In this document: positions 1 to 64,000 of the stretch, piece after piece
How positions within the stretch are numbered: position 1 is the first letter of the stretch
How the letters are laid out: each line of letters opens with the position of its first letter
Assembly (NCBI GenBank): GCA_963841195.1
Contig: CAWJBX010000014.1
Span: 335,914-399,913 of the forward strand
Source: an uncultured Actinomycetes bacterium
Lineage (GTDB): Bacteria > Actinomycetota > Acidimicrobiia > IMCC26256 > PALSA-610
DNA length: 64,000 nt
Reading direction: 5' to 3'
Program-made: the position numbers and the translations under genes
The notes under the pieces: generated by a model
Seen by the model: only the letters and a program-made list of their open reading frames with translations
Told to the model about the DNA's origin: nothing
Databases searched by the model: none

Positions 1-839
1 GCCAACAACGCGATGCCGAGGAACAGCGTCCCCAGGATTGTTGCCACCCACGTCAGTGTGATCGCAGCGTTGCGCGACTCCGGCGGGCGGAAGGCTTGGA
101 TCCCGTTCGAAATCGCTTCGACACCGCTGAGCGCAACCGCACCCGACGAGAACGCACGCAACAACAAGAAACTCGAGGCGCCGGCCAACACCGCAGCCGT
201 CCCGGTGTAATGCGCGAGGTCCTGCTGATTCACAGGAAGCGCATGAAGGCTTCCGGTGGCAAATCGGAACAATCCCCAGCCGACGAGCAGCGTCATCATG
301 AAAATGTAGGTGTACGTGGGAGGCGCGAAGATTCGCCCGGACTCGCGGACGCCGCGCAAGTTGGCCACGATGATGACGACAAGCAGCGCGAGTGAGAGTT
401 CAACCGGGTACGGCCGAAGCGGTGACACCGCCGAGGTGATGGCCGCGACACCCGCTGCGATCGACACCGCAACCGTCAGTGTGTAATCCACCATCAATGA
501 AGCCGCGGCCGTCAACGAAGCACCGGTCCCGAGGTTCTCTCGACTGACGATGTACGACCCACCGCCGCTCGGGTACGCATACAACGTTTGGCGATAGCTG
601 ATCGTCACGATCGCGAGCAGGCCGATAACCACGAGCGAGATCGGGACGAGCTTGTCGAGCGCCGCCATGCCGGCGGCGGGAACCAAGACGACAAGAATCT
701 CTTGCGTCGCGAACGCAGTCGACGCGACCGCATCGGTGCCGAACACGGCGAGCGCGACGCGTTTGCTCAACCGTTGCTCCTGGAGTTTGTCGGACGCGAG
801 CGGGGAGCCGATCAGGATCCGCTTGAAGGTCGAATACAC
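1..839 (-). CDS. APC-family permease, YdaO/KimA-like (3' end runs off the window)
   Basis: Manual translation from GTG 839, open to position 1: MYSTFKRILIGSPL..LSKRVALAVFGTDAVAS..YPSGGGSYIVSRENLG..NLRGVRESG..LRAFSSGAVALSGVEAISNG; absent from the ORF track because there is no stop in the window. Confidence 0.9.
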   Translation of the reverse strand, partial: MYSTFKRILIGSPLASDKLQEQRLSKRVALAVFGTDAVASTAFATQEILVVLVPAAGMAALDKLVPISLVVIGLLAIVTISYRQTLYAYPSGGGSYIVSRENLGTGASLTAAASLMVDYTLTVAVSIAAGVAAITSAVSPLRPYPVELSLALLVVIIVANLRGVRESGRIFAPPTYTYIFMMTLLVGWGLFRFATGSLHALPVNQQDLAHYTGTAAVLAGASSFLLLRAFSSGAVALSGVEAISNGIQAFRPPESRNAAITLTWVATILGTLFLGIALL

Positions 840-923
840 ACGGAAAGCCTCGCACGCGGCGCGTAAAGACGGGCGGAGCGCACGACCGCGCCGACGGTAC
901 GACGCGGTCGTCGCGCCCCGGCG

Positions 924-1205
924 TCACACCAGGAGATCCGCGGTCGCGGGCTCGAGCATCCCGCGCAGTTCGTGGATCGCGTCGACAGGAAAGCCACCGC
1001 AGCGACCGTGTTCGCGAATGATCTCTTCGTTGGCGGCGTAGTAGATGCAGATGATCGAGTCGTCGGTGACGTAGCTCTCGATCCACTGGATGTCAGGACC
1101 GAGGTCGCGCAGGACGCCATTTGATTTTGCGGCGATCGCTTGACGCGCCGCCGCGTCCATCTGTCCGGCGCCGGGGACCGTCCGTTCGATCATGTACTTG
1201 GGCAT
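924..1205 (-). CDS. DUF4242 (SCO4226-like) small protein
   Basis: MPKYMIER..IQWIESYVTDD..CIYYAANEEIIREH..GFPVD family pattern; GGAGG RBS. Confidence 0.85.
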   Translation of the reverse strand: MPKYMIERTVPGAGQMDAAARQAIAAKSNGVLRDLGPDIQWIESYVTDDSIICIYYAANEEIIREHGRCGGFPVDAIHELRGMLEPATADLLV

Positions 1206-1270
1206 TCGTGACCCTCCATCGAGCGAGTTGTGCTTGCCCGTCGAACATACGGACCGCGCGCGGCGCGGTC

Positions 1271-1288
1271 ATGGGGTATTCACCCGAC
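1271..1288. promoter_or_regulatory. Candidate LuxR-type operator ATGGGG-N6-CCCGAC between DUF4242 and the HD-GYP-LuxR gene
   Basis: Imperfect 18-bp inverted repeat, 21 nt upstream of a TATGTT -10 (minus strand, 1244-1249). Confidence 0.55.
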
Positions 1289-1307
1289 CGCCGGTAGTGT
1301 CCTGCTC

Positions 1308-2864
1308 GTGACCGATTCGGGAGTTCGCCTGAGCGAGCTGTTGATGGCGCTTTCGCTTGCCACCGACCTCGGTTTCGGGCAGCCGGCCGAACACATGTTG
1401 CGGTCGGCGCGCATCGGCATGCGCCTCGGCGACCGGCTCGGCCTCGAACGTACCGATCTGGCCGACGTCTACGACGTCAACTTGTTGATGTACGGCGGTT
1501 GCCAGGTCTACGGGAACGACGCCGCCAAACTGTTCGGCGACGACATCGAGTTTCGCAGCCAAGCCGTGCAGGTCGACCTGGCCGGGTTCGGCGCGATGAA
1601 GTTCATGCTCGGGCGGGCGGGATCCGGTGGCTCGGTCGTCAACCGCGTGCGAGTCGCGTCGGGATTCATGGCGTCGCGCGGGCGCGGCGTGCTCGAGCAG
1701 ATGGCCGACCATTGCGCGGCGGCCGGCGAGCTTGCCCACCGGCTCGGGCTCAGCCCGGCGGTGCGCGCGGGCGTGGAGCAGACGTACGCGCGCTGGGACG
1801 GAAAGGGTTGGCCCGTCGGGCTTTCCGGCGAAGAGGTCGCGATGCCGGCGCGCATTGCGCACGTTGCCGAAGCGTGCGAGGTGTTCGCTCGCATTGGCTG
1901 TGTCGACGACGCGGTCGGCGTGGTGCAGGCGCGGCGTGGCACGCAGTTCGACCCGCAACTCGTCGACATCGTGTGTTCGGACACGACCGCACTGTTCGAC
2001 GGACTCGACGACAACACCTTCGACGAAGTACTCGACGCCGAACCGATGGAACGACCGATGCTCACCGACGAGCAACTCGATCGTTGTCTCGAAGCGATCG
2101 GCGACTTCTGCGACATGCGCTGCCCGTACTTCGCGGGACACAGCCAAGGAACCGCGGCTCTTGTCGCCGCCGCGGCGCCGCTGCTCAACCTTCCGCCCGC
2201 GGACGCGACACTCGCTCGCCGCGCCGCGCTCGTCAGCGATGTCGGTCGCTTCGGTGTTCCGGGAACCATCTGGGACAAGGCCGGCCCGCTCACCAACACC
2301 GAGCGCGAACGGATGCGCATGCACGTCTATTACGTCGAACGCATCTTCACACGCCCCGAACCACTGAAGCGGCTCGGCTTGCTCGCGGCCACGCATCATG
2401 AACGCATGGACGGTTCCGGGTATCACCGCGGCGTCGGCGCGACGATGCTGTCGACGCCCGCCCGGCTGCTCGCGGCGGCCGACGAGTACCACGCGATGAC
2501 CCAAGCGCGGCCGTACCGCGCCGCGCTCGATCCCGCCGATGCGGCGCGGCAGCTCCGTCTCGATGCCGACGAAGGCCGGCTCGACGCGGCGGCGGTCGAC
2601 GCGGTGTTGTCAGTCGCGGGCCACGCGTCGAATCGTTCGCGTGCGGGTGGACCGGCCGGCCTCACCGCGCGCGAAAGCGAAGTGCTCGCGCTGTTGACGG
2701 AAGGATTGCCGAACAAGGCGATCGCGCAGCGGCTGAATATCAGCAGCAAGACGGTGGGCAGCCACATCGAGCACATCTACACGAAGTTGGGCGTGACCAA
2801 CCGCGCCGGCGCAGCAATGCGCGCGATGGAGTTCGGCGTCGTCGGCCTTACCCCCGCGCAATAA
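1308..2864 (+). CDS. Tandem HD/HD-GYP domain protein with C-terminal LuxR HTH
   Basis: ARWDGKGWP and HHERMDGSGYH motifs; C-terminal LTARESEVL..GLPNKAIA..ISSKTVGSHIEHIYTKL; GTG 7 nt after TAGTGT. Confidence 0.9.
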   Translation: MTDSGVRLSELLMALSLATDLGFGQPAEHMLRSARIGMRLGDRLGLERTDLADVYDVNLLMYGGCQVYGNDAAKLFGDDIEFRSQAVQVDLAGFGAMKFMLGRAGSGGSVVNRVRVASGFMASRGRGVLEQMADHCAAAGELAHRLGLSPAVRAGVEQTYARWDGKGWPVGLSGEEVAMPARIAHVAEACEVFARIGCVDDAVGVVQARRGTQFDPQLVDIVCSDTTALFDGLDDNTFDEVLDAEPMERPMLTDEQLDRCLEAIGDFCDMRCPYFAGHSQGTAALVAAAAPLLNLPPADATLARRAALVSDVGRFGVPGTIWDKAGPLTNTERERMRMHVYYVERIFTRPEPLKRLGLLAATHHERMDGSGYHRGVGATMLSTPARLLAAADEYHAMTQARPYRAALDPADAARQLRLDADEGRLDAAAVDAVLSVAGHASNRSRAGGPAGLTARESEVLALLTEGLPNKAIAQRLNISSKTVGSHIEHIYTKLGVTNRAGAAMRAMEFGVVGLTPAQ

Positions 2865-2911
2865 CCGATGCGTCGTTGAACCCGCTTGAGCCAGGTTCAG
2901 CGACGCATCGG
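2865..2911. terminator. Hairpin between convergent genes, probable bidirectional terminator
   Basis: ccgatgcgtcgttgaacc-N11-ggttcagcgacgcatcgg, 18-bp stem with one G-U pair. Confidence 0.7.
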
Positions 2912-2916
2912 AGGAA

Positions 2917-4140
2917 TCAGACGCGGTCGAGTTCGAGCATCTTGATGGCGTTGCCGCGCAAGATCTTGTACTTGTGCTCGTCGCTCATGCCTTCGAGCAT
3001 CTGCTCGCAGTAGTCCTTCGAGTTCGGCCAGGTCGTGTCGGTGTGCGGATAGTCGGTTTCGAAACAGATGTTGTTTTCGCCGACCTCTTCGAGCGAACGC
3101 ACGCCGTGCCGGTCCCAGGTGAAGCAGCCGAACACACGGTCGAAGTAGTACGTCGACGGCGGGTCGGGGATCTTGTCCTTCGACCGCAACCACGCGTTGT
3201 GCTCTTCCCAGACCGTGTCGGCCCGTTCGAGCGCGTATGGAATCCAGCCGATCTGACCCTCGGAGTACGCGATCTTCAGCTTGGGGAATTGCACGAGCTT
3301 CCCGCTGAACAGATAGTCGCCGAGCGACGCCATCGAGTTGTTGAACGCGACCATGCTGCCGACGCCGCCGGGCACGTCGCGCGACGACGCCGGTTCCGTC
3401 GACGATGAACCCACGTGCATGCAAACGGTGGTTCCTGTGTCGTTGCAAACCTGGAACATCGGGTCCCAGTAGCCGGTGTGAATGCTCGGCAAGTCGAGGC
3501 GCGTCGGCAGCTCCGAGAAGCACACGGCGCGCACACCACGATCGGCGTTGCGCTGAATCTCCTGCACTGCAAGATCGATGTCCCACAACGGCATGATGCC
3601 GAGCGGAATGTTCACGCCGATCGAAGGGTCACACCACTCTTCGACCATCCAGTCGTTGTACGCCTGCACGCATGCCAGCGCGAGCTCTTTGTCGCTCGCC
3701 TCCATGAACGTCTGCCCGCAAAAGCGCGGGAACGTCGGGAACGGCAACGAACCGTCGACCCAGTTGATGTCGAAGTCCTTCTTGCGTTCCTTGGGGTCCC
3801 AGCAACCGGGCCGCATGTCGTCGTAGGTGATCGCGGTCATCGTCATGACCGTCTTGTTGAACGACTTGACGTCGTCACCGTTGGTTGCCGACTTCGGAAT
3901 CGCAACGAACTTCTTCTGCACGTAGATGACCTGGTCTTCGTAGATCCAGGCGTCGCCCCACTCGCCCTCGGGGTCTTCGGTCATCTCGTACTTCGCGCCC
4001 TTTTTGAGCTTGAACTTGCCCCAGCGCTTGCGCTCGACGTGCGGGCCCTTCTCGCGGTGCTTCGCGGGGAGCCACGTCTGCCAGACGTGGGCCGGCTCGA
4101 CGACGTGGTCGTCGACACTGATGATCTTCGGCAGCTCCAT
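2917..4140 (-). CDS. Amidohydrolase 2 family protein
   Basis: ISVDDHVVEP, MHVGS, FETDYPHTD, NAIKML motifs. Confidence 0.92.
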   Translation of the reverse strand: MELPKIISVDDHVVEPAHVWQTWLPAKHREKGPHVERKRWGKFKLKKGAKYEMTEDPEGEWGDAWIYEDQVIYVQKKFVAIPKSATNGDDVKSFNKTVMTMTAITYDDMRPGCWDPKERKKDFDINWVDGSLPFPTFPRFCGQTFMEASDKELALACVQAYNDWMVEEWCDPSIGVNIPLGIMPLWDIDLAVQEIQRNADRGVRAVCFSELPTRLDLPSIHTGYWDPMFQVCNDTGTTVCMHVGSSSTEPASSRDVPGGVGSMVAFNNSMASLGDYLFSGKLVQFPKLKIAYSEGQIGWIPYALERADTVWEEHNAWLRSKDKIPDPPSTYYFDRVFGCFTWDRHGVRSLEEVGENNICFETDYPHTDTTWPNSKDYCEQMLEGMSDEHKYKILRGNAIKMLELDRV

Positions 4141-4203
4141 ACGGCCCCCGGGCGCTCGAGGTACTGACGTGCGTGTCAGGTTTCACCGTATCGCAGGGCC
4201 GAG

Positions 4204-4974
4204 TCAGGCGCTCGACCGCCGTTTGGTGCGGCGAGACCGCGGCGCGACGGCCAAGGACGGGTTCGACGCCGCCACAACGCCCGCGCGCAACCGCCCGAGC
4301 ACCATCCCCCAGGCGGCTTCCATGAATTCTGCTTGCCGCGGATTTTCGACGAGCTGGTGCACCTCGACGTGCGCGCGCTCTTCGCCGTGCGGGCGGATAC
4401 GCAGATACCCGACCAGCTCGCGCCCGGGGATCGGCACATTGTCGTCTTCGAAGTCCCAGCGCATTGCGATGAGTTCTGGCGGCAACACGATGTCGTACGT
4501 GCCGCGCACTTCGGTACCGAATTCCATGCTCGCGGCGAAGCGACCGTTCTCGATGGAAACGGGAACACCCAGCCATCGCCCGTACATCTCGGGGTCAGTG
4601 AAGGCGCGAAACGTCGTCGCCGGGTCGGTGTCGACGACCACGCTCGCAGTCACCGCGGGGAGCGTGCGCGCGTCCGACAACGCGACCTCGGGAAGATCTT
4701 CGGCCGGCGTCCACTTCAGCGAGCCTTCGAGCGCGGCGCGTAACCCGTCGAGCGCGTCCTGCCGGACTCGGTAACGGCGGGAGGTACCGACGGCCGTCAT
4801 CGTGACCAATCCGGCCTCGCGCAGCACCGCGAGATGCTGCGAAATCGTGGGTTTGGTCAGCGCGAACGCGGCCGCGATATCGCCGGCCGGCAGCTCCCGC
4901 GACCAGATGAGCGCCAGGATCTCGCGCCGGACCGGTGAGCCGAGTGCCGTAATCACCTTGTCGATGTCTCGCAT
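4204..4974 (-). CDS. ArsR-family HTH regulator fused to an SRPBCC/AHSA1 domain
   Basis: ALGSPVRREIL..TKPTISQHLAVLREAGLV followed by TFRAFTDP..W..GG-type SRPBCC segment ending WGMVLGRL. Confidence 0.85.
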   Translation of the reverse strand: MRDIDKVITALGSPVRREILALIWSRELPAGDIAAAFALTKPTISQHLAVLREAGLVTMTAVGTSRRYRVRQDALDGLRAALEGSLKWTPAEDLPEVALSDARTLPAVTASVVVDTDPATTFRAFTDPEMYGRWLGVPVSIENGRFAASMEFGTEVRGTYDIVLPPELIAMRWDFEDDNVPIPGRELVGYLRIRPHGEERAHVEVHQLVENPRQAEFMEAAWGMVLGRLRAGVVAASNPSLAVAPRSRRTKRRSSA

Positions 4975-4991
4975 TGTCGATGTCTCGCATT
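4958..4991. repeat. Exact 16-bp tandem duplication spanning the ArsR start codon
   Basis: ttgtcgatgtctcgca x2 (4958-4973, 4974-4989) plus tt. Confidence 0.9.
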
Positions 4992-5002
4992 TCGCCCTAC
5001 TC

Positions 5003-5036
5003 TTTCGGTATTCGCCTAATTTAGCTGAGACCGAAA
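5003..5036. promoter_or_regulatory. Candidate ArsR operator
   Basis: tttcggt-N6-ctaa-t-ttag-N5-accgaaa inverted repeat in the divergent intergenic region. Confidence 0.55.
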
Positions 5037-5051
5037 TAGCGGGAGGCAACC

Positions 5052-5678
5052 GTGGCAAGCGCTGACGTATGGCCGACGATCGAATCCGAGCGCAAGGCGC
5101 TCGCCGCTGATCTCGACGGTCTCGACGACGCGGCCTGGAACACGAAGTCGCTCTGCGGCGACTGGACCGTGCGCGATGTCGTCGCGCATCTGACGGCGGC
5201 GACGAAGCTTTCCGGTCCGAAGTTCTTCGGCAAGCTCGTCGGGTCGGGCTTCAAGTTCGAAAGCGTCCAAGCGAAGGGCATCGCGTCGGAGCTCGGCGCA
5301 GCGCCCGCCGACACGCTGGCGCACTTCAAAGCGCAAGTCGATTCGCACGGGCGTCCGCCCGGTCCGATCGACACCCCACTCGGCGAGATCATCGTGCACA
5401 GCGAGGACATTCGGAGGCCGCTCGGTATCGCGCACACGTATCCAACCGACGCGTTGACACGCGTCGCCGCGTTCTACGCGAAATCGAATCTGATCATTCA
5501 CGGCAAGAGTCGCGTGAGCGGATTGACGTTGCGGGCGACCGACACCGACTGGTCGAACGGCAGCGGGCCGCTTGTCGCCGGTCCGATGCTCGACCTCGTG
5601 ATGGCAACGGCCGGACGCCAGGTCGCGTACGACAACTTGACCGGCGACGGCGTCGAGACACTTCGTTCGCGGAGCTAA
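5052..5678 (+). CDS. Maleylpyruvate isomerase family mycothiol-dependent enzyme (DinB superfamily)
   Basis: W..SLCGDWTVRDVVAHL and EIIVHSEDIRRPLG motifs. Confidence 0.9.
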   Translation: MASADVWPTIESERKALAADLDGLDDAAWNTKSLCGDWTVRDVVAHLTAATKLSGPKFFGKLVGSGFKFESVQAKGIASELGAAPADTLAHFKAQVDSHGRPPGPIDTPLGEIIVHSEDIRRPLGIAHTYPTDALTRVAAFYAKSNLIIHGKSRVSGLTLRATDTDWSNGSGPLVAGPMLDLVMATAGRQVAYDNLTGDGVETLRSRS

Positions 5679-5708
5679 CCGCAAGCGCATGTGGGTACAA
5701 ACATCCGC

Positions 5709-5936
5709 ATGGCCGGCCCCGAAACCGACGAAGGATTCTTGTCGCCGACACCCGAACGGCACACGTTCGAGTCGATTTTCGTACGGCTCGTCGCGACCGC
5801 CGGGATTGTCGGCATCGGCACCGCAATTGGCGCGATTCTTCTCGCCGCGAACGTTGCGAGCTGGGTCGGGAGCTTGATCGTCTCGATCGTCGTCGTCGTG
5901 CTGGCGGCGTTGTTGTGGCGTTCGCGCCGCTTGTAG
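5709..5936 (+). CDS. Small two-TM membrane protein
   Basis: Two hydrophobic helices and a basic tail LWRSRRL; GGGTAC 10 nt before the ATG. Confidence 0.7.
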   Translation: MAGPETDEGFLSPTPERHTFESIFVRLVATAGIVGIGTAIGAILLAANVASWVGSLIVSIVVVVLAALLWRSRRL

Positions 5937-5940
5937 CTCT

Positions 5941-6170
5941 TTACGCGGCCCGGCGCGCCCGTCGCGACAGTGTCGTCAACACGCGCAGCAATCGGTGTTC
6001 GTCGGCCGACAAGAGTCGCGCGCCGCGGCCCAATGCCTTGTGCCAGAGATTCGCGAGGTCTCCGGTCCGGTACTCGTCGAACAATGCCGGGTGGATGTAA
6101 CTCGCGCGCGAAACCGCGGCCGTGTTGCGCAACCGATCCGACACGAGCCGGACGACGAGACAAGCGGCGC
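5941..6170 (-). pseudogene. C-terminal relic of DNA topoisomerase IB
   Basis: VSDRLRNTAAVSRASYIHP matches the TopIB active-site segment (V...LGNTPAV.R.SY[IV].P); no room for the N-terminal part. Confidence 0.7.
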
Positions 6171-6181
6171 CGGAACGTCGT

Positions 6182-7987
6182 TCAGTTCGCCTCGTTCTCC
6201 TCGTCGCCGTGCACGGCGATGCAAAGCAATGCGATGTCGTCGTCTTGCTGGGCGCGCAGGCCGCGGAGCGCGCGCTCGAATTCGTCGCACACGCGTCCGG
6301 GATCGGCGTCGGCGACAGTAATCAGCAATTCACCGACGTCCTCGTTGAGCAGCGGATGATCACGCGTGTCGGTGACACCGTCGGTGTAGAGCAGCATCAG
6401 GTCTCCCGGCGCGAGATCGATGGTCGTCTCGTGCAGCTTCACTTCCGGAATCAGCCCGAGCAGCGTGCCCGGCGTGCCCAACGTCTCCGCCCGGCCGTTG
6501 GCGCGCAGGACGATCGGCAGCGGGTGCCCGCCCGACGCGAAGACGAACTGAACGCCGTCCGATCGCGGCGTGATCCGGCCGTAGAGCGCAGTGCAGTAGT
6601 CGTCGCCGGTCGTGTCTTCGAGCGCCTCGTGCAGCCAGAGCAACGGAACGCGCACGTCGCGCGTGTGCCGCGCCGCGCTCCGGACCGTGTGGCGCGCGAG
6701 CCCGACGAACGCCGCGGCCGGAATGCCCTTGCCCGCGACGTCGCCGATCAGAATGCCGACGGCACCGTCGCGGACGTCGAACACGTCGTAGAAGTCGCCG
6801 CCGATCGTGCTGCTCGTGTCGGCGGGCAGATACCGGGCTTGCACGTTGCATCCGGGAATCGACGCGAGGGCGTCGGGCAACAGCGACGCTTGCAGCGTGA
6901 GGGTCTTTTGTCGCTCTTCCGCGAAACGTCGGCTCTGTTCAATGGCGAGCGCGATGCGGTCAGCCGCGAGGAAAAGCAGTTGGAGGTCGTCGTCGTCGAA
7001 CCCGCACGCGTCGCGGTGACCGACGTGCACCACGCCGACCAAGTCGTCGCCGATCAACAACGGCACCCCGGCCACGTGCTCGAGGCGACGCAGCGCCGGG
7101 CTCAAGATCTCCAACGAATACGTCGGCGGGCTGATGACAAGCGGTTTGCGCGTCGCAGCGATGCGGCCGGCAAAGCCGTGACCGATCGGCAACTCGTCCT
7201 GCCACTGCGTCGGGTCGCCGAGTCCGATCGCGCCCCCACCGCGGAGGTACCGGCCGTCTTCGGAGGCCAGCAAGATACGGATTGTGTCGGCGCCCAGTGC
7301 CTCGCGGAGACGACGCATGAGCTCGTCGATCAAGTCGTTCGGCGGGAGCGAAAGCAACGCCAAATCGGTGATGTCCTGCAGCCGGCGCAAGCGCCAAAGC
7401 GCATCGTCGCGCTGTTCGAACAGCCGGGCATTGTGAAGATGCACTGCTGCGCGGCGCGCCAGATCGGCAAGCAATGCCACGTCGCTTGCGTCGAAAGGCG
7501 GTGCACCTTGCGAGCGGATGACCGACAACACGCCCATCACTTCGTTGCGCGCCGCGATCGGCACCGCGACGTAGGACCCGTACTGCAGCGCGCGGACCAG
7601 TTCGAGATGCCGCTCGTCGCGCGTCGTCGTCGTCAAGAACTCGGGCGACATCACGGGAAGCCATTGCGGTTCGAGCGTCTCGATCACACGCGCGGCCGGA
7701 TGCGGACCGCCAATCACCGGCGGGTACAGCTGGCGCATCTCGTCGACGATGCGTTGCAACTCGGTGTCTCGATGCGTTGCAGCAACGCGCACGATCTCGC
7801 CGTCTTCGATGATGTCGATGAAACAAATGTCTGCAGCAGCTTCGCCGACCATCAACGCGGCGAGCTGCTGCAGGCCTTGGTTGAAGTCGAAAGTGTTCGC
7901 GAGCATCTCGCTCGAGCGCAAGAGCACTCGGAGAAGATCAGCGACCGATCGACTCCAGGGTGGCTTCCCACGCGGCGTTTCATCCAT
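6182..7987 (-). CDS. GAF-GAF-PP2C (SpoIIE/RsbU-like) phosphatase
   Basis: IGGDFYD, IGDVAGKG, LYTDGVTD, DDIALL motifs; two GAF domains. Confidence 0.93.
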   Translation of the reverse strand: MDETPRGKPPWSRSVADLLRVLLRSSEMLANTFDFNQGLQQLAALMVGEAAADICFIDIIEDGEIVRVAATHRDTELQRIVDEMRQLYPPVIGGPHPAARVIETLEPQWLPVMSPEFLTTTTRDERHLELVRALQYGSYVAVPIAARNEVMGVLSVIRSQGAPPFDASDVALLADLARRAAVHLHNARLFEQRDDALWRLRRLQDITDLALLSLPPNDLIDELMRRLREALGADTIRILLASEDGRYLRGGGAIGLGDPTQWQDELPIGHGFAGRIAATRKPLVISPPTYSLEILSPALRRLEHVAGVPLLIGDDLVGVVHVGHRDACGFDDDDLQLLFLAADRIALAIEQSRRFAEERQKTLTLQASLLPDALASIPGCNVQARYLPADTSSTIGGDFYDVFDVRDGAVGILIGDVAGKGIPAAAFVGLARHTVRSAARHTRDVRVPLLWLHEALEDTTGDDYCTALYGRITPRSDGVQFVFASGGHPLPIVLRANGRAETLGTPGTLLGLIPEVKLHETTIDLAPGDLMLLYTDGVTDTRDHPLLNEDVGELLITVADADPGRVCDEFERALRGLRAQQDDDIALLCIAVHGDEENEAN

Positions 7988-8077
7988 CGGCCGCCAGGAA
8001 ACCACCTTTTCGGTTGTTCACACCACGCCCCCGGTCCGTTTCGGCCCGTTCGGGGGATAACAGCGCTCTACCGTTGA

Positions 8078-8239
8078 CTAATACAAACGCCGGCCCCACC
8101 GTGCGCCACCCGCGTCGGCCAACCAGAGCACACCGCCGATGACGGCGAGGATGATGCCAATCGTCCAAAGCACGGGGATCGCGAAAATAAAGCCGAGGAT
8201 CAACAGGATCAAACCAAGGACCAACACGGTCGTCTCCAT
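8078..8239 (-). CDS. Small membrane protein, DUF6131-like
   Basis: LGLILLILGFIFAIPVLWTIGIILAVIG..GRRLY. Confidence 0.7.
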   Translation of the reverse strand: METTVLVLGLILLILGFIFAIPVLWTIGIILAVIGGVLWLADAGGARWGRRLY

Positions 8240-8452
8240 TCTTTGTCGCTGCGTGTTTCCGCAGTGACGTCGAAGTACCCACGCTTGTGAAGGAAAAATC
8301 GCGTTCGTTGCGTTTAGTTCGCGCGACAACCGCACTGACTTCACCGCGCACGGGTGCCTGCACCCGCACGGTTTCGGCAGTTGCCACGGTTTCACGGCGC
8401 GATGCAAGAGGACATGCTGCGAACGCACGCTGTCGCTCGATAAAGGATGGGG

Positions 8453-9376
8453 ATGAAACCGATCAGATCGTCTGCCGCGCTTGTCGCGATCGTTGCCGCG
8501 GCCGGCTTGATAACCGGTTGCGGAAGCAGTTCGAAGAACAGTTCGGGTTCGAGTGGCACCACGGCCACGACCGCGCCCGCCGCGTTCACCATGACTGTGC
8601 ACGCCGGCGATTACTCGTACACCGGATTACCCGCCACGATTCCTGCCGGGCTCGTCAAGGCGACGTTCGTGAACGATGGTCAGGTCGACCACGAGATGGC
8701 CTTCATCAAGGTCGCGACGGGCGCTACGACGAAGACCGTGCTCGACAACCTCGGGAAGATCATCAGCGACGGCGCACCGTTCTCGTCGTCGCTCCTCGCG
8801 GCGAACGGCGTGGGCGAAACGGCGGCCGGTAAGACGGTCGAGTCGGAATTCAATCTCACACCGGGCCAGTACATCGTTGCCTGCACGCTCACCGGCGTCG
8901 TCGGCAGTAGCTCCGATGGGCCGCCGCACTTCACGCGCGGCATGTACAAAGAAGTGACCGTCACCGGAAGCGGCGGAACGACCGTACCGACCGCGGCTGC
9001 AACGATTGTCGCGCACGACTACTCGTTCGACTTGAACGGATTGAAGCCCGGCGAGCAGACCGTGGCGTTCTCGAATGACGGCCCGAACCAGTGGCACTTC
9101 GCCGACATTCTCGGATTCCCGAAGGGCATCACGGTGTCGCAAGCCGAAAGCGAGATTCCGAAACTGCTTGCGTCGCAAGGCCCGCCCCCCGCAGGCATCA
9201 CTCCTCCCGAGTCGGTAGCGGGATCGCAGATCGCGAGTCCTGGGTACGGGAACACGTTCTCGGCGACGTTCGAATCAGGCCGGACCTACGTGGTGCTGTG
9301 CTTCGTCAGCGACAAGTCGGGCGGTCCGCCGCACGCAATCGCCCACAAGATGTACAAGGTCTTCACGGTGTCATAA
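8453..9376 (+). CDS. Lipoprotein with two cupredoxin-like domains
   Basis: Lipobox ITGC; internal repeat, each copy with H..C..GPPH-x4/5-M. Confidence 0.8.
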   Translation: MKPIRSSAALVAIVAAAGLITGCGSSSKNSSGSSGTTATTAPAAFTMTVHAGDYSYTGLPATIPAGLVKATFVNDGQVDHEMAFIKVATGATTKTVLDNLGKIISDGAPFSSSLLAANGVGETAAGKTVESEFNLTPGQYIVACTLTGVVGSSSDGPPHFTRGMYKEVTVTGSGGTTVPTAAATIVAHDYSFDLNGLKPGEQTVAFSNDGPNQWHFADILGFPKGITVSQAESEIPKLLASQGPPPAGITPPESVAGSQIASPGYGNTFSATFESGRTYVVLCFVSDKSGGPPHAIAHKMYKVFTVS

Positions 9377-9398
9377 GCACTCGTGAGCACTTCGCCGG

Positions 9399-9421
9399 CG
9401 CCCCGGGTTCCGCCCGGGGCG
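9399..9421. terminator. GC-rich hairpin after the cupredoxin gene
   Basis: cgccccggg-ttccg-cccggggcg. Confidence 0.6.
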
Positions 9422-9429
9422 TTGTGCGC

Positions 9430-9519
9430 GTGCAGAACTTCGACGAGGTCCGAGTGGTCGGCCATGACCTGGCCGATGTTCTTGTACGCCGACAGGATCT
9501 CGTCGACCAAAGCGTTGGC
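9430..9519 (-). pseudogene. rtcB: Fragment of the RtcB RNA ligase C-terminus
   Basis: ALVDEILSAYKNIGQVMADHSDLVEVLH matches RtcB C-terminal DE.P.AYK.I..VM..Q.DLV. Confidence 0.7.
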
Positions 9520-9548
9520 GGTGCGCGTGGAACGGAGTTGTAGCGGTT

Positions 9549-10040
9549 TTACTCCTGGCTGTTGCCGTCACCGCCGTGGTCGTGACCGGGTCCGTGACCA
9601 TGGCCGTGACTGCCGTGACCGTGATTGCCGTGATGTCCGTTGTCGCCCTGGTCGTCGTCGCCTTGGTGCTTGTCGCCTTGTCCGGGCGCACCGCAGTGAC
9701 AGTGGTTCTTGTCGCCGTAACCGTTTCCGGGCTTGCATGGGACACTCGTCGACGTCGTCGCCATGGTCGTGGTCGAGCTCACAGTGGATGTCGACGAGTC
9801 GACCACCGTGCTCGACGTGTCGCTCGTGTCGCTGGTTTCGTCGGTCGGCGGATCGGTTGCGTCCGTCGGCGCGTCGGTCGACGAAGAGGGATCAACCGAA
9901 TCGTCGCTCGCGGTAACGACATGCGAGTGATGAGGAACGGCTGCTCCCGCGCCGCCGGTGGCGGCCCAGGCCGCGCCTCCCGACAGGAGCGCGACCGAAA
10001 CCGCGGAAACAAGGCTGAGAAGACGGCGACGCCGCACCAT
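9549..10040 (-). CDS. Secreted low-complexity protein with CKPGNGYGDKNHCHC motif and His/Gly-rich tail
   Basis: Signal peptide (RRRR + hydrophobic + AWA), Ser/Thr/Asp linker, His-rich C-terminus. Confidence 0.75.
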   Translation of the reverse strand: MVRRRRLLSLVSAVSVALLSGGAAWAATGGAGAAVPHHSHVVTASDDSVDPSSSTDAPTDATDPPTDETSDTSDTSSTVVDSSTSTVSSTTTMATTSTSVPCKPGNGYGDKNHCHCGAPGQGDKHQGDDDQGDNGHHGNHGHGSHGHGHGPGHDHGGDGNSQE

Positions 10041-10156
10041 TGAACAATCCCCTTTGGGCAAGGCCCTCAGGCGCGGTCATCGGCATCAGCGCCCCGAAAT
10101 CTGAAGCGCGCCCGCGGACTGGCGCGTACCTGTTGCGATCGCGCAGCATCTGCCCC

Positions 10157-11424
10157 GTGCCCAGCGACTTCGTGCTCGGTCAGCCCGACTTCTTCGCCGT
10201 CGGCCCGGCGTCAGCGCCGGCCGCGCTCGACATGGGCTCGGGCATCTGGTGCTCGCCGGGTATGTCGTCGAGCTATCTGATCACGACGAGCGACGGACGC
10301 ATCGTGGTCAACACCGGCATGTGGTTCGAAGGCCGTACCCACAAGCGCAACTACGACGCGGTCACGACCGCGCCGACACGCTACATCGTGTTGACGCAGA
10401 GCCACACCGACCACATCGGCGGCGTCGACACGTTTCGCGAGCCCGGCACGCAACTGATCGCGCAAGCGAACATCGACACGTGCCAGGCCGACGACGAACG
10501 CATCCACGGCCTTCCGCATCCGGCGGTCACTGCCGTTCTTCGCCGACGTCATGGGCCAGCCCGGGTTCGCGCGCGGCGACGACGCGACCATTCCGCCGCT
10601 ACCCGCACCGGCTCACGCCGACATCACCTTCGACGATCGTTACGCGTTCGCGTGCGGCGACCGGCACGTCGAGCTCATCAGCGTGCCCGGCGGCGAGACC
10701 ATCGACTCGCTCGTCGTCTGGCTCCCCGACGTCGGGTCGCGCTCGTCGGCAACATGTTCTCCGCACTGTTCGGCCACTTCCCGAACCTGGTGACGATGCG
10801 CGGCGACCGCATGCGCAGCGCGCTCGCGTTCGTCGAGTCCGTGCAACGGGTCATCGACCTCGAACCCGAATGCTGCTACTCGGTCACCACGGACCGGTGC
10901 AGGGCGCGGCAACGGTGCGACGCGAGTGCGAACGCATCCGCGATGCAGTGCCGTACGTGCACGACGCGACCGTCGCCGCCATGAACGACGGCGTCGACGT
11001 GTGGACGGCGATGCGCACGATCCGCGTGCCTGCCGAATTCGATCTCGCCGAAGGCGTACGGCCGCGTCGACTGGAGTGTGCGCGCGATCTGGGAGACGTA
11101 CGCCGGTTGGTTCCACCAGCACTCGACGCGCGAGCTGTACGGCGCCAGTCCGGCTGACGGCGCGGGCGAGATCGTCGCGCTCGCCGGCGGGACCGACGCG
11201 GTGGCGACACGCGCGTCGGCGCTCGCCGAATCCGACCCGCTGACTGCAATCCAGTTGTGCGAGCTCGCCCTCGCGGTCGACGCCGGCCACCGCGACGCGC
11301 TGCTCGCGTACCGACGCGCGCACGAGCAGCTCCTCGCACGAGCACGGGACGCGACAACTTCTGGCTCACGAAATGGCTCGAAGGCGAAGTCCGCAGCGCC
11401 ACGAACCGGCTGGCGCGCCCGTGA
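10157..11424 (+). CDS. MBL-fold hydrolase, alkyl sulfatase-like (about 5 frameshifts)
   Basis: TQSHTDHIGG, PGGETIDS..VWLP, FPNLVT.RGDR, GHHGP, RAIWETYAGWF, NFWLTKWL pieced together across frames. Confidence 0.8.
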
Positions 11425-12675
11425 GCGAAGTCGTCGTCATCGACGACCTGCGCGTGCCGCGACTCGATGCGGGCCAGCGCGCCGCGCTCGACTACGTCGC
11501 GACGCTCGACTGCTCGTTCGATGTCGACCGGATGCTCGAGGACGCAACGACGCGCGCCGGCTGCGACGACTTCGGCGACCCCGCGTTTCGCACGCGCCTC
11601 GACGCGATGGTCGCCGCGGTCGAAGCCGACACCGGGCTCGGGCCATTCGGCCGATTCGCCGTTCACCAGCGCACGGTGCGGCTCTTGACCCAGCGCCTGC
11701 TCGTCACGAATCTGTTACAGCGGCGCCCCGAGATCCTCGAGATTGAAATCGTCGCTCCGATCATCGTCATCGGGCTGCCCCGCTCGGGCACGACGCATCT
11801 CGTCAACCTCATCGCGGCCGACACGCGCCTGCGTTCGCTCCCCTACTGGGAGAGCCGCGAACCGTGCCCGCAACCCGGCGACGGCGTCGGGCGCGACGGC
11901 GTCGATCCGCGCTACGCGCGTTGCGAACGCGAGTACGAGGCCCAGATCGCGATGGTGCCCCTGCTCCGTGCGATGCACCACCAATACCCGAGCGCGATCG
12001 AGGAAGAGATCGAGCTCGAAGATCTCGACTTCGCTTCGTACACGCTCGAATGGTTGGCGCGCGTGCCGGCATGGCGCGACTTCTATCTCGGGCTCGACCA
12101 AGCGCGCGCACTACGCGTACATGAAGAAGGTGCTGCAGGTGTGCACGTACTTCCGCGGCCCAACGCGCTGGGTCTTGAAGTCACCCCAGCATCTCGAACA
12201 GATTCCGGCGTTGCTGGCGACATTCCCGAACGCGACCTTCGCGGTCACGCATCGCGACCCGGTTTCGGTGCTGCAGTCGGCCGTCACGATGCTCGCGTAC
12301 GGCGACCGTATGCGCCGCACGACAATCGAACCGGAAGCACTCGCTGCCTATTGGGTCGACCGGATCGGTCGTTTGCTCGATGCCTGCACGCGCGATCGCG
12401 ACCTGCTGCCCGCGGCCCGCAGCATCGACGTGCTCTTCGACGAGTTCATGGACGACGACGTCGCGATGGTCGAGCGCATCTACGCGCAGAACTCGCTGGA
12501 ACTGACCGGTCCGGCGAGAAAGCAGATCGCCGCGTTCCTCGCAGATCATCAACGCGGCATGCACGGCACGATCGCGTACGACTTGCGGGGCGACTTCGGT
12601 CTCGATCCGGCCGACGTCCGCGCCCGTTTCGCCGGGTACGTGGAGCGCTTCGACGTGACAACGGAGGTCGAATGA
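11421..12675 (+). CDS. Sulfotransferase family protein (frameshift near 12105)
   Basis: GLPRSGTTHL PAPS loop, WVLKSPQHL, THRDP; GTGA overlap with the upstream gene. Confidence 0.88.
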
Positions 12676-13412
12676 GTGCGGTGACGTTCGACTTTTCAGC
12701 GCGCCACGTCCTCGTCACCGGCGGGACCTCGGGCATCGGGCTCGCGATCGCGCGCGCGTTCGAGACCGCTCGTGCGCGCGTCACGATCACCGGCCGCCGC
12801 GCCGCTGCATCCGAGTACGACGTCGATCTCTCGCCGTTTTCGTATCACCAGTGCCGCATGAGCGAATCCGCCGACATCGAACGCCTCGCCGGCGGCATCG
12901 ACGAACTCGACGTCCTCGTCAACAACGCGGGCGAAAACCTTCCGGGCGGAAAGAGCGAGTGGGATCCGGAAGTCTTCGAAGCTGCGGTCACAGCAAACCT
13001 GTTCGGCGCGTTCCGGCTCACGACGACGCTCCGCCCGCTGCTTGCCGCGAGCACAAACGCGGCGGTCGTCAATCTCGCGTCGATGTCGTCGTACTTCGGG
13101 ATGGAGATCGTGCCCGGATACGGCGCGGCCAAAGCCGCCATCGTGCAGATGACGAAGACGCTCGCGGTGTCATGGGCGCGCGACGGCATTCGCGTCAACG
13201 CAGTCGCACCCGGAATCGTCGAGACGAACATGACGGCACCGATGCTCGGCATCGACGCGATGACCGCGCCGTTGATGGCGCGTACGCCGATGGCGCGCTT
13301 CGCGTCGCCCGAAGAGGTCGCACCCGTCGTGCTCTTTCTCGCGAGCCCGGGTGCGAGCTACATCACCGGCCAAACGCTGCCTGTCGACGGCGGCTTCTCC
13401 GTAATGGGCTAG
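12672..13412 (+). CDS. SDR oxidoreductase
   Basis: TGGTSGIG, NNAG, YGAAK, VDGG; ATGA overlap. Confidence 0.93.
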   Translation: MSAVTFDFSARHVLVTGGTSGIGLAIARAFETARARVTITGRRAAASEYDVDLSPFSYHQCRMSESADIERLAGGIDELDVLVNNAGENLPGGKSEWDPEVFEAAVTANLFGAFRLTTTLRPLLAASTNAAVVNLASMSSYFGMEIVPGYGAAKAAIVQMTKTLAVSWARDGIRVNAVAPGIVETNMTAPMLGIDAMTAPLMARTPMARFASPEEVAPVVLFLASPGASYITGQTLPVDGGFSVMG

Positions 13413-13909
13413 TCCCGCCACGGCATGAGCGACATCATCATCCCGTCGGGGTCTTCGACCAGTTCCGCGTAGAGACCGACCTGGTTCCACGTGTCGACGT
13501 AACAAAACCGCAAGCTGCCGAACGTGCTGCCCATCAAGCGCGGGCAGCCGCATTGCTCGGCGAGCGCGACGATCTCGTCGAGGTCGTCGACCAGATAGCC
13601 GGCGTGATGAAGGCCGGGACCGTTCGCCGCGAGGAACTCGGCGTGCAGGCCCGGTCCGCGCACCGGTTGAATCAGCTCGATTTGCGAGTTGCCGCTGCGC
13701 GCGAAGCCGATCGCGAGCGCGGCCGTGATGCGTTCGCCGCGCAGGTCGTACTGCAAATCGGTCGCCGGGAGCTCGGCGAATTCCGAACAGCCGAGCGACG
13801 ATCGCATTGCCTCTTCGGTCGCGGCCAAGTCGGCGACCACCCATGCCTGCTGGAACAACCCCGGTGTGATGCGACCGAAGAGCGGCCCGACGTCTGCCAC
13901 GGCCCTCAT
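13409..13909 (-). CDS. VOC family protein (methylmalonyl-CoA epimerase-like)
   Basis: QIELIQP, GPGLHHAGY, FCYVDT, ELVE. Confidence 0.88.
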   Translation of the reverse strand: MRAVADVGPLFGRITPGLFQQAWVVADLAATEEAMRSSLGCSEFAELPATDLQYDLRGERITAALAIGFARSGNSQIELIQPVRGPGLHAEFLAANGPGLHHAGYLVDDLDEIVALAEQCGCPRLMGSTFGSLRFCYVDTWNQVGLYAELVEDPDGMMMSLMPWRD

Positions 13910-13952
13910 CCTCGCAAAGTCCCGGCATCACGATCCATTGCGGCGGTCGCAA

Positions 13953-13970
13953 GCTACGCAAACGCGTGAT
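13953..13970 (+). promoter_or_regulatory. LuxR-type box A (GCTACG-N6-CGTGAT)
   Basis: 22 nt before TAGCGT, then 7 nt to ATG 14006. Confidence 0.7.
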
Positions 13971-14005
13971 TGGATCCTGAGGCCCGAGCGCGTAGCGTGC
14001 GCGGC

Positions 14006-14182
14006 ATGCCGACATACCGCATGGTCTATGGGGACGACGCCGAGGTCAGGGACGAGACCCTCCGCGACGTCGATGTGGAACGTGAAGACGGATGGGTCGT
14101 GTTCTTTCGTGGGAAGGAAGCGGTTCTCCGCGTACAAGAAGCGCACGTAAAGTCGCTCGACATCGTGAGCGACGAGTCCTGA
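14006..14182 (+). CDS. Small hypothetical protein (58 aa)
   Basis: Leaderless promoter geometry; beta-rich sequence MPTYRMVYGD..EDGWVVFFRG. Confidence 0.7.
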   Translation: MPTYRMVYGDDAEVRDETLRDVDVEREDGWVVFFRGKEAVLRVQEAHVKSLDIVSDES

Positions 14183-14189
14183 CGCCCCG

Positions 14190-14582
14190 TTAGGAAGTCT
14201 CGGCCGCGATCCCGGCAATGACGGCGACCCCGCGCAACGCGTCCGTTTCGGGAGCCGAGAGACCATGGCGATCGGCAAGAAACTCAGGTGTGTTGTAGCT
14301 CACGAACACCTCGCCGGGACCGCGTTCCCAGATCAAGAGCTTCAACGGCAGATCGAGCGCGAGTTCGGGATGCGCAAGCATCAACGGCGTGCCGTGCAAC
14401 GGACTCCCGAAGATCACCAGCTTGGTCTCAGGCATCGTCAGCCCGACCTCGGCCGCCTCACCGCTGTGGTCGACGACCGAAAAGATCGTGAGTTGCCGCG
14501 CTTCGATTTCGGCAACGACCCGGCGCAGCACCTGTTCCACCGGTTGCCGGCACGGAAGCGTTGTTATCCCTGCCTGCTCCAC
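14190..14582 (-). CDS. DUF302 domain protein
   Basis: FSVVDHSGEA..LVIFGSP..GTPLM..LDLPLKLLIWE. Confidence 0.88.
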   Translation of the reverse strand: MEQAGITTLPCRQPVEQVLRRVVAEIEARQLTIFSVVDHSGEAAEVGLTMPETKLVIFGSPLHGTPLMLAHPELALDLPLKLLIWERGPGEVFVSYNTPEFLADRHGLSAPETDALRGVAVIAGIAAETS

Positions 14583-14628
14583 CCGGCGAGCGTAAGGAAC
14601 ACGATCGCGGCTCGAATCCCGGAAGTGC

Positions 14629-17373
14629 TTAGTCGTTCGCGATGGCGCCCGCGAGCGCACGCCGCGAGGTGATGCCGAGTTTTCGGTACACCTTGCGCAA
14701 GTGGTACTCGACCGTGCTGGCGCTGATGAACAATTGCGCTGCGATCTCGGGGTTCGTACCTCCGGCCGCGGCCAGCGCGGCAATCTGGCTCTCTTGCGGC
14801 GTCAAGTCGTCACGAGTTTCGTCAACCCGCTTGCGCGCGGTTTCTCCAGTTGCAAGCAGCTCGACTCGGGCGCGTTCGGCGAACGCAGTGGCGCCCTGTT
14901 CGGTGAACAGATCGAGTGCGAGCCGGAGGAATTCGCGCGCGTCTCGACGCCGTTTCTGGCGCCGGAGCCACTCGCCGTAAAGCAGCTGGGCACGCGCGAG
15001 ATGGAGCATGCCGCCGTTCTCGCGCAGGCAATCGATCGACTCCTGATACTGCGACTCCGCCTCGGAGCCCGCGGCGAGCAGCGCGCGCGACCGCGCCAAA
15101 AGACCCCGCTCGTAGGGCATTTTCGTGGCCACCGCGAGTTCCTCGAGCCAGTCGAGAAATTCGCGGGCGTCGTCGGGTTCGCCCGCCCGCACGCGCGCCT
15201 CGACCGCGTCGGAGCAGATCAACGCGCTCTCGGCGATGTCGTCCTTCCAGCCGTCGGTGACTGCGTTGGTCGCGGCGCGGTAGTTGCCGAGTGAGAGCTC
15301 GAGCGTCCCGATCCCGACGGCGGAGAGCGACGCGCTCCACCCCAGCTGACGTTCGCGGGCGTTCGCTTGAATGAAGGCCGCCGCGGCGCGAGCGCGTTCC
15401 TCGTCGCCCCGCCACGTGAGCACGAGCATCTCGCCGATCGTTCCCGAGTTGTAGATCGACCGCACCTGTTGCAGCACCGCCTCTTCGGCGAAACAGGTAT
15501 CGGCGCGTGCGAGCGTGCCGGCGCGCAGTTCGAGCAATCCGACGTAGTGCAGCGCCTCGCCGAGGTGATTCAAGGCACCCATCGCGCGCGAAAGCGCGAT
15601 GTATTCGTTGCCGAGTTTGAATCCGGCTACGTGGTCGCCGACTGCATAGGCCGCCCAAAGGCCGAACGACATGCGTCTCGGTATTTCCCGCATCGCGGGA
15701 TCGATGAGGATCGCGTCGAGGGCACGACGCAGCACCGGCGCCGCCATTGCCGGACCGGACAAGTAGTACTCCGCGAGACCGTCGAGCACGAGATCGGTCG
15801 ACGTCGGCGCTTCGCCGTCGGGGAGCGGCATCGATTTGGCCGCGCGCGCAACGTCTTGTACGCCGGCCGCCGACCATTTCCCGAACCACACGGACATCAA
15901 GAGCGCGTCGAGCACCGTCTCGCGCGCCTCACGCACGTCGTACGCGTGCAGCGCGTTGGCCGCTTCGAGCATGATCGCGGGTGACTGTCCACCTTTGCCG
16001 AGCGCGAAGTCGATGCCGCCTTCCAGCCGGCGGGCCTGGGCGTTGACGAACGCATCGTTCAACATCGGTTTCGCAAGGTCGAGCGTCGCCCGGGCGTTGA
16101 TCGGCTGGCCCGCGGTGAGATCGGCAGCCGCGGCGCGCAGGAAACGAATGCCACGCGCGGTCGGGTCGGGCGTGAGCTGCGCGGCGCGCGTCAACAACGC
16201 AGCCGTCGACGCGAATCCGCCCTGGTGGCTGGCACGATCGGCGGCGGCGTCGAGCTCGGCGGCGACCTCTTCGTCGGGTGCCAGCGTCGCGGCGGCGCGG
16301 TGCCACGCGTGCCGGTCGGGATCGAGCGCGATTTCGGTTGCTTCCGCGAGTGCGGCATGCGTGCGCCGGCGCTCGCTGTCCTTCGCTCCGTGGTAGATCG
16401 CCTCGCGAATCAGAGGATGGCGAAAACTGATCGGCGGCCCGAAGTTCACAAGGTCGGCCGCTTCGGCTTCTTTCGCCGCGTCTTCGTCGAAATCCAGTGC
16501 CGCACCCACGCGCCAAAGCAGGACCGGATTGCCCGTGGGATCGGCAGCTGCCGCGAGCAAGAGCCGTTGGGTGGGTGGCGGAAGCGCGCGCACTTGGCGC
16601 ATGAAGCGCGTCTCGAGTTGGCGGTCGAACGCAAGCGGCTGCGGGAGCAACGCCGCACCGGGCGACGCGCGTTGTGTCAGTTCGCGAGTGAGTTCGACGA
16701 TCGCGAGCGGGTTGCCGCGCGCGTCGGCAAGCACGCGGGTTCGCATGTCGTCGTCGACCGGACCGCCGACGACTGCTTCCATGAGTTCGACGCATGCGCG
16801 CCGCGTCAGCGGACCGACTTCGAGTGCGGGCAGCCCGTCGACCGCGAGTTCGCGCTCGGTTGGCAACCGAACGCCAATCAGCACACCGATTCGGTCCGCG
16901 TAGAGACGGCGCACGACGAACGCGACCACGCTCTCACTCTCTTGATCGAGCCACTGGGCATCGTCGATCAACAGGAGCAGGCCGCGCTTGGTGGCCGCGG
17001 TGGCCAGCAGCGTCAGCGTCGCGAGCCCGACGAGAAATCGGTCGGCCGCGACCCCGTCACCCAAACCGAACGCCGCACGCAGCGCGTTGGCCTGCGGCTC
17101 CGGCAGCGACGCGACGTCCTCGAGGAACGGCAGCAACAGCTGATGCAGCGCCGCGAAGCGGAGGCTCATCTCCGATTCGATACCGATCACGCGCAGCACA
17201 TCGAGGTCGTCGGCACCGGCGACGACGTCGTCGAGCAACGCCGTCTTCCCGATCCCGGCTTCGCCCCGCACAACCAGCGCGGCGCTCATGCCGGCGCGCA
17301 CCGAAACGAGCACGTCGGCGAGCGCCTGGCGTTCTTCAACCCGCCCGACCAGCTCGATCGCGCACCCGTCCAT
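14629..17373 (-). CDS. Large ATP-binding LuxR (LAL) regulator 1
   Basis: Walker A GEAGIGKT, IDDAQWLD, GNPLA, FRHPL, C-terminal HTH ISASTVEYHLRKVYRKL. Confidence 0.93.
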   Translation of the reverse strand: MDGCAIELVGRVEERQALADVLVSVRAGMSAALVVRGEAGIGKTALLDDVVAGADDLDVLRVIGIESEMSLRFAALHQLLLPFLEDVASLPEPQANALRAAFGLGDGVAADRFLVGLATLTLLATAATKRGLLLLIDDAQWLDQESESVVAFVVRRLYADRIGVLIGVRLPTERELAVDGLPALEVGPLTRRACVELMEAVVGGPVDDDMRTRVLADARGNPLAIVELTRELTQRASPGAALLPQPLAFDRQLETRFMRQVRALPPPTQRLLLAAAADPTGNPVLLWRVGAALDFDEDAAKEAEAADLVNFGPPISFRHPLIREAIYHGAKDSERRRTHAALAEATEIALDPDRHAWHRAAATLAPDEEVAAELDAAADRASHQGGFASTAALLTRAAQLTPDPTARGIRFLRAAAADLTAGQPINARATLDLAKPMLNDAFVNAQARRLEGGIDFALGKGGQSPAIMLEAANALHAYDVREARETVLDALLMSVWFGKWSAAGVQDVARAAKSMPLPDGEAPTSTDLVLDGLAEYYLSGPAMAAPVLRRALDAILIDPAMREIPRRMSFGLWAAYAVGDHVAGFKLGNEYIALSRAMGALNHLGEALHYVGLLELRAGTLARADTCFAEEAVLQQVRSIYNSGTIGEMLVLTWRGDEERARAAAAFIQANARERQLGWSASLSAVGIGTLELSLGNYRAATNAVTDGWKDDIAESALICSDAVEARVRAGEPDDAREFLDWLEELAVATKMPYERGLLARSRALLAAGSEAESQYQESIDCLRENGGMLHLARAQLLYGEWLRRQKRRRDAREFLRLALDLFTEQGATAFAERARVELLATGETARKRVDETRDDLTPQESQIAALAAAGGTNPEIAAQLFISASTVEYHLRKVYRKLGITSRRALAGAIAND

Positions 17374-17484
17374 CGTTTTATTGTTGGCGCCTGCATCGAC
17401 ACGCGCAATGGTGCGTTTTGGCCGCGGACGCCGAGTTCGCGCGCTGAGCAGTTCCGGAGCCGCGGCCCGAAGTCCGCCGGGCCG

Positions 17485-17502
17485 ACTACGTGATCGCGGG
17501 AT
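17485..17502 (+). promoter_or_regulatory. LuxR-type box B (ACTACG-N6-CGGGAT)
   Basis: 22 nt before GAGGCT, then 7 nt to ATG 17538. Confidence 0.7.
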
Positions 17503-17537
17503 TCGAACCCGACGGTCGGCACGCGAGGCTGCCGACC

Positions 17538-17918
17538 ATGTGGAAACGCCGCACCGCACGCACTTCCGAACCGGTCGAGACCGCTGCCTTCTGTGAATGG
17601 GTGGCGAGCCTCCCCTACGTGACCCAGCGCGCTCACGGGTTCTCGTCGACCGTTTCGATCTTCGATATCGACTGCGCACCACTCGAACGGCGCATTACCT
17701 GGCTGATGGTCGACGGCGCGCCGGCCGTCGCCCGCGCGCCGGCGCGCATTTCGACGCTGCTTCCGCGGATGGTTGCCCGAGCGGCCGAACGATCGGGCCT
17801 TGGATGCTGCACCGCGCCTCGGCTCCCCGACCACGTCCTGTTCAGCGTCGACCCGCTCGCGCATCCGCGCGACGTCGAGTCCCTCGTGCTCGCTGCGTAC
17901 GGCGCAGCGATGTCGTGA
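17538..17918 (+). CDS. Hypothetical protein, paralog of 28352-28753 (possible YjbR/DUF5519-like fold)
   Basis: Shares F.EWV.SLP.V..R, C.PL.R...WL and D.E..VL.AYG.A with the paralog. Confidence 0.8.
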   Translation: MWKRRTARTSEPVETAAFCEWVASLPYVTQRAHGFSSTVSIFDIDCAPLERRITWLMVDGAPAVARAPARISTLLPRMVARAAERSGLGCCTAPRLPDHVLFSVDPLAHPRDVESLVLAAYGAAMS

Positions 17919-17954
17919 GCGCGAGTCGACGGCTTCGCTTCGTGAGGTGAAACT

Positions 17955-18953
17955 ATGAAGGTGAGCGAATTCCTCCACGCCCCGCTTCCGGTCAAAGGGC
18001 ACATGCCTGGTTTCGCCGGCACCAACGACTGGCTGAACAGCAAGCCGTTGTCGCCTACCGACCTCCACGGCAAGGTCGTGCTCGTCGACTTCTGGACGTT
18101 TACGTGCATCAACTGGCTGCGGACGCTGCCGGCGCTGCGCGCGTGGAACGACGCGTATGCGAAGCACGGCCTGGTGACCATCGGTGTCCACACTCCGGAG
18201 TTCCAGGTCGAACACGACATCGCGAACGTGCGCCGCGCCGCGCGAGAGATGCGCGTCGAGTATCCGATCGCGATCGACAACGACTACGAGGTGTGGGACG
18301 CGTTCGCGAACCAGTACTGGCCCGCGATATATCTCGCCGACGCCGAGGGTCGCATTCGTCACACGCATTTCGGCGAAGGTGGTGAGGAACGGACCGAGCA
18401 CGTCATCCGCCGGTTACTCACCGACGCGGGCGCAACCGGACTTCCCGAGAGTCCCGTCCCGTACACCGCCGAGGGCATCGAGATCCCCGGCGACTCCCAC
18501 GACCTTCGTTCGGGCGAGACCTACGTGGGGCTCGCGCGGTCGACGGGCTTCGCGTCACCGGAAGGTGCGTCGTTCAACGAGTCGCGCGCGTACACGCTCC
18601 CGCCCCGCCTTTATCTCAACGAATGGGGGCTCGACGGCAACTGGACGATCGGTCGCGAGGAAGCTGTCACCAACGAACCCAACGGCCGCATCGCGTTTCG
18701 TTTTCACGCGCGCGACCTGAACCTCATTCTCGAACCGCCCGCATCGGGCACAAGCGCGCGCTTTCGCGTCACGATCGACGGTGAACCACCGCACGGCGCC
18801 CACGGTCTCGACGTTGACGAGAAGGGCGACGGCATCGTCAGCGAGACGCGCCTGCACCAGCTGATTCGCCAGCACGGGAGCATCACCGACCGGCAGTGTG
18901 AGATCGAGTTCCTGGATCCCGGCGTTTCGGCGCTTTGCTTTACCTTCGGCTAA
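17955..18953 (+). CDS. DipZ-like redoxin (thioredoxin fold plus C-terminal domain), CxxW active site
   Basis: GKVVLVDFWTFTCINWLRTLP, GVHTPEF, NQYWP, HFGEG, ends FTFG. Confidence 0.9.
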   Translation: MKVSEFLHAPLPVKGHMPGFAGTNDWLNSKPLSPTDLHGKVVLVDFWTFTCINWLRTLPALRAWNDAYAKHGLVTIGVHTPEFQVEHDIANVRRAAREMRVEYPIAIDNDYEVWDAFANQYWPAIYLADAEGRIRHTHFGEGGEERTEHVIRRLLTDAGATGLPESPVPYTAEGIEIPGDSHDLRSGETYVGLARSTGFASPEGASFNESRAYTLPPRLYLNEWGLDGNWTIGREEAVTNEPNGRIAFRFHARDLNLILEPPASGTSARFRVTIDGEPPHGAHGLDVDEKGDGIVSETRLHQLIRQHGSITDRQCEIEFLDPGVSALCFTFG

Positions 18954-18969
18954 CCGAGAGGATGCTTCT

Positions 18970-19425
18970 GTGCACGTGTTGATTGCGAGCGATGGCTCGC
19001 GCGCCGCGATCGCGGCCGTTGCCGACGCGATCGCGCAGCTTGCGCCGCCCGAACACGTGACGCTGCTCACCGTGCTGAACGACTTGCCCGTCGAGGACTA
19101 CGACGAGTTCGACGAACCGCTTCCTTCGCCCGAAACACAGCGGCGATCGTGGGACAACGCGATCAAGGAAGCGAATTACGAACTCGAACGCGCGGCCGCG
19201 ACGCTCGCGGCCGGTCACGTCGAGACCCGGGTCGAAGCCGGCGACGTCGCGCCCACGATCTGCACGGTTGCGCGTGAGATCAACGCCGACGTCATCGTGA
19301 TCGGCGCGCAGATGGGCGGGCGCGTTCGGCGCCGATTCCGCACCTCGGTCGCCGAACGCATCGTTCGGGACGCGCCGTGCGCGGTGCTGATCGCGCAAGG
19401 AAAGCGAGATGACGATGGCACATGA
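18970..19425 (+). CDS. Universal stress protein
   Basis: VLIASDGS, ADVIVIGA, SVAERIVRDAPCAVL. Confidence 0.88.
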   Translation: MHVLIASDGSRAAIAAVADAIAQLAPPEHVTLLTVLNDLPVEDYDEFDEPLPSPETQRRSWDNAIKEANYELERAAATLAAGHVETRVEAGDVAPTICTVAREINADVIVIGAQMGGRVRRRFRTSVAERIVRDAPCAVLIAQGKRDDDGT

Positions 19426-20650
19426 CACCGAGGCCTTCGTACTGGGTGGCGCGCGCACGCCGATCGGACGCTACGGCGGTTCGCTCGCACGCGTGCGCAC
19501 CGACGACCTCCTCGCGTTTGCGATGCGCCACGCGGTGGAGCGGGTCGGCATCGAGCCCGGCGTGATTGAAGACATCGCGGCCGGCGTCGTGAACGTCGCG
19601 CACGAAGGAATGGGCGACATCGGCCGTTGGGCCGCACTCGCCGCCGGTTTCCCCGACGACGTTCCCGCGTACACGATCAATCGTTTCTGCGCTTCGTCGC
19701 TGACCGGGACCGCGAACATCGTGAACGCCATCAAAGTCGGTGAGATGGGTGTCGGGATGGCGGCCGGCGTCGAGTCGATGAGCCGGTCGGGCTGGGCGTG
19801 GATGAAGAACGAAGAGCCCTTCGGACCGCGCGGGCCGCAGTTCTTGCTCGACACGATGTGGGCGGGCGCGGGCGGCCCACCGAATCCGCAGCTCCTCGCG
19901 CGCAACGCGTACATCGCGATGATCGAAACCGCGCAGAAGCTCGCCGACATCTACGAACTCACGCGCGAAGAGATCGACGCGTTTGCGCTCCGGTCGCATC
20001 GACACGCGGCCGCGGCCCAAGCGAGCGGCCGCCTCGCGCGCGAGATCGCCCCGATCGACGTTCCCGCCGAGCGCCACACGACCCGTCGCTTCGAACACGA
20101 CGAGTTCATTCGCCCCGACGCATCGCTCGAAGCCCTTGCGAAGTTGCCGGCCCAACCGAACACGACGCAAATGACAGCCGGGAACTCATCCCCACTTTCG
20201 GACGGCGCGAGCGCGGTCGTGCTCGCGAATGAAGCCCGCGCCGGCGCGCTCGGCGCAGCACCGATGGCGCGCGTGCTCGCGTCGGCGACGGTCGCCGTCG
20301 ACCCGACGATCATGGGTATCGCGCCCGCGTACGCGATCCCGAAGGCGCTGGCGCGTGCCGGGGTCGAACCGGAAGACGTCGATGTGTACGAGATCCACGA
20401 AGCATTCGCAGCGCAAGCGCTCGCGGTGTTGCGCGAATTCCCGAAACAGACCGGCTACACGATCCCTGACGAAAAGCTGAATCCCAACGGTGGCGCAGTC
20501 GCGCTCGGCCATCCGTTCGGCGATTCGGGGACGCGGTTGGTGTTGTCGCTGGCGACCGAACTTGCGGTCACCGGCAAGCGGTACGGCGTGATCGGCGTGT
20601 GCGTCGGCTCGGGCCAGGGCGTCGCGCTCGTGCTCGAGCGCGTGGCGTAA
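19409..20650 (+). CDS. Thiolase (acetyl-CoA acyltransferase)
   Basis: RTPIG, NRFCASS, HEAFA, GHPFG, CVGSGQG. Confidence 0.93.
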   Translation: MTMAHDTEAFVLGGARTPIGRYGGSLARVRTDDLLAFAMRHAVERVGIEPGVIEDIAAGVVNVAHEGMGDIGRWAALAAGFPDDVPAYTINRFCASSLTGTANIVNAIKVGEMGVGMAAGVESMSRSGWAWMKNEEPFGPRGPQFLLDTMWAGAGGPPNPQLLARNAYIAMIETAQKLADIYELTREEIDAFALRSHRHAAAAQASGRLAREIAPIDVPAERHTTRRFEHDEFIRPDASLEALAKLPAQPNTTQMTAGNSSPLSDGASAVVLANEARAGALGAAPMARVLASATVAVDPTIMGIAPAYAIPKALARAGVEPEDVDVYEIHEAFAAQALAVLREFPKQTGYTIPDEKLNPNGGAVALGHPFGDSGTRLVLSLATELAVTGKRYGVIGVCVGSGQGVALVLERVA

Positions 20651-20656
20651 CTCGCC

Positions 20657-21139
20657 TTATCCGTAAACGACCCGGGTGACCCATTCGGCAACGAGCGCGG
20701 GCTTGTCTTCGCCGTCGATCTCGACGGTGAAGCTCCGCGTCAGGTCGATCGCGCTGCCCTTGAGCTCGACGTTCGTGGTCACACCCCGGGCGCGGATACG
20801 CGATCCAACCTTCACCGGATTCACGAAGCGCACCTTGTTGAAGCCGTAGTTGATGCCCATCAACATGCCCGCGTACTTCGCCGGGTCGGGAGCCGCCGAA
20901 CTCGCTCCTTGCGAGAGGTGCGTAAGCATCGACAGCGTCAAGAAGCCGTGCGCGATGGTGGTGCCGAACGGGGTTGCCTTCGCGCGCTCCGGGTCGACGT
21001 GAATGAACTGGTGGTCGTGGGTGACGTCGGCGAACTGGTTGATTTGGTCCTGGGTGACCTCGAACCAGTCGCCGGTTCCTTCGTCGTTGCCGATATCGGC
21101 CTGAAACAGGGGGAACGCCTTCTCGGCAGCTTCGCTCAT
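20657..21139 (-). CDS. MaoC-family dehydratase
   Basis: FADVTHDHQFIHVD..TIAHGFLTLS, NYGFNKVRF. Confidence 0.92.
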   Translation of the reverse strand: MSEAAEKAFPLFQADIGNDEGTGDWFEVTQDQINQFADVTHDHQFIHVDPERAKATPFGTTIAHGFLTLSMLTHLSQGASSAAPDPAKYAGMLMGINYGFNKVRFVNPVKVGSRIRARGVTTNVELKGSAIDLTRSFTVEIDGEDKPALVAEWVTRVVYG

Positions 21140-21173
21140 GCGGCGACCTTAGAGCAGCGCCCGGCTATCCGAA

Positions 21174-21191
21174 ACTACGCGGGCGCGGGAT
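21174..21191 (+). promoter_or_regulatory. LuxR-type box C (ACTACG-N6-CGGGAT)
   Basis: 22 nt before CAACCT, upstream of the alpha/beta hydrolase. Confidence 0.7.
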
Positions 21192-21249
21192 GCGACCACT
21201 CGTTCATGGGGCGCAACCTCTGCGTGTCATCACACGACTGGAGCCGCAC

Positions 21250-21981
21250 ATGACCGTTACACCCTCGACCTCAGGACCGAACGTCGTCCTCGTGCACGGC
21301 GCCTTCGGCGACGCGTCCGGCTGGGCGGGCGTCATCAACGAACTCTGCGCGGCGGGCGTCAACGTCGTTGCACCGCCGAACCTGCTGCGCGGGCTGATCT
21401 CCGACGCCGCCTACATCACGAGCTTCCTCAAGCAGCTCGGCGGCCGCAACATCCTCGTCGGCCACTCCTACGGTGGCGCGGTGATCACGCAGTCGGGCGC
21501 CGACGCCGGCAACGTTGTCGGGCTCGTGTACGTGAACGCGTTCGGCCCCGACGCCAAGGAATCGCTCGGCGCGATCGGTGATCGTTACGCCGACCGTGGG
21601 CTGGGCGCGGCGCTGCGTCCGCTCACCTACCCGACCGACGGTCAGCCCGGCACTGAGCTGTACGTCGACCACGACGCGTTCCACGAAGTGATCTGTGCCG
21701 ACGTGTCCGCCGAGACGGCGCGCGTGCTCGCGCTGACGCAACGGCCCGTCGCAGCGTCGGTCTTCCAGGAAGAGCTCACGTCGACACCCGCGTGGAAGAC
21801 GTTGCCCTCGTGGGCCGTCATCTCGACCGGTGACCACGCGATCAACCCCGATGCGGAGCGCGACATGGCGAAACGCGCGAACGCCGAGTATGTCGAGACC
21901 AACGGCGCCCACTTCATCATGGTTTCGCAACCGTCGACCGTCGCCGAACAGATTCTGCGCGCCGTGAAGGCAACGAGCTAA
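21250..21981 (+). CDS. Alpha/beta hydrolase
   Basis: VLVHGAF, GHSYGG nucleophile elbow, D and H triad residues. Confidence 0.92.
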   Translation: MTVTPSTSGPNVVLVHGAFGDASGWAGVINELCAAGVNVVAPPNLLRGLISDAAYITSFLKQLGGRNILVGHSYGGAVITQSGADAGNVVGLVYVNAFGPDAKESLGAIGDRYADRGLGAALRPLTYPTDGQPGTELYVDHDAFHEVICADVSAETARVLALTQRPVAASVFQEELTSTPAWKTLPSWAVISTGDHAINPDAERDMAKRANAEYVETNGAHFIMVSQPSTVAEQILRAVKATS

Positions 21982-21990
21982 GACGACGCG

Positions 21991-22215
21991 ATGACAGATC
22001 CGACGTTCGCGCAGGACATCAAGCCGTTGTTCCGCGAGAAAGACCGCGACTCGATGACCTTCATGTTCGACCTCTGGTCGTACGACGACGTGCGCAAGAA
22101 CGCGCCGGCGATCCTCACGATCGTGAAGGAAGGCCGCATGCCGTGTGACGGCCCATGGCCCGACGATCGCGTCGATCTCTTCGAACGTTGGACCGAAACC
22201 GGCATGAACGCGTGA
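21991..22215 (+). CDS. Small hypothetical protein (74 aa)
   Basis: TFAQDIKPLFR..FDLWSYDDV..GRMPCDGPW..LFERW; good codon usage. Confidence 0.8.
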   Translation: MTDPTFAQDIKPLFREKDRDSMTFMFDLWSYDDVRKNAPAILTIVKEGRMPCDGPWPDDRVDLFERWTETGMNA

Positions 22216-22308
22216 CGATCCCGAAAGGAGATCGCGAATGAGTTCCGTATCCAGCGTTACGCCTGAAGGCCCCGGTTCGGTGACCTGAGCGCCGGCGCAA
22301 CGCCTCGC

Positions 22309-22352
22309 GTTTGGACGTTTCGCGCCCCTATAGGGGCGCGAAACGTCCAAAC
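22309..22352. repeat. Perfect 44-bp spacer-less palindrome
   Basis: gtttggacgtttcgcgccccta|taggggcgcgaaacgtccaaac. Confidence 0.95.
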
Positions 22353-22369
22353 CCCGCGGTTTCGAGCGA

Positions 22370-23107
22370 TCAGCCGGTGAGCGCGAGCTCGCGTTCGTCG
22401 GCCAGCGCGCGCAGCTTGTCGGAGCTCGCGGCCAGCAGCCGCGAGACCTGCATCTGGCTCACGCCGATCTCACGCGCGATCGCGGTCTGCGAGAGGTCGG
22501 CGTAGTAACGCATCTTGACGATGCGGCGCTTGCGTTCGTCGAGTCCGGCGAGCAGCTCGTCGACGAGCACGCGGTCGTCGGCCGCGTTGATGTCGTGCTG
22601 CGCCGGGATTTGCGCCGCTCCTGATTCGTCGATGCTCCGGCCTTCGTAACGCCGGTACGCGTGCATCACCGTTTGCGCTTCCTCGACCTCATCGCGCGTC
22701 CAGCCGCCTGCATCGGCAAGTTCGTCAACCGTCGGTTGGCGCCCGCAGGCGTTGGTCAACTGCTCCGACGTCGCGACGACGTGCAGCGCGCGCTCTCCGA
22801 CGGAACGCGGCGGGCGCACGATCCACGTGTGGTCGCGGAGGTGCCGCTTCAACGTGCCGGCGATCGTCGGCGCCGCGAATGTCGAGAATGTGACGCCCCG
22901 CTCGGGGTCGAAGCGTTCGACCGCACGCGTCAGACCGATCAACGCAACCTGACGCAGGTCGTCGCGTTCTTCGCCGCGGCCCTCGAAACGGCGCGCGATC
23001 GAATAGGCGAGACCGAGGTGCGCTTCGACCAGCTTGTCGCGCAAGCGGCTGTCGCCGGTTGCACGAAATTCGTCGAAAACGGCGGTCATGGAACGGCGCT
23101 CGGACAT
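22370..23107 (-). CDS. SigB/SigF-family RNA polymerase sigma factor
   Basis: DDLRQVALIGL..AVERFDP.RG..FSTFA.PTI.G.LKRHLRD; SQT.IA..IGVSQMQVSRLL. Confidence 0.93.
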   Translation of the reverse strand: MSERRSMTAVFDEFRATGDSRLRDKLVEAHLGLAYSIARRFEGRGEERDDLRQVALIGLTRAVERFDPERGVTFSTFAAPTIAGTLKRHLRDHTWIVRPPRSVGERALHVVATSEQLTNACGRQPTVDELADAGGWTRDEVEEAQTVMHAYRRYEGRSIDESGAAQIPAQHDINAADDRVLVDELLAGLDERKRRIVKMRYYADLSQTAIAREIGVSQMQVSRLLAASSDKLRALADERELALTG

Positions 23108-23142
23108 GAGACTCACGCTTTCATGTGGGGGCGTTACCGGAC

Positions 23143-23160
23143 ATCACGCGAACACGTGTG
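23143..23160 (-). promoter_or_regulatory. LuxR-type box F (CACACG-N6-CGTGAT)
   Basis: 22 nt before AAGCGT, then 7 nt to the sigma ATG 23107. Confidence 0.7.
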
Positions 23161-23195
23161 CATCGACGACGGTACGCACATGCCCCTTTCGTCGA

Positions 23196-23213
23196 ATCCC
23201 CGGCTCGCGTAGT
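23196..23213 (-). promoter_or_regulatory. LuxR-type box E (ACTACG-N6-GGGGAT)
   Basis: 21 nt before TACCGT; second, upstream promoter of the sigma gene. Confidence 0.7.
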
Positions 23214-23241
23214 TCGCCCCGCCGGAACGCCAAAACACGAA

Positions 23242-23259
23242 ACTACGCGTCTGAGGGAT
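23242..23259 (+). promoter_or_regulatory. LuxR-type box D (ACTACG-N6-AGGGAT)
   Basis: 22 nt before CAACAT, upstream of the epoxide hydrolase. Confidence 0.7.
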
Positions 23260-23314
23260 GCGACACCGCTTGACTTGGGCGCAACATGAGGGCACCACAG
23301 CGAGGAGGACCCCC

Positions 23315-24538
23315 GTGACGAACACGACGACAACGAAGCCGCGGAGCACCAGCACGGCCGACACCAGCATCCGACCGTTTCGCGTGCACTTCGCCGACGA
23401 GGACCTCGCCGAGCTGCGCCGCCGTATTGCCGCGGCGCGTTTGCCGCATCGCGAGCTCGTCGAGGACCGGTCGCAAGGCGTGCAACTGGCGACCGTCGAG
23501 GCGCTCGCACGGTATTGGACGACGGAATACGACTGGCGGCGCTGCGAAGAACAACTGAACGCCCTGCCGCAGTTCGTCACCGAGATCGACGGCGTCGACA
23601 TTCACTTCATTCACGTGAAGTCGCAACACCCGAACGCACTGCCGTTGATCATGACGCACGGCTGGCCCGGCTCGGTGATCGAACTGCTCGGCTCGATCGG
23701 CCCGCTCACCGATCCCACTGCACACGGCGGCCGCGCCGAAGACGCGTTCGATCTCGTGCTGCCCTCGATGCCCGGCTACGGCTTCTCGAGCGAACCGGCT
23801 GAGACCGGTTGGGCGACGCCGCGCATCGCGAAAGCCTGGGACGAACTCATGGGCCGACTCGGCTACACGCGTTACGTCGCCCAGGGCGGCGACCAAGGCG
23901 CGGCCGTGACCGACGACCTCGGCCACCTCGCACCCAAGGGACTCGTCGGAATCCACATGAACTTGCTGCGCGCCGCGCTCGGGCCGGTGAGTCTCGCGTC
24001 GGCGAATCCGACCGACGAGGAGAAGGTCGCGCTCGCGGGGCTGGCGACGTTCAACACGAGTGGACGCGGTTACTTCCTCGAGCAGGCGACGCGCCCGCAA
24101 ACGATCGGGTACGCACTGCTGGATTCACCGCTTGCAATGGCGGCGTGGATTCTCGATCACGACACCGACAGCTACGAGAAGATCGCGCGTGCGTTCGTCG
24201 ACGGAACTCCGACGGGCGGCCTCACACGCGATCACGTGCTCGACAACATCACGATGTACTGGCTCACCGGAACCGGCGCATCGGCGGCGCGTTCCTACTG
24301 GGAAGGAGCGCAAGCCGGCGCGCGCGCGAAGGGGCAGACGCCGACCCCGGTGCAAGTGCCCGTTGGCTTTACGCAGTTCCCGGGCGAGATCTTCCTGCCG
24401 CCGCGCAGTTGGGTCGAGAAGCTGTATCCGCACGTCACGTACTACAACAAGGCCGCCCGGGGCGGACACTTCGCGGCATGGGAAGAGCCGGAACTCTTCG
24501 CCGAGGAACTGCGGGCCGCGTTCGCGGCCGTGCGCTAA
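23315..24538 (+). CDS. Epoxide hydrolase (EHN plus alpha/beta fold)
   Basis: IRPFRV, YDWRR, HGWPGS, QGGDQG, GGHFAAWEEP; GAGGAGG RBS. Confidence 0.94.
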   Translation: MTNTTTTKPRSTSTADTSIRPFRVHFADEDLAELRRRIAAARLPHRELVEDRSQGVQLATVEALARYWTTEYDWRRCEEQLNALPQFVTEIDGVDIHFIHVKSQHPNALPLIMTHGWPGSVIELLGSIGPLTDPTAHGGRAEDAFDLVLPSMPGYGFSSEPAETGWATPRIAKAWDELMGRLGYTRYVAQGGDQGAAVTDDLGHLAPKGLVGIHMNLLRAALGPVSLASANPTDEEKVALAGLATFNTSGRGYFLEQATRPQTIGYALLDSPLAMAAWILDHDTDSYEKIARAFVDGTPTGGLTRDHVLDNITMYWLTGTGASAARSYWEGAQAGARAKGQTPTPVQVPVGFTQFPGEIFLPPRSWVEKLYPHVTYYNKAARGGHFAAWEEPELFAEELRAAFAAVR

Positions 24539-24572
24539 CAGCGCACGGCCGCCGCAACGCGCCCAGAGAACG

Positions 24573-25223
24573 CTAGAGAACGTCGACGCGGTCGACGACC
24601 TTCTGGACACCGGGCGCGTCCCACGCGGTCGACTCGGCTTCGTCGCGCGTGGTCCACGAGTCGGCGGTGCCGTCGAGGTACACCGTCGAGCCGACGTTCG
24701 ACACGGTGATGCGCGTGTCGTCGATGATTGCGTTGCGCTTGAACGCCTTGTTGATGCGGTCGGCGATGTCGCTCGGAATCGGTTCACTCGAGATGCCGAT
24801 GTTGTCGGTCATGCCGAGCACACCGTCGACCTTGCGCACCGCGTGTTCGGCTGCTTGGCGTTCGAAGTGGTGACGCACTTGGCCGCTCAATGTGACATAG
24901 CCCTCGAGCACGTCGGCGCTTACGGCTCCCTTCGGGACGAACTTGTCGCCGTCGAGTGCGTTCGCTGCGGCCACTGCGATTTCAGCGTCAGTGACGGCAT
25001 CACCAACGAGGCCCACGAGGATCTGGTTGTCGATGCCCTTCACACCTCGGACCTTGGAGGCGTCGTCGCATGCACGCTCGACTTGCAAGAGGGTCGGTAC
25101 CGATCCGGTGAGCGTTACTGTGCCGTCGTCGGCTTTGACGACGATGCGCGTGGCGTCGACTTGCGGATCCCATTCGAGCTCGTCTTTCACGTCGTGTTCC
25201 AGGAGGTTGTTCGGCTTGTGCAT
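24573..25223 (-). CDS. BON domain protein (three BON repeats, OsmY-like)
   Basis: Three G.V.L.G...GV..V/I repeats. Confidence 0.92.
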   Translation of the reverse strand: MHKPNNLLEHDVKDELEWDPQVDATRIVVKADDGTVTLTGSVPTLLQVERACDDASKVRGVKGIDNQILVGLVGDAVTDAEIAVAAANALDGDKFVPKGAVSADVLEGYVTLSGQVRHHFERQAAEHAVRKVDGVLGMTDNIGISSEPIPSDIADRINKAFKRNAIIDDTRITVSNVGSTVYLDGTADSWTTRDEAESTAWDAPGVQKVVDRVDVL

Positions 25224-25292
25224 GGCGGAGCTGTCCTTTTCTCGTCAGGGTTTCGGGAACCCCAAACGATGGACGCCACGAAAGCCGCCAAC

Positions 25293-25310
25293 ATCACGCG
25301 AGCACGTGAA
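25293..25310 (-). promoter_or_regulatory. LuxR-type box G (TTCACG-N6-CGTGAT)
   Basis: 21 nt before CATCGT; acatcacgcgagcacgtg (25291-25308) is 17/18 identical to 23141-23158. Confidence 0.7.
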
Positions 25311-25316
25311 AGCACT

Positions 25317-28095
25317 TCAGGAAAGTTGCGGACTCCCGACGCGCTTGGGGAGCGCGTCTTTCAAACCGCGGCGCGACGTGATGCCGAGCTTGGTGAACAC
25401 CTTGCCGAGGTGCCATTCCACCGTGCGGGAACTGATGTAGAGCTCGGCCGCGATCTCGGGGTTGGAGCGACCGTCGCGGGCGAGCCGCGCGATGTGTTCT
25501 TCTTGTGGTGTCAGCTCGCTCCGCGTGTCGTCTTGACGCTTGCGGACGTGCTCGCCCGTCGCCGCGAGCTCCAAGCGCGCTCGTTCCGCAAAGCCATCCG
25601 CACCGATCAACACGAACATCTCGTGGGCGGTACGCAAGTGTTCGCGGGCGTCGACGCGACGATGCTCCCGGCGTAGCCATTCGCCGTAAAGCAAATGGGC
25701 ACGGGCCAGTTCGGTTCGAATGCGGGTGCGGCCGAGTCGTTCGATGGCTTCTCGATAGAGGCCGTCGGCGACGTCGCCGACGGCCAGCAACGCCCGCGAA
25801 CGGGCGGCAACACCGAGCCCCCAGTCGCCGCTCTCAGGTTGTACCGCGTCGAGAAATTCGCGGAGCGCGTTGGCGGCCTCGTCGGACTGCCGGCATCGCA
25901 CCGCCGCTTCGATACGTTCGGGAAGCATCCACGTCGAGATGTAGAGCCCCGGGGTCTCGCGGCTTGCAGGCGACGCGGCGCGAAGTGCCTCTGCGTACTG
26001 GCCCGAGCCGTTGTTCAAGATCGCGGAGGTCCAGCGCGCAAGGTCGACGCCGAGGCCTTCGCCTCGTTCGATCGAATCGGAGATGGTCGTCGCGATCAAC
26101 GTCGTCGCGTCCTCGATACGCCCTTGGTACGCGGCAAGCAACATTGCTCCGTACGGCGCGATCTTGGTGCCGGTCGCCTGTTTGAGCGCGTTGTCTTCTT
26201 CGACCAACGCGGTTGCGGTCTCGAAGTCACCGGCCCACACCGCGATCATCGCGTGACCGTTCAACGCAACCGACAACAGCGCGAGCGCACCGACGTCGCG
26301 CGCGTACCTCACTTGGCGGCCGCTTGTTTCGCTCCAACTGTCGAAGTCCCAAAGCGTCACCGCGGCCGACGACGCGAGCACACCCCAATGCAACCAATCG
26401 GCGAGAGCCGCATCACCCTTGACGAGAGCGTCTACAGCGCCGCGCAAGACGGGCGCGGCGGCCGCGCGGCCTTCGGTAATCAAGATCGCGAAGCCGTCGA
26501 GCAAGTCGTCGAACGGTCCCATCGGTTTCGGAGGCCGCGGCGCGGCCTTCGCCGCCCGCGAAACCTCGACGAGGTTGCCGGCTTTGTTTGCGAGATGGCC
26601 GGCGAAGAGCGCAGCCCCCCACGCGTCGAGATAGGTCTGGCGCGCGAGAACGATGTCGAGCGGTTCGAGACGCGCCGCTGCCTTCAAGAGTTGAAAGGGC
26701 GCTTCGCTTCCCGCGCTCGCAGCTGACGCGACCAGACCGCGCAACAACTCGATACGGGCGCGCGTCAATTCCTGCGTTGATTCGAACTCGGCTGCAGTCA
26801 ACAGCGTCGACGCTTCGTCGAAGACGCCCGCTTGCAGTTTCGACTGCGCCGCCGCGAGCCGCCGTTCGACGCGTGCCGCGCCGTCGGGTGTGAGCAGCGC
26901 CGACCGTTCCAACAATGCGGCTGCCGCGGCCAAGCCGCCCCGCGTTTGCGCCCGCCCCGCGCAAAGCTCGAGTTCGGCGGCGATCGCCTCGTCGGGTTCG
27001 GAGGCCGCGTGGGCGCGATGCCACGCGCGCCGATCGGGATCGGTTTCGGCGTCGATCACATCCGCGAGCGCGCGATGCGCGGCTTGGCGGTCGGCTTCGG
27101 ACGCGGCGCGGTATGCCGCCGATCGCACGAGCGGGTGACGGAAGCTCACGCGGACGCCGATTTCGAGGAGTTGTTCGTTCGCGGCGGCGCGCGCCGCATC
27201 CGGATGAATGCCGAGCGCATCGGCGGCGCGCCGCACCGTTGTCGCGTCTCCGACCGAGTCGGCCGCGGCCAACAGCATCAGTTGTTGCGCGGGCGCGGGC
27301 AGCGTGCGTATCCGTTTCACATAGTGGTCTTCGAGCTGCTCGGTAAGGCCGCCCGCGATCGGAAGGCCGAAACCACCTGCAAGTTCGGCGTGGGTCATGC
27401 CGCGCGTGGAGCTCGAGCAACGCGAGCGGGTTGCCGCGCGTATCACTCACGATCCGATCGCGCACACGTTCATCGAGCCGGCCCGGCACGGCGGTGGAGA
27501 GCAACGCGCGTGCGTCGTCTTGCGACAGCCCTTCGACGAGCAGCTCCGGCAGACCGGTGAACGCGCCGGCGGCGCGCCACTCGCGCACGGCGACGATCAT
27601 TCCCACCGACTCCGCCACCAACCGCCGCGCGACGAACCCCAGCACTTGGTGCGACGCGTCGTCGAGCCATTGCGCGTCGTCGATCAGGACGACGAGCGCG
27701 CGTTCTTCCGCGACCTGCGCGATCAACGTCAGTGTGGCGAGGCCGACGAGAAACGGATCGGGTGCGTTTCCGTAGGAAATCCCGAAGGCGGTGGCGAGTG
27801 CGTCACGTTGCGGTTCGGGCAAGGCGTCGAGGGCGTCGAGCATGGGCGCGCACAGCTGATGCAGGGCCGCGTACGCCAACTCCATTTCTGACTCGACGCC
27901 GCTGATCTCCGCGACACGAACCTCCGGGGCCGCGCACTCGGCGGCGTAGCGCAGCAACGCCGATTTGCCCACGCCCGCTTCGCCACGAATTACGAGCGTC
28001 TCGCTGTGACCGGCCCGAACTTCGCGCAGCAGCCGGTCGAGCACCGCACGTTCGTCTTGACGACCGCGCAGCGCCGCGACGGACTCCCCGGCCAT
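25317..28095 (-). CDS. Large ATP-binding LuxR (LAL) regulator 2 (frameshift near 27408)
   Basis: GEAGVGKS, IDDAQWLD, GNPLALLEL in one frame; FRHPL and HTH ISSRTVEWHLGKVFTKL in another. Confidence 0.9.
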
Positions 28096-28351
28096 GTCGA
28101 AAAACTAGTAGCGAATGACGCAATCCGACAGAGCCTCACGTAACGCGCGTCGAGCCGCGCGTGCCGCCGTTCAGGATGCGAACGCGCTTCCTCAGGTATG
28201 CCTAGGGAGATGACGCGCTTCTACGCGTGCACCCCAGTGTGCGCATTCGACACACGGGGGCCCGGGACCAGTGACCGGCCCGGGTGCGACCGGAACCCCG
28301 TGCTGTCAACGTAAGGAGCACATTCCGATCGTTCTTTTCGAGGAGGGCACG

Positions 28352-28753
28352 ATGCTCCGCCGCCGTGAGTCCCGGTCCGCGCCGCCGACAACCGTCGCAC
28401 CGGCGTTCGCGGACTTCCACGAGTGGGTGTTGAGCCTGCCCTGGGTGGTCGAACGGCCGTACAGCGTCGGCACTCCGGGCGTCCGGTGCTTCGCGGTCGA
28501 GTGTGAACCCCTTGCCCGGCACCAGCTCTGGCTGATCACCGGAATCCAACGGCAGCTCGACATGGCCGGCATCGGCCTCGCCGTCATCATTCCGAAAACA
28601 GTTGCGAACGAACTCGAAGCCGCCGACCGCGCCCAGGTCTTGGCGCCGATGGCCGGCCGCAACGTTCTCGTCACCCTGCACGGGGCCGCAATGGGCAGCC
28701 GCCAGGACCTCGAAGCGGTGGTGCTGACCGCCTACGGCTGCGCGCTGGCGTGA
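28352..28753 (+). CDS. Hypothetical protein, paralog of 17538-17918
   Basis: GAGGAGG RBS; full-length alignment with the paralog. Confidence 0.8.
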   Translation: MLRRRESRSAPPTTVAPAFADFHEWVLSLPWVVERPYSVGTPGVRCFAVECEPLARHQLWLITGIQRQLDMAGIGLAVIIPKTVANELEAADRAQVLAPMAGRNVLVTLHGAAMGSRQDLEAVVLTAYGCALA

Positions 28754-28794
28754 GTGCGAAGAACTGCGATGCAAAACGACACCGGGAGGACGAA

Positions 28795-29061
28795 ATGACC
28801 AATGTTGACCTCGAGACGCGTGGCACGCGCCGGCGCCGGCCCGCGATCGGATGGACGAGCCTGACCGAATCGGAACGGGCGCTGGCCGTATTGATTTCCG
28901 AAGGCATGACAAATCGCCAGGCGGCCGAACGGCTCTACATCTCGCGCCACACCGTCGACGCGCACTTGCGGCACATCTTCGCCAAGTTGGGCATCAACTC
29001 GCGCGTGGGTTTGGCGCGACTCGTCGCCGTCCACATGTACGCCGGTGCGGACACGCTGTAG
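28795..29061 (+). CDS. Stand-alone LuxR HTH protein
   Basis: GWTSLTESE..GMTNRQAAERLYISRHTVDAHLRHIFAKL; GGAGG RBS. Confidence 0.9.
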   Translation: MTNVDLETRGTRRRRPAIGWTSLTESERALAVLISEGMTNRQAAERLYISRHTVDAHLRHIFAKLGINSRVGLARLVAVHMYAGADTL

Positions 29062-29161
29062 GGCATCGAGCGGAGAGCTTTACAGGCCGTGACCTGCGGT
29101 GCGCTTGGCGTGACATCAGGTCCCTTGACTAAACCTGACCGCGTCGTCGAGGAGGACGCTG

Positions 29162-31447
29162 ATGTCGAGGTCGCGGCCGAGGATCACACGCACCGCACTG
29201 TTTGCGATCGCGATGAGCATCGCGCTCGTCGTAACCGCCCTGTCAGCAGCACAGGCCTCCGCCGGCCCGTCGACGTTCACGGCGGTCGGGAGTGCCGAGC
29301 AGGTTTACGTCACGGGTCTCGCACCGAACGCGTCGGCGTCGCTCGTGACGCACTCTGGAAAGACGCTTTACACGCAGAACGCCGACCCGCTGGGCGGCTT
29401 GCTGTTCCGCGAAGTGCCGCCCGGAATGGGCTATCGCGTGCGCCGAAACTCCGACGGAACCGAATCCGGTCAGATCACCGTGCACTCGGACGCGGCCATG
29501 CCGTGGCACACGGACTTCTACACGCAACCGATCGCCGACACGGGTTACCAGTACCTCACGACGCGCGACGGAACGCAGCTCGCGGTTGACGTTCACCTGC
29601 CGATCAACGGCGCGACTGCTCCCTACCCGACCTTGGTCGAGTACGCGGGCTACGGCTACGCCGATCCGAACGGACCCGACAGCGGAATTTCGCTGCTCGC
29701 GAACGTCATGGGCTTCGCAGTCGTCGACGTCAACATGCGCGGCACCGGCTGCTCCGGCGGTGCGTTCGACTACTTCGAGAAGTTGCAAGACCTCGACGGC
29801 TACGACGTCATCGAAACGGTCGCGCACCAGCCGTGGGTGAAGAACCACAAGGTCGGCATGATGGGCATCTCCTACGGCGCCATCAGCCAGTTGTTTACCG
29901 CGCAACTCAACCCGCCGGATCTCGCGGCGATCTCTCCGCTGTCGACGATCGACGCAACCGCGAGCACGCTGTATCCCGGCGGCATTTTGAACACCGGCTT
30001 CGCACTGCAATGGGCGCAGGAGCGTATTCACGATGCCGAACCCGCCGGACCGAACACCGGGCAGTCGTGGGCATACAAGCGGATCCAAGCCGGCGACACG
30101 ACGTGCGCGAACAACCAGGTGCTGCACGGTGAAGCCGCCGACCTCAACGCCAAGATCGCGGCCAACACGCATTACACCCCGGCCGTTGCCGACCCGCTCG
30201 ACCCGGTGACGTTCGTGAAGAACATCAAGGCGCCGGTGTTCCTGGCTTGCCAGTGGCAGGACGAACAAACGGGCGGTCACTGCCCCGACCTCGTGCAGCA
30301 TTTCACCGGGACGAACCAGAAGTGGTTCACGTTCACGAACGGCGTGCACGGCGATTCGCTCGACCCGGCGACGTTCAACCGCTGGTACGACTTCTTGGAG
30401 CTGTTCGTCGCGCAGCAAGCGCCGAAGACGAACGCGGCGTTCCCACGGTTTGCGGCGCCGATCGTCTATCAAACCGCGTTGGGTGTGCCGAGCGGCGACT
30501 CGATCACGCTGCCGCCGGATCCGATTCAATCGATTCCGACGTATAACGACGCGTTGGCCGCGTTCGAGAAGCTCCCGCGCGTGCGCGTGCTCTTCGACAA
30601 CGGCGCCGGCCAATCGCCGACGAACAACGCGCAACCTGGCGATCCGTACGCGGGTTACGAGCAAGACTTCTCGACGCTTCCCATTCCGGGAACGATTGCG
30701 CGCACGTGGTTCTTCGGGCGCGGTGGCACCCTCACCGGCCTCCCGTCCTGGGTACCTTCGCGAAGCACGTTCACAGCGAACGCGAACGCGGTACCGCTCA
30801 CCGACTACACCGGCGGCACCGGCTCGGGTGGCTTGTGGGGCAACGCTTCCCAGTGGACATGGAACTGGCAGCAGAACCCGAAAGGCACGTCAGCGTCGTA
30901 CGTTTCCGCGCCCCTGACTGGGAACACGACGGTGATCGGCGGAGGCGCCGTCTACCTGTGGGTGAAGTCGTCGACACCCGATGTCGACCTGCAGGCGACG
31001 GTCAGCGAAGTGCGGCCCGACGGCAACGAGACCTTCGTGCAGAACGGTTGGTTGCGTGCGAGCGAACGCAAGCTCTCGTTCGGTTCGAACAACATGTTCA
31101 AGCAACCGAGCACGTACGTCGACCCGATCCCGACGTTCACGGCGTCCGACGCGGCTCCCATGCCGAAGGGCAGGTACGCGCTGGTGACAATTCCGTTGTA
31201 CTTCGAAGGCCACGCGTATCGCGCGGGGTCGCGCATCCGGGTGACGATTGCAGCACCGAACGGCACGCAACCGGTGTGGTCGTTTGGGCAGACCGTTCCG
31301 TCGGGCACTGCGAAGGTGTCGATCACGTCTTCGTTGTTCGCGCCCTCGAGCCTGGTGCTCCCGGTCGTTCCCGGCGTGAGCGTTCCGACGCCGCTTCCGT
31401 CGTGTTCGAGCTTGCGCAACGAACCGTGCCGGACGTACGTGCGGTAA
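29162..31447 (+). CDS. Secreted CocE/NonD family hydrolase (peptidase S15)
   Basis: Signal peptide, TRDGT.L, NMRGTGCSGG, GISYG, C-terminal HAYRAGSRIR. Confidence 0.9.
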   Translation: MSRSRPRITRTALFAIAMSIALVVTALSAAQASAGPSTFTAVGSAEQVYVTGLAPNASASLVTHSGKTLYTQNADPLGGLLFREVPPGMGYRVRRNSDGTESGQITVHSDAAMPWHTDFYTQPIADTGYQYLTTRDGTQLAVDVHLPINGATAPYPTLVEYAGYGYADPNGPDSGISLLANVMGFAVVDVNMRGTGCSGGAFDYFEKLQDLDGYDVIETVAHQPWVKNHKVGMMGISYGAISQLFTAQLNPPDLAAISPLSTIDATASTLYPGGILNTGFALQWAQERIHDAEPAGPNTGQSWAYKRIQAGDTTCANNQVLHGEAADLNAKIAANTHYTPAVADPLDPVTFVKNIKAPVFLACQWQDEQTGGHCPDLVQHFTGTNQKWFTFTNGVHGDSLDPATFNRWYDFLELFVAQQAPKTNAAFPRFAAPIVYQTALGVPSGDSITLPPDPIQSIPTYNDALAAFEKLPRVRVLFDNGAGQSPTNNAQPGDPYAGYEQDFSTLPIPGTIARTWFFGRGGTLTGLPSWVPSRSTFTANANAVPLTDYTGGTGSGGLWGNASQWTWNWQQNPKGTSASYVSAPLTGNTTVIGGGAVYLWVKSSTPDVDLQATVSEVRPDGNETFVQNGWLRASERKLSFGSNNMFKQPSTYVDPIPTFTASDAAPMPKGRYALVTIPLYFEGHAYRAGSRIRVTIAAPNGTQPVWSFGQTVPSGTAKVSITSSLFAPSSLVLPVVPGVSVPTPLPSCSSLRNEPCRTYVR

Positions 31448-31448
31448 G

Positions 31449-31973
31449 TCAGCGCTCGTCGTCGCCGGGGGGCTCGGCCGTAAACCGTTCGGCGCGCTGA
31501 AGGAGCTCGTCGTGATCGTCGAGGTATTCGGGAACGAACTCGCGCCACGAACGCGGCTGCTCCCCTGCGATCTGGCGAACGATCTCGGCCAGGAACCACA
31601 GCCAGAACGCGCGCATTTCGTCGGTCGGGGGCGGCGTCAACAGGTCGCCCGAGCGGCAGTACGCGTCGACCTCGAGGAGTACCGGCGCCATCGCGACCGT
31701 GTCTTCCAACAACGTTTCGGGCACGTACAACGTGAAGTCCATGAACTCCTGGTTGCGCGCGAATCCGGCGTCGACGGCCGCATCAGCCTCCGGATTGAGC
31801 CCGCCGTAGCGTTCGTTGTGTTGCCGTGCGATCTCGAGGAGACGCGCCGGCACGTCGGCCCCGTCTCCCCCGCCGAGCGCGATGATCGCGAACTCACGCG
31901 ACAGCGATTCGGCATGCTGGCGTACCCTCAGCGCCACCCGCAGCGGGAAGTCGACGATGCGTACTTCTCTCAC
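31449..31973 (-). CDS. Hypothetical protein
   Basis: Helical ORF with good codon usage; TAGGCT upstream. Confidence 0.75.
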   Translation of the reverse strand: MREVRIVDFPLRVALRVRQHAESLSREFAIIALGGGDGADVPARLLEIARQHNERYGGLNPEADAAVDAGFARNQEFMDFTLYVPETLLEDTVAMAPVLLEVDAYCRSGDLLTPPPTDEMRAFWLWFLAEIVRQIAGEQPRSWREFVPEYLDDHDELLQRAERFTAEPPGDDER

Positions 31974-32202
31974 GCGCGCCGAAGCCTAGAAGAGCCGCCT
32001 CCCACTGGCGAGGGGCCGCTTTCCGTTCCGGATTTCCTACGAAGACGAATCAGTCGTTGATCGTCGCCGTTGCGCTCGTCGATGAGTGGAGGAACTCGAT
32101 GCGCTTGAGGGCTGCGCGTGCCGCCGCACCGCTCCGCCAACCCCAGCGTAACGCGAGGGAGGGGGCTTGCTGCAAGGAATCGAATCGTGCTCACCATGAC
32201 GA

Positions 32203-33639
32203 GTGAACACGGAACACGCGGTTGTGATCGCGGGCGCTGGTCCGACCGGTTTGATGCTGGCGGCCGAACTCACGTTGGCAGGGATCGACGTCGTCGTCGT
32301 CGAACCCCGCGCCACGCAGGAACTCGACGGATCGCGCGCCGGTGGATTGATGTCGCGCACGATCGAAGTCCTCGATCAGCGCGGTATTGCGGAACGATTC
32401 CTTTCTGAAGGCCAAATCGTTCAGCCGGTGGTCGACGTCAGCGAGTTCCCGACGCGCCACAACTACGGGTTGGCGCTGTGGCAACGCGACTTCGAGCGCA
32501 TCCTCGCGCAATGGGTCGACGAACTCGGCGTGCCGATCATGCGCAGCCGCGCGGTCGTCGGCTTCGCGCAGGACGACAACGGTGTCGACATCGAGATCTC
32601 GGACGGCACCGCGTTGCGCGCGGAGTATCTCGTCGGCTGCGACGGTGGGCGCAGCATCGTCCGCAAGGGCGCCGGCATCGACTTTCCCGGCGTCGACCCG
32701 TCGACAAGTTGGATGATCGCCGAAGTTGCACTCCACGATCCCCAACTCGGACCACGACGCGAGGGCGGTGGAATCGGACCAGTACACCGAGAAGCGGGCG
32801 GCGGCCCGTACCGCATTGTGCTTCCTGAGCGGTACGACGAACACGCACCCGAACCAACGCTGCCCGACCTCAAGGCCGCGCTTGTCGACTCGTACGGCTC
32901 TGACTTCGGCGCGCACGATCCCACCTGGATTTCGCGGTTCACCGACATGACGCGCCAAGCAGCGTCGTATCGGGCGTGGCGTGTGCTCCTCGCGGGCGAC
33001 GCCGCCCACGTTCATCCGCCCCAAGGTGGTCAGGGCCTCAACGTCGGCGTGCAGGACGCGGTGAACCTCGGATGGAAGTTGGGTCAGGTGGTTCACGACG
33101 TCTCACCCGAAGCGTTGCTCGACACGTACCACGCGGAACGGCATCCGATCGGCGCCCGAGTGCAGCGCTACACGATGGCACGCGTCGCGCTCGACACTCC
33201 CGACGAACGCCACCAAGCCCTGCGCGACACGATGAGCGAACTGCTGGCGCTGGACGAACCGCGCATCCGCAACGCCGGAATGCTTTCCGGCCTCGACATC
33301 CACTACGACCTCGGAGCCGGCCACCCGCTGCTCGGACGCCGCATGCCCGACCTCGACCTCACAACACCCGAGGGCCCGACGCGGGTGTACATGTTCATGC
33401 ACGACGCGCGACCGCTGTTGCTCAGCCTCGGCAATCCCAACGCTTTCGACGTTGCGTCGTTGCCGAAGCACGTTCGCTTCGTGGCCGCGCGCCACGACGG
33501 CCGGTTGGAACTCCCGGTTATCGGATCGGTCGAAGCGCCCGCGGCTGTCCTCGTCCGGCCCGACGGTTATGTCGCGTGGACCGGCGACCTCACCGACGCC
33601 GCGCTGCCCGATGCAGTCACGGCGTGGTTCGGCCGCTGA
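32203..33639 (+). CDS. FAD-dependent monooxygenase (aromatic hydroxylase type)
   Basis: GAGPTG, GCDGGRS, LAGDAAH..GGQGLN, LVRPDGYVAW. Confidence 0.93.
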   Translation: MNTEHAVVIAGAGPTGLMLAAELTLAGIDVVVVEPRATQELDGSRAGGLMSRTIEVLDQRGIAERFLSEGQIVQPVVDVSEFPTRHNYGLALWQRDFERILAQWVDELGVPIMRSRAVVGFAQDDNGVDIEISDGTALRAEYLVGCDGGRSIVRKGAGIDFPGVDPSTSWMIAEVALHDPQLGPRREGGGIGPVHREAGGGPYRIVLPERYDEHAPEPTLPDLKAALVDSYGSDFGAHDPTWISRFTDMTRQAASYRAWRVLLAGDAAHVHPPQGGQGLNVGVQDAVNLGWKLGQVVHDVSPEALLDTYHAERHPIGARVQRYTMARVALDTPDERHQALRDTMSELLALDEPRIRNAGMLSGLDIHYDLGAGHPLLGRRMPDLDLTTPEGPTRVYMFMHDARPLLLSLGNPNAFDVASLPKHVRFVAARHDGRLELPVIGSVEAPAAVLVRPDGYVAWTGDLTDAALPDAVTAWFGR

Positions 33640-33645
33640 GCGTCG

Positions 33646-34614
33646 TTACGGAACTCGTTGCATCCAGTAGAGCCCGGCCGCGCTCGTCGCGAGTGCGAGC
33701 AGGAACCCGATCACGAGGAACCATTCCGTGATGTCGTGCTTCACGACGGTGTACCCGACGAAACTGCGGATGCGGTTGTAAATCGAGTTCAGTTCGCTGC
33801 CGTTCGTCGCGGTGAACGACTTGCCGCCGCTGCCCGACGCGATCCGCGCCATCTCGCCGGGGTCGGCCGGCACCGGAATCTCTTGGCCGTCGGTCGTGAC
33901 GACACCCTGATCGGTACCGAACGCAATCGTGTCGATCGCGACATTGGCCTTTTTGGCGGCGGCCGACGCCGCGTCAGCAGAGGCGACCGGGTCTTGACCG
34001 TTCTCGCCGATTGTCGGCGAGCCGTCGCTCATGAGCACGATCGCACCCGGGATCTTGTGACCCTTGGCATCGGGCGGTACCGAGTTGATCGCGGCGAGCG
34101 ACTGCGTGATGGCCGAAGCAGTGGCAGTTCCGCCGCCGACGGTCATGCTGTCGATCGCGCTGTTGACCACACCGCGGTCGGCAACCGGCGACACCAGCAA
34201 ACGCGCGGTCGTGTCGAACTGGACGAGGCCGATCTTCAGACCCTTCGGCACTCCGTTCACGAAGTTCTTCGCGGCGGCCTGCGCGGCGACGAGCCGGCTG
34301 GGTGCCACGTCGGTCGCCGACATCGAGCCCGACGTGTCGATCGCGAGCATGATCGTGCCGTCCTGCTTCGGCACCCGGGAGGTCCGCGCCGGCTTCGCCA
34401 GCGTCACCACCAATGCGCTGAGTGCAAGCAGCATGAACACCGCGGACACGTGTCGCTGCCAGCCGGCGCGTTTCGGCGCGACCGACGCGAGGAGGTCGAC
34501 GCTCGTGAAACGCAACGTGTATCGAGTGCGCGTGAGTTGCACGGCGAGATAGCCGATGGCAACTGCCGCGACGGCGATGAGCAGGACGAGCCAGCCCGGT
34601 TTGAGAAGAGTCAA
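33646..34614 (-). CDS. VWA domain membrane protein
   Basis: MIDAS DTSGSM, LMSDG, TM helices at both ends. Confidence 0.92.
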   Translation of the reverse strand: MTLLKPGWLVLLIAVAAVAIGYLAVQLTRTRYTLRFTSVDLLASVAPKRAGWQRHVSAVFMLLALSALVVTLAKPARTSRVPKQDGTIMLAIDTSGSMSATDVAPSRLVAAQAAAKNFVNGVPKGLKIGLVQFDTTARLLVSPVADRGVVNSAIDSMTVGGGTATASAITQSLAAINSVPPDAKGHKIPGAIVLMSDGSPTIGENGQDPVASADAASAAAKKANVAIDTIAFGTDQGVVTTDGQEIPVPADPGEMARIASGSGGKSFTATNGSELNSIYNRIRSFVGYTVVKHDITEWFLVIGFLLALATSAAGLYWMQRVP

Positions 34615-35615
34615 CGCAATGCTCCTGATTGCGCGGCGCGCAAGCGCCGGTCACGAGAGGGATCGGCGACACGACCGAACGTGCGCCGCCGCACGACAAA
34701 GCGTGCGATGTCGAAAAGCCAGTCACCGGCGGTCGAGAGCACGAGATGATCGGCTCCCGCACCGGTGATCGTCGCCGCGATCGTGCGCTGCCGTTCTTCC
34801 GCGGCTTGCGCATACCGTTCGCGGAAGGTGCGGGAGTTCGTCTGCACACGAATTTCGCGGCCCGTCTCCGGGTCGGCCAGCGTGAGCATGCCCATTGCGG
34901 GAAGTTCCGCTTCACGCGGGTCGGTGATCTGCACGGCCAAGACGTCGTGGTGGTAAGCGAGACGCCGAAGATGCGGTGCCCACGTGCCGTCGTCGAGGAA
35001 GTCCGAGACCACGACGATGAGACCGCGCCGGAGATGCCCGCGCTCGAGCACGCGCAACGCGGCGGTGAGGTCTTGCCCCTCGGGCGATGACGGCGCGGGC
35101 GTTGCCGCGTTCTCCGTGGCTTTCGTGTCGTAGACGCGCGAGAGCGTGGCAAGCAACGCGGTGCGGGTCGACGACGGACCGAGCCGGCGGATCGGTCCGT
35201 TGCCCGCGGTCATGACGCCGAACTTGTTGCCCTGCTGCGCGTTCAAAAAACCGAACGCGGCCACGGCCGCAAACGCGACATCGGCCTTTTCGTGTTGCAC
35301 CGTGCCGAAGTCCATGCTCGACGACTGGTCGACGACAACCCACGTCTGCAACTCGCGGTCGGCATCCGTCGTGCGGATGAACGGTGCGAGCGAGCGGGCG
35401 CTGAGGTTCCAGTCGATGCGGCGCGCGTCGTCGCCGGCTTCGTAGGCACGCGTCCCGGCGAAGTCGGTACCCGGCCCGGGCTGGATGCCGCGAAATTCGC
35501 CGCGCAACAACCCGTCGAGCCGGCGCGTGATCAGCAGTTCGAGGCGGCGGAGTTCCGACGCCTTCGACGCAACGCGCGCGACGTTGACCGATGAGCGGGT
35601 GGAGTTCGAGCTCAC
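34611..35615 (-). CDS. DUF58 protein
   Basis: RAYEAGDDARRIDWNLSAR, VDQSSSMDFG, VVSDF; GTGA overlap with moxR. Confidence 0.9.
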   Translation of the reverse strand: MSSNSTRSSVNVARVASKASELRRLELLITRRLDGLLRGEFRGIQPGPGTDFAGTRAYEAGDDARRIDWNLSARSLAPFIRTTDADRELQTWVVVDQSSSMDFGTVQHEKADVAFAAVAAFGFLNAQQGNKFGVMTAGNGPIRRLGPSSTRTALLATLSRVYDTKATENAATPAPSSPEGQDLTAALRVLERGHLRRGLIVVVSDFLDDGTWAPHLRRLAYHHDVLAVQITDPREAELPAMGMLTLADPETGREIRVQTNSRTFRERYAQAAEERQRTIAATITGAGADHLVLSTAGDWLFDIARFVVRRRTFGRVADPSRDRRLRAAQSGALR

Positions 35616-36640
35616 GCGGTCGGTTGCCACTCTTGTTGCCGCGGCGAAACCTGCGGCTGAGGCGTGTTCATCAACACGTGGCGCACGACGTCGTCGGTCG
35701 TGATGCCGTCGGCGAGTGCGTCGTACGTGAGGATCAAACGGTGACGCAACACTTCGGGCGCAACATCGAAGATGTCCTGTGGCACGACGAAGCTGCGGCC
35801 GCGCAACAGTGCGAGGGCGCGTCCGGCCGCCACCAATCCGAGCGTCGCACGCGGGCTGGCGCCGAGCGCGATGTGCGGCGCCATCGGCGGCATGCCCCAC
35901 GCAGCCGGTTCGCGCGTCGCCATCACGAGGCGCACCGCATATTCCTGCACGGCGTGGTGCGCGAAGACCGCGTCGGTCGCGGCCTGCAACGCTTGCAGTT
36001 GTTCGAGTGACAACACCTGGCGGGCGCTCGGCGGCGAGACCGACATGCGGTGCGTGATTTCGATCTCTTCGGCGTACGACGGCTGCTGCACGACGACCTG
36101 CATCATGAACCGGTCGCGTTGCGCTTCCGGCAGCGCGTACACACCTTCCGACTCGATCGGGTTTTGTGTCGCGAGCACGAGGAACGGCGCCGGCAGCTTG
36201 CGGGTCTGTCCGGCGATCGACACGTGGCGTTCGGCCATGACTTCCAACAACGCGGACTGCACCTTCGCGGGCGCACGGTTGATTTCGTCGGCGAGGACGA
36301 GGTTCGCGAACACCGGCCCCCACTCGATGTCGAACTCTTCTCGCGACGGGCGCCACACACGCGTGCCGACGATGTCAGCGGGCACGAGGTCGGGCGTGAA
36401 CTGGATGCGCGCGAACGTTCCGCCGATGACGTCCGACATCGTCGACACGGTGAGCGACTTGGCGAGGCCGGGTACACCTTCGATCAAGCAGTGGCCCCGC
36501 GCGAGCAAGCAGATGAACGCGCGTTCGACCATGCGGTCTTGTCCGACGATGACGCGCTTCACTTCGAAGAGCGCGTCCTCGAGGTGCCGCGCGTGCTGCG
36601 CGTGCTCCTCGGCGTCGAAGGGCTGATTGGGCTCGGTCAT
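35612..36640 (-). CDS. moxR: MoxR family AAA+ ATPase
   Basis: EGVPGLAKS, RIQFTPDL, DEINRAPAKVQSALLE, ATQNPIE, GASPRA. Confidence 0.95.
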   Translation of the reverse strand: MTEPNQPFDAEEHAQHARHLEDALFEVKRVIVGQDRMVERAFICLLARGHCLIEGVPGLAKSLTVSTMSDVIGGTFARIQFTPDLVPADIVGTRVWRPSREEFDIEWGPVFANLVLADEINRAPAKVQSALLEVMAERHVSIAGQTRKLPAPFLVLATQNPIESEGVYALPEAQRDRFMMQVVVQQPSYAEEIEITHRMSVSPPSARQVLSLEQLQALQAATDAVFAHHAVQEYAVRLVMATREPAAWGMPPMAPHIALGASPRATLGLVAAGRALALLRGRSFVVPQDIFDVAPEVLRHRLILTYDALADGITTDDVVRHVLMNTPQPQVSPRQQEWQPTA

Positions 36641-36810
36641 GCGCGGACTCCTGGCGAGGGTTTGCGATCGGTGTGTGGCCGACATAGTGACCACTCATAC
36701 TGAGAAATCCTTGCGCTCCAGCGCAGAAAGTTGCCAGCCTGTTCTCATCATCTCGCAGCAAAATGGCAGCCAATTGGCCAGTCGGAGCAGCACTTGTGAA
36801 CGACAGTGAG

Positions 36811-37950
36811 ATGAACAACGGTCAGTCGCAGCCGTGGTCGTCGACCGACGTCTGGGCGCCCGGGTGGTACACCGACCCGTGGCAGGCAGGGCGCGAACGG
36901 CGCTGGACCGGCAACGCGTGGACTGAAGAGACACGGGGCGCGACCGGACCTGACATCAGCGGACTCGGCGGCGGACCGCCGGCCTCCGCGTCCTCCCCCT
37001 TTGCCGACGCGGCGCCCGAACCCACTCCGCCGGTCCACACGACGCGCTGGACCACCCGTCGGATCGTGACGGCCGTTGTCGCACTCGCGGTGATCGCGCT
37101 CATTCTCGGCTTCACGGTGACGTACGTCGCGGCCGACACGTCGTCGAAATCCGCGAACCCGACGACGCCCCCGACCGACAACACGCCGTCGACCCAGCCC
37201 ACGACACCGAACACCACACCGTCGTTCGGTTCAATACCCGGCATCGGCCTCACCCCGCCGCCGAGTTCCGAGACGCCGCCCGGTGCCTCGTCGGGCGGTT
37301 CCGGGAATCCGTCGGCTGGTGGATCGAGCGGTGGCGGTCAGCAGTCGACCGATCCCAGTGCGAACGTGTTGACGCAACTCGTCGTTCGCCAAGCCGACGT
37401 CACCGCACCGAACACGGTGCAGCCGAGCGCGGGCGGCGACAGCGTTGCCGGCGCCGCGACGCTCGACTTGTGCAACGGCACGTTCCCGAGCGAAGCGGCG
37501 CGGACGGCGCGTTTGCAAAACGAGATGGTCGACGGAACCGACCAGCCGTTGTTCAGTACCGAAGCCGTGTTGTACCGCGACTCGAAGTCGACCGCGCAAG
37601 CGTTCTCGGAGCTGCAGTCGGTTGTCGCGGGCTGCCCGTCGTCGCCAGTGGTGAGTCCGGTCGGCGAACCGACGGTCGCGACAAAGTTCAATGCGCCGCC
37701 CGATACGAACTGGTCGCAAGTTCCGGGCGTAACGCGCCAGGCCTACGACTTCACGATGAGCGACAGTTTGGGTGACTCGCAGCGCGGCGTCGCCGTGTAC
37801 CTGCGACGGGGCCGTGCGCTCCTCGCGCTCTATTTCCAGAACCCCGACGCGCCACAACCGTCGATCACCGGCAAGACGACGATGTCGGAGATCACCACCG
37901 CCTTCGCGCAGCGCCTCGCCGCGGTACCGGGTTCGGCAATCGGCGCGTAA
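36811..37950 (+). CDS. DUF2510 membrane protein with Pro/Ser linker and extracellular domain
   Basis: PGWYTDP..RRWTG..WT, one TM helix, two-Cys C-terminal domain. Confidence 0.85.
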   Translation: MNNGQSQPWSSTDVWAPGWYTDPWQAGRERRWTGNAWTEETRGATGPDISGLGGGPPASASSPFADAAPEPTPPVHTTRWTTRRIVTAVVALAVIALILGFTVTYVAADTSSKSANPTTPPTDNTPSTQPTTPNTTPSFGSIPGIGLTPPPSSETPPGASSGGSGNPSAGGSSGGGQQSTDPSANVLTQLVVRQADVTAPNTVQPSAGGDSVAGAATLDLCNGTFPSEAARTARLQNEMVDGTDQPLFSTEAVLYRDSKSTAQAFSELQSVVAGCPSSPVVSPVGEPTVATKFNAPPDTNWSQVPGVTRQAYDFTMSDSLGDSQRGVAVYLRRGRALLALYFQNPDAPQPSITGKTTMSEITTAFAQRLAAVPGSAIGA

Positions 37951-38035
37951 GCGGTTCAGTCGCCGGGAGCCCGCGCCCCGGCCACCCCACAGGCATCGGC
38001 GCGCGTTCCCGCGCCCTTGACACCCGGATTATTGA

Positions 38036-38465
38036 TCAGGCGCGGCGCTGAGCCTCGCGGCGGTACCGGATGTTGAACTGACGCATCCGCGCGTTGAAGT
38101 CGTTCACCAGCTTGGCGCGCGCGACCGGATCGTCCTCGCGCCCGAGCGCGGCTTCGAGCTGGGCCTCGAGTTCGGCGATGCGCGCAACCGTTGTCGGCCG
38201 CTTCGTTCGCTTCGGCTTCCGCGCCGGCGCGCGGGTCGGGGCGCGGGAGCCACCCGCCCTCGTTCGCCAGCGGTTCGTGGTCGCGGGGTTTCGACCACCC
38301 GAGATCGCGTTTTAGGACGTATTGATCAGAAGCCTTGTTTACCGCGACCGCGACGACTTCGACCGGCTCGAAACACGCGTCCACGCACGCTTTCCGCGTG
38401 CAGTAGTCGTAACCGAGTTCCGTGCGCTCCATCGAGAGCTCGTCACCACAATGCCGGCACTCCAA
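38036..38465 (-). CDS. Small C4 zinc-finger protein (frameshift in the middle)
   Basis: CRHC-x15-C-x4-C N-terminus; helical C-terminus IAELEAQLE..LVNDFNARMRQFNIRYR in a shifted frame. Confidence 0.65.
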
Positions 38466-38551
38466 GAACCAATCCTCCGAGAACGAAACAGCGATTGTTC
38501 AACGACGGACGCTGCGTCATCATTCCCGGGCGCCGGCCCAGCGCAGACTGC

Positions 38552-39832
38552 TCAGCCGCGTCGAGCGATGTACTTCGCGTAGCCCTCGGCCATGGTGCGG
38601 AGTTCCGGGTCGGCTTGGAAGCGCGGCTCGTACTTCTCCCACGCCTTCGCGCGCTTGGCCGGGATGTACTCGGTCGGCCAGTAGCCCTCATGCGGGCGGT
38701 ACTCCTTCAGCACATTGCGCGCCACGGTGGCCTTGTGCACCTCGTCGACACCGTCGGCGATGCCCATCGTCGGCGCACCGGCGTACATCGCTTGCAGCGG
38801 CGTGAGGTTCGTTGTGCCCAACGAGCCGAGAATGTGCAACGCGTTGAACGACACGTCTCGCAGCACTTTGGCCATCGTGTACTTCACGGCCGCGATGTCG
38901 GTGCGCGTCGCCTGCGTGCTCGAGTTGTCGATCTTCCACGCCGTTTCGAGCACGAACAACCGCAGCATGCGGATCTGGGCGTAAGAGTCGGCGATCTTCT
39001 CCTGCACCATCTGGTGCTCGGCGATGATCTTGCCGTGCGACTCGCGGCTCAGTGCCCGTTCGCACATCATGTCGAACGCGAGCTTGCACTGCGCGATCGT
39101 CCGCATCGCGTGGTGGATACGACCGCCGCCGAGGCGGCGCTGGGCGAGCACCTTGGCACCGTCTTCGGGGCCGAGCAGATGGTCGAGCGGCACGCGCACT
39201 TCGTTGTAGATGATGTGGTTGTGGTTGCGCGGCTCGGGCTGGATCTCGACGCCCGGCGTTTCGCGCGGCACCACGTACATGCCGTTCGTGCACATGACGA
39301 ACAAGATGTCGGCGACGCGGCCCGCACTCGTAAACCACTTCTCACCGTTGATGACCCACTCGTCGCCGTCGCGCGTTGCGTGCGTCTTGAAGAGGTTGGG
39401 GTCGGAGCCGCCCTGCGGTTCGGTCATCGAATACGCCGACCACAGTTCCTGGTTGAGCATCGGCTTCAACCAGCGTTCCTTCTGTTCCTCGGTGCCGTAG
39501 GCCGCGAGCATCTCCATGTTGCCGGTATCGGGCGCGGCCGAACCGAACATCTGCGGCGCCGACGGGTAACGGCCGAGGATCTCGTTCAACAGCCCGAGCT
39601 TCAGCTGCCCGTAGCCGGGACCGCCGAGGTCTTCGTCGAGGAAGATGGCCCACAAGCCTTGATCTTTGATCTGGTCTTGCAAGCCGCGCACCAGACCCTT
39701 GATCTTCGGATCAGGTGACCGCACCGCATACGGAAAGATGTATTCGAGGGGTTCGACCTCTTCGCGGCAGAACTCGTCAACCCAGTCGAGCTTCTTCTGG
39801 AACTCCGGTTCGGTCGAGAAATCCCATGCCAT
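38552..39832 (-). CDS. Acyl-CoA dehydrogenase
   Basis: APDTGNME, SMTEP.GGSD, INGEKWF, GRIHHAMR, IADGVDEVH. Confidence 0.94.
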   Translation of the reverse strand: MAWDFSTEPEFQKKLDWVDEFCREEVEPLEYIFPYAVRSPDPKIKGLVRGLQDQIKDQGLWAIFLDEDLGGPGYGQLKLGLLNEILGRYPSAPQMFGSAAPDTGNMEMLAAYGTEEQKERWLKPMLNQELWSAYSMTEPQGGSDPNLFKTHATRDGDEWVINGEKWFTSAGRVADILFVMCTNGMYVVPRETPGVEIQPEPRNHNHIIYNEVRVPLDHLLGPEDGAKVLAQRRLGGGRIHHAMRTIAQCKLAFDMMCERALSRESHGKIIAEHQMVQEKIADSYAQIRMLRLFVLETAWKIDNSSTQATRTDIAAVKYTMAKVLRDVSFNALHILGSLGTTNLTPLQAMYAGAPTMGIADGVDEVHKATVARNVLKEYRPHEGYWPTEYIPAKRAKAWEKYEPRFQADPELRTMAEGYAKYIARRG

Positions 39833-39926
39833 CGGCTCATCCTCTTCGTCGTGTTGCAACGACAGTCTGCCCTATGCGAACGCGCCGACGCCGGGCCGGC
39901 CGATCCGGGCCTCATAGGGTCGGCGC

Positions 39927-41099
39927 ATGACGGCACACGGGTTCCAGAATGGGGCCGAGCAGCGAATCGCGACCACGCTTTCGCGACACGTCGACGCCGG
40001 GCACCTGCCGGGCGCCGTGTTCGGCGTGAGCCGCCGCGGCGAAACCCTTGCGCGCGCGGTCGGGAGCTCCGAGGTCGGCGGCGCGCCGATGCCGTCCGAC
40101 GCGTTGTTTCGCATCACCTCGATGACGCGGCCAATCACCGCGTTCGCAACGCTGCTGCTGGTCGAGCGCGGGCTCATTGCGCTCGACGAGCCCGTCGACC
40201 GTGTGCTCCCCGAGCTGGCCGACCGCCGCGTGCTGCGCGCCCTCAACGGACCGATCGACGACACCGTCGCGGCGACCCGGTCGATCACACTCCGCGATCT
40301 TCTGACGATGCGCGGCGGTTTCGGGATGATCTTGGCGCCGCCGAGCGAGTATCCGATCCTGCAAGCGGAAGCCGACCTCGAACTGTGTTCGGCCGGTCCG
40401 CCCGTTCCGGCGACGCCACACGCACCCGACGAGTGGATGCGCCGCATGGGAACGCTCCCGTTGATGGATCAACCCGGCGAGCAGTGGCGTTACGCCACCG
40501 GCTCGATGATCTTGGGAGTGTTGAACGCACGCGTTGCCGCGCAACCGATCGAAGACCTCTACCGCGAAGCGATCTTCGAACCGTTGGGAATGCGCGACAC
40601 CGCGTTCTTCGCCGCACCCGGCGACCGACACGTGCTACCGCCGTGCTACACGCATACGGGCGACGCGCTTGTGCAATTCGACGACGACGGAACGTGGACG
40701 CATCCGCGTCCGTTCCCCGACGGCGGCGCGGGCTTGCTGTCGACAGCCGGCGACTACGTGCGCTTCGGGAGCGTGCTCATGCGCGGCACCGACGGCATGA
40801 TCTCGCCCGACCTGCTTGCACAGATGACGACTGACCAACTCACTGCCGAACAACGAGCCACGGCCGGGCCGATCCTCGATCCGCGTGGATGGGGATTCGG
40901 TATGTCGATCATCAGCCCGCCCGCCGACACCCGCGGCCCCAAGGGCTACGGCTGGAGCGGCGGTTTCGGAACCGTGTGGTGGAACGACCCCGACGAAGAA
41001 TTGACGGCAGTGTTGTGCACGCAGGTGATGTTCTCGGAAGCGCTCTTCGCGGCCGAGAACGACTTTGCGAGTGTGCTGTACGACGCGCTCGCTGAATGA
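39927..41099 (+). CDS. Serine hydrolase, beta-lactamase family
   Basis: FRITSMTR, LLTM, QPGEQWRY, GWSGGFGT. Confidence 0.9.
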   Translation: MTAHGFQNGAEQRIATTLSRHVDAGHLPGAVFGVSRRGETLARAVGSSEVGGAPMPSDALFRITSMTRPITAFATLLLVERGLIALDEPVDRVLPELADRRVLRALNGPIDDTVAATRSITLRDLLTMRGGFGMILAPPSEYPILQAEADLELCSAGPPVPATPHAPDEWMRRMGTLPLMDQPGEQWRYATGSMILGVLNARVAAQPIEDLYREAIFEPLGMRDTAFFAAPGDRHVLPPCYTHTGDALVQFDDDGTWTHPRPFPDGGAGLLSTAGDYVRFGSVLMRGTDGMISPDLLAQMTTDQLTAEQRATAGPILDPRGWGFGMSIISPPADTRGPKGYGWSGGFGTVWWNDPDEELTAVLCTQVMFSEALFAAENDFASVLYDALAE

Positions 41100-41130
41100 A
41101 CGGCGTGCGCGCAGCCGGTACCGTTGCCGC

Positions 41131-41412
41131 ATGAGCGGAACCCGCGTGCCCGGCGGTGTGGTGCACAAACTTCCGGCTGATCTGCGCACGGCACTGCTCG
41201 CGAACCGCACCGCGCTCGACGCGTGGAACGACATCACGCCGCTCGCGCGCAACGAGTTCATCTGCTGGGTCGAAGACGCCAAGCAGGCCACAACGCGCGC
41301 GCGCCGCATCCGGCGGACCCAGGAAGAACTCGAAGAAGGCCAGCGCCGTCCGTGCTGCTGGCCCGGTTGCAAGCACCGCGAGCGCACCGGTCGGACCCGC
41401 GCCCCCGTTTGA
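41131..41412 (+). CDS. YdeI/OmpD-associated family protein
   Basis: TPLARNEFICWVEDAK..TR.RRI..RPCCWPGC. Confidence 0.88.
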   Translation: MSGTRVPGGVVHKLPADLRTALLANRTALDAWNDITPLARNEFICWVEDAKQATTRARRIRRTQEELEEGQRRPCCWPGCKHRERTGRTRAPV

Positions 41413-41425
41413 CGGTCGGTCAGCA

Positions 41426-41442
41426 AAAGCTATAGATATCTC
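41426..41442. promoter_or_regulatory. TAGAT operator copy 1 (degenerate)
   Basis: aaagctatagatatctc just before ATG 41449. Confidence 0.5.
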
Positions 41443-41448
41443 GACAGC

Positions 41449-42255
41449 ATGGAGTCGCACCATCGGAACCTGCGCGTCGAGCGCGAGGGATTCGTCAGCA
41501 CCGTCACGATCGACAATCCGAAGTCGAAGAACGCGTGCACTGGCGACATGTGGGTCGCACTCGGTGCGGTGTTCCGTGAGCTGAGTTTCTCGGGAACGCG
41601 TGCGATCGTGCTCACCGGCGCGGGCGGCGAGTTCTGCAGCGGCGCCGATCTCGGCGGCGGCGCGCCGAGCGACGGCTCGAACCGCGGCTCGCAACCGTTG
41701 GGAACGATGACCGACGCGATGCGCGTGCTCGCCGAAGTCGTGCTGGCTGTGCACGATTGCCCGGTGCCGGTCGTCGCCAAGGTCGACGGATTGTGCGTCG
41801 GCGCCGGGCTCGGTCTTGCGCTGGCGGCCGACCTCACGTGGTGTTCCGACCGCGCCCGCTTTTCGGCGATCTTCGCCAAGCGCGGCCTCAGCCTCGACTT
41901 CGGTTCGTCGTGGCTGTTGCGGCAACGGGTCGGCGTGCACAAAGCGAAGGAGATGGCGTTCACTGCGAACATGTTGAGCGGCACCGAGGCATTCGAGTTT
42001 GGGCTCGTCAACGCGGTGGTGCCGGCCGAGCAGCTCGACGATGCGGTGCGCGCCGTCACCGAAACGATCGCAGCCGGTCCGCCGATCGCGCTCGCATCGA
42101 CGAAGCGCGAGCTCGACAATGCGTCGGGCCTGTCGCTCGCGCAAGCCCTCGAGATCGAAGCGCTCGCGCAGGCCGTCAACGTCAACACCGAAGACCTTCG
42201 GGAAGCGTTGATGGCGTTCATGGAACGCCGACCGGCGGAATTCAAGGGCCGGTAG
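41449..42255 (+). CDS. Enoyl-CoA hydratase/isomerase family
   Basis: FCSGADL, PVVAKVDG, GLVN, F.ERR.AEF.GR. Confidence 0.92.
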   Translation: MESHHRNLRVEREGFVSTVTIDNPKSKNACTGDMWVALGAVFRELSFSGTRAIVLTGAGGEFCSGADLGGGAPSDGSNRGSQPLGTMTDAMRVLAEVVLAVHDCPVPVVAKVDGLCVGAGLGLALAADLTWCSDRARFSAIFAKRGLSLDFGSSWLLRQRVGVHKAKEMAFTANMLSGTEAFEFGLVNAVVPAEQLDDAVRAVTETIAAGPPIALASTKRELDNASGLSLAQALEIEALAQAVNVNTEDLREALMAFMERRPAEFKGR

Positions 42256-42263
42256 GACAGACG

Positions 42264-43773
42264 ATGAGCGAACGCGACACGTCCGAAGCTTGGGACGAGG
42301 TTCTCACCGACCTCGAGCAACGTCGGGCAACGTCGCGCGCGATGGGCGGCGACGAACGGCTCGCCAAACATCGTGGGCAGGGAAAGCTCGACGTCCGGGC
42401 CCGTCATCGCGTATCTCCTCGACGCCGACTCGTTTCAGGAACTCGGCACACTGATCGGCGGCGAAGACGCACCGGCCGACGCGGTCGTGATGGGTTCCGG
42501 TCGCGTCGACGGCCGGCCCGTGATGGTCGCGGCCGAAGACTTCACCGTGAAGGCGGGAACGATCAGCGCGGCCGCGAACGCGAAGCGGCATCGGGTTGCC
42601 GAGATCGCCGCAACCGATCGCGTGCCGTTGATCATGATGCTCGAAGGTGCGGGCTACCGCGCCGACGGCAAGCCGCACGTCGCGCCGACACCTACCGACA
42701 TGCTCGCCCAAGCGCGCTGTTCGGGACGGGTGCCGCTCGTCACCGCGGTCCTCGGGCCGTCGGCCGGTCATGGCGCGCTCGTTGCGGGCATCTCCGACTT
42801 CACCGTGATGAGCGTGCACGCGTCGATCTTCACGGCCGGACCTCCAGTCGTCCTCGAATCGATGGGCGAAGAAATCTCGAAGGAAGATCTCGGCGGCCCG
42901 AGCGTCGCGCTCGCGAGCGGCCTGATCCACAACGGCGCGGACGACGACCAAGGCGCGCTCGACCTCGTGCGCGCGTACTTGCGCTACTTCCCGTCGTCGG
43001 CGTGGTCGTATCCGCCGCACACGCCCGGCGCCGACGATGCGCCCCGACGCGTCGACGAGATCGTCGACATCGTCCCGCGCAACGGCCGCCGCGTCTACGA
43101 CATGCGCAAGGTGATCGACGTCGTCTTCGACGAGGGTTCCGCGTTCGAGATGCAACCGGATTTCGGGCGGCCCGTGATCACCGCACTCGCCCGCCTCGGC
43201 GGTCATCCGGTCGCAATCGTTGCGAACCAACCGCTCGTGCAAGCGGGCTCGATCGACGCCGACGGCGCCGAGAAGGCCGCGCACTTCATCACCGTTGCCG
43301 ACTCGTTCCATGTTCCGCTCGTGTTCCTCTCCGACAACCCGGGCGTGCTCCCCGGCAGCAAGTCGGAAAAGCAAGCGATCCTCCGCAAAGGCGCGCGCAT
43401 GTATGCCGCGCAGACCATGGCGACGACACCGAAATTCGAAGTCACGTTGCGCAAGGCGTACGGCTTCGGCTCGATGGTCATGGGCATGATCCCGTTCGAC
43501 GGCCAGTCGGCGGTGTTTGCGTTTCCCGGCGTGACGATGGGCGCGATGGGCGCCGCCGCGATGAGCCGAGCGAGGGGCTCGGACGACGACGAAGCCGCGA
43601 TGCTGCGCCGGCAAGAAGTCGAAGCGTCGTACCGAACCGCGAAGTCGTTCGGTGTCGACGAGCTGATCGACCCGCGCGAGATCCGCAACGTCTTGCTGCA
43701 TTCGCTCGAACGGGCGGTGTACCGCCGGCAGGCGGCTGCTGAACCGGTCGCGCGCATCGGCAACACGCTGTAG
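42264..43773 (+). CDS. Acyl-CoA carboxylase carboxyltransferase subunit (frameshift near 42403)
   Basis: MGGDERLAKH..GKLDVR.R, then EDFTV.AGT, EDLGG, VANQP, LRKAYG. Confidence 0.9.
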
Positions 43774-43783
43774 CGCGGCACGC

Positions 43784-44650
43784 ATGCAGTTCAATCTCTT
43801 CTTGCCCCAAATGCGCATGTCGTTCGAGCAGCTCGTCGACCGCGCACGCGCCGCGGAAGCGGCCGGGTTTCAGGGCGTGACCGGCATGGACCATCTGGCG
43901 CCGCCGCTCGCAGAAGCGCAACCGATGTACGAAGCGATGGTGACGAACACCTGGATCGCGGCGCACACGGAACGGATCGCCGTCGGCTCACTCGTATTGT
44001 GCGACGCGTTCCGACTGCCGACGATGTTGGCGCGGGAAGTGGTGTCGATCGACCACGCGTCGGGCGGTCGATTCGAGCTCGGTATCGGAGCCGGTTCAGT
44101 GCCGGACGAGTTCGCAACGTTCGGCGTCGGGTCGGCAGAACCGCGCGTGCGCGTCGACCGTTTGCGCGAAACGCTGGAGGTGCTGCGTGCGCTCTGGCGC
44201 GGCGAGGCCGTCGACTACGACGGCCAGTACCATCAGTTGCGCGGCGCGCGTCAAGAGCCTGCACCGCTCGGTCACATCCCGATCGTCATCGGTGCGCAAG
44301 GGCCGAGGATGCTCGCCATCGTGCGCGAGTTCGCCGACTGGTGGAATATCGACGTGAGCGGCCTGCACAAGCTCGACGATTTGCGATCGCAGGTTGGCGA
44401 TGCGCGCCCGTCGATTCAGCAAATGGTCGCCCTCGTTCCGCGCGGCGCCGACCGTGACGCGATCGTCGAAACGACGACGCGCCGCTTCAAATGGTCGCGA
44501 CCGGTCATCGGTTCGGCGAGCGAGCTCGTCGACCACTACGGACAGCTCGGCGAACAAGGCATCGAACGCGTCTACACGTGGTTCTGCGACTTTGCGCCAC
44601 CCGAGACGCTCGCCGAGTTCGGCGCAGACGTCGTCTCCCACTTCCGATGA
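43784..44650 (+). CDS. LLM-class flavin-dependent oxidoreductase
   Basis: AEAAGF..MDHL, SGGRFELGIGAG, PIVIG. Confidence 0.9.
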   Translation: MQFNLFLPQMRMSFEQLVDRARAAEAAGFQGVTGMDHLAPPLAEAQPMYEAMVTNTWIAAHTERIAVGSLVLCDAFRLPTMLAREVVSIDHASGGRFELGIGAGSVPDEFATFGVGSAEPRVRVDRLRETLEVLRALWRGEAVDYDGQYHQLRGARQEPAPLGHIPIVIGAQGPRMLAIVREFADWWNIDVSGLHKLDDLRSQVGDARPSIQQMVALVPRGADRDAIVETTTRRFKWSRPVIGSASELVDHYGQLGEQGIERVYTWFCDFAPPETLAEFGADVVSHFR

Positions 44651-46270
44651 CCGTCGCTCAGCTCGTCCGTCGCCGTGCGGACGACGAGCGCACCGCGTTG
44701 TTGTTCGAGGATCGACGTTGGAGTTGGCGCGAGCACGTCAGCATGTCGGCGACGCGCGCCGCTTGCGCGCTCGATCGACGCGTCACCGGCCCGTTCCACA
44801 TCGGTTTTCTGCTCGAGAACGTTCCCGAGACGAGCTTCTGGCTCGCCGCGGGCGCGGTCGCGGGCGCGACGATGGTCGGCATCAACTCGACGCGGCGCGG
44901 CGAAGAGCTGGCCGCCGACATTCGTTACACCGATTGCCAGCTGATCGTCACCGAACCGGCGCTGCGCCCACTGCTCGACGGGCTCGACCTCGGCGTTGCC
45001 TCCGACCGGATCCTCGTCGTCGACACCGACGAATACGCAGCCGAACTCGCGCCGTATTTCGACGCCGCGCTGCCGGACATCGACCCGGCGCCCGAGAGCA
45101 CCGCGTTGCTGGTGTTCACGTCGGGAACTTCTGGTGGTGCACCCAAGGCCGCGGTTGTCTCGCAAAAGCGGCTCGCGGGCTACGGACGCGGCTTGTGCGA
45201 GCGCCACGGCGTTACTGCCGATTCCGTCTGCTATCTCGCAATGCCGCTCTTTCATTCCAACGCGCTGTACGCAGGTTGGGCGCCGGCAGTCGCAGTAGGT
45301 GCGACGATCGCGCTGCGCCGCCGCTTTTCGGCGTCACAGTTCCTGCCCGACGTTCGCCGGTACGGCGCGACGTATTTCAACTACGTCGGGAAGCCGCTGA
45401 GCTACATCCTCGCGACGCCGGAGCAACCGGATGATCGCGATCACACGTTGCAACGAGTCGTGGGCAACGAAGCGAATCCCAACGACATCGAACGATTTGC
45501 GACGCGGTTCGGCGTCGTCGTGGTCGACAGCTACGGGTCCACCGAAGGCGGCGTCATGGTCGGCCGTACCGCGGGACAGCCCGCCGGTGCGCTGGGCCGC
45601 CTTCCCGACGGTGCGCTCGTTGTCGATCCGGAAACCGGTGCGACGCGCGCGTCTGCCGAATTCGACGACGGCGGCCGCTCTGCGCAATCCCGAAGCGTGC
45701 ATCGGCGAACTGGTGAACACGAGCACCGGATCGTTCGAGGGCTATTACAAGAACGCCGACGCGATGCGCGTGCGCACGCGGAACGGCTGGTACTGGTCTG
45801 GTGATCTCGGTTACGTCGACGCCGACGGGTGGCTCTACTTCGCGGGTCGCGACTACGACTGGATTCGCGTCGACGGTGAGAACTTCGCGGCGGCGCCGGT
45901 CGAGCGCATCGTCGGCCGGCTTCCCGACGTCGTGCTCGCCGCGGTGTACGCGGTTCCCGCGCCCGACGTCGGCGACGACGTCATGGTGGCGTTGCAACTC
46001 GCGCCGGGCGCGCAGTTCGACGCGCGCGCCTTCGACGACTTCCTCGCGAACCAGGCCGACCTCGGCACCAAATGGAGTCCGCGTTACGTGCGGGTCTCTT
46101 CGGCACTGCCGCTCACCGCAACAACCAAGCTCGTCAAACGGCAACTGCGCGCCGAGCGGTGGGAATGCACCGATCCGGTGTGGTGGCGGCCCGCACGCAA
46201 TGACGCGCTCCGCCCGCTCACGCCCGAGGACAAACACGCGATCCGGCCGATGGATTACCCGTCGAGATAG
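44647..46270 (+). CDS. Acyl-CoA synthetase, FadD17-like (frameshift near 45680)
   Basis: FTSGTSG.PK, YGSTEG, SGDLGY, RVDGEN. Confidence 0.9.
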
Positions 46271-47462
46271 TCGAGTCCGAACACGCGGATCGCGTTCCCG
46301 CGCACGAGCTTGCGAACAACCGCGGCGTCGAGTCCTTGCCATGGTGTCGACGCGCAACCGCGCGGCTGTCGGGCCACGTCGAGTCGGAGTGCGGATAGTC
46401 GACCTCGAACATCACGTTGTCGACGCCACAGGCGTCGAGTGACGCGACGCCGTGGTAATCGCGGAAGAAGCACGCCGACACTTGCCGGTAGTAATAGGTC
46501 GACGGCGGCTCGCTGATCTCGCCACCGGTCGCGACCCACGAGTGGTGTTGCGTCCACACGTCGTCGGCGCGTTCGAGCAGGTACGGGATCCAGCCGATCT
46601 GGCTCTCGGCGTAGAGCAAGCGAAGCCCGGGGAACTGCGCGAGCTTGCCGGAAAACAACCAGTCGGCAAGGGAGTTCATGCAGTTCCCGTAACCGATCGT
46701 GACGGTCACGCCGAGCGGCGCGTCGGTCGACGTCGAAGGCATTTTCGTTCCCGAACCGATGTGCAAGCAGAGCACGGTGCCGGTTTCCTGGCACGCGGCG
46801 AAGAACGGATCCCACTCGCCGCTGTGAATACTCGGCAAGCCGAGATACGCCGGGATCTCGGAGAAGCACGCAGCCCGGACGCCGCGCGCCGCGTTGCGCC
46901 GGATTTCGTCGGCCGCGAGCTGCGGATCCCACAACGGCACGAGGCACAGCGGAACGAGCCGGCCATCGCTGTCGGCGCACCACTCCTCCACCATCCAGTC
47001 GTTGTACGCGCGCACGCACAACAACGCGAGATCGCGGTCGGGCGCGTCGAGAAACGTTTGCCCGCAGAAACGGGGGAAGTTGGGGAACGACAGCGACGCT
47101 TGCGTCCAGTTCACATCCATGTCGGCGAGGCGGGCTTTCGGTTCGTAGCAGCCTTCGCGCACGTCGTCGTAGGTCGTCGCGGTCATCGTGACTTCGTCGC
47201 GCGGGCGCCCGACCGCCGTCACAGCCTTCTTGAGCGACTGGTACAGGTCGCCGTACACCCAGTAGTCGACGAGTTCGCCGTCAGTGCCCGGCTGTTCGAT
47301 GTAGCGCGCGCCGGAGAGGACGAGTTTTCCGGCCGGGAGGCGCTCGACGTGCGGACCGGCTGCGCGGAACCGGGCCGGGAGGCGCGCCGTCCACGTGTGC
47401 GGCGGTTCGATCACGTGGTCGTCGACGCTGACGATCTGCGGGATGTCGTTCTCGGTCGTCAT
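46255..47462 (-). CDS. Amidohydrolase 2 family (frameshift near 46345)
   Basis: VSVDDHVIEP, LHIGS, FEVDYPHSD; NAIRVFGL in a shifted frame. Confidence 0.9.
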
Positions 47463-47479
47463 CGTGATGTCCTGTTCGC

Positions 47480-48193
47480 TCAATCGTTCCAGTCGACGCG
47501 GTCGGAACGCGCCGGTTGCCGCCCGGTGTGCATCGGATTCAACGGCGAGTCGACCATTGCAACGCGGTCCCAGGCGCGCGCGTCGAGTTCGCGTCGCCAG
47601 CGTTGCAACGCGGGATCGGCTTCGCCGTCGCCCCACTGCTGCCACGTCGGGATCGACCACAGCAACAACGCTTCGTCGTCGTACGCCATCGCGGTTGTGA
47701 ACGCGCCGAACAGCTCCCACCCGTGGCGCGCGTGGAGATCGGACGCGTCGCGCGCCCGCTCGAGCACGTCGGCGGCGGCGCCGGGTTCGACCTTCACCAG
47801 TTCGTGTGCATACACGTCGCCGCGCACACCGTCGGCGCAGAGTTCTTCGATCGTCCGCGTCCACGCCGCGGGAACGACGATGCGGTCGTAGCCACCGCTG
47901 CGGAACTCCGCAGCCTTCGCCCACCACTTCACGAGGGCGGGGTCTTGCGCGCCCTTGCCGACTGCTTCGACCGCGAACGACGCCGCCAGCCCCGGCCACC
48001 CGTCGTGCTCCCACATGTTGACGGTCTTCGGCCACGCGCCGGTCGAACCGATGAGTGCCCACACGCCGTAACAGAGTTGGTTGCGCTCTTCTTGACCGAT
48101 CGGGCTCCAGTTCGCCGTCATGTGTTGCATGTAGTTGGCGCGCCCGTGCCCGATGATGTCGATGAACTCGTGGATGTAGACGCGATCGTTCAC
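47480..48193 (-). CDS. NIPSNAP-like dimeric alpha-beta barrel protein
   Basis: VYIHEFIDI..GSTGAWP..VNMWE; duplicated-domain pattern. Confidence 0.7.
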   Translation of the reverse strand: MNDRVYIHEFIDIIGHGRANYMQHMTANWSPIGQEERNQLCYGVWALIGSTGAWPKTVNMWEHDGWPGLAASFAVEAVGKGAQDPALVKWWAKAAEFRSGGYDRIVVPAAWTRTIEELCADGVRGDVYAHELVKVEPGAAADVLERARDASDLHARHGWELFGAFTTAMAYDDEALLLWSIPTWQQWGDGEADPALQRWRRELDARAWDRVAMVDSPLNPMHTGRQPARSDRVDWND

Positions 48194-48606
48194 GCTGGTT
48201 CCTCCGAAGTCGCGTCGCCCGCGAGCAGTTCCCATGCGTTGCCTTCGGGATCACACACGAGTGCGAGCCGGCCCGATTCGCCGTGCGCGGTCGGCTCGAT
48301 CAGGACGCGCCCATTCGCGGCACGCACGGCCGCCGCAAGCGCGTCGACGTCGTCGACGTGATCGAGATGCAGCGCCGCGTACCGCCAACCGCCGGGCCGG
48401 AACCAGGGCTCGATCGGCCCGGGCGCGTCAAGTGCCTCGACGCTGTGGAAGATCTTCAGCCGCGCGTCGTCGCGGCGAAGCCGATACACCTCACCGACGG
48501 CGAACGAACGCTCGTCAACCAACGTGAACTGCATGACGCCGGTGTAGAAGCCGCATAGCGCCACCGGTTCGCGTGCGACGATGCCCGCTTCGAGCGACGT
48601 TGCCAT
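48190..48606 (-). CDS. VOC/glyoxalase family protein
   Basis: FYTGVM.F, DPEGNAWEL. Confidence 0.88.
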   Translation of the reverse strand: MATSLEAGIVAREPVALCGFYTGVMQFTLVDERSFAVGEVYRLRRDDARLKIFHSVEALDAPGPIEPWFRPGGWRYAALHLDHVDDVDALAAAVRAANGRVLIEPTAHGESGRLALVCDPEGNAWELLAGDATSEEPA

Positions 48607-48617
48607 CGAGGGTGATC

Positions 48618-48634
48618 ATACGTTTAGATATTTC
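48618..48634. promoter_or_regulatory. TAGAT operator copy 2
   Basis: atacgtttagatatttc overlapping the TATGAT -10 of the leftward operon. Confidence 0.65.
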
Positions 48635-48669
48635 CGTCGGACAATCGCCGGAGGGAGGGAAGCGACTCG

Positions 48670-49764
48670 ATGAGTGAGGTCCAGGAAGCGGGCACGACAC
48701 CGTGGCGGCGCGACGCTGATCGGCTGCACGCGGCCCTCTCGGCGTGGGCCCGCGCCGGCGGGCGCGGCGCCGTGCGCGACATCCGCATGCCCGACAGCGG
48801 CATGGCGAACGACACGGTGCTCTTCCGACTCGACGACGAACCGCTCGTTGCACGTCTCGCACCGGCTCCGGATTCGCGCTACGCGACGTTCCCCGATTTC
48901 GACCTCGAAGCGCAGCGGCGTGTGATCGACCTCGTCCGCGGCCGAACCTCGGTAGCCGCCCCAGACGTCGTCTACCTCGAATCGTCGCCGGAATGGTTGG
49001 GCGTACCGTTCATGGTCGTGCGCGCGGTCGAGGGCAACGTGCCGAACGACAATCCGCCGTACCTGCTCGATCCCAACGGCTGGTTCCTGCACGGCACGGC
49101 GGAAGACTGGGAACGCCTCGAACGATCGACGATCGCGGTGTTCGTACAACTACACACGATCGCGGACGACGACGACACTGCGTTCCTGCGCGTCGACACC
49201 GACGGCGACACCGCGCTCGCCCGACTGCTTTCGTCGCACCGCGCGTATTACGAATGGGCACGCGACGGCCAAACCGTTCCCGTCCTCGAACGCGCGTATG
49301 AAGTGCTGGCGCGCACGTTGCCGGCGAACGATCGCAGTGTGCTGCTTTGGGGCGACGGCCGTCCCGGCAACATCATCTACCGAGACTTCGAACCGGCCGC
49401 GGTGCTCGACTGGGAAATGGCCGGGGTCGGGCCGCCCGAGTGCGATGTCGCGTGGACAACGTTCTTCCAACGGTTCTGGGCGCACTTCGGCGAGCAGCTG
49501 GGCATCACCGTGCCCGCGATGTTCGACCGCGCTGCAACCGCGGCCATGTACACCCAGCTCGGCGGGGTCGAACTCGCCGACCTCGCGTGGTACGAAGCGC
49601 TCGCCGGTTACCGCTTCGGCATCATTCTCATGCGTATGCGATTCCGGGGCGTTGCGTACGGCGTGCAAACGCTCCCTGATGATCCCGACGATCTGATCTT
49701 GTTCGCGCCGTTGCTCGAACAGCTCATCGCCGACATCGACGTGATCGGAGACACTTCGCCATGA
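48670..49764 (+). CDS. APH-like phosphotransferase family protein
   Basis: LLWGDGRPGN, VLDWEMA motifs. Confidence 0.9.
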   Translation: MSEVQEAGTTPWRRDADRLHAALSAWARAGGRGAVRDIRMPDSGMANDTVLFRLDDEPLVARLAPAPDSRYATFPDFDLEAQRRVIDLVRGRTSVAAPDVVYLESSPEWLGVPFMVVRAVEGNVPNDNPPYLLDPNGWFLHGTAEDWERLERSTIAVFVQLHTIADDDDTAFLRVDTDGDTALARLLSSHRAYYEWARDGQTVPVLERAYEVLARTLPANDRSVLLWGDGRPGNIIYRDFEPAAVLDWEMAGVGPPECDVAWTTFFQRFWAHFGEQLGITVPAMFDRAATAAMYTQLGGVELADLAWYEALAGYRFGIILMRMRFRGVAYGVQTLPDDPDDLILFAPLLEQLIADIDVIGDTSP

Positions 49765-51002
49765 CGACTGTGCCCGTCGAAACCCTCGGCTCGATCTTTG
49801 CCGACCCGGTCGCATACTCCGATCCCGACGCGTGGCACGCAGCCGCCAAGCGCATTCGCGACGAGTCGCCGATCTTGAAGGTGGCGCGCCCCGGTTACCC
49901 CGAGTTCTGGGCGATCACGAAACACGCGGACGTGCTCGAGATCGAACGCAACCCCGACATCTTCACGAACGAACCGATTCCGGTGCTCGCGCCCGCAACG
50001 GAAGGTGAGGACGCCGCCGCGCCGCCCGTGAAGACGCTCATTCAGATGGACGGCGACGAGCACAAGGCGAATCGCAACGTCGTCAACGAATGGTTCAAAC
50101 CGCGGAATGTGAAGACGCTGCAGGAGCGTGTCGACGAACTCGCGCGGGAGTCGGTCGACAAGATGGCTGCGCTCGGCGGAAACTGCGACTTCGTCAACGA
50201 CATTGCGCTGCAGTTCCCGTTGCAGGTCATCTTGTCGATCCTCGGCCTTCCCGAAGACGACTACGGGCGCATGCTGAAGCTCACGCAGGAACTCTTCGGC
50301 GCCGAAGATCCCGACATCGCACGCCTCGGCGCTGACGAAGGCATCTTCGCCGTCATTCTCGATTTCGTGAACTACTTCAACGAACTCGCCGCCGATCGGC
50401 GCAACTGCCCGACGAGCGACTTGGCATCCGTAATCGCAAATGCCGAGATCGACGGTTGCCCGCTCGCCGACATGCAGATGCTCGGCCACTACCTGATCAT
50501 CGCCACCGCCGGTCACGACACGACGTCGAATGCGGTTGGCGGCGGCTTGCTCGCACTGCTCGAGAACCGTGACCAACTCGAACGGTTGCAAGCGCAACCC
50601 GAACTCATCGACGGCACGTTCGCCGACGAGATCGTCCGCTACGTCTCGCCCGTCAAGCACTTCATGCGGAACTGCCAAGCGCCGTTCACGCTGCGCGACA
50701 AAACCTTCGAACCGGGCGACGCCGTGTATCTGTCGTTCGCGTCGGCGAACCGCGACGACGAAGTCTTCACCGATCCCATGCGCCTCGACGTCACGCGCGA
50801 GAACGCGGCGAGCCACCTCGGGTTCGGTTTCGGCCGGCATTTCTGTCTCGGTGTGCACCTCGCCCGCATGGAAGTACGCGCGCTCTTCAAAGCGTTGTTG
50901 CCGCGTCTCGAGTTCATCGAACTCGACGGCGACGCGACGTGGATCAAGTCCTTCTTCGTCGAAGGACCGAAGCAGATCCCGATCAGCTACCGCGTGCGTT
51001 AG
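49761..51002 (+). CDS. Cytochrome P450 (CYP108-like by motif)
   Basis: IATAGHDTT I-helix, EIVR, FGFGRHFCLG heme motif. Confidence 0.95.
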   Translation: MTTVPVETLGSIFADPVAYSDPDAWHAAAKRIRDESPILKVARPGYPEFWAITKHADVLEIERNPDIFTNEPIPVLAPATEGEDAAAPPVKTLIQMDGDEHKANRNVVNEWFKPRNVKTLQERVDELARESVDKMAALGGNCDFVNDIALQFPLQVILSILGLPEDDYGRMLKLTQELFGAEDPDIARLGADEGIFAVILDFVNYFNELAADRRNCPTSDLASVIANAEIDGCPLADMQMLGHYLIIATAGHDTTSNAVGGGLLALLENRDQLERLQAQPELIDGTFADEIVRYVSPVKHFMRNCQAPFTLRDKTFEPGDAVYLSFASANRDDEVFTDPMRLDVTRENAASHLGFGFGRHFCLGVHLARMEVRALFKALLPRLEFIELDGDATWIKSFFVEGPKQIPISYRVR

Positions 51003-51005
51003 CGG

Positions 51006-52184
51006 TTACAGCCCGACGAGTTCGGTGCAGTTGGTGCGCATGATGCGCTCGACTTCGTCGGGCGCGAAGCCGGCGAGCTCGTCGGTAAACGACGCCGGAT
51101 CTGCGAGACCTTCGCCGTGCGGCCAGTCAGAGCCGAACAGCACTTGGGTAACGCCAATGGTGTCGGCGAGTTTGCGAATGTCGTCTTCGTAGTAGGGCGT
51201 CACCCAGACGTGGGCGCGGACCGTGTCGAGCGGGTCTGCCGCGAACATCCATGGCGCCCGGTTCGCAAGCTTCTTCAAGCTCTTGACGAGCGGATAGACC
51301 CAGTCCGAGCCGTTCTCGATGCTCGCGACGCGCAAACCGGGATGACGCTTGAACACGCCATGGACGATGAGGCTCGCCATCGTGTCGTGGATCGCGCGAT
51401 CGCCGATGATGACGGTGCCCAGCACATCGGGTGCGCGGAACGGCGCGAAGTCTTCGGCACCACCCCAGGGCGCGCCGAGCATCGCGTTGTAACCGCTGTC
51501 GCCGAGGTGGAACGCCACCGGCACGTTCGCTTCCGCAAGCCGGGCCCAAACCGGATCGTGCACCTTGTCGCCGAGCGAACGGCCTTTGGCACCGCCGGTC
51601 GGCACCGGCGCCGGCCGCACGTGCACGATGCGCGCGCCTGCGTCGAGCACGCGGTCGATTTCGGCGAGAGCCGCGTCGACGTCGGCGAGCGAGATCATCG
51701 GTGCGGCGATGATCCGGTCGTGGTACGAGAAACCCCAGTCGTCTTCGAGCCAACGGTTGAACGCTTCGAGGCTCGCCATCGTCGCGGGCACGTCGAACCG
51801 CAGCGCTTGTTCGACACCGCAACCCAGCGTCGGGAACAGCAACGCGGCGTCGAGTCCTTGCTCGTCCATCTTGGCGAGGCGCGCGTCGCGGTCGCGGTAG
51901 GCGGGCGAAATCGGTTCGACCTGCGTGAGCGTGCTCGGGTCGACGCCTTCCGGAATCTGGCCCCGGAACTGCAGGTCGAGACACCCGGGCACGATCACGG
52001 GATCGAACGTCGGGTTCGGGATGAACTGATTCAGCTTGCCTGCAATCAAGATCTCCACGTGCGAGCCGTCGCGCACGGCGCGCACGCCCCGGTGTTTGAA
52101 GCGCTTGTCGAGGTGACGGGTGAACGCGTCGAGCGTTTCGTAATAGTGGTTGTCAGCATCGACTGGCCGCAGCTCGTCGGTCAT
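51006..52184 (-). CDS. Amidohydrolase 2 family
   Basis: DADNHYYE, FHLGDSG, FGSDWPHGEG. Confidence 0.92.
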   Translation of the reverse strand: MTDELRPVDADNHYYETLDAFTRHLDKRFKHRGVRAVRDGSHVEILIAGKLNQFIPNPTFDPVIVPGCLDLQFRGQIPEGVDPSTLTQVEPISPAYRDRDARLAKMDEQGLDAALLFPTLGCGVEQALRFDVPATMASLEAFNRWLEDDWGFSYHDRIIAAPMISLADVDAALAEIDRVLDAGARIVHVRPAPVPTGGAKGRSLGDKVHDPVWARLAEANVPVAFHLGDSGYNAMLGAPWGGAEDFAPFRAPDVLGTVIIGDRAIHDTMASLIVHGVFKRHPGLRVASIENGSDWVYPLVKSLKKLANRAPWMFAADPLDTVRAHVWVTPYYEDDIRKLADTIGVTQVLFGSDWPHGEGLADPASFTDELAGFAPDEVERIMRTNCTELVGL

Positions 52185-52235
52185 GGCACTCCTCCGGGCA
52201 TTCCTCCGGTGCGCGCGTCGAAACGCATGGTAGCC

Positions 52236-52252
52236 AAACGTCTAGATGTTTC
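52236..52252. promoter_or_regulatory. TAGAT operator copy 3
   Basis: aaacgtctagatgtttc, near-perfect palindrome, directly before a TAGGTT -10. Confidence 0.7.
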
Positions 52253-52268
52253 GCTAGGTTGCCAACCG

Positions 52269-53897
52269 ATGCCCGCCGAGTGGTCGATCCCCGCTGCGAT
52301 CGATGCCGTCACGGCGGCCGTCCCCGATCGCGACATGATCGTGTGGACGACAACTCGCCGCACCTACGCGGACGTGCAGCGTCGTTCGCGCGCGCTGGCT
52401 GCGTTCTTTCGCGCCCAAGGCCTCGGCGTAAAGCGCGAACGCGACGAACTCGAACGGTGGGAATGCGGACAAAGCCCGATCGCGATCGTGTTGTCGAACG
52501 GGCCGGAATACGTGGAGACCATGCTCGGCGCGTTCCGCGCGCGTGCGGTGCCGTTCAACGTCAACCACCAGTACCACCCCGGCGAAATCCGCGCGTTGCT
52601 GGACCAGATCGGCGCGGAAGCGATCGTGTACCACCGCCGCTTGGGGCCGCGCCTCGCCGAGGCGGGCGTCGACGGTCTTGTGCTCGTCGACGTCGACGAC
52701 AGGTCCGGGGTGACAGCGCGGCCCGGAAGCGTTTCCTACGAAGCTGCAATCGCGGGCGCGACGAACATCGACGAACTTCCGGAACCGTCGCCCGACGACC
52801 TCTATCTCATGTGCACCGGTGGGACGACGGGCCGCCCGAAGGGTGTGCTCTGGCGGCAAGCCGACGCGTACGTCGGCGCAATGGGTGGCAGCGAGGGCGC
52901 CACGGCCGAAACGATTGGCGCGGGCGCGAAAAACGGCTTCGGTGTTTGGTTCGCAGCACCACCGTTGATGCACGCGGCCGCGCAGTGGACCGTGTTCGCG
53001 AGCCTCCACAACGGCGGCACGATCGTGCTGCACGATGATTCGGGACCCTTCGAGGCGCGCACGCTGCTCGAAACCGCGCAACGCGAGCAGGTGCAGATGA
53101 TCACGATCGTCGGCGACGCATACGCGCGCCCGATCGTCGACGAACTCCAACGCCGCGCCTACGACCTTCCCGCGTTGAAACAAATCTCCACCGGTGGTGC
53201 GATGACCAGCCCGGCGTTGAAGCACGCGCTGCTCGATCTCATTCCCGGATTGCTCATCGTCGACGGCTACGGCGCGTCGGAAACCGGCGGCATGGCGTTC
53301 GGCGCGTCGACCAAAGGCGCGCAAACGCAACACTTCAGCGGTGCGGGCGGCGCACGCGTGCTCTCGGCCGATCGCACGCGGTTGCTCGCAGCCGGCGACG
53401 AGGAAATCGGATGGACCGCGCGCGTCGGCCATGTGCCGCTCGGTTATCTCGACGACCGCGAGCACACCGAAACCACGTTCCCGATCGTCGACGGGCAACG
53501 CGTCGCAGTGCCGGGCGACCGCGCCCAAGTTGCGGCCGACGGGACGATCGTGTTGCTCGGTCGCGATTCGATGACGGTCAACAGCGGGGGCGAAAAGATC
53601 TTCGTCGAAGAAGTCGAGGAAGCGATCCGCAGCCATCCCGACGTACTCGACGCGCTCGTCGTCGGCCGGCCGAGCGAGCGCCTCGGCGAAGAAGTCGTCG
53701 CGCTCGTGCAGCTCCGCGCCGGAGCAACGGTGACGCCGCTCGAACTCCGCGAGTTCGTCGCGACCTCGATCGCGCGGTTCAAAGCACCGCGTGCCGTGCT
53801 CCTGTGCGACCGCATCGGCCGCCATCCATCAGGCAAAGCCGATTACCGATGGGCGAAGGAGGCTGCGCGCGACGCGGTCCCCGTCGCGAAGCAATAG
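52269..53897 (+). CDS. Acyl-CoA synthetase, FadD19-like
   Basis: TGGTTGRPKG, YGASETG, PGD, SGGEKIF.EEVE, SGKADY. Confidence 0.92.
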   Translation: MPAEWSIPAAIDAVTAAVPDRDMIVWTTTRRTYADVQRRSRALAAFFRAQGLGVKRERDELERWECGQSPIAIVLSNGPEYVETMLGAFRARAVPFNVNHQYHPGEIRALLDQIGAEAIVYHRRLGPRLAEAGVDGLVLVDVDDRSGVTARPGSVSYEAAIAGATNIDELPEPSPDDLYLMCTGGTTGRPKGVLWRQADAYVGAMGGSEGATAETIGAGAKNGFGVWFAAPPLMHAAAQWTVFASLHNGGTIVLHDDSGPFEARTLLETAQREQVQMITIVGDAYARPIVDELQRRAYDLPALKQISTGGAMTSPALKHALLDLIPGLLIVDGYGASETGGMAFGASTKGAQTQHFSGAGGARVLSADRTRLLAAGDEEIGWTARVGHVPLGYLDDREHTETTFPIVDGQRVAVPGDRAQVAADGTIVLLGRDSMTVNSGGEKIFVEEVEEAIRSHPDVLDALVVGRPSERLGEEVVALVQLRAGATVTPLELREFVATSIARFKAPRAVLLCDRIGRHPSGKADYRWAKEAARDAVPVAKQ

Positions 53898-53909
53898 GAC
53901 CAAGGCCGC

Positions 53910-54869
53910 GTGGACTTTCGCCTCGACGACGAGCAGCTCGCATTCCAGGACGCGCTGCGCGATCTGTGCGGCCAACATTTCGACCTCGCCGATGTCGCCG
54001 CTCGCGAAGGCGTTCCCGTTGCCGACACCGCGTGGCGCGCACTCGACGACATGGGCGTGTTCGGCATGCTCGGCCCCGGCTCGCTCGGCGGCGCGGTCGA
54101 AGCGGCGATTGCGTTCGAACAACTCGGGGCGCACGTCGCGAGCGGGCCCTTACGGTGGACGACGATCACCGCGCCGTTGTTCGACGAACCGACCGGTCGC
54201 GTTACAGGAATCGACATCGGCGACGCGCCCGCGTCGCCCTTCGTGGTCGAGCACGCGGACGAGGCCGACGTTCTCGTCGTCTTGCAAGCAGACCGGGTCG
54301 AACAGTGCGTGGCTGACGCACTCGGCGAGCCCATCGGCGACACACCGCTCGATCCGCTGACGCCGGCCCGCGCGTTCACGACGTTGCCGACCGGCATCGA
54401 GATCGGCGGTCCGGAAGCCGCGCGTCGCCTGCGCCTCGCCGGAACAATTCTCACCGCGGCCGAACTCGTCGGTACCGCGCAAGGCGCGCTCGACGTCGCG
54501 CGCGCCTACGCGCTCGAACGCGAACAGTTCGGCGTCGTGATCGGATCGTTCCAAGCTGTCAAACACTTGCTCGCTGATATGTACGTGCGCCTCGAACTCG
54601 CCCGCAGCGCGACGTACGCGGCCGCCGCGATCTTCGACGACGAGTCGGCCGGGAGCGCGGAGGCCGCGGCCGCGGCCGCGAAGTTGCTGGCGGGTGAAGC
54701 CGGCATTACGAACGGCCGCACCGCCGTGCAGGTCCTCGGCGGGATGGGATTCACGTGGGAGATGCTTCCCCACTACTTCCTCAAACGGGCATGGTTGCTC
54801 GAACACGCCTTCGGCTCGTCTGACCTCCACGCGCTTGCGCTCGGCACCGAGGTGGCGTTGTGGACCTGA
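53910..54869 (+). CDS. Acyl-CoA dehydrogenase, short beta-type subunit
   Basis: REQFG..IGSFQAVKH.LADM, GGMGFTWE; short N-terminal domain. Confidence 0.9.
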   Translation: MDFRLDDEQLAFQDALRDLCGQHFDLADVAAREGVPVADTAWRALDDMGVFGMLGPGSLGGAVEAAIAFEQLGAHVASGPLRWTTITAPLFDEPTGRVTGIDIGDAPASPFVVEHADEADVLVVLQADRVEQCVADALGEPIGDTPLDPLTPARAFTTLPTGIEIGGPEAARRLRLAGTILTAAELVGTAQGALDVARAYALEREQFGVVIGSFQAVKHLLADMYVRLELARSATYAAAAIFDDESAGSAEAAAAAAKLLAGEAGITNGRTAVQVLGGMGFTWEMLPHYFLKRAWLLEHAFGSSDLHALALGTEVALWT

Positions 54870-56212
54870 CGTACAGCGCCGACGACGAAGGCTTCCGCTC
54901 ACAGCTGCGCGCGTGGCTGGAGAACGAAGTTGCGCGTCACGGGCCGCCGCCCGCGCCCGGCGACTGGCCGGCCCGGCGCGCGTACGACACCGCATGGCAA
55001 CGCAAGCTGTCCGACGCCGGTTACGCGGGATTGCATTGGCCCAAAGCCTTCGGCGGCCAGGGCCTGCCGGTCAGCCAGCAACTCGTGTATCTCGAGGAGT
55101 ACGCGCGCGCGAACGCGCCGTACATCAGCGTCAACTTTGTCGGGATGATGCACGCGGGCCCGACGCTGATCGCGGAAGGCACCGACGAACAGCGCGCGTT
55201 CCATCTCCCGCGGATCTTGCGCGGCGACGATGTGTGGTGCCAGGGCTTCTCGGAACCATCAGCCGGTTCCGATCTCGCTTCCTTGCGCACCCGAGCCGAA
55301 CGGCACGGCGACGAGTACGTCGTCAACGGCCAGAAGATCTGGAGCACGCGCGCCCACGTCGCCGACTACTGCGAACTGCTCGTACGCACGAACCCTGATG
55401 CGCCGAAGCACAAAGGGATCACGTGGCTGATCCTCGACATGCACCAACCGGGTGTCGAGGTGCGGCCGATGCGCACGATCGACGGCGAAACCCACTTCTG
55501 CGAAGTGTTCCTCGACGGGGCGCGAGTGCCGGTGAGCAATCGCGTCGGCGACGAAAACGACGGCTGGCGCGTCACGAACGTCACGCTGCGCTTCGAGCGC
55601 GGCACCGCGTTCGCGCAACACATCATCACGATGCGGTCACAACTCCGGTCGCTCGTCGAGCTGGCGATGAACACGCCCGCCGCCGAAGGCACCGCGTGGG
55701 ACGACGTCGAACTGCGCCGGCACGTTGGTCGTCTGCGCGCCAATGTCGACGCGCTCTGGCGCATGACACAAATGGGGATCGCCGAAGCCGAACGCAGCGG
55801 CATCCCGGCGCCGACCGGCTCGGCCGTCAAACTGCGGTACAGCGAAGTCACCCAAGAGATCGCCGACCTGACGCTGCGCACGATCGGACGCGCCGCACTC
55901 GCGGGTGCGAGTCCGCGCGCGATCGACGCCGCGCGCGACTACTTCTGGTCGCTCCAGTACACGATCGCGGCCGGAACGTCGCAGATTCAGCGCAACCTGA
56001 TCGCCGAGCGCGTGCTCGGCATGCCGCGCTCGAACGCGCTGACGCTGGTTACGACGGCCGCAACGAACGCAAGAACTCGCCGTACGGCTGCCCCTTGCCG
56101 GGCATCTCATCGCGCGGCAGCCCCAGACCTTTCTCGGCGACGATGTTGCGCTGAATCTCGTCGCTGCCGCCGTAGATCGACGATGCCGGCGAGAACACCA
56201 TTGACGCGCTGA
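54860..56212 (+). CDS. Acyl-CoA dehydrogenase, alpha-type subunit (true end probably near 56040)
   Basis: WCQGFSEP.AGSDLASL, NGQKIW, FCEVF, TIAAGTSQIQRN..VLGMP. Confidence 0.9.
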   Translation: MDLTYSADDEGFRSQLRAWLENEVARHGPPPAPGDWPARRAYDTAWQRKLSDAGYAGLHWPKAFGGQGLPVSQQLVYLEEYARANAPYISVNFVGMMHAGPTLIAEGTDEQRAFHLPRILRGDDVWCQGFSEPSAGSDLASLRTRAERHGDEYVVNGQKIWSTRAHVADYCELLVRTNPDAPKHKGITWLILDMHQPGVEVRPMRTIDGETHFCEVFLDGARVPVSNRVGDENDGWRVTNVTLRFERGTAFAQHIITMRSQLRSLVELAMNTPAAEGTAWDDVELRRHVGRLRANVDALWRMTQMGIAEAERSGIPAPTGSAVKLRYSEVTQEIADLTLRTIGRAALAGASPRAIDAARDYFWSLQYTIAAGTSQIQRNLIAERVLGMPRSNALTLVTTAATNARTRRTAAPCRASHRAAAPDLSRRRCCAESRRCRRRSTMPARTPLTR

Positions 56213-57308
56213 AGCGGCCGCCTTCGGCTCCGTCGGGCGACGCGAGCATCGCGTCGGCGCCCAGAATCTCGGCGCTGATGCGCGCCGCCGCCTTGACGAT
56301 GCGGGTCTGCGCGATCTTGCCGAGGTTGGCGATCGTTGCGCCGCCGCCCTTCTTCGCTTCGGCCTTGGCGCGCTGCGCGTTCCACTGACCGAGCTTCGAA
56401 TACGAGTACAACCGCGCGAGCTCTTGGCGGATGTGCGGGTCGTGGTTGCGTTCCTGCGACGTTGCGAGTCGCGACAGGTCGGCGAAGTTCACGATGAGAT
56501 TGCCGCCGGGCTCGGGATCGCGCGCTGCGTCGCCCGCGCGGCGGCCGAGGAAGTTGCCCTTCGGTCCGGGCACGGGGAAGCCCGCGTGCGCGCCGCCCGC
56601 GCCGATGCCCGAACGCTCGTAGAACAACGTCGTCTGGGTCACCGCCCAACCGTTTCCTGCGCCGCCGATGAGGTCGGCGTCGTCGACCTCGGCCTCGTCG
56701 AAGAACACTTCGTTGAAGACCGCATCGCCGGTCATCTCCCGCAACGGACGAATCGTCACGCCCGGTTGGTCGAGCTTGAACGCGAACCACGAAATCCCGG
56801 CGTGCTTCGGCACGTCGAAGTCGGTGCGCGCCAGCAGCATCCCGTGGTCGCACTCGCGAGCCATGCTGCTCCACACCTTCTGACCGCTGATGATCCAGCG
56901 GTCACCGTCGCGCACGGCGCGTGTCGAAAGCCCCGCGAGGTCGGAGCCGAATCCGGGTTCGCTGAAGAGCTGGCACCAGTTGAACTGCCCTTCGAGGATC
57001 GGCGGTACGTGGCGCGCGATCTGCTCCGGGGTTCCGTGCGTGAGAATCGTCGGCGCGGCCATGAGCAACCCCAGCCCACCCGGCGGCCGCAACGCGCCGT
57101 ACTCCGCAAACGCGGCGCGCACGGTGTTTGCCGCCGTCCGGTGCAAGCCCCGGCCGCCTTGTTCGACGGGGAAGTGCGGTGCCGTCCAGCCCGCCTGCCC
57201 GACGATCTGCCACCACTCGTCGACGGTCAAATCGGGATCCCAGTGCTCGTCGAGCCAGCCGCGGACTTCTTCGTGCAGCATGTCGGATTCCGTCAGGTCG
57301 CGTGCCAT
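56049..57308 (-). CDS. Acyl-CoA dehydrogenase
   Basis: WCQLFSEPG.GSDLA, FNEVF, SIYGGSDEIQRN. Confidence 0.93.
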   Translation of the reverse strand: MARDLTESDMLHEEVRGWLDEHWDPDLTVDEWWQIVGQAGWTAPHFPVEQGGRGLHRTAANTVRAAFAEYGALRPPGGLGLLMAAPTILTHGTPEQIARHVPPILEGQFNWCQLFSEPGFGSDLAGLSTRAVRDGDRWIISGQKVWSSMARECDHGMLLARTDFDVPKHAGISWFAFKLDQPGVTIRPLREMTGDAVFNEVFFDEAEVDDADLIGGAGNGWAVTQTTLFYERSGIGAGGAHAGFPVPGPKGNFLGRRAGDAARDPEPGGNLIVNFADLSRLATSQERNHDPHIRQELARLYSYSKLGQWNAQRAKAEAKKGGGATIANLGKIAQTRIVKAAARISAEILGADAMLASPDGAEGGRFSASMVFSPASSIYGGSDEIQRNIVAEKGLGLPRDEMPGKGQPYGEFLRSLRPS

Positions 57309-57314
57309 GTCACC

Positions 57315-58107
57315 TCAGAAGTCGGTGCCACCGTCGACGTTGATCAGCGCGCCCGTCACGTAGGCGGCGCGCTCGGAGAGCAAGAACGCAATCACGTCGC
57401 CGACCTCTTCCGGCCGCCCGGCCCGGCCGAGCGCGACGTGCATCCCCCACTCTTCGGTCATCACGCGTTCGAGCGCTTCTTCTTCGGGCCAGCCGCGATC
57501 GCGCGCGATCGCAACCCGCATCGAAGCGAGGATCTCGGTTTCGGTCGCGCCCGGACATACGCAGTTGGCGCGCACGCCCTGGGCTCCGAACGACTTGGCG
57601 ACCGTCTTCGTAAAGGTCGCGACGCCCGCTTTCAGCGACGCGTACGGCGCCTGATGCGGCTTCGGCGCGCGCACCGAGTACGCCGCGGTTGTGACGATCG
57701 ATCCACCGCCACCATCGACGAGGTGCGGCACCGCGGCACGACACGCGCGCACGGTCGCGAGCAGAACGTCGTTGAACGTTTCGGTCCAGTCGACGTCGGA
57801 AGAGTTGAGGAGGGCGCGCTGACCCCGGATGCCAAGCCCGGTCGTGACCGCGACACCTCGGATCGCTCCGAACTGTTGTTGCGCGGCGTCGAGCGCGCTT
57901 TCGGCTTCGCCTTCGACGCACAGATCCGCAGTCGAGCGCGATCGCGCGATCACCCAACGACTGCGCGGCCGCGGCACCGCGTTCGAGATCACGACCGACG
58001 AGTGCAACCGCCGCACCTTCGGCCGCGAGCGCGCGCGCCGCGGCAAAACCGATGCCGCGCGTGCCGCCGAAGAGAACGTACGCGTGGTCGCGGACGCCGA
58101 GGTCCAT
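57315..58107 (-). CDS. SDR oxidoreductase (frameshift near 57935)
   Basis: GGTRGIG in one frame; YASLK, NCVCPG, VDGG in another. Confidence 0.88.
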
Positions 58108-58110
58108 CGG

Positions 58111-58980
58111 TCAGGACGGCTCGGGCACGTCGAAGTGCTCGTCGCGCAGTTCGAACGCGCGCTTGGTGCCGTGCTGGGCGCGAACCTTCACGAAGTTGAA
58201 CTCGTCGTCTTCGAACTGCAGATTCGTTCCGTACGCGTGGAAGAGATAACTCGCAACCTCTTCGCCGTTGTACGCCTGCAGCTGTTCGACGAGCCGGAAC
58301 GCTTCCTTCGCCATGACCAAACCGTCGGCCGGCATCTTGGCGACCTTCTCCGCGTACCACGCCGCGCGCGGCGCGACGTCGGCGTCGTCGACGACTTCCG
58401 TGAAGATGCCGAGATGCTCGATCTCCGCTGCGGGAATCGTGTCGCCCGTGAGCAACAAGCGGCGCGCGAGCACCGGGCCAAGACGATGAAAGAACATGTG
58501 CAGCGAACCGAGCGCGGGCCCGAGGAAACGCGTGGCCGGCATGCCGATCTGGGTGTCGCGTGCGACAACCGCGACGTCGGCCATCAGTGCAAGCTCGAGG
58601 CCGCCACCGAGTGCGAAGCCGCGCACCTCGGCCACCGTGACCTTCGGATAACCCATCAAGTCGTGGTAGAACGCGAACGATTTCCGGTCGACCGCCAGGC
58701 GGCGGCGTTGGCTCGGCCGCCGACGACGGCCGTCACCATTCCCCTTCGACTCGTACCACGTGTACGCGTTCGCCATGTCGGCGCCCGTGGAAAACACGCC
58801 ACCTTCACCGCGCAGCACCACGACCTTGATTTCGTCGTCGAACGCGAGGTCGTCGAGAAAGGCCCCGAGTTGCTCGCGCATCGGCGGGTCGTAACAGTTG
58901 CGGCGATCGGGATTGTTGATCGTGATGCGCGCGATTCCCGTTGCGTCGTCGCGCTCCAGAAGAACACGGGGATCGCTCAC
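58111..58980 (-). CDS. Enoyl-CoA hydratase/isomerase family
   Basis: FSTGADM, GGGLELAL. Confidence 0.9.
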   Translation of the reverse strand: MSDPRVLLERDDATGIARITINNPDRRNCYDPPMREQLGAFLDDLAFDDEIKVVVLRGEGGVFSTGADMANAYTWYESKGNGDGRRRRPSQRRRLAVDRKSFAFYHDLMGYPKVTVAEVRGFALGGGLELALMADVAVVARDTQIGMPATRFLGPALGSLHMFFHRLGPVLARRLLLTGDTIPAAEIEHLGIFTEVVDDADVAPRAAWYAEKVAKMPADGLVMAKEAFRLVEQLQAYNGEEVASYLFHAYGTNLQFEDDEFNFVKVRAQHGTKRAFELRDEHFDVPEPS

Positions 58981-59038
58981 GAGATCGCCTTCCACCAGTG
59001 TCGTCCACGTTGCGACCGCACGGTTGCGACCCTACACT

Positions 59039-59055
59039 TTATATCTAGATATTTC
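59039..59055. promoter_or_regulatory. TAGAT operator copy 4
   Basis: ttatatctagatatttc with perfect core ATATCTAGATAT, immediately after a TACACT -10. Confidence 0.7.
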
Positions 59056-59084
59056 TACAGCGGACGCCGGTCGGGAGGCCTCGC

Positions 59085-59894
59085 GTGACCGGAACAACCG
59101 TTGACGGTGTCGCGATTTCTCACGACGAAGACGTGCTCCGCATCGTGCTCGACCGCCCGAGCCGCAAGAACGCGCTCGACCCGCCCGCGATTGCGCGCGT
59201 TGTCAACGCGCTCGAGCGCGCCGCGACCGACGACGCGTTGCGCGTCATCGTCGTGTCGAGCGCGAGTGCTGATTTCTGCGCCGGCGCCGATTGGGTCGCG
59301 ACGAACCGCGCGGGCGACACCGCACGGCCGCGCACGGGCAGCATCCAACGCCGCACGCCGTTGCAAGCACATCGTTTGATCGCACTGCTTCTGGAAGTGC
59401 AGCTGCCGGTCGTGTGCGCGGTGCGCGGATGGGCCGCCGGGCTTGGTTGCCAGCTCGCGCTCGCGGGCGACTTCACCATCGCAACGGAATCGAGCCAGCT
59501 TTGGGAGCCGTTTCTCGATCGCGGGTTCACACCCGACAGCGGCGCGACCTGGCTGCTCCCCCGCCTCGTCGGCATCGCACGCGCGAAAGAGTTGCTGCTG
59601 CTCGGCCGCAAACTCACCGGCAGGGAAGCCGCCGAATGGGGGCTGATCCTCCGTGCTGTGCCCGACGACGAACTCGACGCGGCGGTTGACGCGCTCGTCA
59701 CGCAGCTGCGGCAACGGCCCACGGTCGCGCTCGGCCTTACGAAGCGATGCATCCAGCGCGGTCTCGACTCCTCACTCGCGGATGCGATGGAGGCCGAGGC
59801 GAACGCGCTCGAACTCAGCTCGCGCAGCCCGGACTTCAAAGAGGGACTGGCCGCGTTCCAAGAAAAGCGCCCGGCGCGCTTCGTTGGCCGGTAG
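59085..59894 (+). CDS. Enoyl-CoA hydratase/isomerase family
   Basis: FCAGAD, GFTPDSG, F.EKR.ARF.GR. Confidence 0.92.
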   Translation: MTGTTVDGVAISHDEDVLRIVLDRPSRKNALDPPAIARVVNALERAATDDALRVIVVSSASADFCAGADWVATNRAGDTARPRTGSIQRRTPLQAHRLIALLLEVQLPVVCAVRGWAAGLGCQLALAGDFTIATESSQLWEPFLDRGFTPDSGATWLLPRLVGIARAKELLLLGRKLTGREAAEWGLILRAVPDDELDAAVDALVTQLRQRPTVALGLTKRCIQRGLDSSLADAMEAEANALELSSRSPDFKEGLAAFQEKRPARFVGR

Positions 59895-59910
59895 CGAGGA
59901 GACTGCGCCG

Positions 59911-60715
59911 ATGGAGTACGAGTCGATTCGCTACGAGGTCGAGGACCGCGTCGCCACCATCACGCTGAACCGGCCCGAGCAACTCAACGCGCTGAGCCCC
60001 GCAATGATTCGCGAGTTGCGCGACGCGTACGACGCGCGCCGAGGCCGACGCCGGTGTCTGGCTCGTGCTCGTCACCGGGAACGGGCGCGCGTTCTGCGCC
60101 GGAGCCGACGTGTCCGAGATCCCCGACGACGGTCGCGTCGTCTACGACGAGCCGTACCTGTCGACGAACGACCAGTGGGAAGCGCCCCAAGAGGGCACGC
60201 CGCCGTTTCGCACCACGACCAAGCCAATTCTCGTGGCGGTCAACGGGCTGTGCTGCGGGGCCGGTCTCGATTGGGTTACCACCGGCGACATCGTGATCGC
60301 ATCCGACCAAGCAACCTTCTTTGATCCGCACGTCAGCATCGGGCTTGTTGCCGGGCGCGAGATGGCTCGGCTCGCGCGCGTGCTCCCGACGAACATCGCG
60401 TTGCGCGTCGCGCTCACGGGCAAGCACGAACGCATGACTGCGCAGCGCGCGTACGAACTCGGCATGGTGTCAGAGGTCGTGGAACACGAACAATTGCTCG
60501 AACGCGCGCGCGCGATTGCGGCCATGGTGAATCGCAACGCCCCGCTCGCCGTACGCGGCACCCGGCTCGCGATTCGGCGCGGGCTCGACCTCCCGCTGCA
60601 CGAGGCAGAAATCATGGCGGAAGCGTTCCGGGAACGAGTCGTGCGCACTGCCGACGCGAAGGAAGGCCCGCAAGCGTTCCTCGAAAAGCGCGACCCGGTC
60701 TGGCGGTGCGAGTGA
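59911..60715 (+). CDS. Enoyl-CoA hydratase/isomerase family (frameshift near 60035)
   Basis: ITLNRPEQLNA, then AFCAGADV, FDPHVSIG. Confidence 0.9.
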
Positions 60716-61494
60716 TGACGCAGTTCGAAACGATCCTCTACGAAACCGCGGCCGATCACGTCGCAACGATCACGCTCAACCGGCCCGATGTGCTGAACGC
60801 GTTCAACCGGACGATGTGCCACGAGATGCGCGCCGCGTGGCACGCGGTGAAAGACGACCCCGACGTGCACGCGGTCGTGCTGCGCGCCGCCGGCGACCGC
60901 GCGTTCTGCGCCGGCCTCGACACGAAGCAGCCATACGGCCAACCCGACGACGTTTGGAATCACGAAGATCCCGGCGAGCTGCTCAGCCCGAAATGGCAAC
61001 AGGTGTGGAAGCCCGTCGTCTGCGCGGTGCATGGCATCTGCACCGCGGGCGCGTTCTACTTTGTCAACGAGTCCGACATCGTGATCTGTTCGGACGACGC
61101 GATGTTCTTCGACTCGCATGTCACGTACGGTCTCGTTTCGGCGTTGGAGCCGGTCGGGCTCATGCGCAAGATCGGGCTCGGCGAGACGCTGCGCATCGCG
61201 CTCTCCGGCAACGACGAGCGCGTCACCGCCGCGACGGCGTTGCGCATCGGTCTCGTCACCGAGGTGGTCGCGCGCGATGCGTTGTGGGCGCGTGCGCACG
61301 AAATCGCGGCCGGCATCGCCCGCAAACCGAGTTCCGCAACCCAAGGAACCGTGCGCGCGATCTGGGAGTCGCTCGATCGCCCCTATCGCGCCGCGATGCA
61401 GCAAGGACTCATCTACACGCGGCTCGGCAACCCGATCGGCCAACGCGAGGTCGCGGAGCATGGCGCCGACCGTCCCGAGCCGAGGTTGCGTTGA
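60715..61494 (+). CDS. Enoyl-CoA hydratase/isomerase family
   Basis: ITLNRPDVLNA, AFCAGLD, FDSHVTYG. Confidence 0.92.
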   Translation: MTQFETILYETAADHVATITLNRPDVLNAFNRTMCHEMRAAWHAVKDDPDVHAVVLRAAGDRAFCAGLDTKQPYGQPDDVWNHEDPGELLSPKWQQVWKPVVCAVHGICTAGAFYFVNESDIVICSDDAMFFDSHVTYGLVSALEPVGLMRKIGLGETLRIALSGNDERVTAATALRIGLVTEVVARDALWARAHEIAAGIARKPSSATQGTVRAIWESLDRPYRAAMQQGLIYTRLGNPIGQREVAEHGADRPEPRLR

Positions 61495-62973
61495 CAACGC
61501 GCATCGACCGGTCGCCACTCAGTGATCGCATCTCGCGCGTTCTGGCGATCAATCCTTCGGCGCCCGCACTCGAGTACGAAGGGGTGTGGCACAGCTGGCG
61601 GGAGCTCGGGGCGAGCGCCGACGCGGTTGCCGAAGTGGTCGAGCCCGGCGAACGGGTGGCCGTCTTGTTGCGGAACCGGCCGCAGCACATTGGCCTCGTG
61701 CTCGGACTCCTGCGCGCGGGCGCGTGCGTCGTGACCGCGAATCCCGAGCGCGGCGACGCACGGGTGCGCAGCGATCTCGAGGCGCTCGGCGTCGGGACGA
61801 TTGCGGGAGAGCGCGACGACCTCAACGCCTATGCACCGAAGGTTCGCTGGTTGGCGAGCGACGCGCTCGGCGCGGTCGACGTCGCCGGTGACACGCCGGT
61901 CGACACACGCGCCGCGTCGAATCTTCGGCCTGGTATCGCGGTCGAGATGCTCACGAGCGGTACGACCGGCCCGCCGAAGCGCGTGCCCCTGACGTACGAA
62001 ACGCTCCTCGCGCGTGCTCGACGGCGCCAAGCACTACGAACGGAACACCGACGCGACCGTCAAACTTCGCAGCGGCGTCATCATCGTGAACTCACCGATG
62101 GTCCACCTCGGCGGGTTGTTCCGGCTGCTGCAGTGCGTCAACGACGGCCGCGCCTTCTGCCTGCTCGAGAAGTTCCGTGTCGACGAGTGGATCGATGCCG
62201 TCCGCCGTCACCAACCTCGAACGGTGAGCCTCGTGCCCGCGGCGTTGCGCATGGTGCTCGATGCCGATCTCGAACGCGCCGACTTCGCAAGTGTCCGTTC
62301 GGTGATCTGCGGTACGGCACCGCTGTCACCCGACGACGCCGACGCGTTCTTCGAGAAGTACGGCGTTCCCGTGCTGATCGCGTACGCGGCAACCGAGTTT
62401 GGCGGCGGCGTCGCGGGGTGGAACCTCGCCGACCACGAACAGTTTTGGAAAACGAAACGGGGCAGCGTCGGGCGCGCCCATCCTGGTTGCGAACTGCGCG
62501 TGGTCGACAGCGAAACGGGCCGGCAACTTCCGCCCAACGAGAACGGGCTCCTCGAAGTCAAGGCGCGCCAGATGGGTGACGCTACCGGCTGGGTCCGCAC
62601 GACTGACCTGGCGCGCATCGACGAAGACGGCTTCGTCTGGATCCTCGGGCGCGCCGATCAAGCGATCATTCGGGGCGGCTTCAAGGTCCAGCCCGACGAC
62701 GTGCGCGCCGCGCTCGAGCGCGATCCACGCGTGCGGGGCGCGGCGGTTGTCGCGCGCGCCGACGCCCGACTCGGGTCGGTGCCGGTCGCGGCGGTCGAGT
62801 TGCGTCCCGACGTTCGCGACGTCTCGGCCGACGATCTTCTTGCCGAGGCCGCAACGGTGCTGGCTCGCTACGAACTGCCGGCCGAAGTGCGCATCGTCGA
62901 CGAACTCCCCCGCACGCCGGCGGGCAAACCCGACCTCGCGGCCGTACGCGCGCTGTTCGGAGTCATCTCGTGA
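61491..62973 (+). CDS. Class I adenylate-forming enzyme (frameshift near 62012)
   Basis: TSGTTGPPK, YAATE, TTDLA, RGGFKV, AGKPD. Confidence 0.88.
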
Positions 62974-63609
62974 CCGAGCGGTGGACATTCGGCGTCGAAC
63001 CGACCGAGCAGATGCTCGAACTGGCGCCGTTGCTGCGCCGGGTGTGCAGTCTCGCGTTGACACTCGAACACAACGATCCTGCGCTCGCGCAACTGATCGG
63101 CGAGCTTCGCGCGGCCGAACGCACGCTGGCCGCGATCGCACCGGATGACGTGACACCGCGTTTGGGTGAACATCCGCGGCCCGAACTCCGCGCGTACATC
63201 GACCACTCACGCGACATCGGCGCGTACAACGCGGTGTTCCCCGAGTACGCGATCACGGTCGACGGCGACCGCGCGCACGGAACCGTCGACGTTCCCGCTC
63301 GCCTTCGAAGGTCCCCCCGGCATCGTGCACGGCGGATTCCTCGCGACGTTCTTCGATTGCGCGATCCAACATCACAATTGCGATGTGGGTGTCGCCGGGA
63401 AGACAACATCGTTGGCGCTCGAATTCCGGCGCCCGGCACCGATCGCGTCGGAGCTGCAGTTCGAAATCGAACGCGCGACCGACGCGCGCCGCATCACCTC
63501 GCACGCCCGCCTGACGCACGGCGAAGAATTGTTGTGCACGGCCATGATGGAAGCCGTCGCCGGCAATCGCGATCGACTTCCGCGCGTATCGCCGCGGAGA
63601 CCGGAGTGA
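62970..63609 (+). CDS. PaaI/hotdog thioesterase-like protein (frameshift near 63293)
   Basis: FEGPPGIVHGG.LA.FFD, LEFRRP. Confidence 0.82.
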
Positions 63610-64000
63610 CCGCAGCAGTTGTCGACGCGGGCGACGACCTCCCCCTCACGCTCCCGTCGCTCCTGCACGACCGCGCGTCGGCGCGCGACGACCACGCGTG
63701 GCTGATCTGCGACGACGATGTCCTGACGTATACGGAGGCCGAAGCCCGCTCGGCCCGACTTGCCAAGGGGCTGCTCGCATCGGGTGCCGGTCCGGGCACG
63801 CGCATCGGACTCCTGCATCCGAACAGCTCGGCATTTGTCGTGCGTGCGCTCGCCGCCATGCGCATCGGCGCGATCGCGATGCCAATCAGCACGTTTTCCA
63901 CGAGCGGCGAGTTGCACACGCTGCTCCTGCACGCCGACGTCGAAGTGCTCTTCGCGACGACAACGTTCCGGGGCCGCGACTATCGAGTCGTCGTGCACGA
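63606..64000 (+). CDS. AMP-binding enzyme, N-terminal part (runs off the window)
   Basis: TLPSLL..LTY.E...SARLAKGL..G.RIGLL.PN pattern. Confidence 0.85.
   Translation, partial: MTAAVVDAGDDLPLTLPSLLHDRASARDDHAWLICDDDVLTYTEAEARSARLAKGLLASGAGPGTRIGLLHPNSSAFVVRALAAMRIGAIAMPISTFSTSGELHTLLLHADVEVLFATTTFRGRDYRVVVH

What the first reader, a model, noticed from the sequence alone, without database searches (positions are those of the whole stretch)
13953..25310. Seven-copy promoter box with fixed spacing defines a candidate LAL/LuxR regulon across a stress island
Seen: an 18-bp box recurs in intergenic DNA at A 13953(+) GCTACG-caaacg-CGTGAT, B 17485(+) ACTACG-tgatcg-CGGGAT, C 21174(+) ACTACG-cgggcg-CGGGAT, D 23242(+) ACTACG-cgtctg-AGGGAT, E 23196(-) ACTACG-cgagcc-GGGGAT, F 23143(-) CACACG-tgttcg-CGTGAT and G 25293(-) TTCACG-tgctcg-CGTGAT. 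Each is followed after 21-22 nt by an nAnnnT hexamer (TAGCGT, GAGGCT, CAACCT, CAACAT, TACCGT, AAGCGT, CATCGT), and in A, B and F the ATG lies exactly 7 nt later. Established: LuxR-family activators bind inverted repeats near -42 beside weak core promoters. Inference: the two LAL ATPases and/or the solo LuxR HTH activate a 58-aa orphan, the orphan/redoxin/USP/thiolase operon, two hydrolases, a BON protein and a SigB/F sigma factor. Two subtypes (ACTACG..VGGGAT versus ..ACG..CGTGAT) could map to different recognition helices (ASTVEYH, SRTVEWH, RHTVDAH).
Basis: partly seen in the sequence, partly recalled or inferred. Interest (0 to 1): 0.85.

Follow-up and report, generated by a model that had tools for sequence, protein, structure and literature searches.

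The report
Conserved LuxR-type promoter box regulon
An 18-base DNA box sitting just upstream of weak promoters marks a conserved stress-gene regulon in uncultured soil Acidimicrobiia, most likely switched on by LuxR-family regulators encoded beside it; it is a new example of a familiar kind of gene switch.

Summary
All seven boxes are at the stated coordinates, each followed 21-22 nt later by an nAnnnT hexamer; in A, B and F an ATG follows 7 nt later. An eighth, weaker box lies at 14616(-).

The box is not confined to the island. The genome holds about 21 such promoters at 7 loci, in front of BON, DUF308, USP, four epoxide hydrolase paralogues, a DAG kinase and a SigB/F-type sigma factor. Box, spacing and target genes recur in at least seven other Acidimicrobiia genomes.

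The box is most likely an operator centred near -42 to -44, read by LuxR-type HTH proteins acting as activators.

There are two classes:
- **Class 1**, asymmetric ACTACG-N7-GGGAT, lies next to LAL1-type STAND-LuxR genes, including in genomes that lack the other regulator.
- **Class 2**, palindromic ATCACG-N6-CGTGAT, goes with a GAF-PAS-LuxR protein and its HTH-only "solo" relatives, including in a genome where no LAL was found.

Hybrid boxes exist, so this mapping is tentative. No binding or transcript data exist. This is a new member of a known kind, of moderate interest.

The parts
13953..13970 (+). Box A, a hybrid type (GCTACG..CGTGAT). -10-like TAGCGT at 13993-13998; ATG at 14006, apparently leaderless.
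14006..14182 (+). 58-aa ORF downstream of box A. No family found and no homologue in the loci examined.
   Evidence: Pfam and NCBIfam gave nothing; tblastn found only itself
14190..14540 (-). DUF302 gene, probable target of the weak eighth box.
   Evidence: Pfam; same order LAL1-box-DUF302 in G339 (L075)
14616..14633 (-). Eighth, weak class-1 box (ACTAAG..CGGGAT, 12.5 bits) with TACGCT 21 nt later. It overlaps the stop codon of LAL1 (gene end 14629).
   Evidence: conserved position in G339
14629..17373 (-). LAL1: AAA_16 STAND ATPase, weak TPR and GerE HTH (helix ASTVEYH). Divergent from box B.
   Evidence: Pfam; HTH alignment; orthologues
17485..17502 (+). Box B, class 1 (ACTACG-N7-GGGAT). GAGGCT at 17525-17530; ATG at 17538, apparently leaderless.
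17538..20650 (+). Operon of orphB (17538-17918, a conserved unnamed family), AhpC/Thioredoxin_10 (17955-18953), USP (18970-19425) and thiolase (19409-20650).
   Evidence: Pfam; orphB homologues
21174..21191 (+). Box C, class 1. CAACCT 22 nt later. An alpha/beta hydrolase gene starts at 21250 behind a GGAG Shine-Dalgarno sequence and ends at 21981.
22370..23107 (-). SigB/SigF/SigG-family sigma factor with two tandem box promoters.
   Evidence: Pfam; NCBIfam TIGR02980 as top hit, below its cut-off
23143..23160 (-). Box F, class 2 (CACACG..CGTGAT), the proximal sigma promoter. AAGCGT at 23115-23120; ATG at 23107, apparently leaderless.
23196..23213 (-). Box E, class 1, the distal sigma promoter. 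TACCGT at 23169-23174.
23242..23259 (+). Box D, class 1. CAACAT 22 nt later. An epoxide hydrolase gene follows, with a GTG at about 23315 behind GAGGAGG, ending at 24538.
24573..25223 (-). Protein with three BON domains (OsmY-like), target of box G.
   Evidence: Pfam; NCBIfam; 9 of 11 close orthologues have the box
25293..25310 (-). Box G, class 2 palindrome (TTCACG..CGTGAT). CATCGT at 25266-25271. It starts 6 nt after the LAL2 stop codon.
25317..28095 (-). LAL2: an AAA_16 N-terminal part and a GerE C-terminal part (helix SRTVEWH) in two reading frames, with a 1-nt frameshift at about 27405-27409.
   Evidence: Pfam; tblastn with the intact paralogue
28352..28753 (+). orphB2, a paralogue of orphB (30% identity), lying between LAL2 and the solo LuxR. 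No box upstream.
28795..29061 (+). 88-aa HTH-only "solo" LuxR (helix RHTVDAH), the same HTH class as the GAF-PAS-LuxR proteins.
   Evidence: Pfam

Best explanation
The box is an operator for LuxR-type (GerE-domain) helix-turn-helix regulators. It abuts or overlaps the -35 region, with its centre at about -42 to -44, of promoters that have only a weak -10 (nAnnnT, often CAnnnT). Several of these promoters give leaderless mRNAs. Bound regulator most likely recruits RNA polymerase, as a class-II-type activator does. Together the boxes define a stress-type regulon: BON, DUF308, USP, peroxiredoxin-like, epoxide and alpha/beta hydrolase genes, a DAG kinase, a SigB/F-type sigma factor, and some of the regulators themselves.

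There are two operator classes:
- Class 1 is asymmetric, ACTACG-N7-GGGAT followed by kCGA. It is probably read by LAL1-type STAND ATPase-LuxR proteins (LAL1 in the window, and the LAL at C10:57003-59747).
- Class 2 is an 18-bp palindrome, ATCACGyG-NN-CrCGTGAT. It is probably read by dimers of a GAF-PAS-LuxR one-component sensor (C3:4566-5589 in this genome), possibly together with or in competition with its HTH-only solo relatives (window 28795-29061).

Shown: the motif, its spacing, its genome-wide distribution, its conservation across genomes, and its co-localisation with these regulators. Inferred: who binds, activation rather than repression, and the transcription starts.
For: 1. Fixed architecture. 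In this genome about 21 sites show box, then 21-22 nt, then nAnnnT. In A, B, F, C3:310(-) and C17:194329 an ORF-opening ATG follows 6-7 nt after the hexamer. The USP orthologue in G009 has the same leaderless layout. This places the box at -53 to -36.

2. Conservation. 9 of 11 BON orthologues with at least 55% identity have a box plus hexamer directly upstream. They are in G000 (3), G018, G009, G318, G342 and G414 (2); the misses are G039 and G318:C36. DUF308, USP, DAGK, orphB and hydrolase genes are also box-driven in other genomes.

3. Regulators beside boxes. 3 of the 7 box loci in G000 hold LAL, GAF-PAS-LuxR or solo genes. The order box-BON-LAL-(reverse)GAF-PAS-LuxR is shared by G000 C3, G018 and G009.

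4. Class 1 with LAL1-type.
- In the automatic count, 9 of the 10 LAL1-type gene loci with a box within 450 bp have class 1 only. One of these (L064) is a hybrid with a CGTGAT right half, passed by the one-mismatch rule, and two pairs of divergent LAL genes share a single box.
- In G339, G193 and G227 the exact class-1 pattern has 2, 1 and 2 hits. Of these 5, 4 lie within about 300 bp of an LAL1-type gene.
- G339 and G193 show no GAF-PAS N-domain match.

5. Class 2 with GAF-PAS-LuxR.
- Full-length homologues occur in 9 of 401 class genomes, among them all 5 genomes of that sample with box-bearing BON genes.
- Without the unpublished G292, 4 of 8 such loci have a box with a hexamer within about 1.5 kb.
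- That compares with 3 of 20 loci matched through the HTH alone.
- G414 has the GAF-PAS-LuxR next to box-bearing BON genes. No LAL was found there (only HTH-length matches) and it has 0 exact class-1 patterns.
- Metagenome contig L085 repeats the box-BON...GAF-PAS-LuxR arrangement without an LAL in 16.5 kb.

6. The palindrome fits a dimeric LuxR-type HTH. The predicted fold of the sensor part matches the GAF-PAS domain DhaR(N) (E 4e-9). The HTH matches NarL bound to DNA (TM 0.88 on the target), and PAS/LOV-LuxR activators VqmA and EL222 are also among the hits.

7. Within G000, an ACTACG left half and a GGGAy right half go together: 8 of 8, against 2 of 13 other sites (Fisher p = 2e-4).
Against: - There are no binding, expression or transcription-start data. 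No RNA run holds the region.
- Hybrid boxes with an ACTACG left half and a CGTG right half lie next to GAF-PAS-LuxR genes (L081, L087) and next to an LAL1-type gene (L064). The half-sites are therefore not cleanly partitioned.
- Many regulator loci have no box within 450 bp: 32 of 42 LAL1-type by best hit, 27 of 27 LAL-C3-type, 10 of 16 GAF-PAS-LuxR and 30 of 33 solos. All 13 distant LAL loci have none.
- There is no box upstream of the window's solo, orphB2 or LAL2, nor near the second solo.
- Four G000 box loci have no LuxR gene nearby.
- The G000 copy of GAF-PAS-LuxR is split by a frameshift or stop codon, and LAL2 is frameshifted too.
- A site over the -35 region could equally be a repressor operator.
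- Related genomes are not independent samples. G000 is only 74.5% complete, and no completeness figure is given for G414.
Confidence: 0.6

Rival explanations
1. One regulator class reads all the boxes, either the GAF-PAS-LuxR/solo type or one LAL type. The two "classes" would be affinity-tuned or duplicated variants of a single operator, and the other LuxR genes in the islands would have other sites or act upstream.
For: - Hybrid boxes occur (L064 6741, L081, L087).
- Both classes sit at the same distance from the hexamer.
- Promoters C and D share extra similarity downstream of the box, as expected from duplication.
- The four epoxide hydrolase paralogues could have carried their promoters along when they duplicated.
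Against: - Class-1 boxes next to LAL1-type genes recur in G227, G318, G339 and G193.
- The exact class-1 pattern is not found in the LAL-less G414, and is found in genomes without the GAF-PAS N-domain.
- The residues at the recognition-helix positions differ between the HTH classes.
Confidence: 0.2
2. The box is a repressor operator. A LuxR-type dimer sitting over the -35 region would block RNA polymerase until a signal releases it.
For: The box overlaps the -35 position. LuxR-type HTH proteins can also act as repressors; I recall this of GerE and checked it in no call.
Against: - The -10 hexamers are weak: most begin with C, G or A rather than T, and no -35-like hexamer is conserved in class 2. 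That pattern is typical of activator-dependent promoters.
- The position matches class-II activators such as LuxR and TraR near -42 (recalled).
- The sigma gene has two tandem boxed promoters.
Confidence: 0.15
3. A regulator that is not of the LuxR type, for example a CRP/FNR-family protein encoded elsewhere, binds the 5-N6-5 dyad TCACG-N6-CGTGA. The LuxR genes would merely be members of the regulon.
For: - The 16-bp dyad with a 6-bp spacer and a site near -42 has the CRP/FNR geometry (recalled).
- Four box loci have no LuxR gene nearby.
- Two CRP-type genes exist in the genome.
Against: - The CRP-type genes (C11:30482, C7:141142) are not near any box with a hexamer.
- The half-sites are the inside-out form of TGTGA/TCACA.
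- LuxR-class genes co-localise with boxes across genomes.
- Class 1 is not a dyad.
Confidence: 0.05

Closest known systems
Lux-box / tra-box class-II promoters of LuxR-family activators (LuxR, TraR); position and symmetry recalled, not checked in a call
   Same: An 18-20 bp dyad centred near -42, next to a weak core promoter, read by a dimer carrying a GerE-type HTH. The regulator is often encoded beside its target and regulates its own gene.
   Different: - There is no autoinducer-binding domain. The sensors here are STAND ATPase/TPR (LAL) or GAF-PAS domains.
- The sequence is different.
- One class is asymmetric.
- The host is an actinobacterium with leaderless mRNAs.
MalT / LAL regulators, including mycobacterial IniR (PMC5760070, passages read)
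   Same: LAL1 and LAL2 have the architecture of AAA+/STAND ATPase, helical sensor region and LuxR-like HTH (Pfam). IniR has the same three-part build and activates a stress operon.
   Different: - The passages I read give no operator sequence for IniR.
- MalT boxes (recalled: GGGGAkGAGG, in several copies) are not seen here. Class 1 is a single bipartite site per promoter.
- Only the HTH part of LAL1 matches the NCBIfam MalT model, and only the HTH of the solo and the GAF-PAS-LuxR matches the IniR model.
DevR/DosR and OsdR dormancy regulons (PMC5069765, passages read)
   Same: A stress regulon rich in USP genes, under a NarL/LuxR-type HTH that binds a 16-bp palindrome. Sites cluster around the regulator gene.
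   Different: - The consensus there is AGGGCCGATCGGCCCT, which is unrelated to ATCACG-N6-CGTGAT.
- Those regulators are phosphorylated response regulators; none of the candidates here has a receiver domain.
PAS/LOV-LuxR one-component activators (VqmA, EL222), and the GAF-PAS sensor domain of DhaR (fold hits)
   Same: The GAF-PAS-LuxR model aligns to the DhaR(N) GAF-PAS domain (E 4e-9). Its HTH aligns to NarL bound to DNA. VqmA and EL222 share the plan of a sensor domain followed by a LuxR HTH.
   Different: Sequence identity is 15-20%. The ligand or partner is unknown. DhaR uses a sigma-54 AAA+ output rather than a LuxR HTH.
HTH-only LuxR proteins (GerE; PedR, which was named by the NCBIfam hit)
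   Same: The 86-88 aa solos consist of the GerE domain alone.
   Different: They are clear relatives of the C-terminus of the GAF-PAS-LuxR proteins (54-59% identity in the HTH). Their role here, as co-activator or competitor, is unknown.

Membership tests
LuxR-type class-II operator (lux-box-like) | Dyad symmetry of 16-20 bp | tested here: inconclusive
   Class 2 is a good dyad, with perfect examples such as ATCACGCGCTCGCGTGAT in G342. Class 1 (ACTACG-N7-GGGAT) is not a dyad.
LuxR-type class-II operator (lux-box-like) | Centre near -42 relative to the transcription start | tested here: inconclusive
   The centre is -41.5 to -44.5 if the leaderless ATGs mark the start. No transcription-start data exist.
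LuxR-type class-II operator (lux-box-like) | Bound by a GerE-domain protein that activates transcription | not testable with these tools
   Only co-localisation and co-occurrence are available.
LAL / MalT-type STAND regulators (LAL1, LAL2) | N-terminal P-loop STAND/AAA ATPase plus C-terminal LuxR HTH in a protein of about 900 aa | tested here: met
   AAA_16 and GerE are present in LAL1, LAL2 (in two reading frames) and the C10 LAL.
LAL / MalT-type STAND regulators (LAL1, LAL2) | Helical repeat (TPR/SUPR) sensor region between the ATPase and the HTH | tested here: inconclusive
   Only a weak TPR_12 hit in LAL1 (E 0.002, below the cut-off). No structure was predicted.
DevR/DosR/OsdR regulon | Palindrome of the AGGGCCGATCGGCCCT type and a receiver-domain regulator | tested here: not met
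   The box sequence is unrelated (against PMC5069765). The candidate regulators have no receiver domain in Pfam.
CRP/FNR site | TGTGA-N6-TCACA-like half-sites (recalled) and a CRP-family regulator associated with the sites | tested here: not met
   The spacing geometry is the same but the half-sites differ. The two CRP-type genes are not near any box.
SigB/SigF-type promoter | GTTT-like -35 about 12-17 nt upstream of a GGGTAT-like -10 (recalled) | tested here: not met
   No conserved GTTT lies upstream of GGGAT. The ACTACG element is only 7 nt away, and the leaderless ATGs fit the downstream hexamer as the -10.
GAF-PAS-LuxR one-component regulator | N-terminal GAF and PAS folds plus a C-terminal GerE HTH | tested here: met
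   - The AlphaFold model has mean pLDDT 77.6.
- Its top Foldseek hits are DhaR(N) GAF-PAS.
- Distant homologues carry Pfam GAF.
- GerE is present.

The most novel reading that the evidence does not exclude
Related LuxR-type HTH classes share one promoter position and partly overlapping half-sites. These are a ligand-gated STAND ATPase (LAL), a GAF-PAS sensor, and HTH-only solos derived from the GAF-PAS sensor. Different signals would then converge on one stress regulon through operator variants: class 1, class 2 and hybrids. The solos would act as natural competitors or partners at the same boxes. If so, class 1 would be, as far as I know, the first defined operator for a non-biosynthetic actinobacterial LAL, bipartite and butted against the -35. 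The conserved 126-aa orphB protein, always paired with these LAL genes, would be a new accessory factor of the system.
Probability: 0.25. Interest if true: 0.65.

Novelty: new member of a known kind. Interest (0 to 1): 0.5.

Why it matters
- LAL-type regulators are numerous in Actinobacteria (this genome has about ten). As far as I recall, few have a known operator or regulon outside antibiotic gene clusters.
- This case gives a concrete, conserved operator, a defined target set and testable regulator candidates in an uncultured soil lineage (Acidimicrobiia) for which no regulatory data turned up in my searches.
- It offers a natural system for asking how paralogous LuxR HTH domains divide up, or share, operator variants.
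- It links BON, DUF308, USP and epoxide hydrolase genes and a SigB/F-type sigma factor into one stress response.
- The biology is of a familiar type, so the result extends existing ideas about gene control rather than overturning them.

Tried and rejected
**Chance or a repeat element.** Rejected. Only 18-25 bp are conserved. They sit at a fixed distance from the hexamer and start codon, upstream of orthologous genes in several genera.

**SigB/F-type promoter, DosR box, CRP site.** See the membership tests; none fits.

**Expression data.** No RNA holder is listed for window 17300-25400. The six DNA holders have shares of 0.05-0.07.

- The search for related loci in genome contigs with the single BON protein returned only one locus, L014.

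**Genome-to-genome pattern comparison.** The pattern ATCACG-N6-CGTGAT with one mismatch is too noisy for this: 6-16 hits per strand in genomes with or without the regulon.

**Negative results.**
- Distant LAL homologues: 0 of 13 loci (at most 46% identity to the best query) have a box within about 3 kb.
- Own LALs at C7, C16 and C9: none, apart from one hit in L175 without a hexamer.
- No box of 10 bits or more upstream of LAL2, orphB2 or the solo.
- No box with a hexamer near the second solo at C14:470.7k.
- None between orphB and the LAL1-type gene in G342 (L068).
- None upstream of the BON gene in G039.
- GAF-PAS-LuxR loci L037, L039 and L040 have no box within about 1.5 kb. L038 has only one, without a hexamer, at the edge of the locus.
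- BON homologues of 38-40% identity in G129 (4 loci) and G312 have no box with a hexamer. G295 has one ambiguous site.

**Site M corrected.** C3:6686(-) was first read as leaderless. The ATG after its hexamer opens no ORF of 45 aa or more, so the DAGK gene starts at least 70 nt downstream.

**Literature.** Full-text searches found no description of this motif or regulon:
- LuxR + BON domain + universal stress protein + epoxide hydrolase + Actinobacteria.
- LAL family + LuxR + binding site + consensus sequence + STAND.
- Acidimicrobiia + LuxR + universal stress protein + regulon (none of the 8 listed papers holds "Acidimicrobiia").

The library covers only CC-licensed PMC papers and bioRxiv. 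Supplements were not consulted. I saw search listings and abstracts, plus passages of PMC5760070 and PMC5069765.

Full report
**Setting**

The window is G000:C14:335914-399913, from a 4.96-Mb draft of 21 contigs with 66% G+C and 74.5% completeness. The nearest named relative found is an uncultured Acidimicrobiaceae MAG. The relatives held are mostly unnamed genera of one order. The assembly carries single-base indels. For example, a USP gene is in frame in the C11 copy but shifted at a C-run in the near-identical C3 copy.

**Checking the observation**

- With a 17-site weight matrix, these seven are the only hits of 17 bits or more in the window.
- An eighth, weaker site at 14616(-) overlaps the LAL1 stop codon and precedes the DUF302 gene. 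The same order, LAL1-box-DUF302, is seen in G339.

Pfam and NCBIfam confirm the genes:

| Gene | Coordinates | Box |
|---|---|---|
| LAL1 (AAA_16 + GerE) | 14629-17373, minus strand | divergent from B |
| orphB, then AhpC/Thioredoxin_10, USP, thiolase | 17538-20650 | B |
| alpha/beta hydrolase | 21250-21981 | C |
| SigB/F/G-type sigma factor | 22370-23107, minus strand | F proximal, E distal |
| epoxide hydrolase | about 23315-24538 | D |
| 3xBON protein | 24573-25223, minus strand | G |
| LAL2, split over two frames at about 27405-27409 | 25317-28095, minus strand | G lies 6 nt after its stop |
| HTH-only LuxR, 88 aa | 28795-29061 | none |

**Is it more than chance?**

- The exact pattern ACTACG-N7-GGGAT occurs 5 times in the genome. 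All 5 are intergenic and 4 are in the window. The reversed control pattern occurs 0 times.
Of these, 8 are intergenic by my crude gene calls (16.8% of the genome is intergenic) and 4 are intergenic with a hexamer at 21/22.
- Forty column-permuted matrices gave on average 3.3 hits and 0.075 such combined hits.
- nAnnnT occurs at 2.6% of positions. After 84 hits of 15 bits or more it is seen 15 times at offset 21 and 6 times at offset 22, against 0-4 times at every other offset from 8 to 35. That histogram is partly circular, because I chose ten of the seeds with the hexamer in view.

**A genome-wide regulon**

Further sites with the same architecture:

| Site | Gene downstream |
|---|---|
| C10:60044 | 139-aa ORF, no family searched |
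| C10:60761 | epoxide hydrolase |
| C3:310(-) | USP, leaderless |
| C3:339 | DUF308 |
| C3:967 | BON |
| C3:6686(-) | DAG kinase, followed by a LuxR gene |
| C3:6727 | DUF308 |
| C17:99455(-) | epoxide hydrolase |
| C17:191826(-) | BON paralogue |
| C17:194298(-) | DUF308 |
| C17:194329 | DUF308, leaderless |
| C19:41921 | epoxide hydrolase |
| C18:305736(-) | unclear |

With the eight window sites this makes about 21 promoters at 7 loci. All four epoxide hydrolase paralogues are included.

**Position of the box**

In five sites the ATG that opens the ORF lies 6-7 nt after the hexamer. Leaderless mRNAs are common in Actinobacteria (recalled). This supports reading the hexamer as the -10, which puts the box at about -53 to -36.

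**Conservation in other genomes**

- BON orthologues with at least 55% identity carry a box plus hexamer directly upstream in 9 of 11 cases. The misses are G039 and G318:C36, where the box is shared with a divergent DUF308 gene.
- Box-driven DUF308, USP, DAGK, orphB, alpha/beta hydrolase, Hsp20-like and other genes are seen in G009, G018, G318, G342, G315, G039 and G414.
- BON homologues of 38-40% identity in G129 and G312 have no box with a hexamer.
- The close BON gene occurs in only 8 of 401 genomes sampled from the class, all in one order. The system is therefore accessory.

**Who binds? Candidate regulators**

The genome has 38 GerE-domain matches, about ten of them in LAL-sized frames. 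By recognition helix, those near boxes fall into three classes:
- STVEYH: LAL1, the C10 LAL and the C3 LAL.
- RTVEWH: LAL2.
- HTVD(A/S)H: the solos and the C3 gene.

The C3 "solo" is in fact the end of a protein of about 310-360 aa, intact in G009, G018 and G414. Its N-terminal part:
- has no Pfam family;
- has distant homologues that carry a GAF domain;
- gives an AlphaFold model (mean pLDDT 77.6) that matches the GAF-PAS sensor of DhaR (E 4e-9).

I call this protein GAF-PAS-LuxR. The order box-BON-LAL-(reverse)GAF-PAS-LuxR is shared by G000 C3, G018 and G009.

**Two operator classes**

In G000, sites with an ACTACG left half always have a GGGAy right half (8 of 8). The other sites mostly have CGTGAT (11 of 13).

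Class 1 is not a dyad and extends into kCGA. It lies beside LAL1-type genes:
- in the window (B, and 14616);
- on C10;
- in G227, G318:C50, G339 and G193.

In G339, G193 and G227 the exact class-1 pattern has 5 hits in all. Four of them lie within about 300 bp of an LAL1-type gene. G339 and G193 show no GAF-PAS N-domain match.

G414 is the reverse case:
- its GAF-PAS-LuxR lies next to two box-bearing BON genes and a DAGK gene;
- LAL queries match only HTH-length stretches there;
- it has no exact class-1 pattern.

Further support for class 2 with GAF-PAS-LuxR:
- Full-length GAF-PAS-LuxR homologues were found in 9 of 401 class genomes, among them all 5 genomes of that sample that have box-bearing BON genes.
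- In metagenome contigs, 4 of the 7 that match the N-domain hold a strong box. L085 repeats box-BON...GAF-PAS-LuxR without an LAL in 16.5 kb.

**Results against a clean split**

- Hybrid boxes (ACTACG...CGTG) lie next to GAF-PAS-LuxR genes (L081, L087) and next to an LAL1-type gene (L064).
- Most regulator loci have no box within 450 bp.
- Distant LALs have none.
- The window's solo, orphB2 and LAL2 have none upstream.

The regulator assignment therefore rests on inference from co-localisation and co-occurrence among related genomes.

**Mechanism**

- A dimeric LuxR-type HTH on an 18-bp dyad near -43, beside a weak -10 (mostly CAnnnT) and no conserved -35, is the layout of class-II activation (recalled for LuxR and TraR). 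I rate activation more likely than repression.
- The LAL would add ATP- and ligand-dependent control.
- The GAF-PAS protein would add a small-molecule or partner signal.
- The sigma factor gene carries one box of each class, so it may combine both inputs.

**Comparison with known systems**

- The DevR/OsdR regulons are the nearest functional analogues, but their palindrome, AGGGCCGATCGGCCCT, is unrelated (PMC5069765, passages read).
- IniR is the nearest studied actinobacterial STAND-LuxR. The passages I read give no operator for it (PMC5760070).
- My three literature searches found no description of this box.

**Verdict**

The feature is real and conserved. It is a new member of a known kind of gene switch. 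The regulator mapping is plausible but untested.

Noticed in passing
window 25317-28095 (-), break at about 27405-27409: LAL2 is split into two reading frames by a 1-nt shift. Its paralogue at C9:645.4-648.1k and the G318 orthologue are intact. This is either a pseudogene or an assembly indel.
   Followed up: partly
window 17538-17918 and 28352-28753; L065, L066, L068, L168: "Orphan" B belongs to a conserved protein family of about 126 aa with no Pfam or NCBIfam model (13 relatives in the protein database). In these genomes its genes lie beside or divergent from LAL genes. A paralogue sits between LAL2 and the solo LuxR.
   Followed up: partly
G000 C3:1-450 and C11:1-200: Two contig ends carry nearly the same box pair and genes, with a few substitutions and a homopolymer indel. 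This is either a duplicated region or strain variants collapsed at contig ends.
   Followed up: no
window 25293-25310 and 14616-14633; L081, L093, L103, L109: Boxes or box-like sequences often begin within about 10-35 nt after the stop codon of a LuxR-family gene. The regulator gene and the boxed promoter of the next gene are packed tightly together.
   Followed up: no
L060 1720-1737 (G389): A different perfect palindrome, ATCACCCGGTCGGGTGAT, lies next to an LAL-sized LuxR gene. It shares its outer TCAC/GTGA ends with the box. It resembles a motif I recall for Streptomyces BldM.
   Followed up: no
window 11373-13412 (+): A single ORF combines a sulfotransferase domain with a short-chain dehydrogenase domain.
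   Followed up: no
window 21271-22350 (-): A 359-aa ORF antisense to the alpha/beta hydrolase gene outscored it in my codon-bias gene caller. This is a reminder that antisense frames look coding at this G+C content.
   Followed up: no
L065 3069-5245 (G318:C105): Four class-1-like boxes lie within 2.2 kb around a sigma factor orthologue. Here the sigma gene lies downstream of a box-driven dehydrogenase-like gene, rather than having its own two boxes.
   Followed up: partly

Follow-up and report, generated by a model that had tools for sequence, protein, structure and literature searches.

A YjbR/MmcQ-like family of small actinobacterial proteins with a loose, recurrent link to STAND-class transcription regulators

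Two genes for LAL regulators (the MalT-like, large ATP-binding LuxR family) lie on one stretch of actinobacterial DNA, and each diverges from a small gene. Do such pairs constitute a dedicated signalling unit, as a preliminary description of the locus proposed, or a looser regulatory association? The window, i.e. the whole stretch of 64,000 nt that was analyzed, comes from an uncultured Actinomycetes bacterium (IMCC26256; PALSA-610) and covers positions 335,914-399,913 of the forward strand of contig CAWJBX010000014.1 in assembly GCA_963841195.1. The genome to which it belongs is 4.96 Mb in size and 74% complete. The two LAL genes, the small genes S1 and S2 and their neighbours are listed in Table 1.

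Table 1. Features around the two LAL/small-gene pairs (positions within the window)
Feature	Positions	Strand	Description
LAL1	14629-17373	-	914 aa; STAND-type LuxR regulator; AAA_16 NTPase + TPR region + C-terminal GerE HTH
Divergent intergenic region LAL1/S1	17374-17537	.	164 bp between start codons; presumed promoter region of both genes
S1	17538-17918	+	126 aa; unannotated family, YjbR/MmcQ-like fold
AhpC/TSA + Thioredoxin_10 thiol-redox protein	17955-18953	+	36 bp 3' of S1, same strand
Universal stress protein (USP)	18970-19425	+	same strand as S1
Thiolase	19409-20650	+	start overlaps end of USP gene
Sigma-70 factor, Group-3-like	22370-23116	-	regions 2, 3 and 4; between both modules; context only
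BON-domain protein	24573-25223	-	just 3' of LAL2
LAL2	25317-28095	-	LAL regulator, two frames as assembled
Divergent intergenic region LAL2/S2	28096-28351	.	256 bp; putative promoter region
S2	28352-28753	+	133 aa; S1 paralog, 31% identity
Stand-alone GerE/LuxR HTH protein	28795-29061	+	88 aa; 41 bp 3' of S2
S15 (X-Pro dipeptidyl-peptidase family) hydrolase	29213-31447	+	same strand as S2

S1 and S2 aligned end to end, with 41 of 134 positions identical (E 8e-18), and the invariant columns of this alignment, one Cys among them, were those that the preliminary description had listed. No further copy was found in the genome, where the third match had an E of 0.43. Neither protein matched a Pfam family at E ≤ 1 or any NCBIfam family, in agreement with the earlier view that the small protein is uncharacterised. 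Among 202 candidates, 181 belonged to the family at E ≤ 0.01; these 181 clusters stem from soil Actinomycetota and yield 144 representatives at 50% identity. W25 and P30 were each present in 94 of 95 members, and E34, C51 and P53 in 93 each, within a signature of W..SLPWVVER, (V/I)DC(E/P)PL and WL.TG. The proteins begin with a basic, disordered tail (M-x-R-R-R), which is followed by a folded core of acidic character; their one Cys is nearly invariant. The longer family matches contained no credible case of the small domain fused to a regulator: P0179, P0180 and P0236 seem to have been extended N-terminally in a wrong frame through gene-call artefacts, P0212 is a SpaA-repeat protein, and P0192 joins a GNAT-like N-terminus to half a small domain.

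The AF2 models of S1 (pLDDT 88.7, pTM 0.79) and S2 (pLDDT 84.8, pTM 0.76) contain a double-wing alpha/beta fold (helix, four strands, helix, two strands, helix). The best structural matches of both were three solved YjbR/MmcQ proteins (PF04237, formerly DUF419; 2a1v, 2fki and 2kfp/3h9x), with Z scores of 11.4 (2a1v), 9.5 and 9.2 for S1 and of 10.1 (2a1v), 9.1 (2fki) and 8.6 (2kfp) for S2; the superpositions covered 97-110 residues at an rmsd of 2.6-3.4 Å. Weaker matches were found to the C-terminal domain of T4 MotA (Z 5.7-5.9) and to frataxins (Z 5-7). Foldseek also placed 2a1v at the top (E 0.016, TM 0.50), and the top three ESM Atlas clusters were all PF04237 (score 0.86), which we treat as a lead only. 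At the profile level, hhalign of family alignment A2 against 20 YjbR proteins from related genomes gave a probability of 70.9% (E 3.8e-5, 100 columns). A profile search of the PDB sequences with the small family returned nothing at E ≤ 10, and neither S1 nor S2 rose above the PF04237 gathering score of 30.1 bits; in a Pfam scan of 47 distant family members, YjbR appeared once, below the cut-off (E 0.031). Because both models best match three PF04237 structures, the preliminary guess of a YjbR/MmcQ fold was right. Its other half, a DUF5519 likeness, was not supported for the corresponding family PF17648 ('Luciferase domain'), to which S1 and S2 had no Pfam match and for which hhalign against 7 proteins gave a probability of 0.1%; sub-threshold PF17648 matches (E 0.002-0.08) occurred in 7 of the 47 distant members.

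On the strength of these models, the S1/S2 family, of about 130 residues, is a very divergent actinobacterial branch of the 'double-wing' (CyaY-like) fold known from YjbR/MmcQ. It resembles YjbR/MmcQ in fold and in size; in the hhalign alignment, helix 1 of both is followed by an 'LP...E' motif and the last helix includes a Tyr. The small family is, however, only 6-15% identical to the solved structures, and it lacks the His-rich loop of actinobacterial YjbR proteins, which bears out the remark that the YjbR His residues are missing. A true PF04237 gene is present elsewhere in the same genome (C14:206695), and the S1/S2 family is therefore a separate one.

LAL1 matched AAA_16 (E 3.5e-15), GerE (E 1e-15) and, weakly, TPR_12. 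LAL2 gave one match per frame, AAA_16 (E 1.5e-20) in 26413-28095 and GerE (E 1.8e-12) in 25317-27446. The gene reported to start at 28095 on the minus strand is thus confirmed, although as assembled a surplus base near 27405-27407 splits it between two frames. In a public soil run, a 224-base contig agrees with the assembly except that a base is missing at 27407; on this evidence (one contig, depth 3.5) the frameshift is probably an assembly indel and LAL2 intact in nature. The features of the LAL class, an N-terminal AAA_16/STAND NTPase, a TPR-type middle and a C-terminal GerE HTH in about 915 aa, were all found. LAL1 and LAL2 do not stand out within their very large family, except in their small-gene neighbours. 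With 8000 candidates scored, E ≤ 1e-30 was reached by at least 7058 relatives of LAL1. An anti-phage STAND system (Avs and the like) was considered and rejected: S1 and S2 matched none of the PADLOC defence-system models, and LAL1 and the 88-aa GerE protein matched CARF3 models only through the HTH.

The S2 gene is preceded by a ribosome site, GAGGAGG, 6 nt 5' of its ATG. The 88-aa GerE gene that follows S2, absent from the preliminary description, would overlap S2 by 4 bp if it began at the alternative GTG at 28750.

The association with regulators was quantified by a census of 104 family loci. Related loci were searched with the closer family alignment A3, and the partial matches L054, L055 and L056 (36-50 residues) were left out before counting. 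A LAL was the direct neighbour at 7 of the 104 loci, in three orientations: head-to-head at S1, S2 and L039, convergent at L046, and co-directional, about 30-60 bp 3' of the small gene, at L115, L126 and L151, an arrangement that looks like an operon. Six further loci had a LAL within 2.5 kb. A regulator of another kind, SARP+BTAD+NOD, stood head-to-head with the small gene at five loci (L131, L132, L142, L143 and L151). Taken together, a STAND regulator or a MalT-type TPR fragment lay within about 3.3 kb at approximately 19 of the 104 loci, and none was seen at the other 85 or so, many of them on contigs of only 1-3 kb. By a rough estimate from the approximately 8 LAL genes of the 4.96-Mb genome, a random place has a LAL within 500 bp with a chance of about 0.2%. 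The rate of STAND neighbours is far above this rough estimate and the link recurs in several clades, though relatedness among the loci makes the counts overstate independence. Linkage to regulators is thus real and recurrent, for the STAND class in general, and the complete lack of linkage that would have told against the preliminary description was not observed. Since a STAND neighbour occurs in a minority of loci only, the genes form a loose regulatory association rather than a fixed two-gene unit.

Within lineages the association was more regular. Each of the three S1-clade members had a LAL nearby, STAND linkage held for both L049 and L166, and it held for 4/4 members of the SARP clade; S2 and its sister L039 had the same layout, with a LAL head-to-head and a small GerE gene downstream. 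The claim that the pairing is maintained therefore stands at the level of such lineages. In the tree, the LALs beside small genes were not monophyletic, and strongly supported branches forced at least three changes. The sister of LAL1, the L166 LAL (60% identity), adjoins a small protein of a different clade, and hence there is no sign of LAL/small-protein co-diversification; the two trees are not congruent. S1 and S2, like LAL1 and LAL2, come from different lineages; the repeated pair did not arise by recent tandem duplication, in line with the earlier statement that the copies are too diverged for a recent one.

The commonest neighbours of the family were non-regulators. DUF308, BON, USP, aldo-keto reductase, OsmC and disulfide reductase genes recurred, with BON genes near L032, L033, L086, L093, L105, L110, L114, L120, L133 and L154, and SOD, Pyr_redox_2 with MDMPI_N, nitroreductase, pirin, hemerythrin and HtrA genes were found at other loci. 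An alpha/beta-hydrolase gene lay directly downstream at 8 of 72 metagenome loci. A small GerE gene followed directly at S2, L039, L086, L103, L104, L105 and L117, and longer GerE proteins followed at L093 and L116; in addition, 11 matches to the GerE-87 protein lay on contigs of exactly the same size as the contig of an S2-like match. The order small gene, GerE regulator of about 87 aa, DUF308 protein constitutes a recurrent operon. A sigma gene similar to that of the window was also seen near the small genes of L043 and L147. A conserved LAL-hemerythrin-small triad, seen in L049, was discarded, the intervening ORF of L166 being unrelated to the L049 hemerythrin (E 21); L170 has a hemerythrin gene upstream of its small gene.

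Of 32 family genes, 8 (L032, L033, L037, L039, L086, L086b, L093 and L094) had the motif CAGTC[G/A]TTTG(G/C)C.GAAGC upstream. It was absent upstream of S1 and S2 and matched once in their own genome, as compared with six matches for the reversed control pattern, and so it defines no regulon there. A complex prediction of S1 with LAL1 residues 1-850, the GerE domain left out, gave no answer (score 0.00, mark 0.32) and weighs neither way.

Then, what might the small protein do? The best explanation, which we hold tentatively and at somewhat below an even chance, is that the S1/S2 proteins are small, facultative accessory or relay components of STAND/LuxR-superfamily transcription circuits, with a logic like that of AfsR-AfsS. 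Each copy would head a stress-type operon whose promoter region is common with the divergent LAL: S1 would be followed by the thiol-redox protein, USP and thiolase, and S2 by the 88-aa GerE regulator and the S15 hydrolase gene, which may be the last of its operon. The STAND regulator, in the window the LAL acting at the common promoter, would drive the small gene, or both would be co-transcribed. The small protein would then act on regulators or their targets via protein-protein, possibly protein-DNA, contacts, and its Cys might serve as a thiol switch. A more far-reaching and rather unlikely version has the family as a new class of trans-acting modulator of STAND (NLR-like) transcription factors, with a YjbR fold and a thiol switch. 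The small protein would bind either the GerE domain or the NOD/TPR module that LAL and SARP-NOD regulators have in common, tuning activation; this would account for STAND neighbours with two unrelated DNA-binding domains and for stand-alone GerE neighbours.

The neighbour pattern is equally well compatible with a plain regulon member. It is quite possible, if doubtful, that the small protein is an effector of an ordinary stress regulon (e.g. thiol-dependent, metal-handling or chaperone-like) rather than a regulator, and that regulators adjoin it because they tend to flank their target operons in a regulator-rich region. The neighbours are indeed mostly stress and redox genes, as exemplified in the window by AhpC/TSA-thioredoxin, USP and BON; the Cys is all but invariant, the structural matches include frataxin-like folds, the core is acidic, and 7 of the genome's 36 GerE genes cluster around the window, within C14:320-407 kb. 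The lack of co-diversification between the small-protein and LAL trees points the same way. An effector role is, however, hard to square with the operon-like order in which a LAL (L115, L126 and L151) or a GerE gene follows the small gene, and it leaves the link to two unrelated DNA-binding STAND classes, in separate clades, poorly explained; nor is a catalytic motif or cofactor site evident in the family. The model of the preliminary description, in which the small protein is the dedicated ligand- or redox-sensing partner of the adjacent LAL in an obligate two-gene signalling unit, draws on the two head-to-head pairs in one window, the layout kept in the S2 orthologue L039, the LAL near every S1-clade member and the single conserved Cys. 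As a family property it is not supported by the census, with head-to-head LALs at three loci and at none of the 36 metagenome loci that have at least 700 bp upstream, nor by the varying orientation and the incongruent trees. The LAL1-type family is moreover at least 40-fold larger than the 181 clusters of the small family, and six of the eight or so LAL genes of the own genome have no small-family neighbour, which makes an obligate unit improbable.

That the small protein itself binds DNA via its double-wing surface, like the MotA C-terminal domain, as a transcription factor or nucleoid-associated protein, would suit its basic N-terminal tail and its resemblance to MotA and to YjbR, for which DNA binding is, in the part of the source that treats it, a prediction and not demonstrated (PMC7641849). 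Plain DNA binding is disfavoured by the acidity of the folded core, whose median net charge is -4, and with no conserved basic patch identified on the protein we consider this role very improbable. Chance adjacency, by which the two pairs would have no functional meaning, might be suspected in a regulator-rich region when most homologues have no adjoining LAL, but the observed 7 direct LAL neighbours far exceed expectation, five SARP-NOD neighbours come in addition and the link recurs in several clades; this reading, too, we consider very improbable.

No regulators of Actinomycetota are larger or less well understood than the STAND/NLR-like transcription factors (LAL and AfsR-type), and for only a minority of them is the input signal known. 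A small conserved protein that repeatedly accompanies STAND regulators of two DNA-binding classes would help reveal the switching of some of them or the relay of their output. Even a modest reading assigns a YjbR/MmcQ-like fold and a signature to an unannotated family, describes its stress-island context (BON, USP, DUF308 and redox enzymes) and records the recurrent operon of small gene, GerE and DUF308.

Known systems offer two further comparisons. MalT is inhibited by MalY, Aes and MalK. As a curiosity and not as evidence, Aes is an alpha/beta-hydrolase, as is the frequent product of the gene after the small gene. The anti-activators TraM, QslA and QteE, and likewise RapF with ComA, bind regulators of the LuxR superfamily or STAND type according to the passages available from PMC13043044, PMC5767178 and PMC3246441, and they could be a template for a partner role. 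Binding is known for these anti-activators, whereas the small family is only a putative partner.

The other comparison is with Streptomyces, where afsS adjoins afsR. AfsR, a SARP-NOD-TPR protein, activates afsS, the gene of a small regulator (PMC10936776, in the section concerned); the STAND factor and the small gene under its activation are genetically coupled, with AfsS acting further downstream (PMC10936776, PMC2267785, likewise in the relevant sections). Five loci of the small family stand head-to-head with AfsR-like regulators, a likeness known here from gene arrangement. The two small proteins are set apart by description, AfsS being called 'sigma-like' and the small family being YjbR-like, and the regulator beside the small family is mostly a LAL with a GerE HTH, in a link that is facultative.

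The G+C content of the window is ~66%. Each of its two large regulators, LAL1 and LAL2, lies head-to-head with a small gene, and their AAA_16 NTPase and GerE domains identify both as LAL-type STAND regulators. The small proteins S1 and S2 align end to end with 31% identity (E 8e-18), and they are the only copies of their family in this genome (4.96 Mb in 21 contigs, 74% complete). The coordinates, the alignment and the two-copy count confirm what the preliminary description had observed, namely two LAL/small-gene pairs whose small proteins align over their full length with the invariant positions picked out there. As assembled, LAL2 runs in two frames owing to a surplus base near 27405-27407. 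In a public soil run (X1), a single contig of 224 bases (depth 3.5) lacks one base at 27407 and is identical elsewhere, so the break probably comes from an assembly indel or from strain variation. Split frames also affect further LAL genes, both of this genome and of related MAGs, which reflects either assembly indel errors or frequent LAL decay.

Coordinates of the features discussed (G000, genome of the window; C14, contig of the window; L numbers, other loci encoding a member of the small family)
Feature	Location	Coordinates	Strand	Remarks
LAL1	window	14629-17373	-	914 aa; N-terminal AAA_16 NTPase, C-terminal GerE helix-turn-helix
S1	window	17538-17918	+	126 aa; faces LAL1 over a 164-bp gap
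LAL2	window	25317-28095	-	N-terminal AAA_16 NTPase, C-terminal GerE helix-turn-helix
S2	window	28352-28753	+	133 aa; faces LAL2 over a 256-bp gap; GAGGAGG ribosome site
Stand-alone GerE regulator	window	28795-29061		88 aa; 41 bp after S2
S15-family hydrolase	window			after the 88-aa GerE gene, downstream of S2
HD_5-GerE regulator	window	1230-2864
GAF-SpoIIE (PP2C) phosphatase	window	6182-7927
Sigma factor	window	22370-23116		regions 2, 3 and 4
MoxR AAA+ ATPase, DUF58, VWA trio	window	33646-36640	-
Small GerE gene	L086	6341-6712		downstream of small gene
Small GerE gene	L103	779-1051		downstream of small gene
Small GerE gene	L104	2067-2420		downstream of small gene
Small GerE gene	L117	685-936		downstream of small gene
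Small-family member	L096	6001-6402		Tyr replaces the near-invariant Cys (VDYEPL)
Split LAL	G000:C14	404768-407453		at least two frames, or stops
Split LAL	G000:C3	2054-4585		at least two frames, or stops
Split LAL	L039	7538-10331		at least two frames, or stops
Split LAL	L046	7591-10396		at least two frames, or stops
Motif CAGTC[G/A]TTTG(G/C)C.GAAGC	L032, L033, L037, L039, L086 (both copies), L093, L094	70-140 bp upstream of small gene

Neither S1 nor S2 matched Pfam or NCBIfam at E<=1, and neither had a match in PADLOC. The AlphaFold2 models of S1 (pLDDT 88.7, pTM 0.79) and S2 (pLDDT 84.8, pTM 0.76) have a common topology of helix, four strands, helix, two strands and helix. In an all-against-representatives structure search, the best matches of both models were three solved PF04237 (YjbR/DUF419) proteins, with Z values of 11.4, 9.5 and 9.2 for S1; those for S2 were 10.1 for 2a1v (rmsd 3.0, 105 residues), 9.1 for 2fki and 8.6 for 2kfp. 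The next matches were a frataxin-like YdhG protein, VP1028, the T4 MotA C-terminal domain (Z 5.7-5.9) and CyaY. The top Foldseek match was again 2a1v (E 0.016, TM 0.50). By hhalign, the family profile aligned with 20 YjbR proteins from related genomes at a probability of 70.9% (E 3.8e-5, 100 columns), as against 0.1% for PF17648-type proteins. The ESM Atlas returned PF04237 clusters at a score of 0.86, which serves as a lead only. Based on the structural, hhalign and Foldseek matches, the small family is predicted to have the YjbR/MmcQ fold, as the preliminary description had correctly guessed, and to be a very divergent branch of it. It differs from PF04237 in falling below the Pfam family threshold, and from actinobacterial YjbR proteins in lacking their His-rich loop. 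In the portion of the literature source drawn on here, the fold of YjbR proteins is described as a CyaY-like 'double-wing', and their DNA binding is a prediction only (PMC7641849).

In a collection of 5.8 billion proteins, 181 of 202 candidates belonged to the small family at E<=0.01, and the family is represented by 144 sequences at 50% identity. All matches were unnamed or 'hypothetical', and the named sources were Actinomycetota or Acidimicrobiia MAGs. Of 264 genomes from the same order, only 21 carry a member, hence the distribution is patchy. Among 95 members taken from the loci, W25 and P30 are retained in 94 each, E34, C51 and P53 in 93, R45, F47, L29 and L54 in 92, W60 in 91 and Y128 in 90, giving the signature W..SLPWVVER ... 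(V/I)DC(E/P)PL..R..WL.TG ... AY. A basic N-terminal stretch of ~20 residues, for which disorder is predicted, precedes an acidic folded core whose median net charge is -4. The near-invariant Cys is replaced by Tyr in one member (L096) and by Phe in another. Judged from these substitutions, either the Cys would be dispensable to a degree or the Tyr and Phe copies may be decaying. The clade of L049-L053 and L166 has a second Cys five residues past the conserved one (DCPPLxC), forming a C-x4-C pair.

The gene neighbourhoods were compared in a census of 104 places encoding a family member: the two in the window, 23 from genomes of the same order (three fragmentary matches left out; two of the 23 from the unpublished genome G063), seven from a scan of species-representative genomes and 72 from a metagenome scan, the latter on contigs mostly of 1-3 kb and including four pairs with identical small proteins. 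Neighbour genes were called with a crude in-house codon-usage caller, followed by a Pfam scan and a tblastn check with LAL1 and LAL2. At 7 places the small gene directly adjoins a LAL, which is head-to-head with it at S1, S2 and L039, convergent at L046, and co-directional ~30-60 bp downstream at L115, L126 and L151. An AfsR-like STAND regulator (SARP+BTAD+NOD) lies head-to-head at five places on metagenome contigs (L131, L132, L142, L143 and L151) with gaps of ~90-130 bp, and the small genes there form one clade; L151 thus has such a regulator on one side and a LAL directly downstream. Six more places have a LAL within ~2.5 kb (L048, L049, L086, L135, L154 and L166), and MalT-type TPR fragments lie near the small gene in L097 (~3.3 kb off) and L106. 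Of the metagenome loci, 36 extend at least 700 bp upstream of the small gene, and none of these has an adjacent head-to-head LAL. The genome of the window has ~8 LAL genes, matched in 12 pieces, along with 36 GerE domains; by rough arithmetic from this LAL count, a random place falls within 500 bp of a LAL with a chance of ~0.2%. Compared with this estimate the excess of LAL neighbours is large, though the loci are mutually related.

In a quick tree of the small protein, the regulator link turns up in clades that are separate from one another and well supported. The STAND link was found in all three members of the S1 clade, both members of the L049+L166 clade and all four of the SARP-linked clade, as well as at scattered points of the S2-like crown, among them S2 and its sister L039, whose full gene layout is the same. 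On the LAL side, a tree of N-domains interleaves 11 small-adjacent LALs with four non-adjacent LALs of this genome. LAL1 and LAL2 are not sisters, and the closest relative of LAL1, the L166 LAL (60% identity), has a small neighbour from a different clade. Comparison of this tree with the small-protein clades gave no sign of co-diversification. Among 8000 candidates scored, at least 7058 were LAL1 relatives at E<=1e-30, as against 181 small-family clusters; the small protein therefore cannot be a general LAL partner. The LAL1 orthologues P0329-P0333 show 66-71% identity. The preliminary description had suggested a dedicated two-gene LAL unit, which is supported only in part. LAL and other STAND neighbours are present above chance and recur in clades; dedication is not supported as a family-wide property, since direct LAL neighbours are few, orientations vary and the trees are incongruent.

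The most regular companion of the small gene is something other than a LAL. At S2, L039, L086, L103, L104, L105 and L117, the gene after it encodes a small GerE regulator (83-124 aa), usually with a DUF308 membrane protein gene next, so that small YjbR-fold gene, ~87-aa stand-alone GerE regulator and DUF308 membrane protein constitute a recurrent operon. In L093 and L116 the GerE protein that comes next is longer, and GerE proteins of 381-394 aa are head-to-head with the small gene in L050 and L051. The 88-aa protein after S2 belongs to a tight family of its own. For 11 of its listed matches the longest contig is exactly as long as that of an S2-like match, which suggests that the two genes share a contig, in some cases of just 1-1.3 kb. 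A paralog of the 88-aa protein (P0274, 77% identical) is encoded on the window's own contig. An alpha/beta-hydrolase gene directly follows the small gene in 8 of the 72 metagenome loci (L102, L106, L107, L108, L110, L112, L113 and L125) and in L032 and L045; the MalT inhibitor Aes is also an alpha/beta-hydrolase, a curiosity only. The motif CAGTC[G/A]TTTG(G/C)C.GAAGC, conserved, precedes 8 of 32 family genes. Neither S1 nor S2 has it upstream, and it is not enriched in their genome; in other lineages it may serve as an operator or promoter element.

Many of the remaining neighbours are stress genes. Recurrent around the small gene are BON, USP and DUF308 genes, an aldo-keto reductase together with a 3-hydroxyisobutyrate-dehydrogenase-like gene, OsmC, SOD, a disulfide reductase together with an MDMPI_N protein, nitroreductase, pirin, hemerythrin, HtrA, and GAF-HisKA_3 kinases with NarL-type response regulators. 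In the window, the genes downstream of S1 encode an AhpC/TSA-Thioredoxin_10 protein, a universal stress protein and a thiolase, and BON, USP, glyoxalase and MDMPI_N genes occur together with the sigma factor, GAF-SpoIIE phosphatase and HD_5-GerE regulator. This gene set, in the window and around the family loci, is the make-up of a general stress island, and the phosphatase and sigma factor hint at a stress pathway of the partner-switching type in the region. Family members in L044, L115, L147 and L171 have STAS and anti-sigma-kinase-like genes close by. The 87 kb of window and flanks (G000:C14:320000-407500) holds 7 of the 36 GerE-domain genes of the genome, among them the HD_5-GerE gene and a further LAL directly past the window's end. 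The MoxR/DUF58/VWA trio is an ordinary MoxR-type system with no relation to the small genes.

With the small family, its fold, its conserved residues and the excess and recurrence of its regulator neighbours established, the role that fits best is that of a facultative accessory or relay protein in circuits based on regulators of the STAND and LuxR families. Expression of the small gene would be driven by its neighbouring regulator from the promoter region that they share, or the two would be co-transcribed; the small protein might then act on the regulators or their targets via its double-wing surface, and the near-invariant Cys could provide a thiol-based input. The main rival is an ordinary stress-regulon effector that does not act on regulators at all. 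Such an effector would account equally well for most contexts, but less well for the operon-like orders in which the small gene is followed by a LAL or a GerE gene.

What is new here is a divergent YjbR-fold family that lacks annotation and whose regulatory and stress-gene surroundings are distinctive. A narrow search of the literature found no paper in which a YjbR-like protein is a partner or a target of LAL or SARP regulators. For a facultative relay of STAND and LuxR-family circuits, the closest known logic is that of AfsR-AfsS, in which AfsR activates afsS, the gene for a small regulator (PMC10936776).
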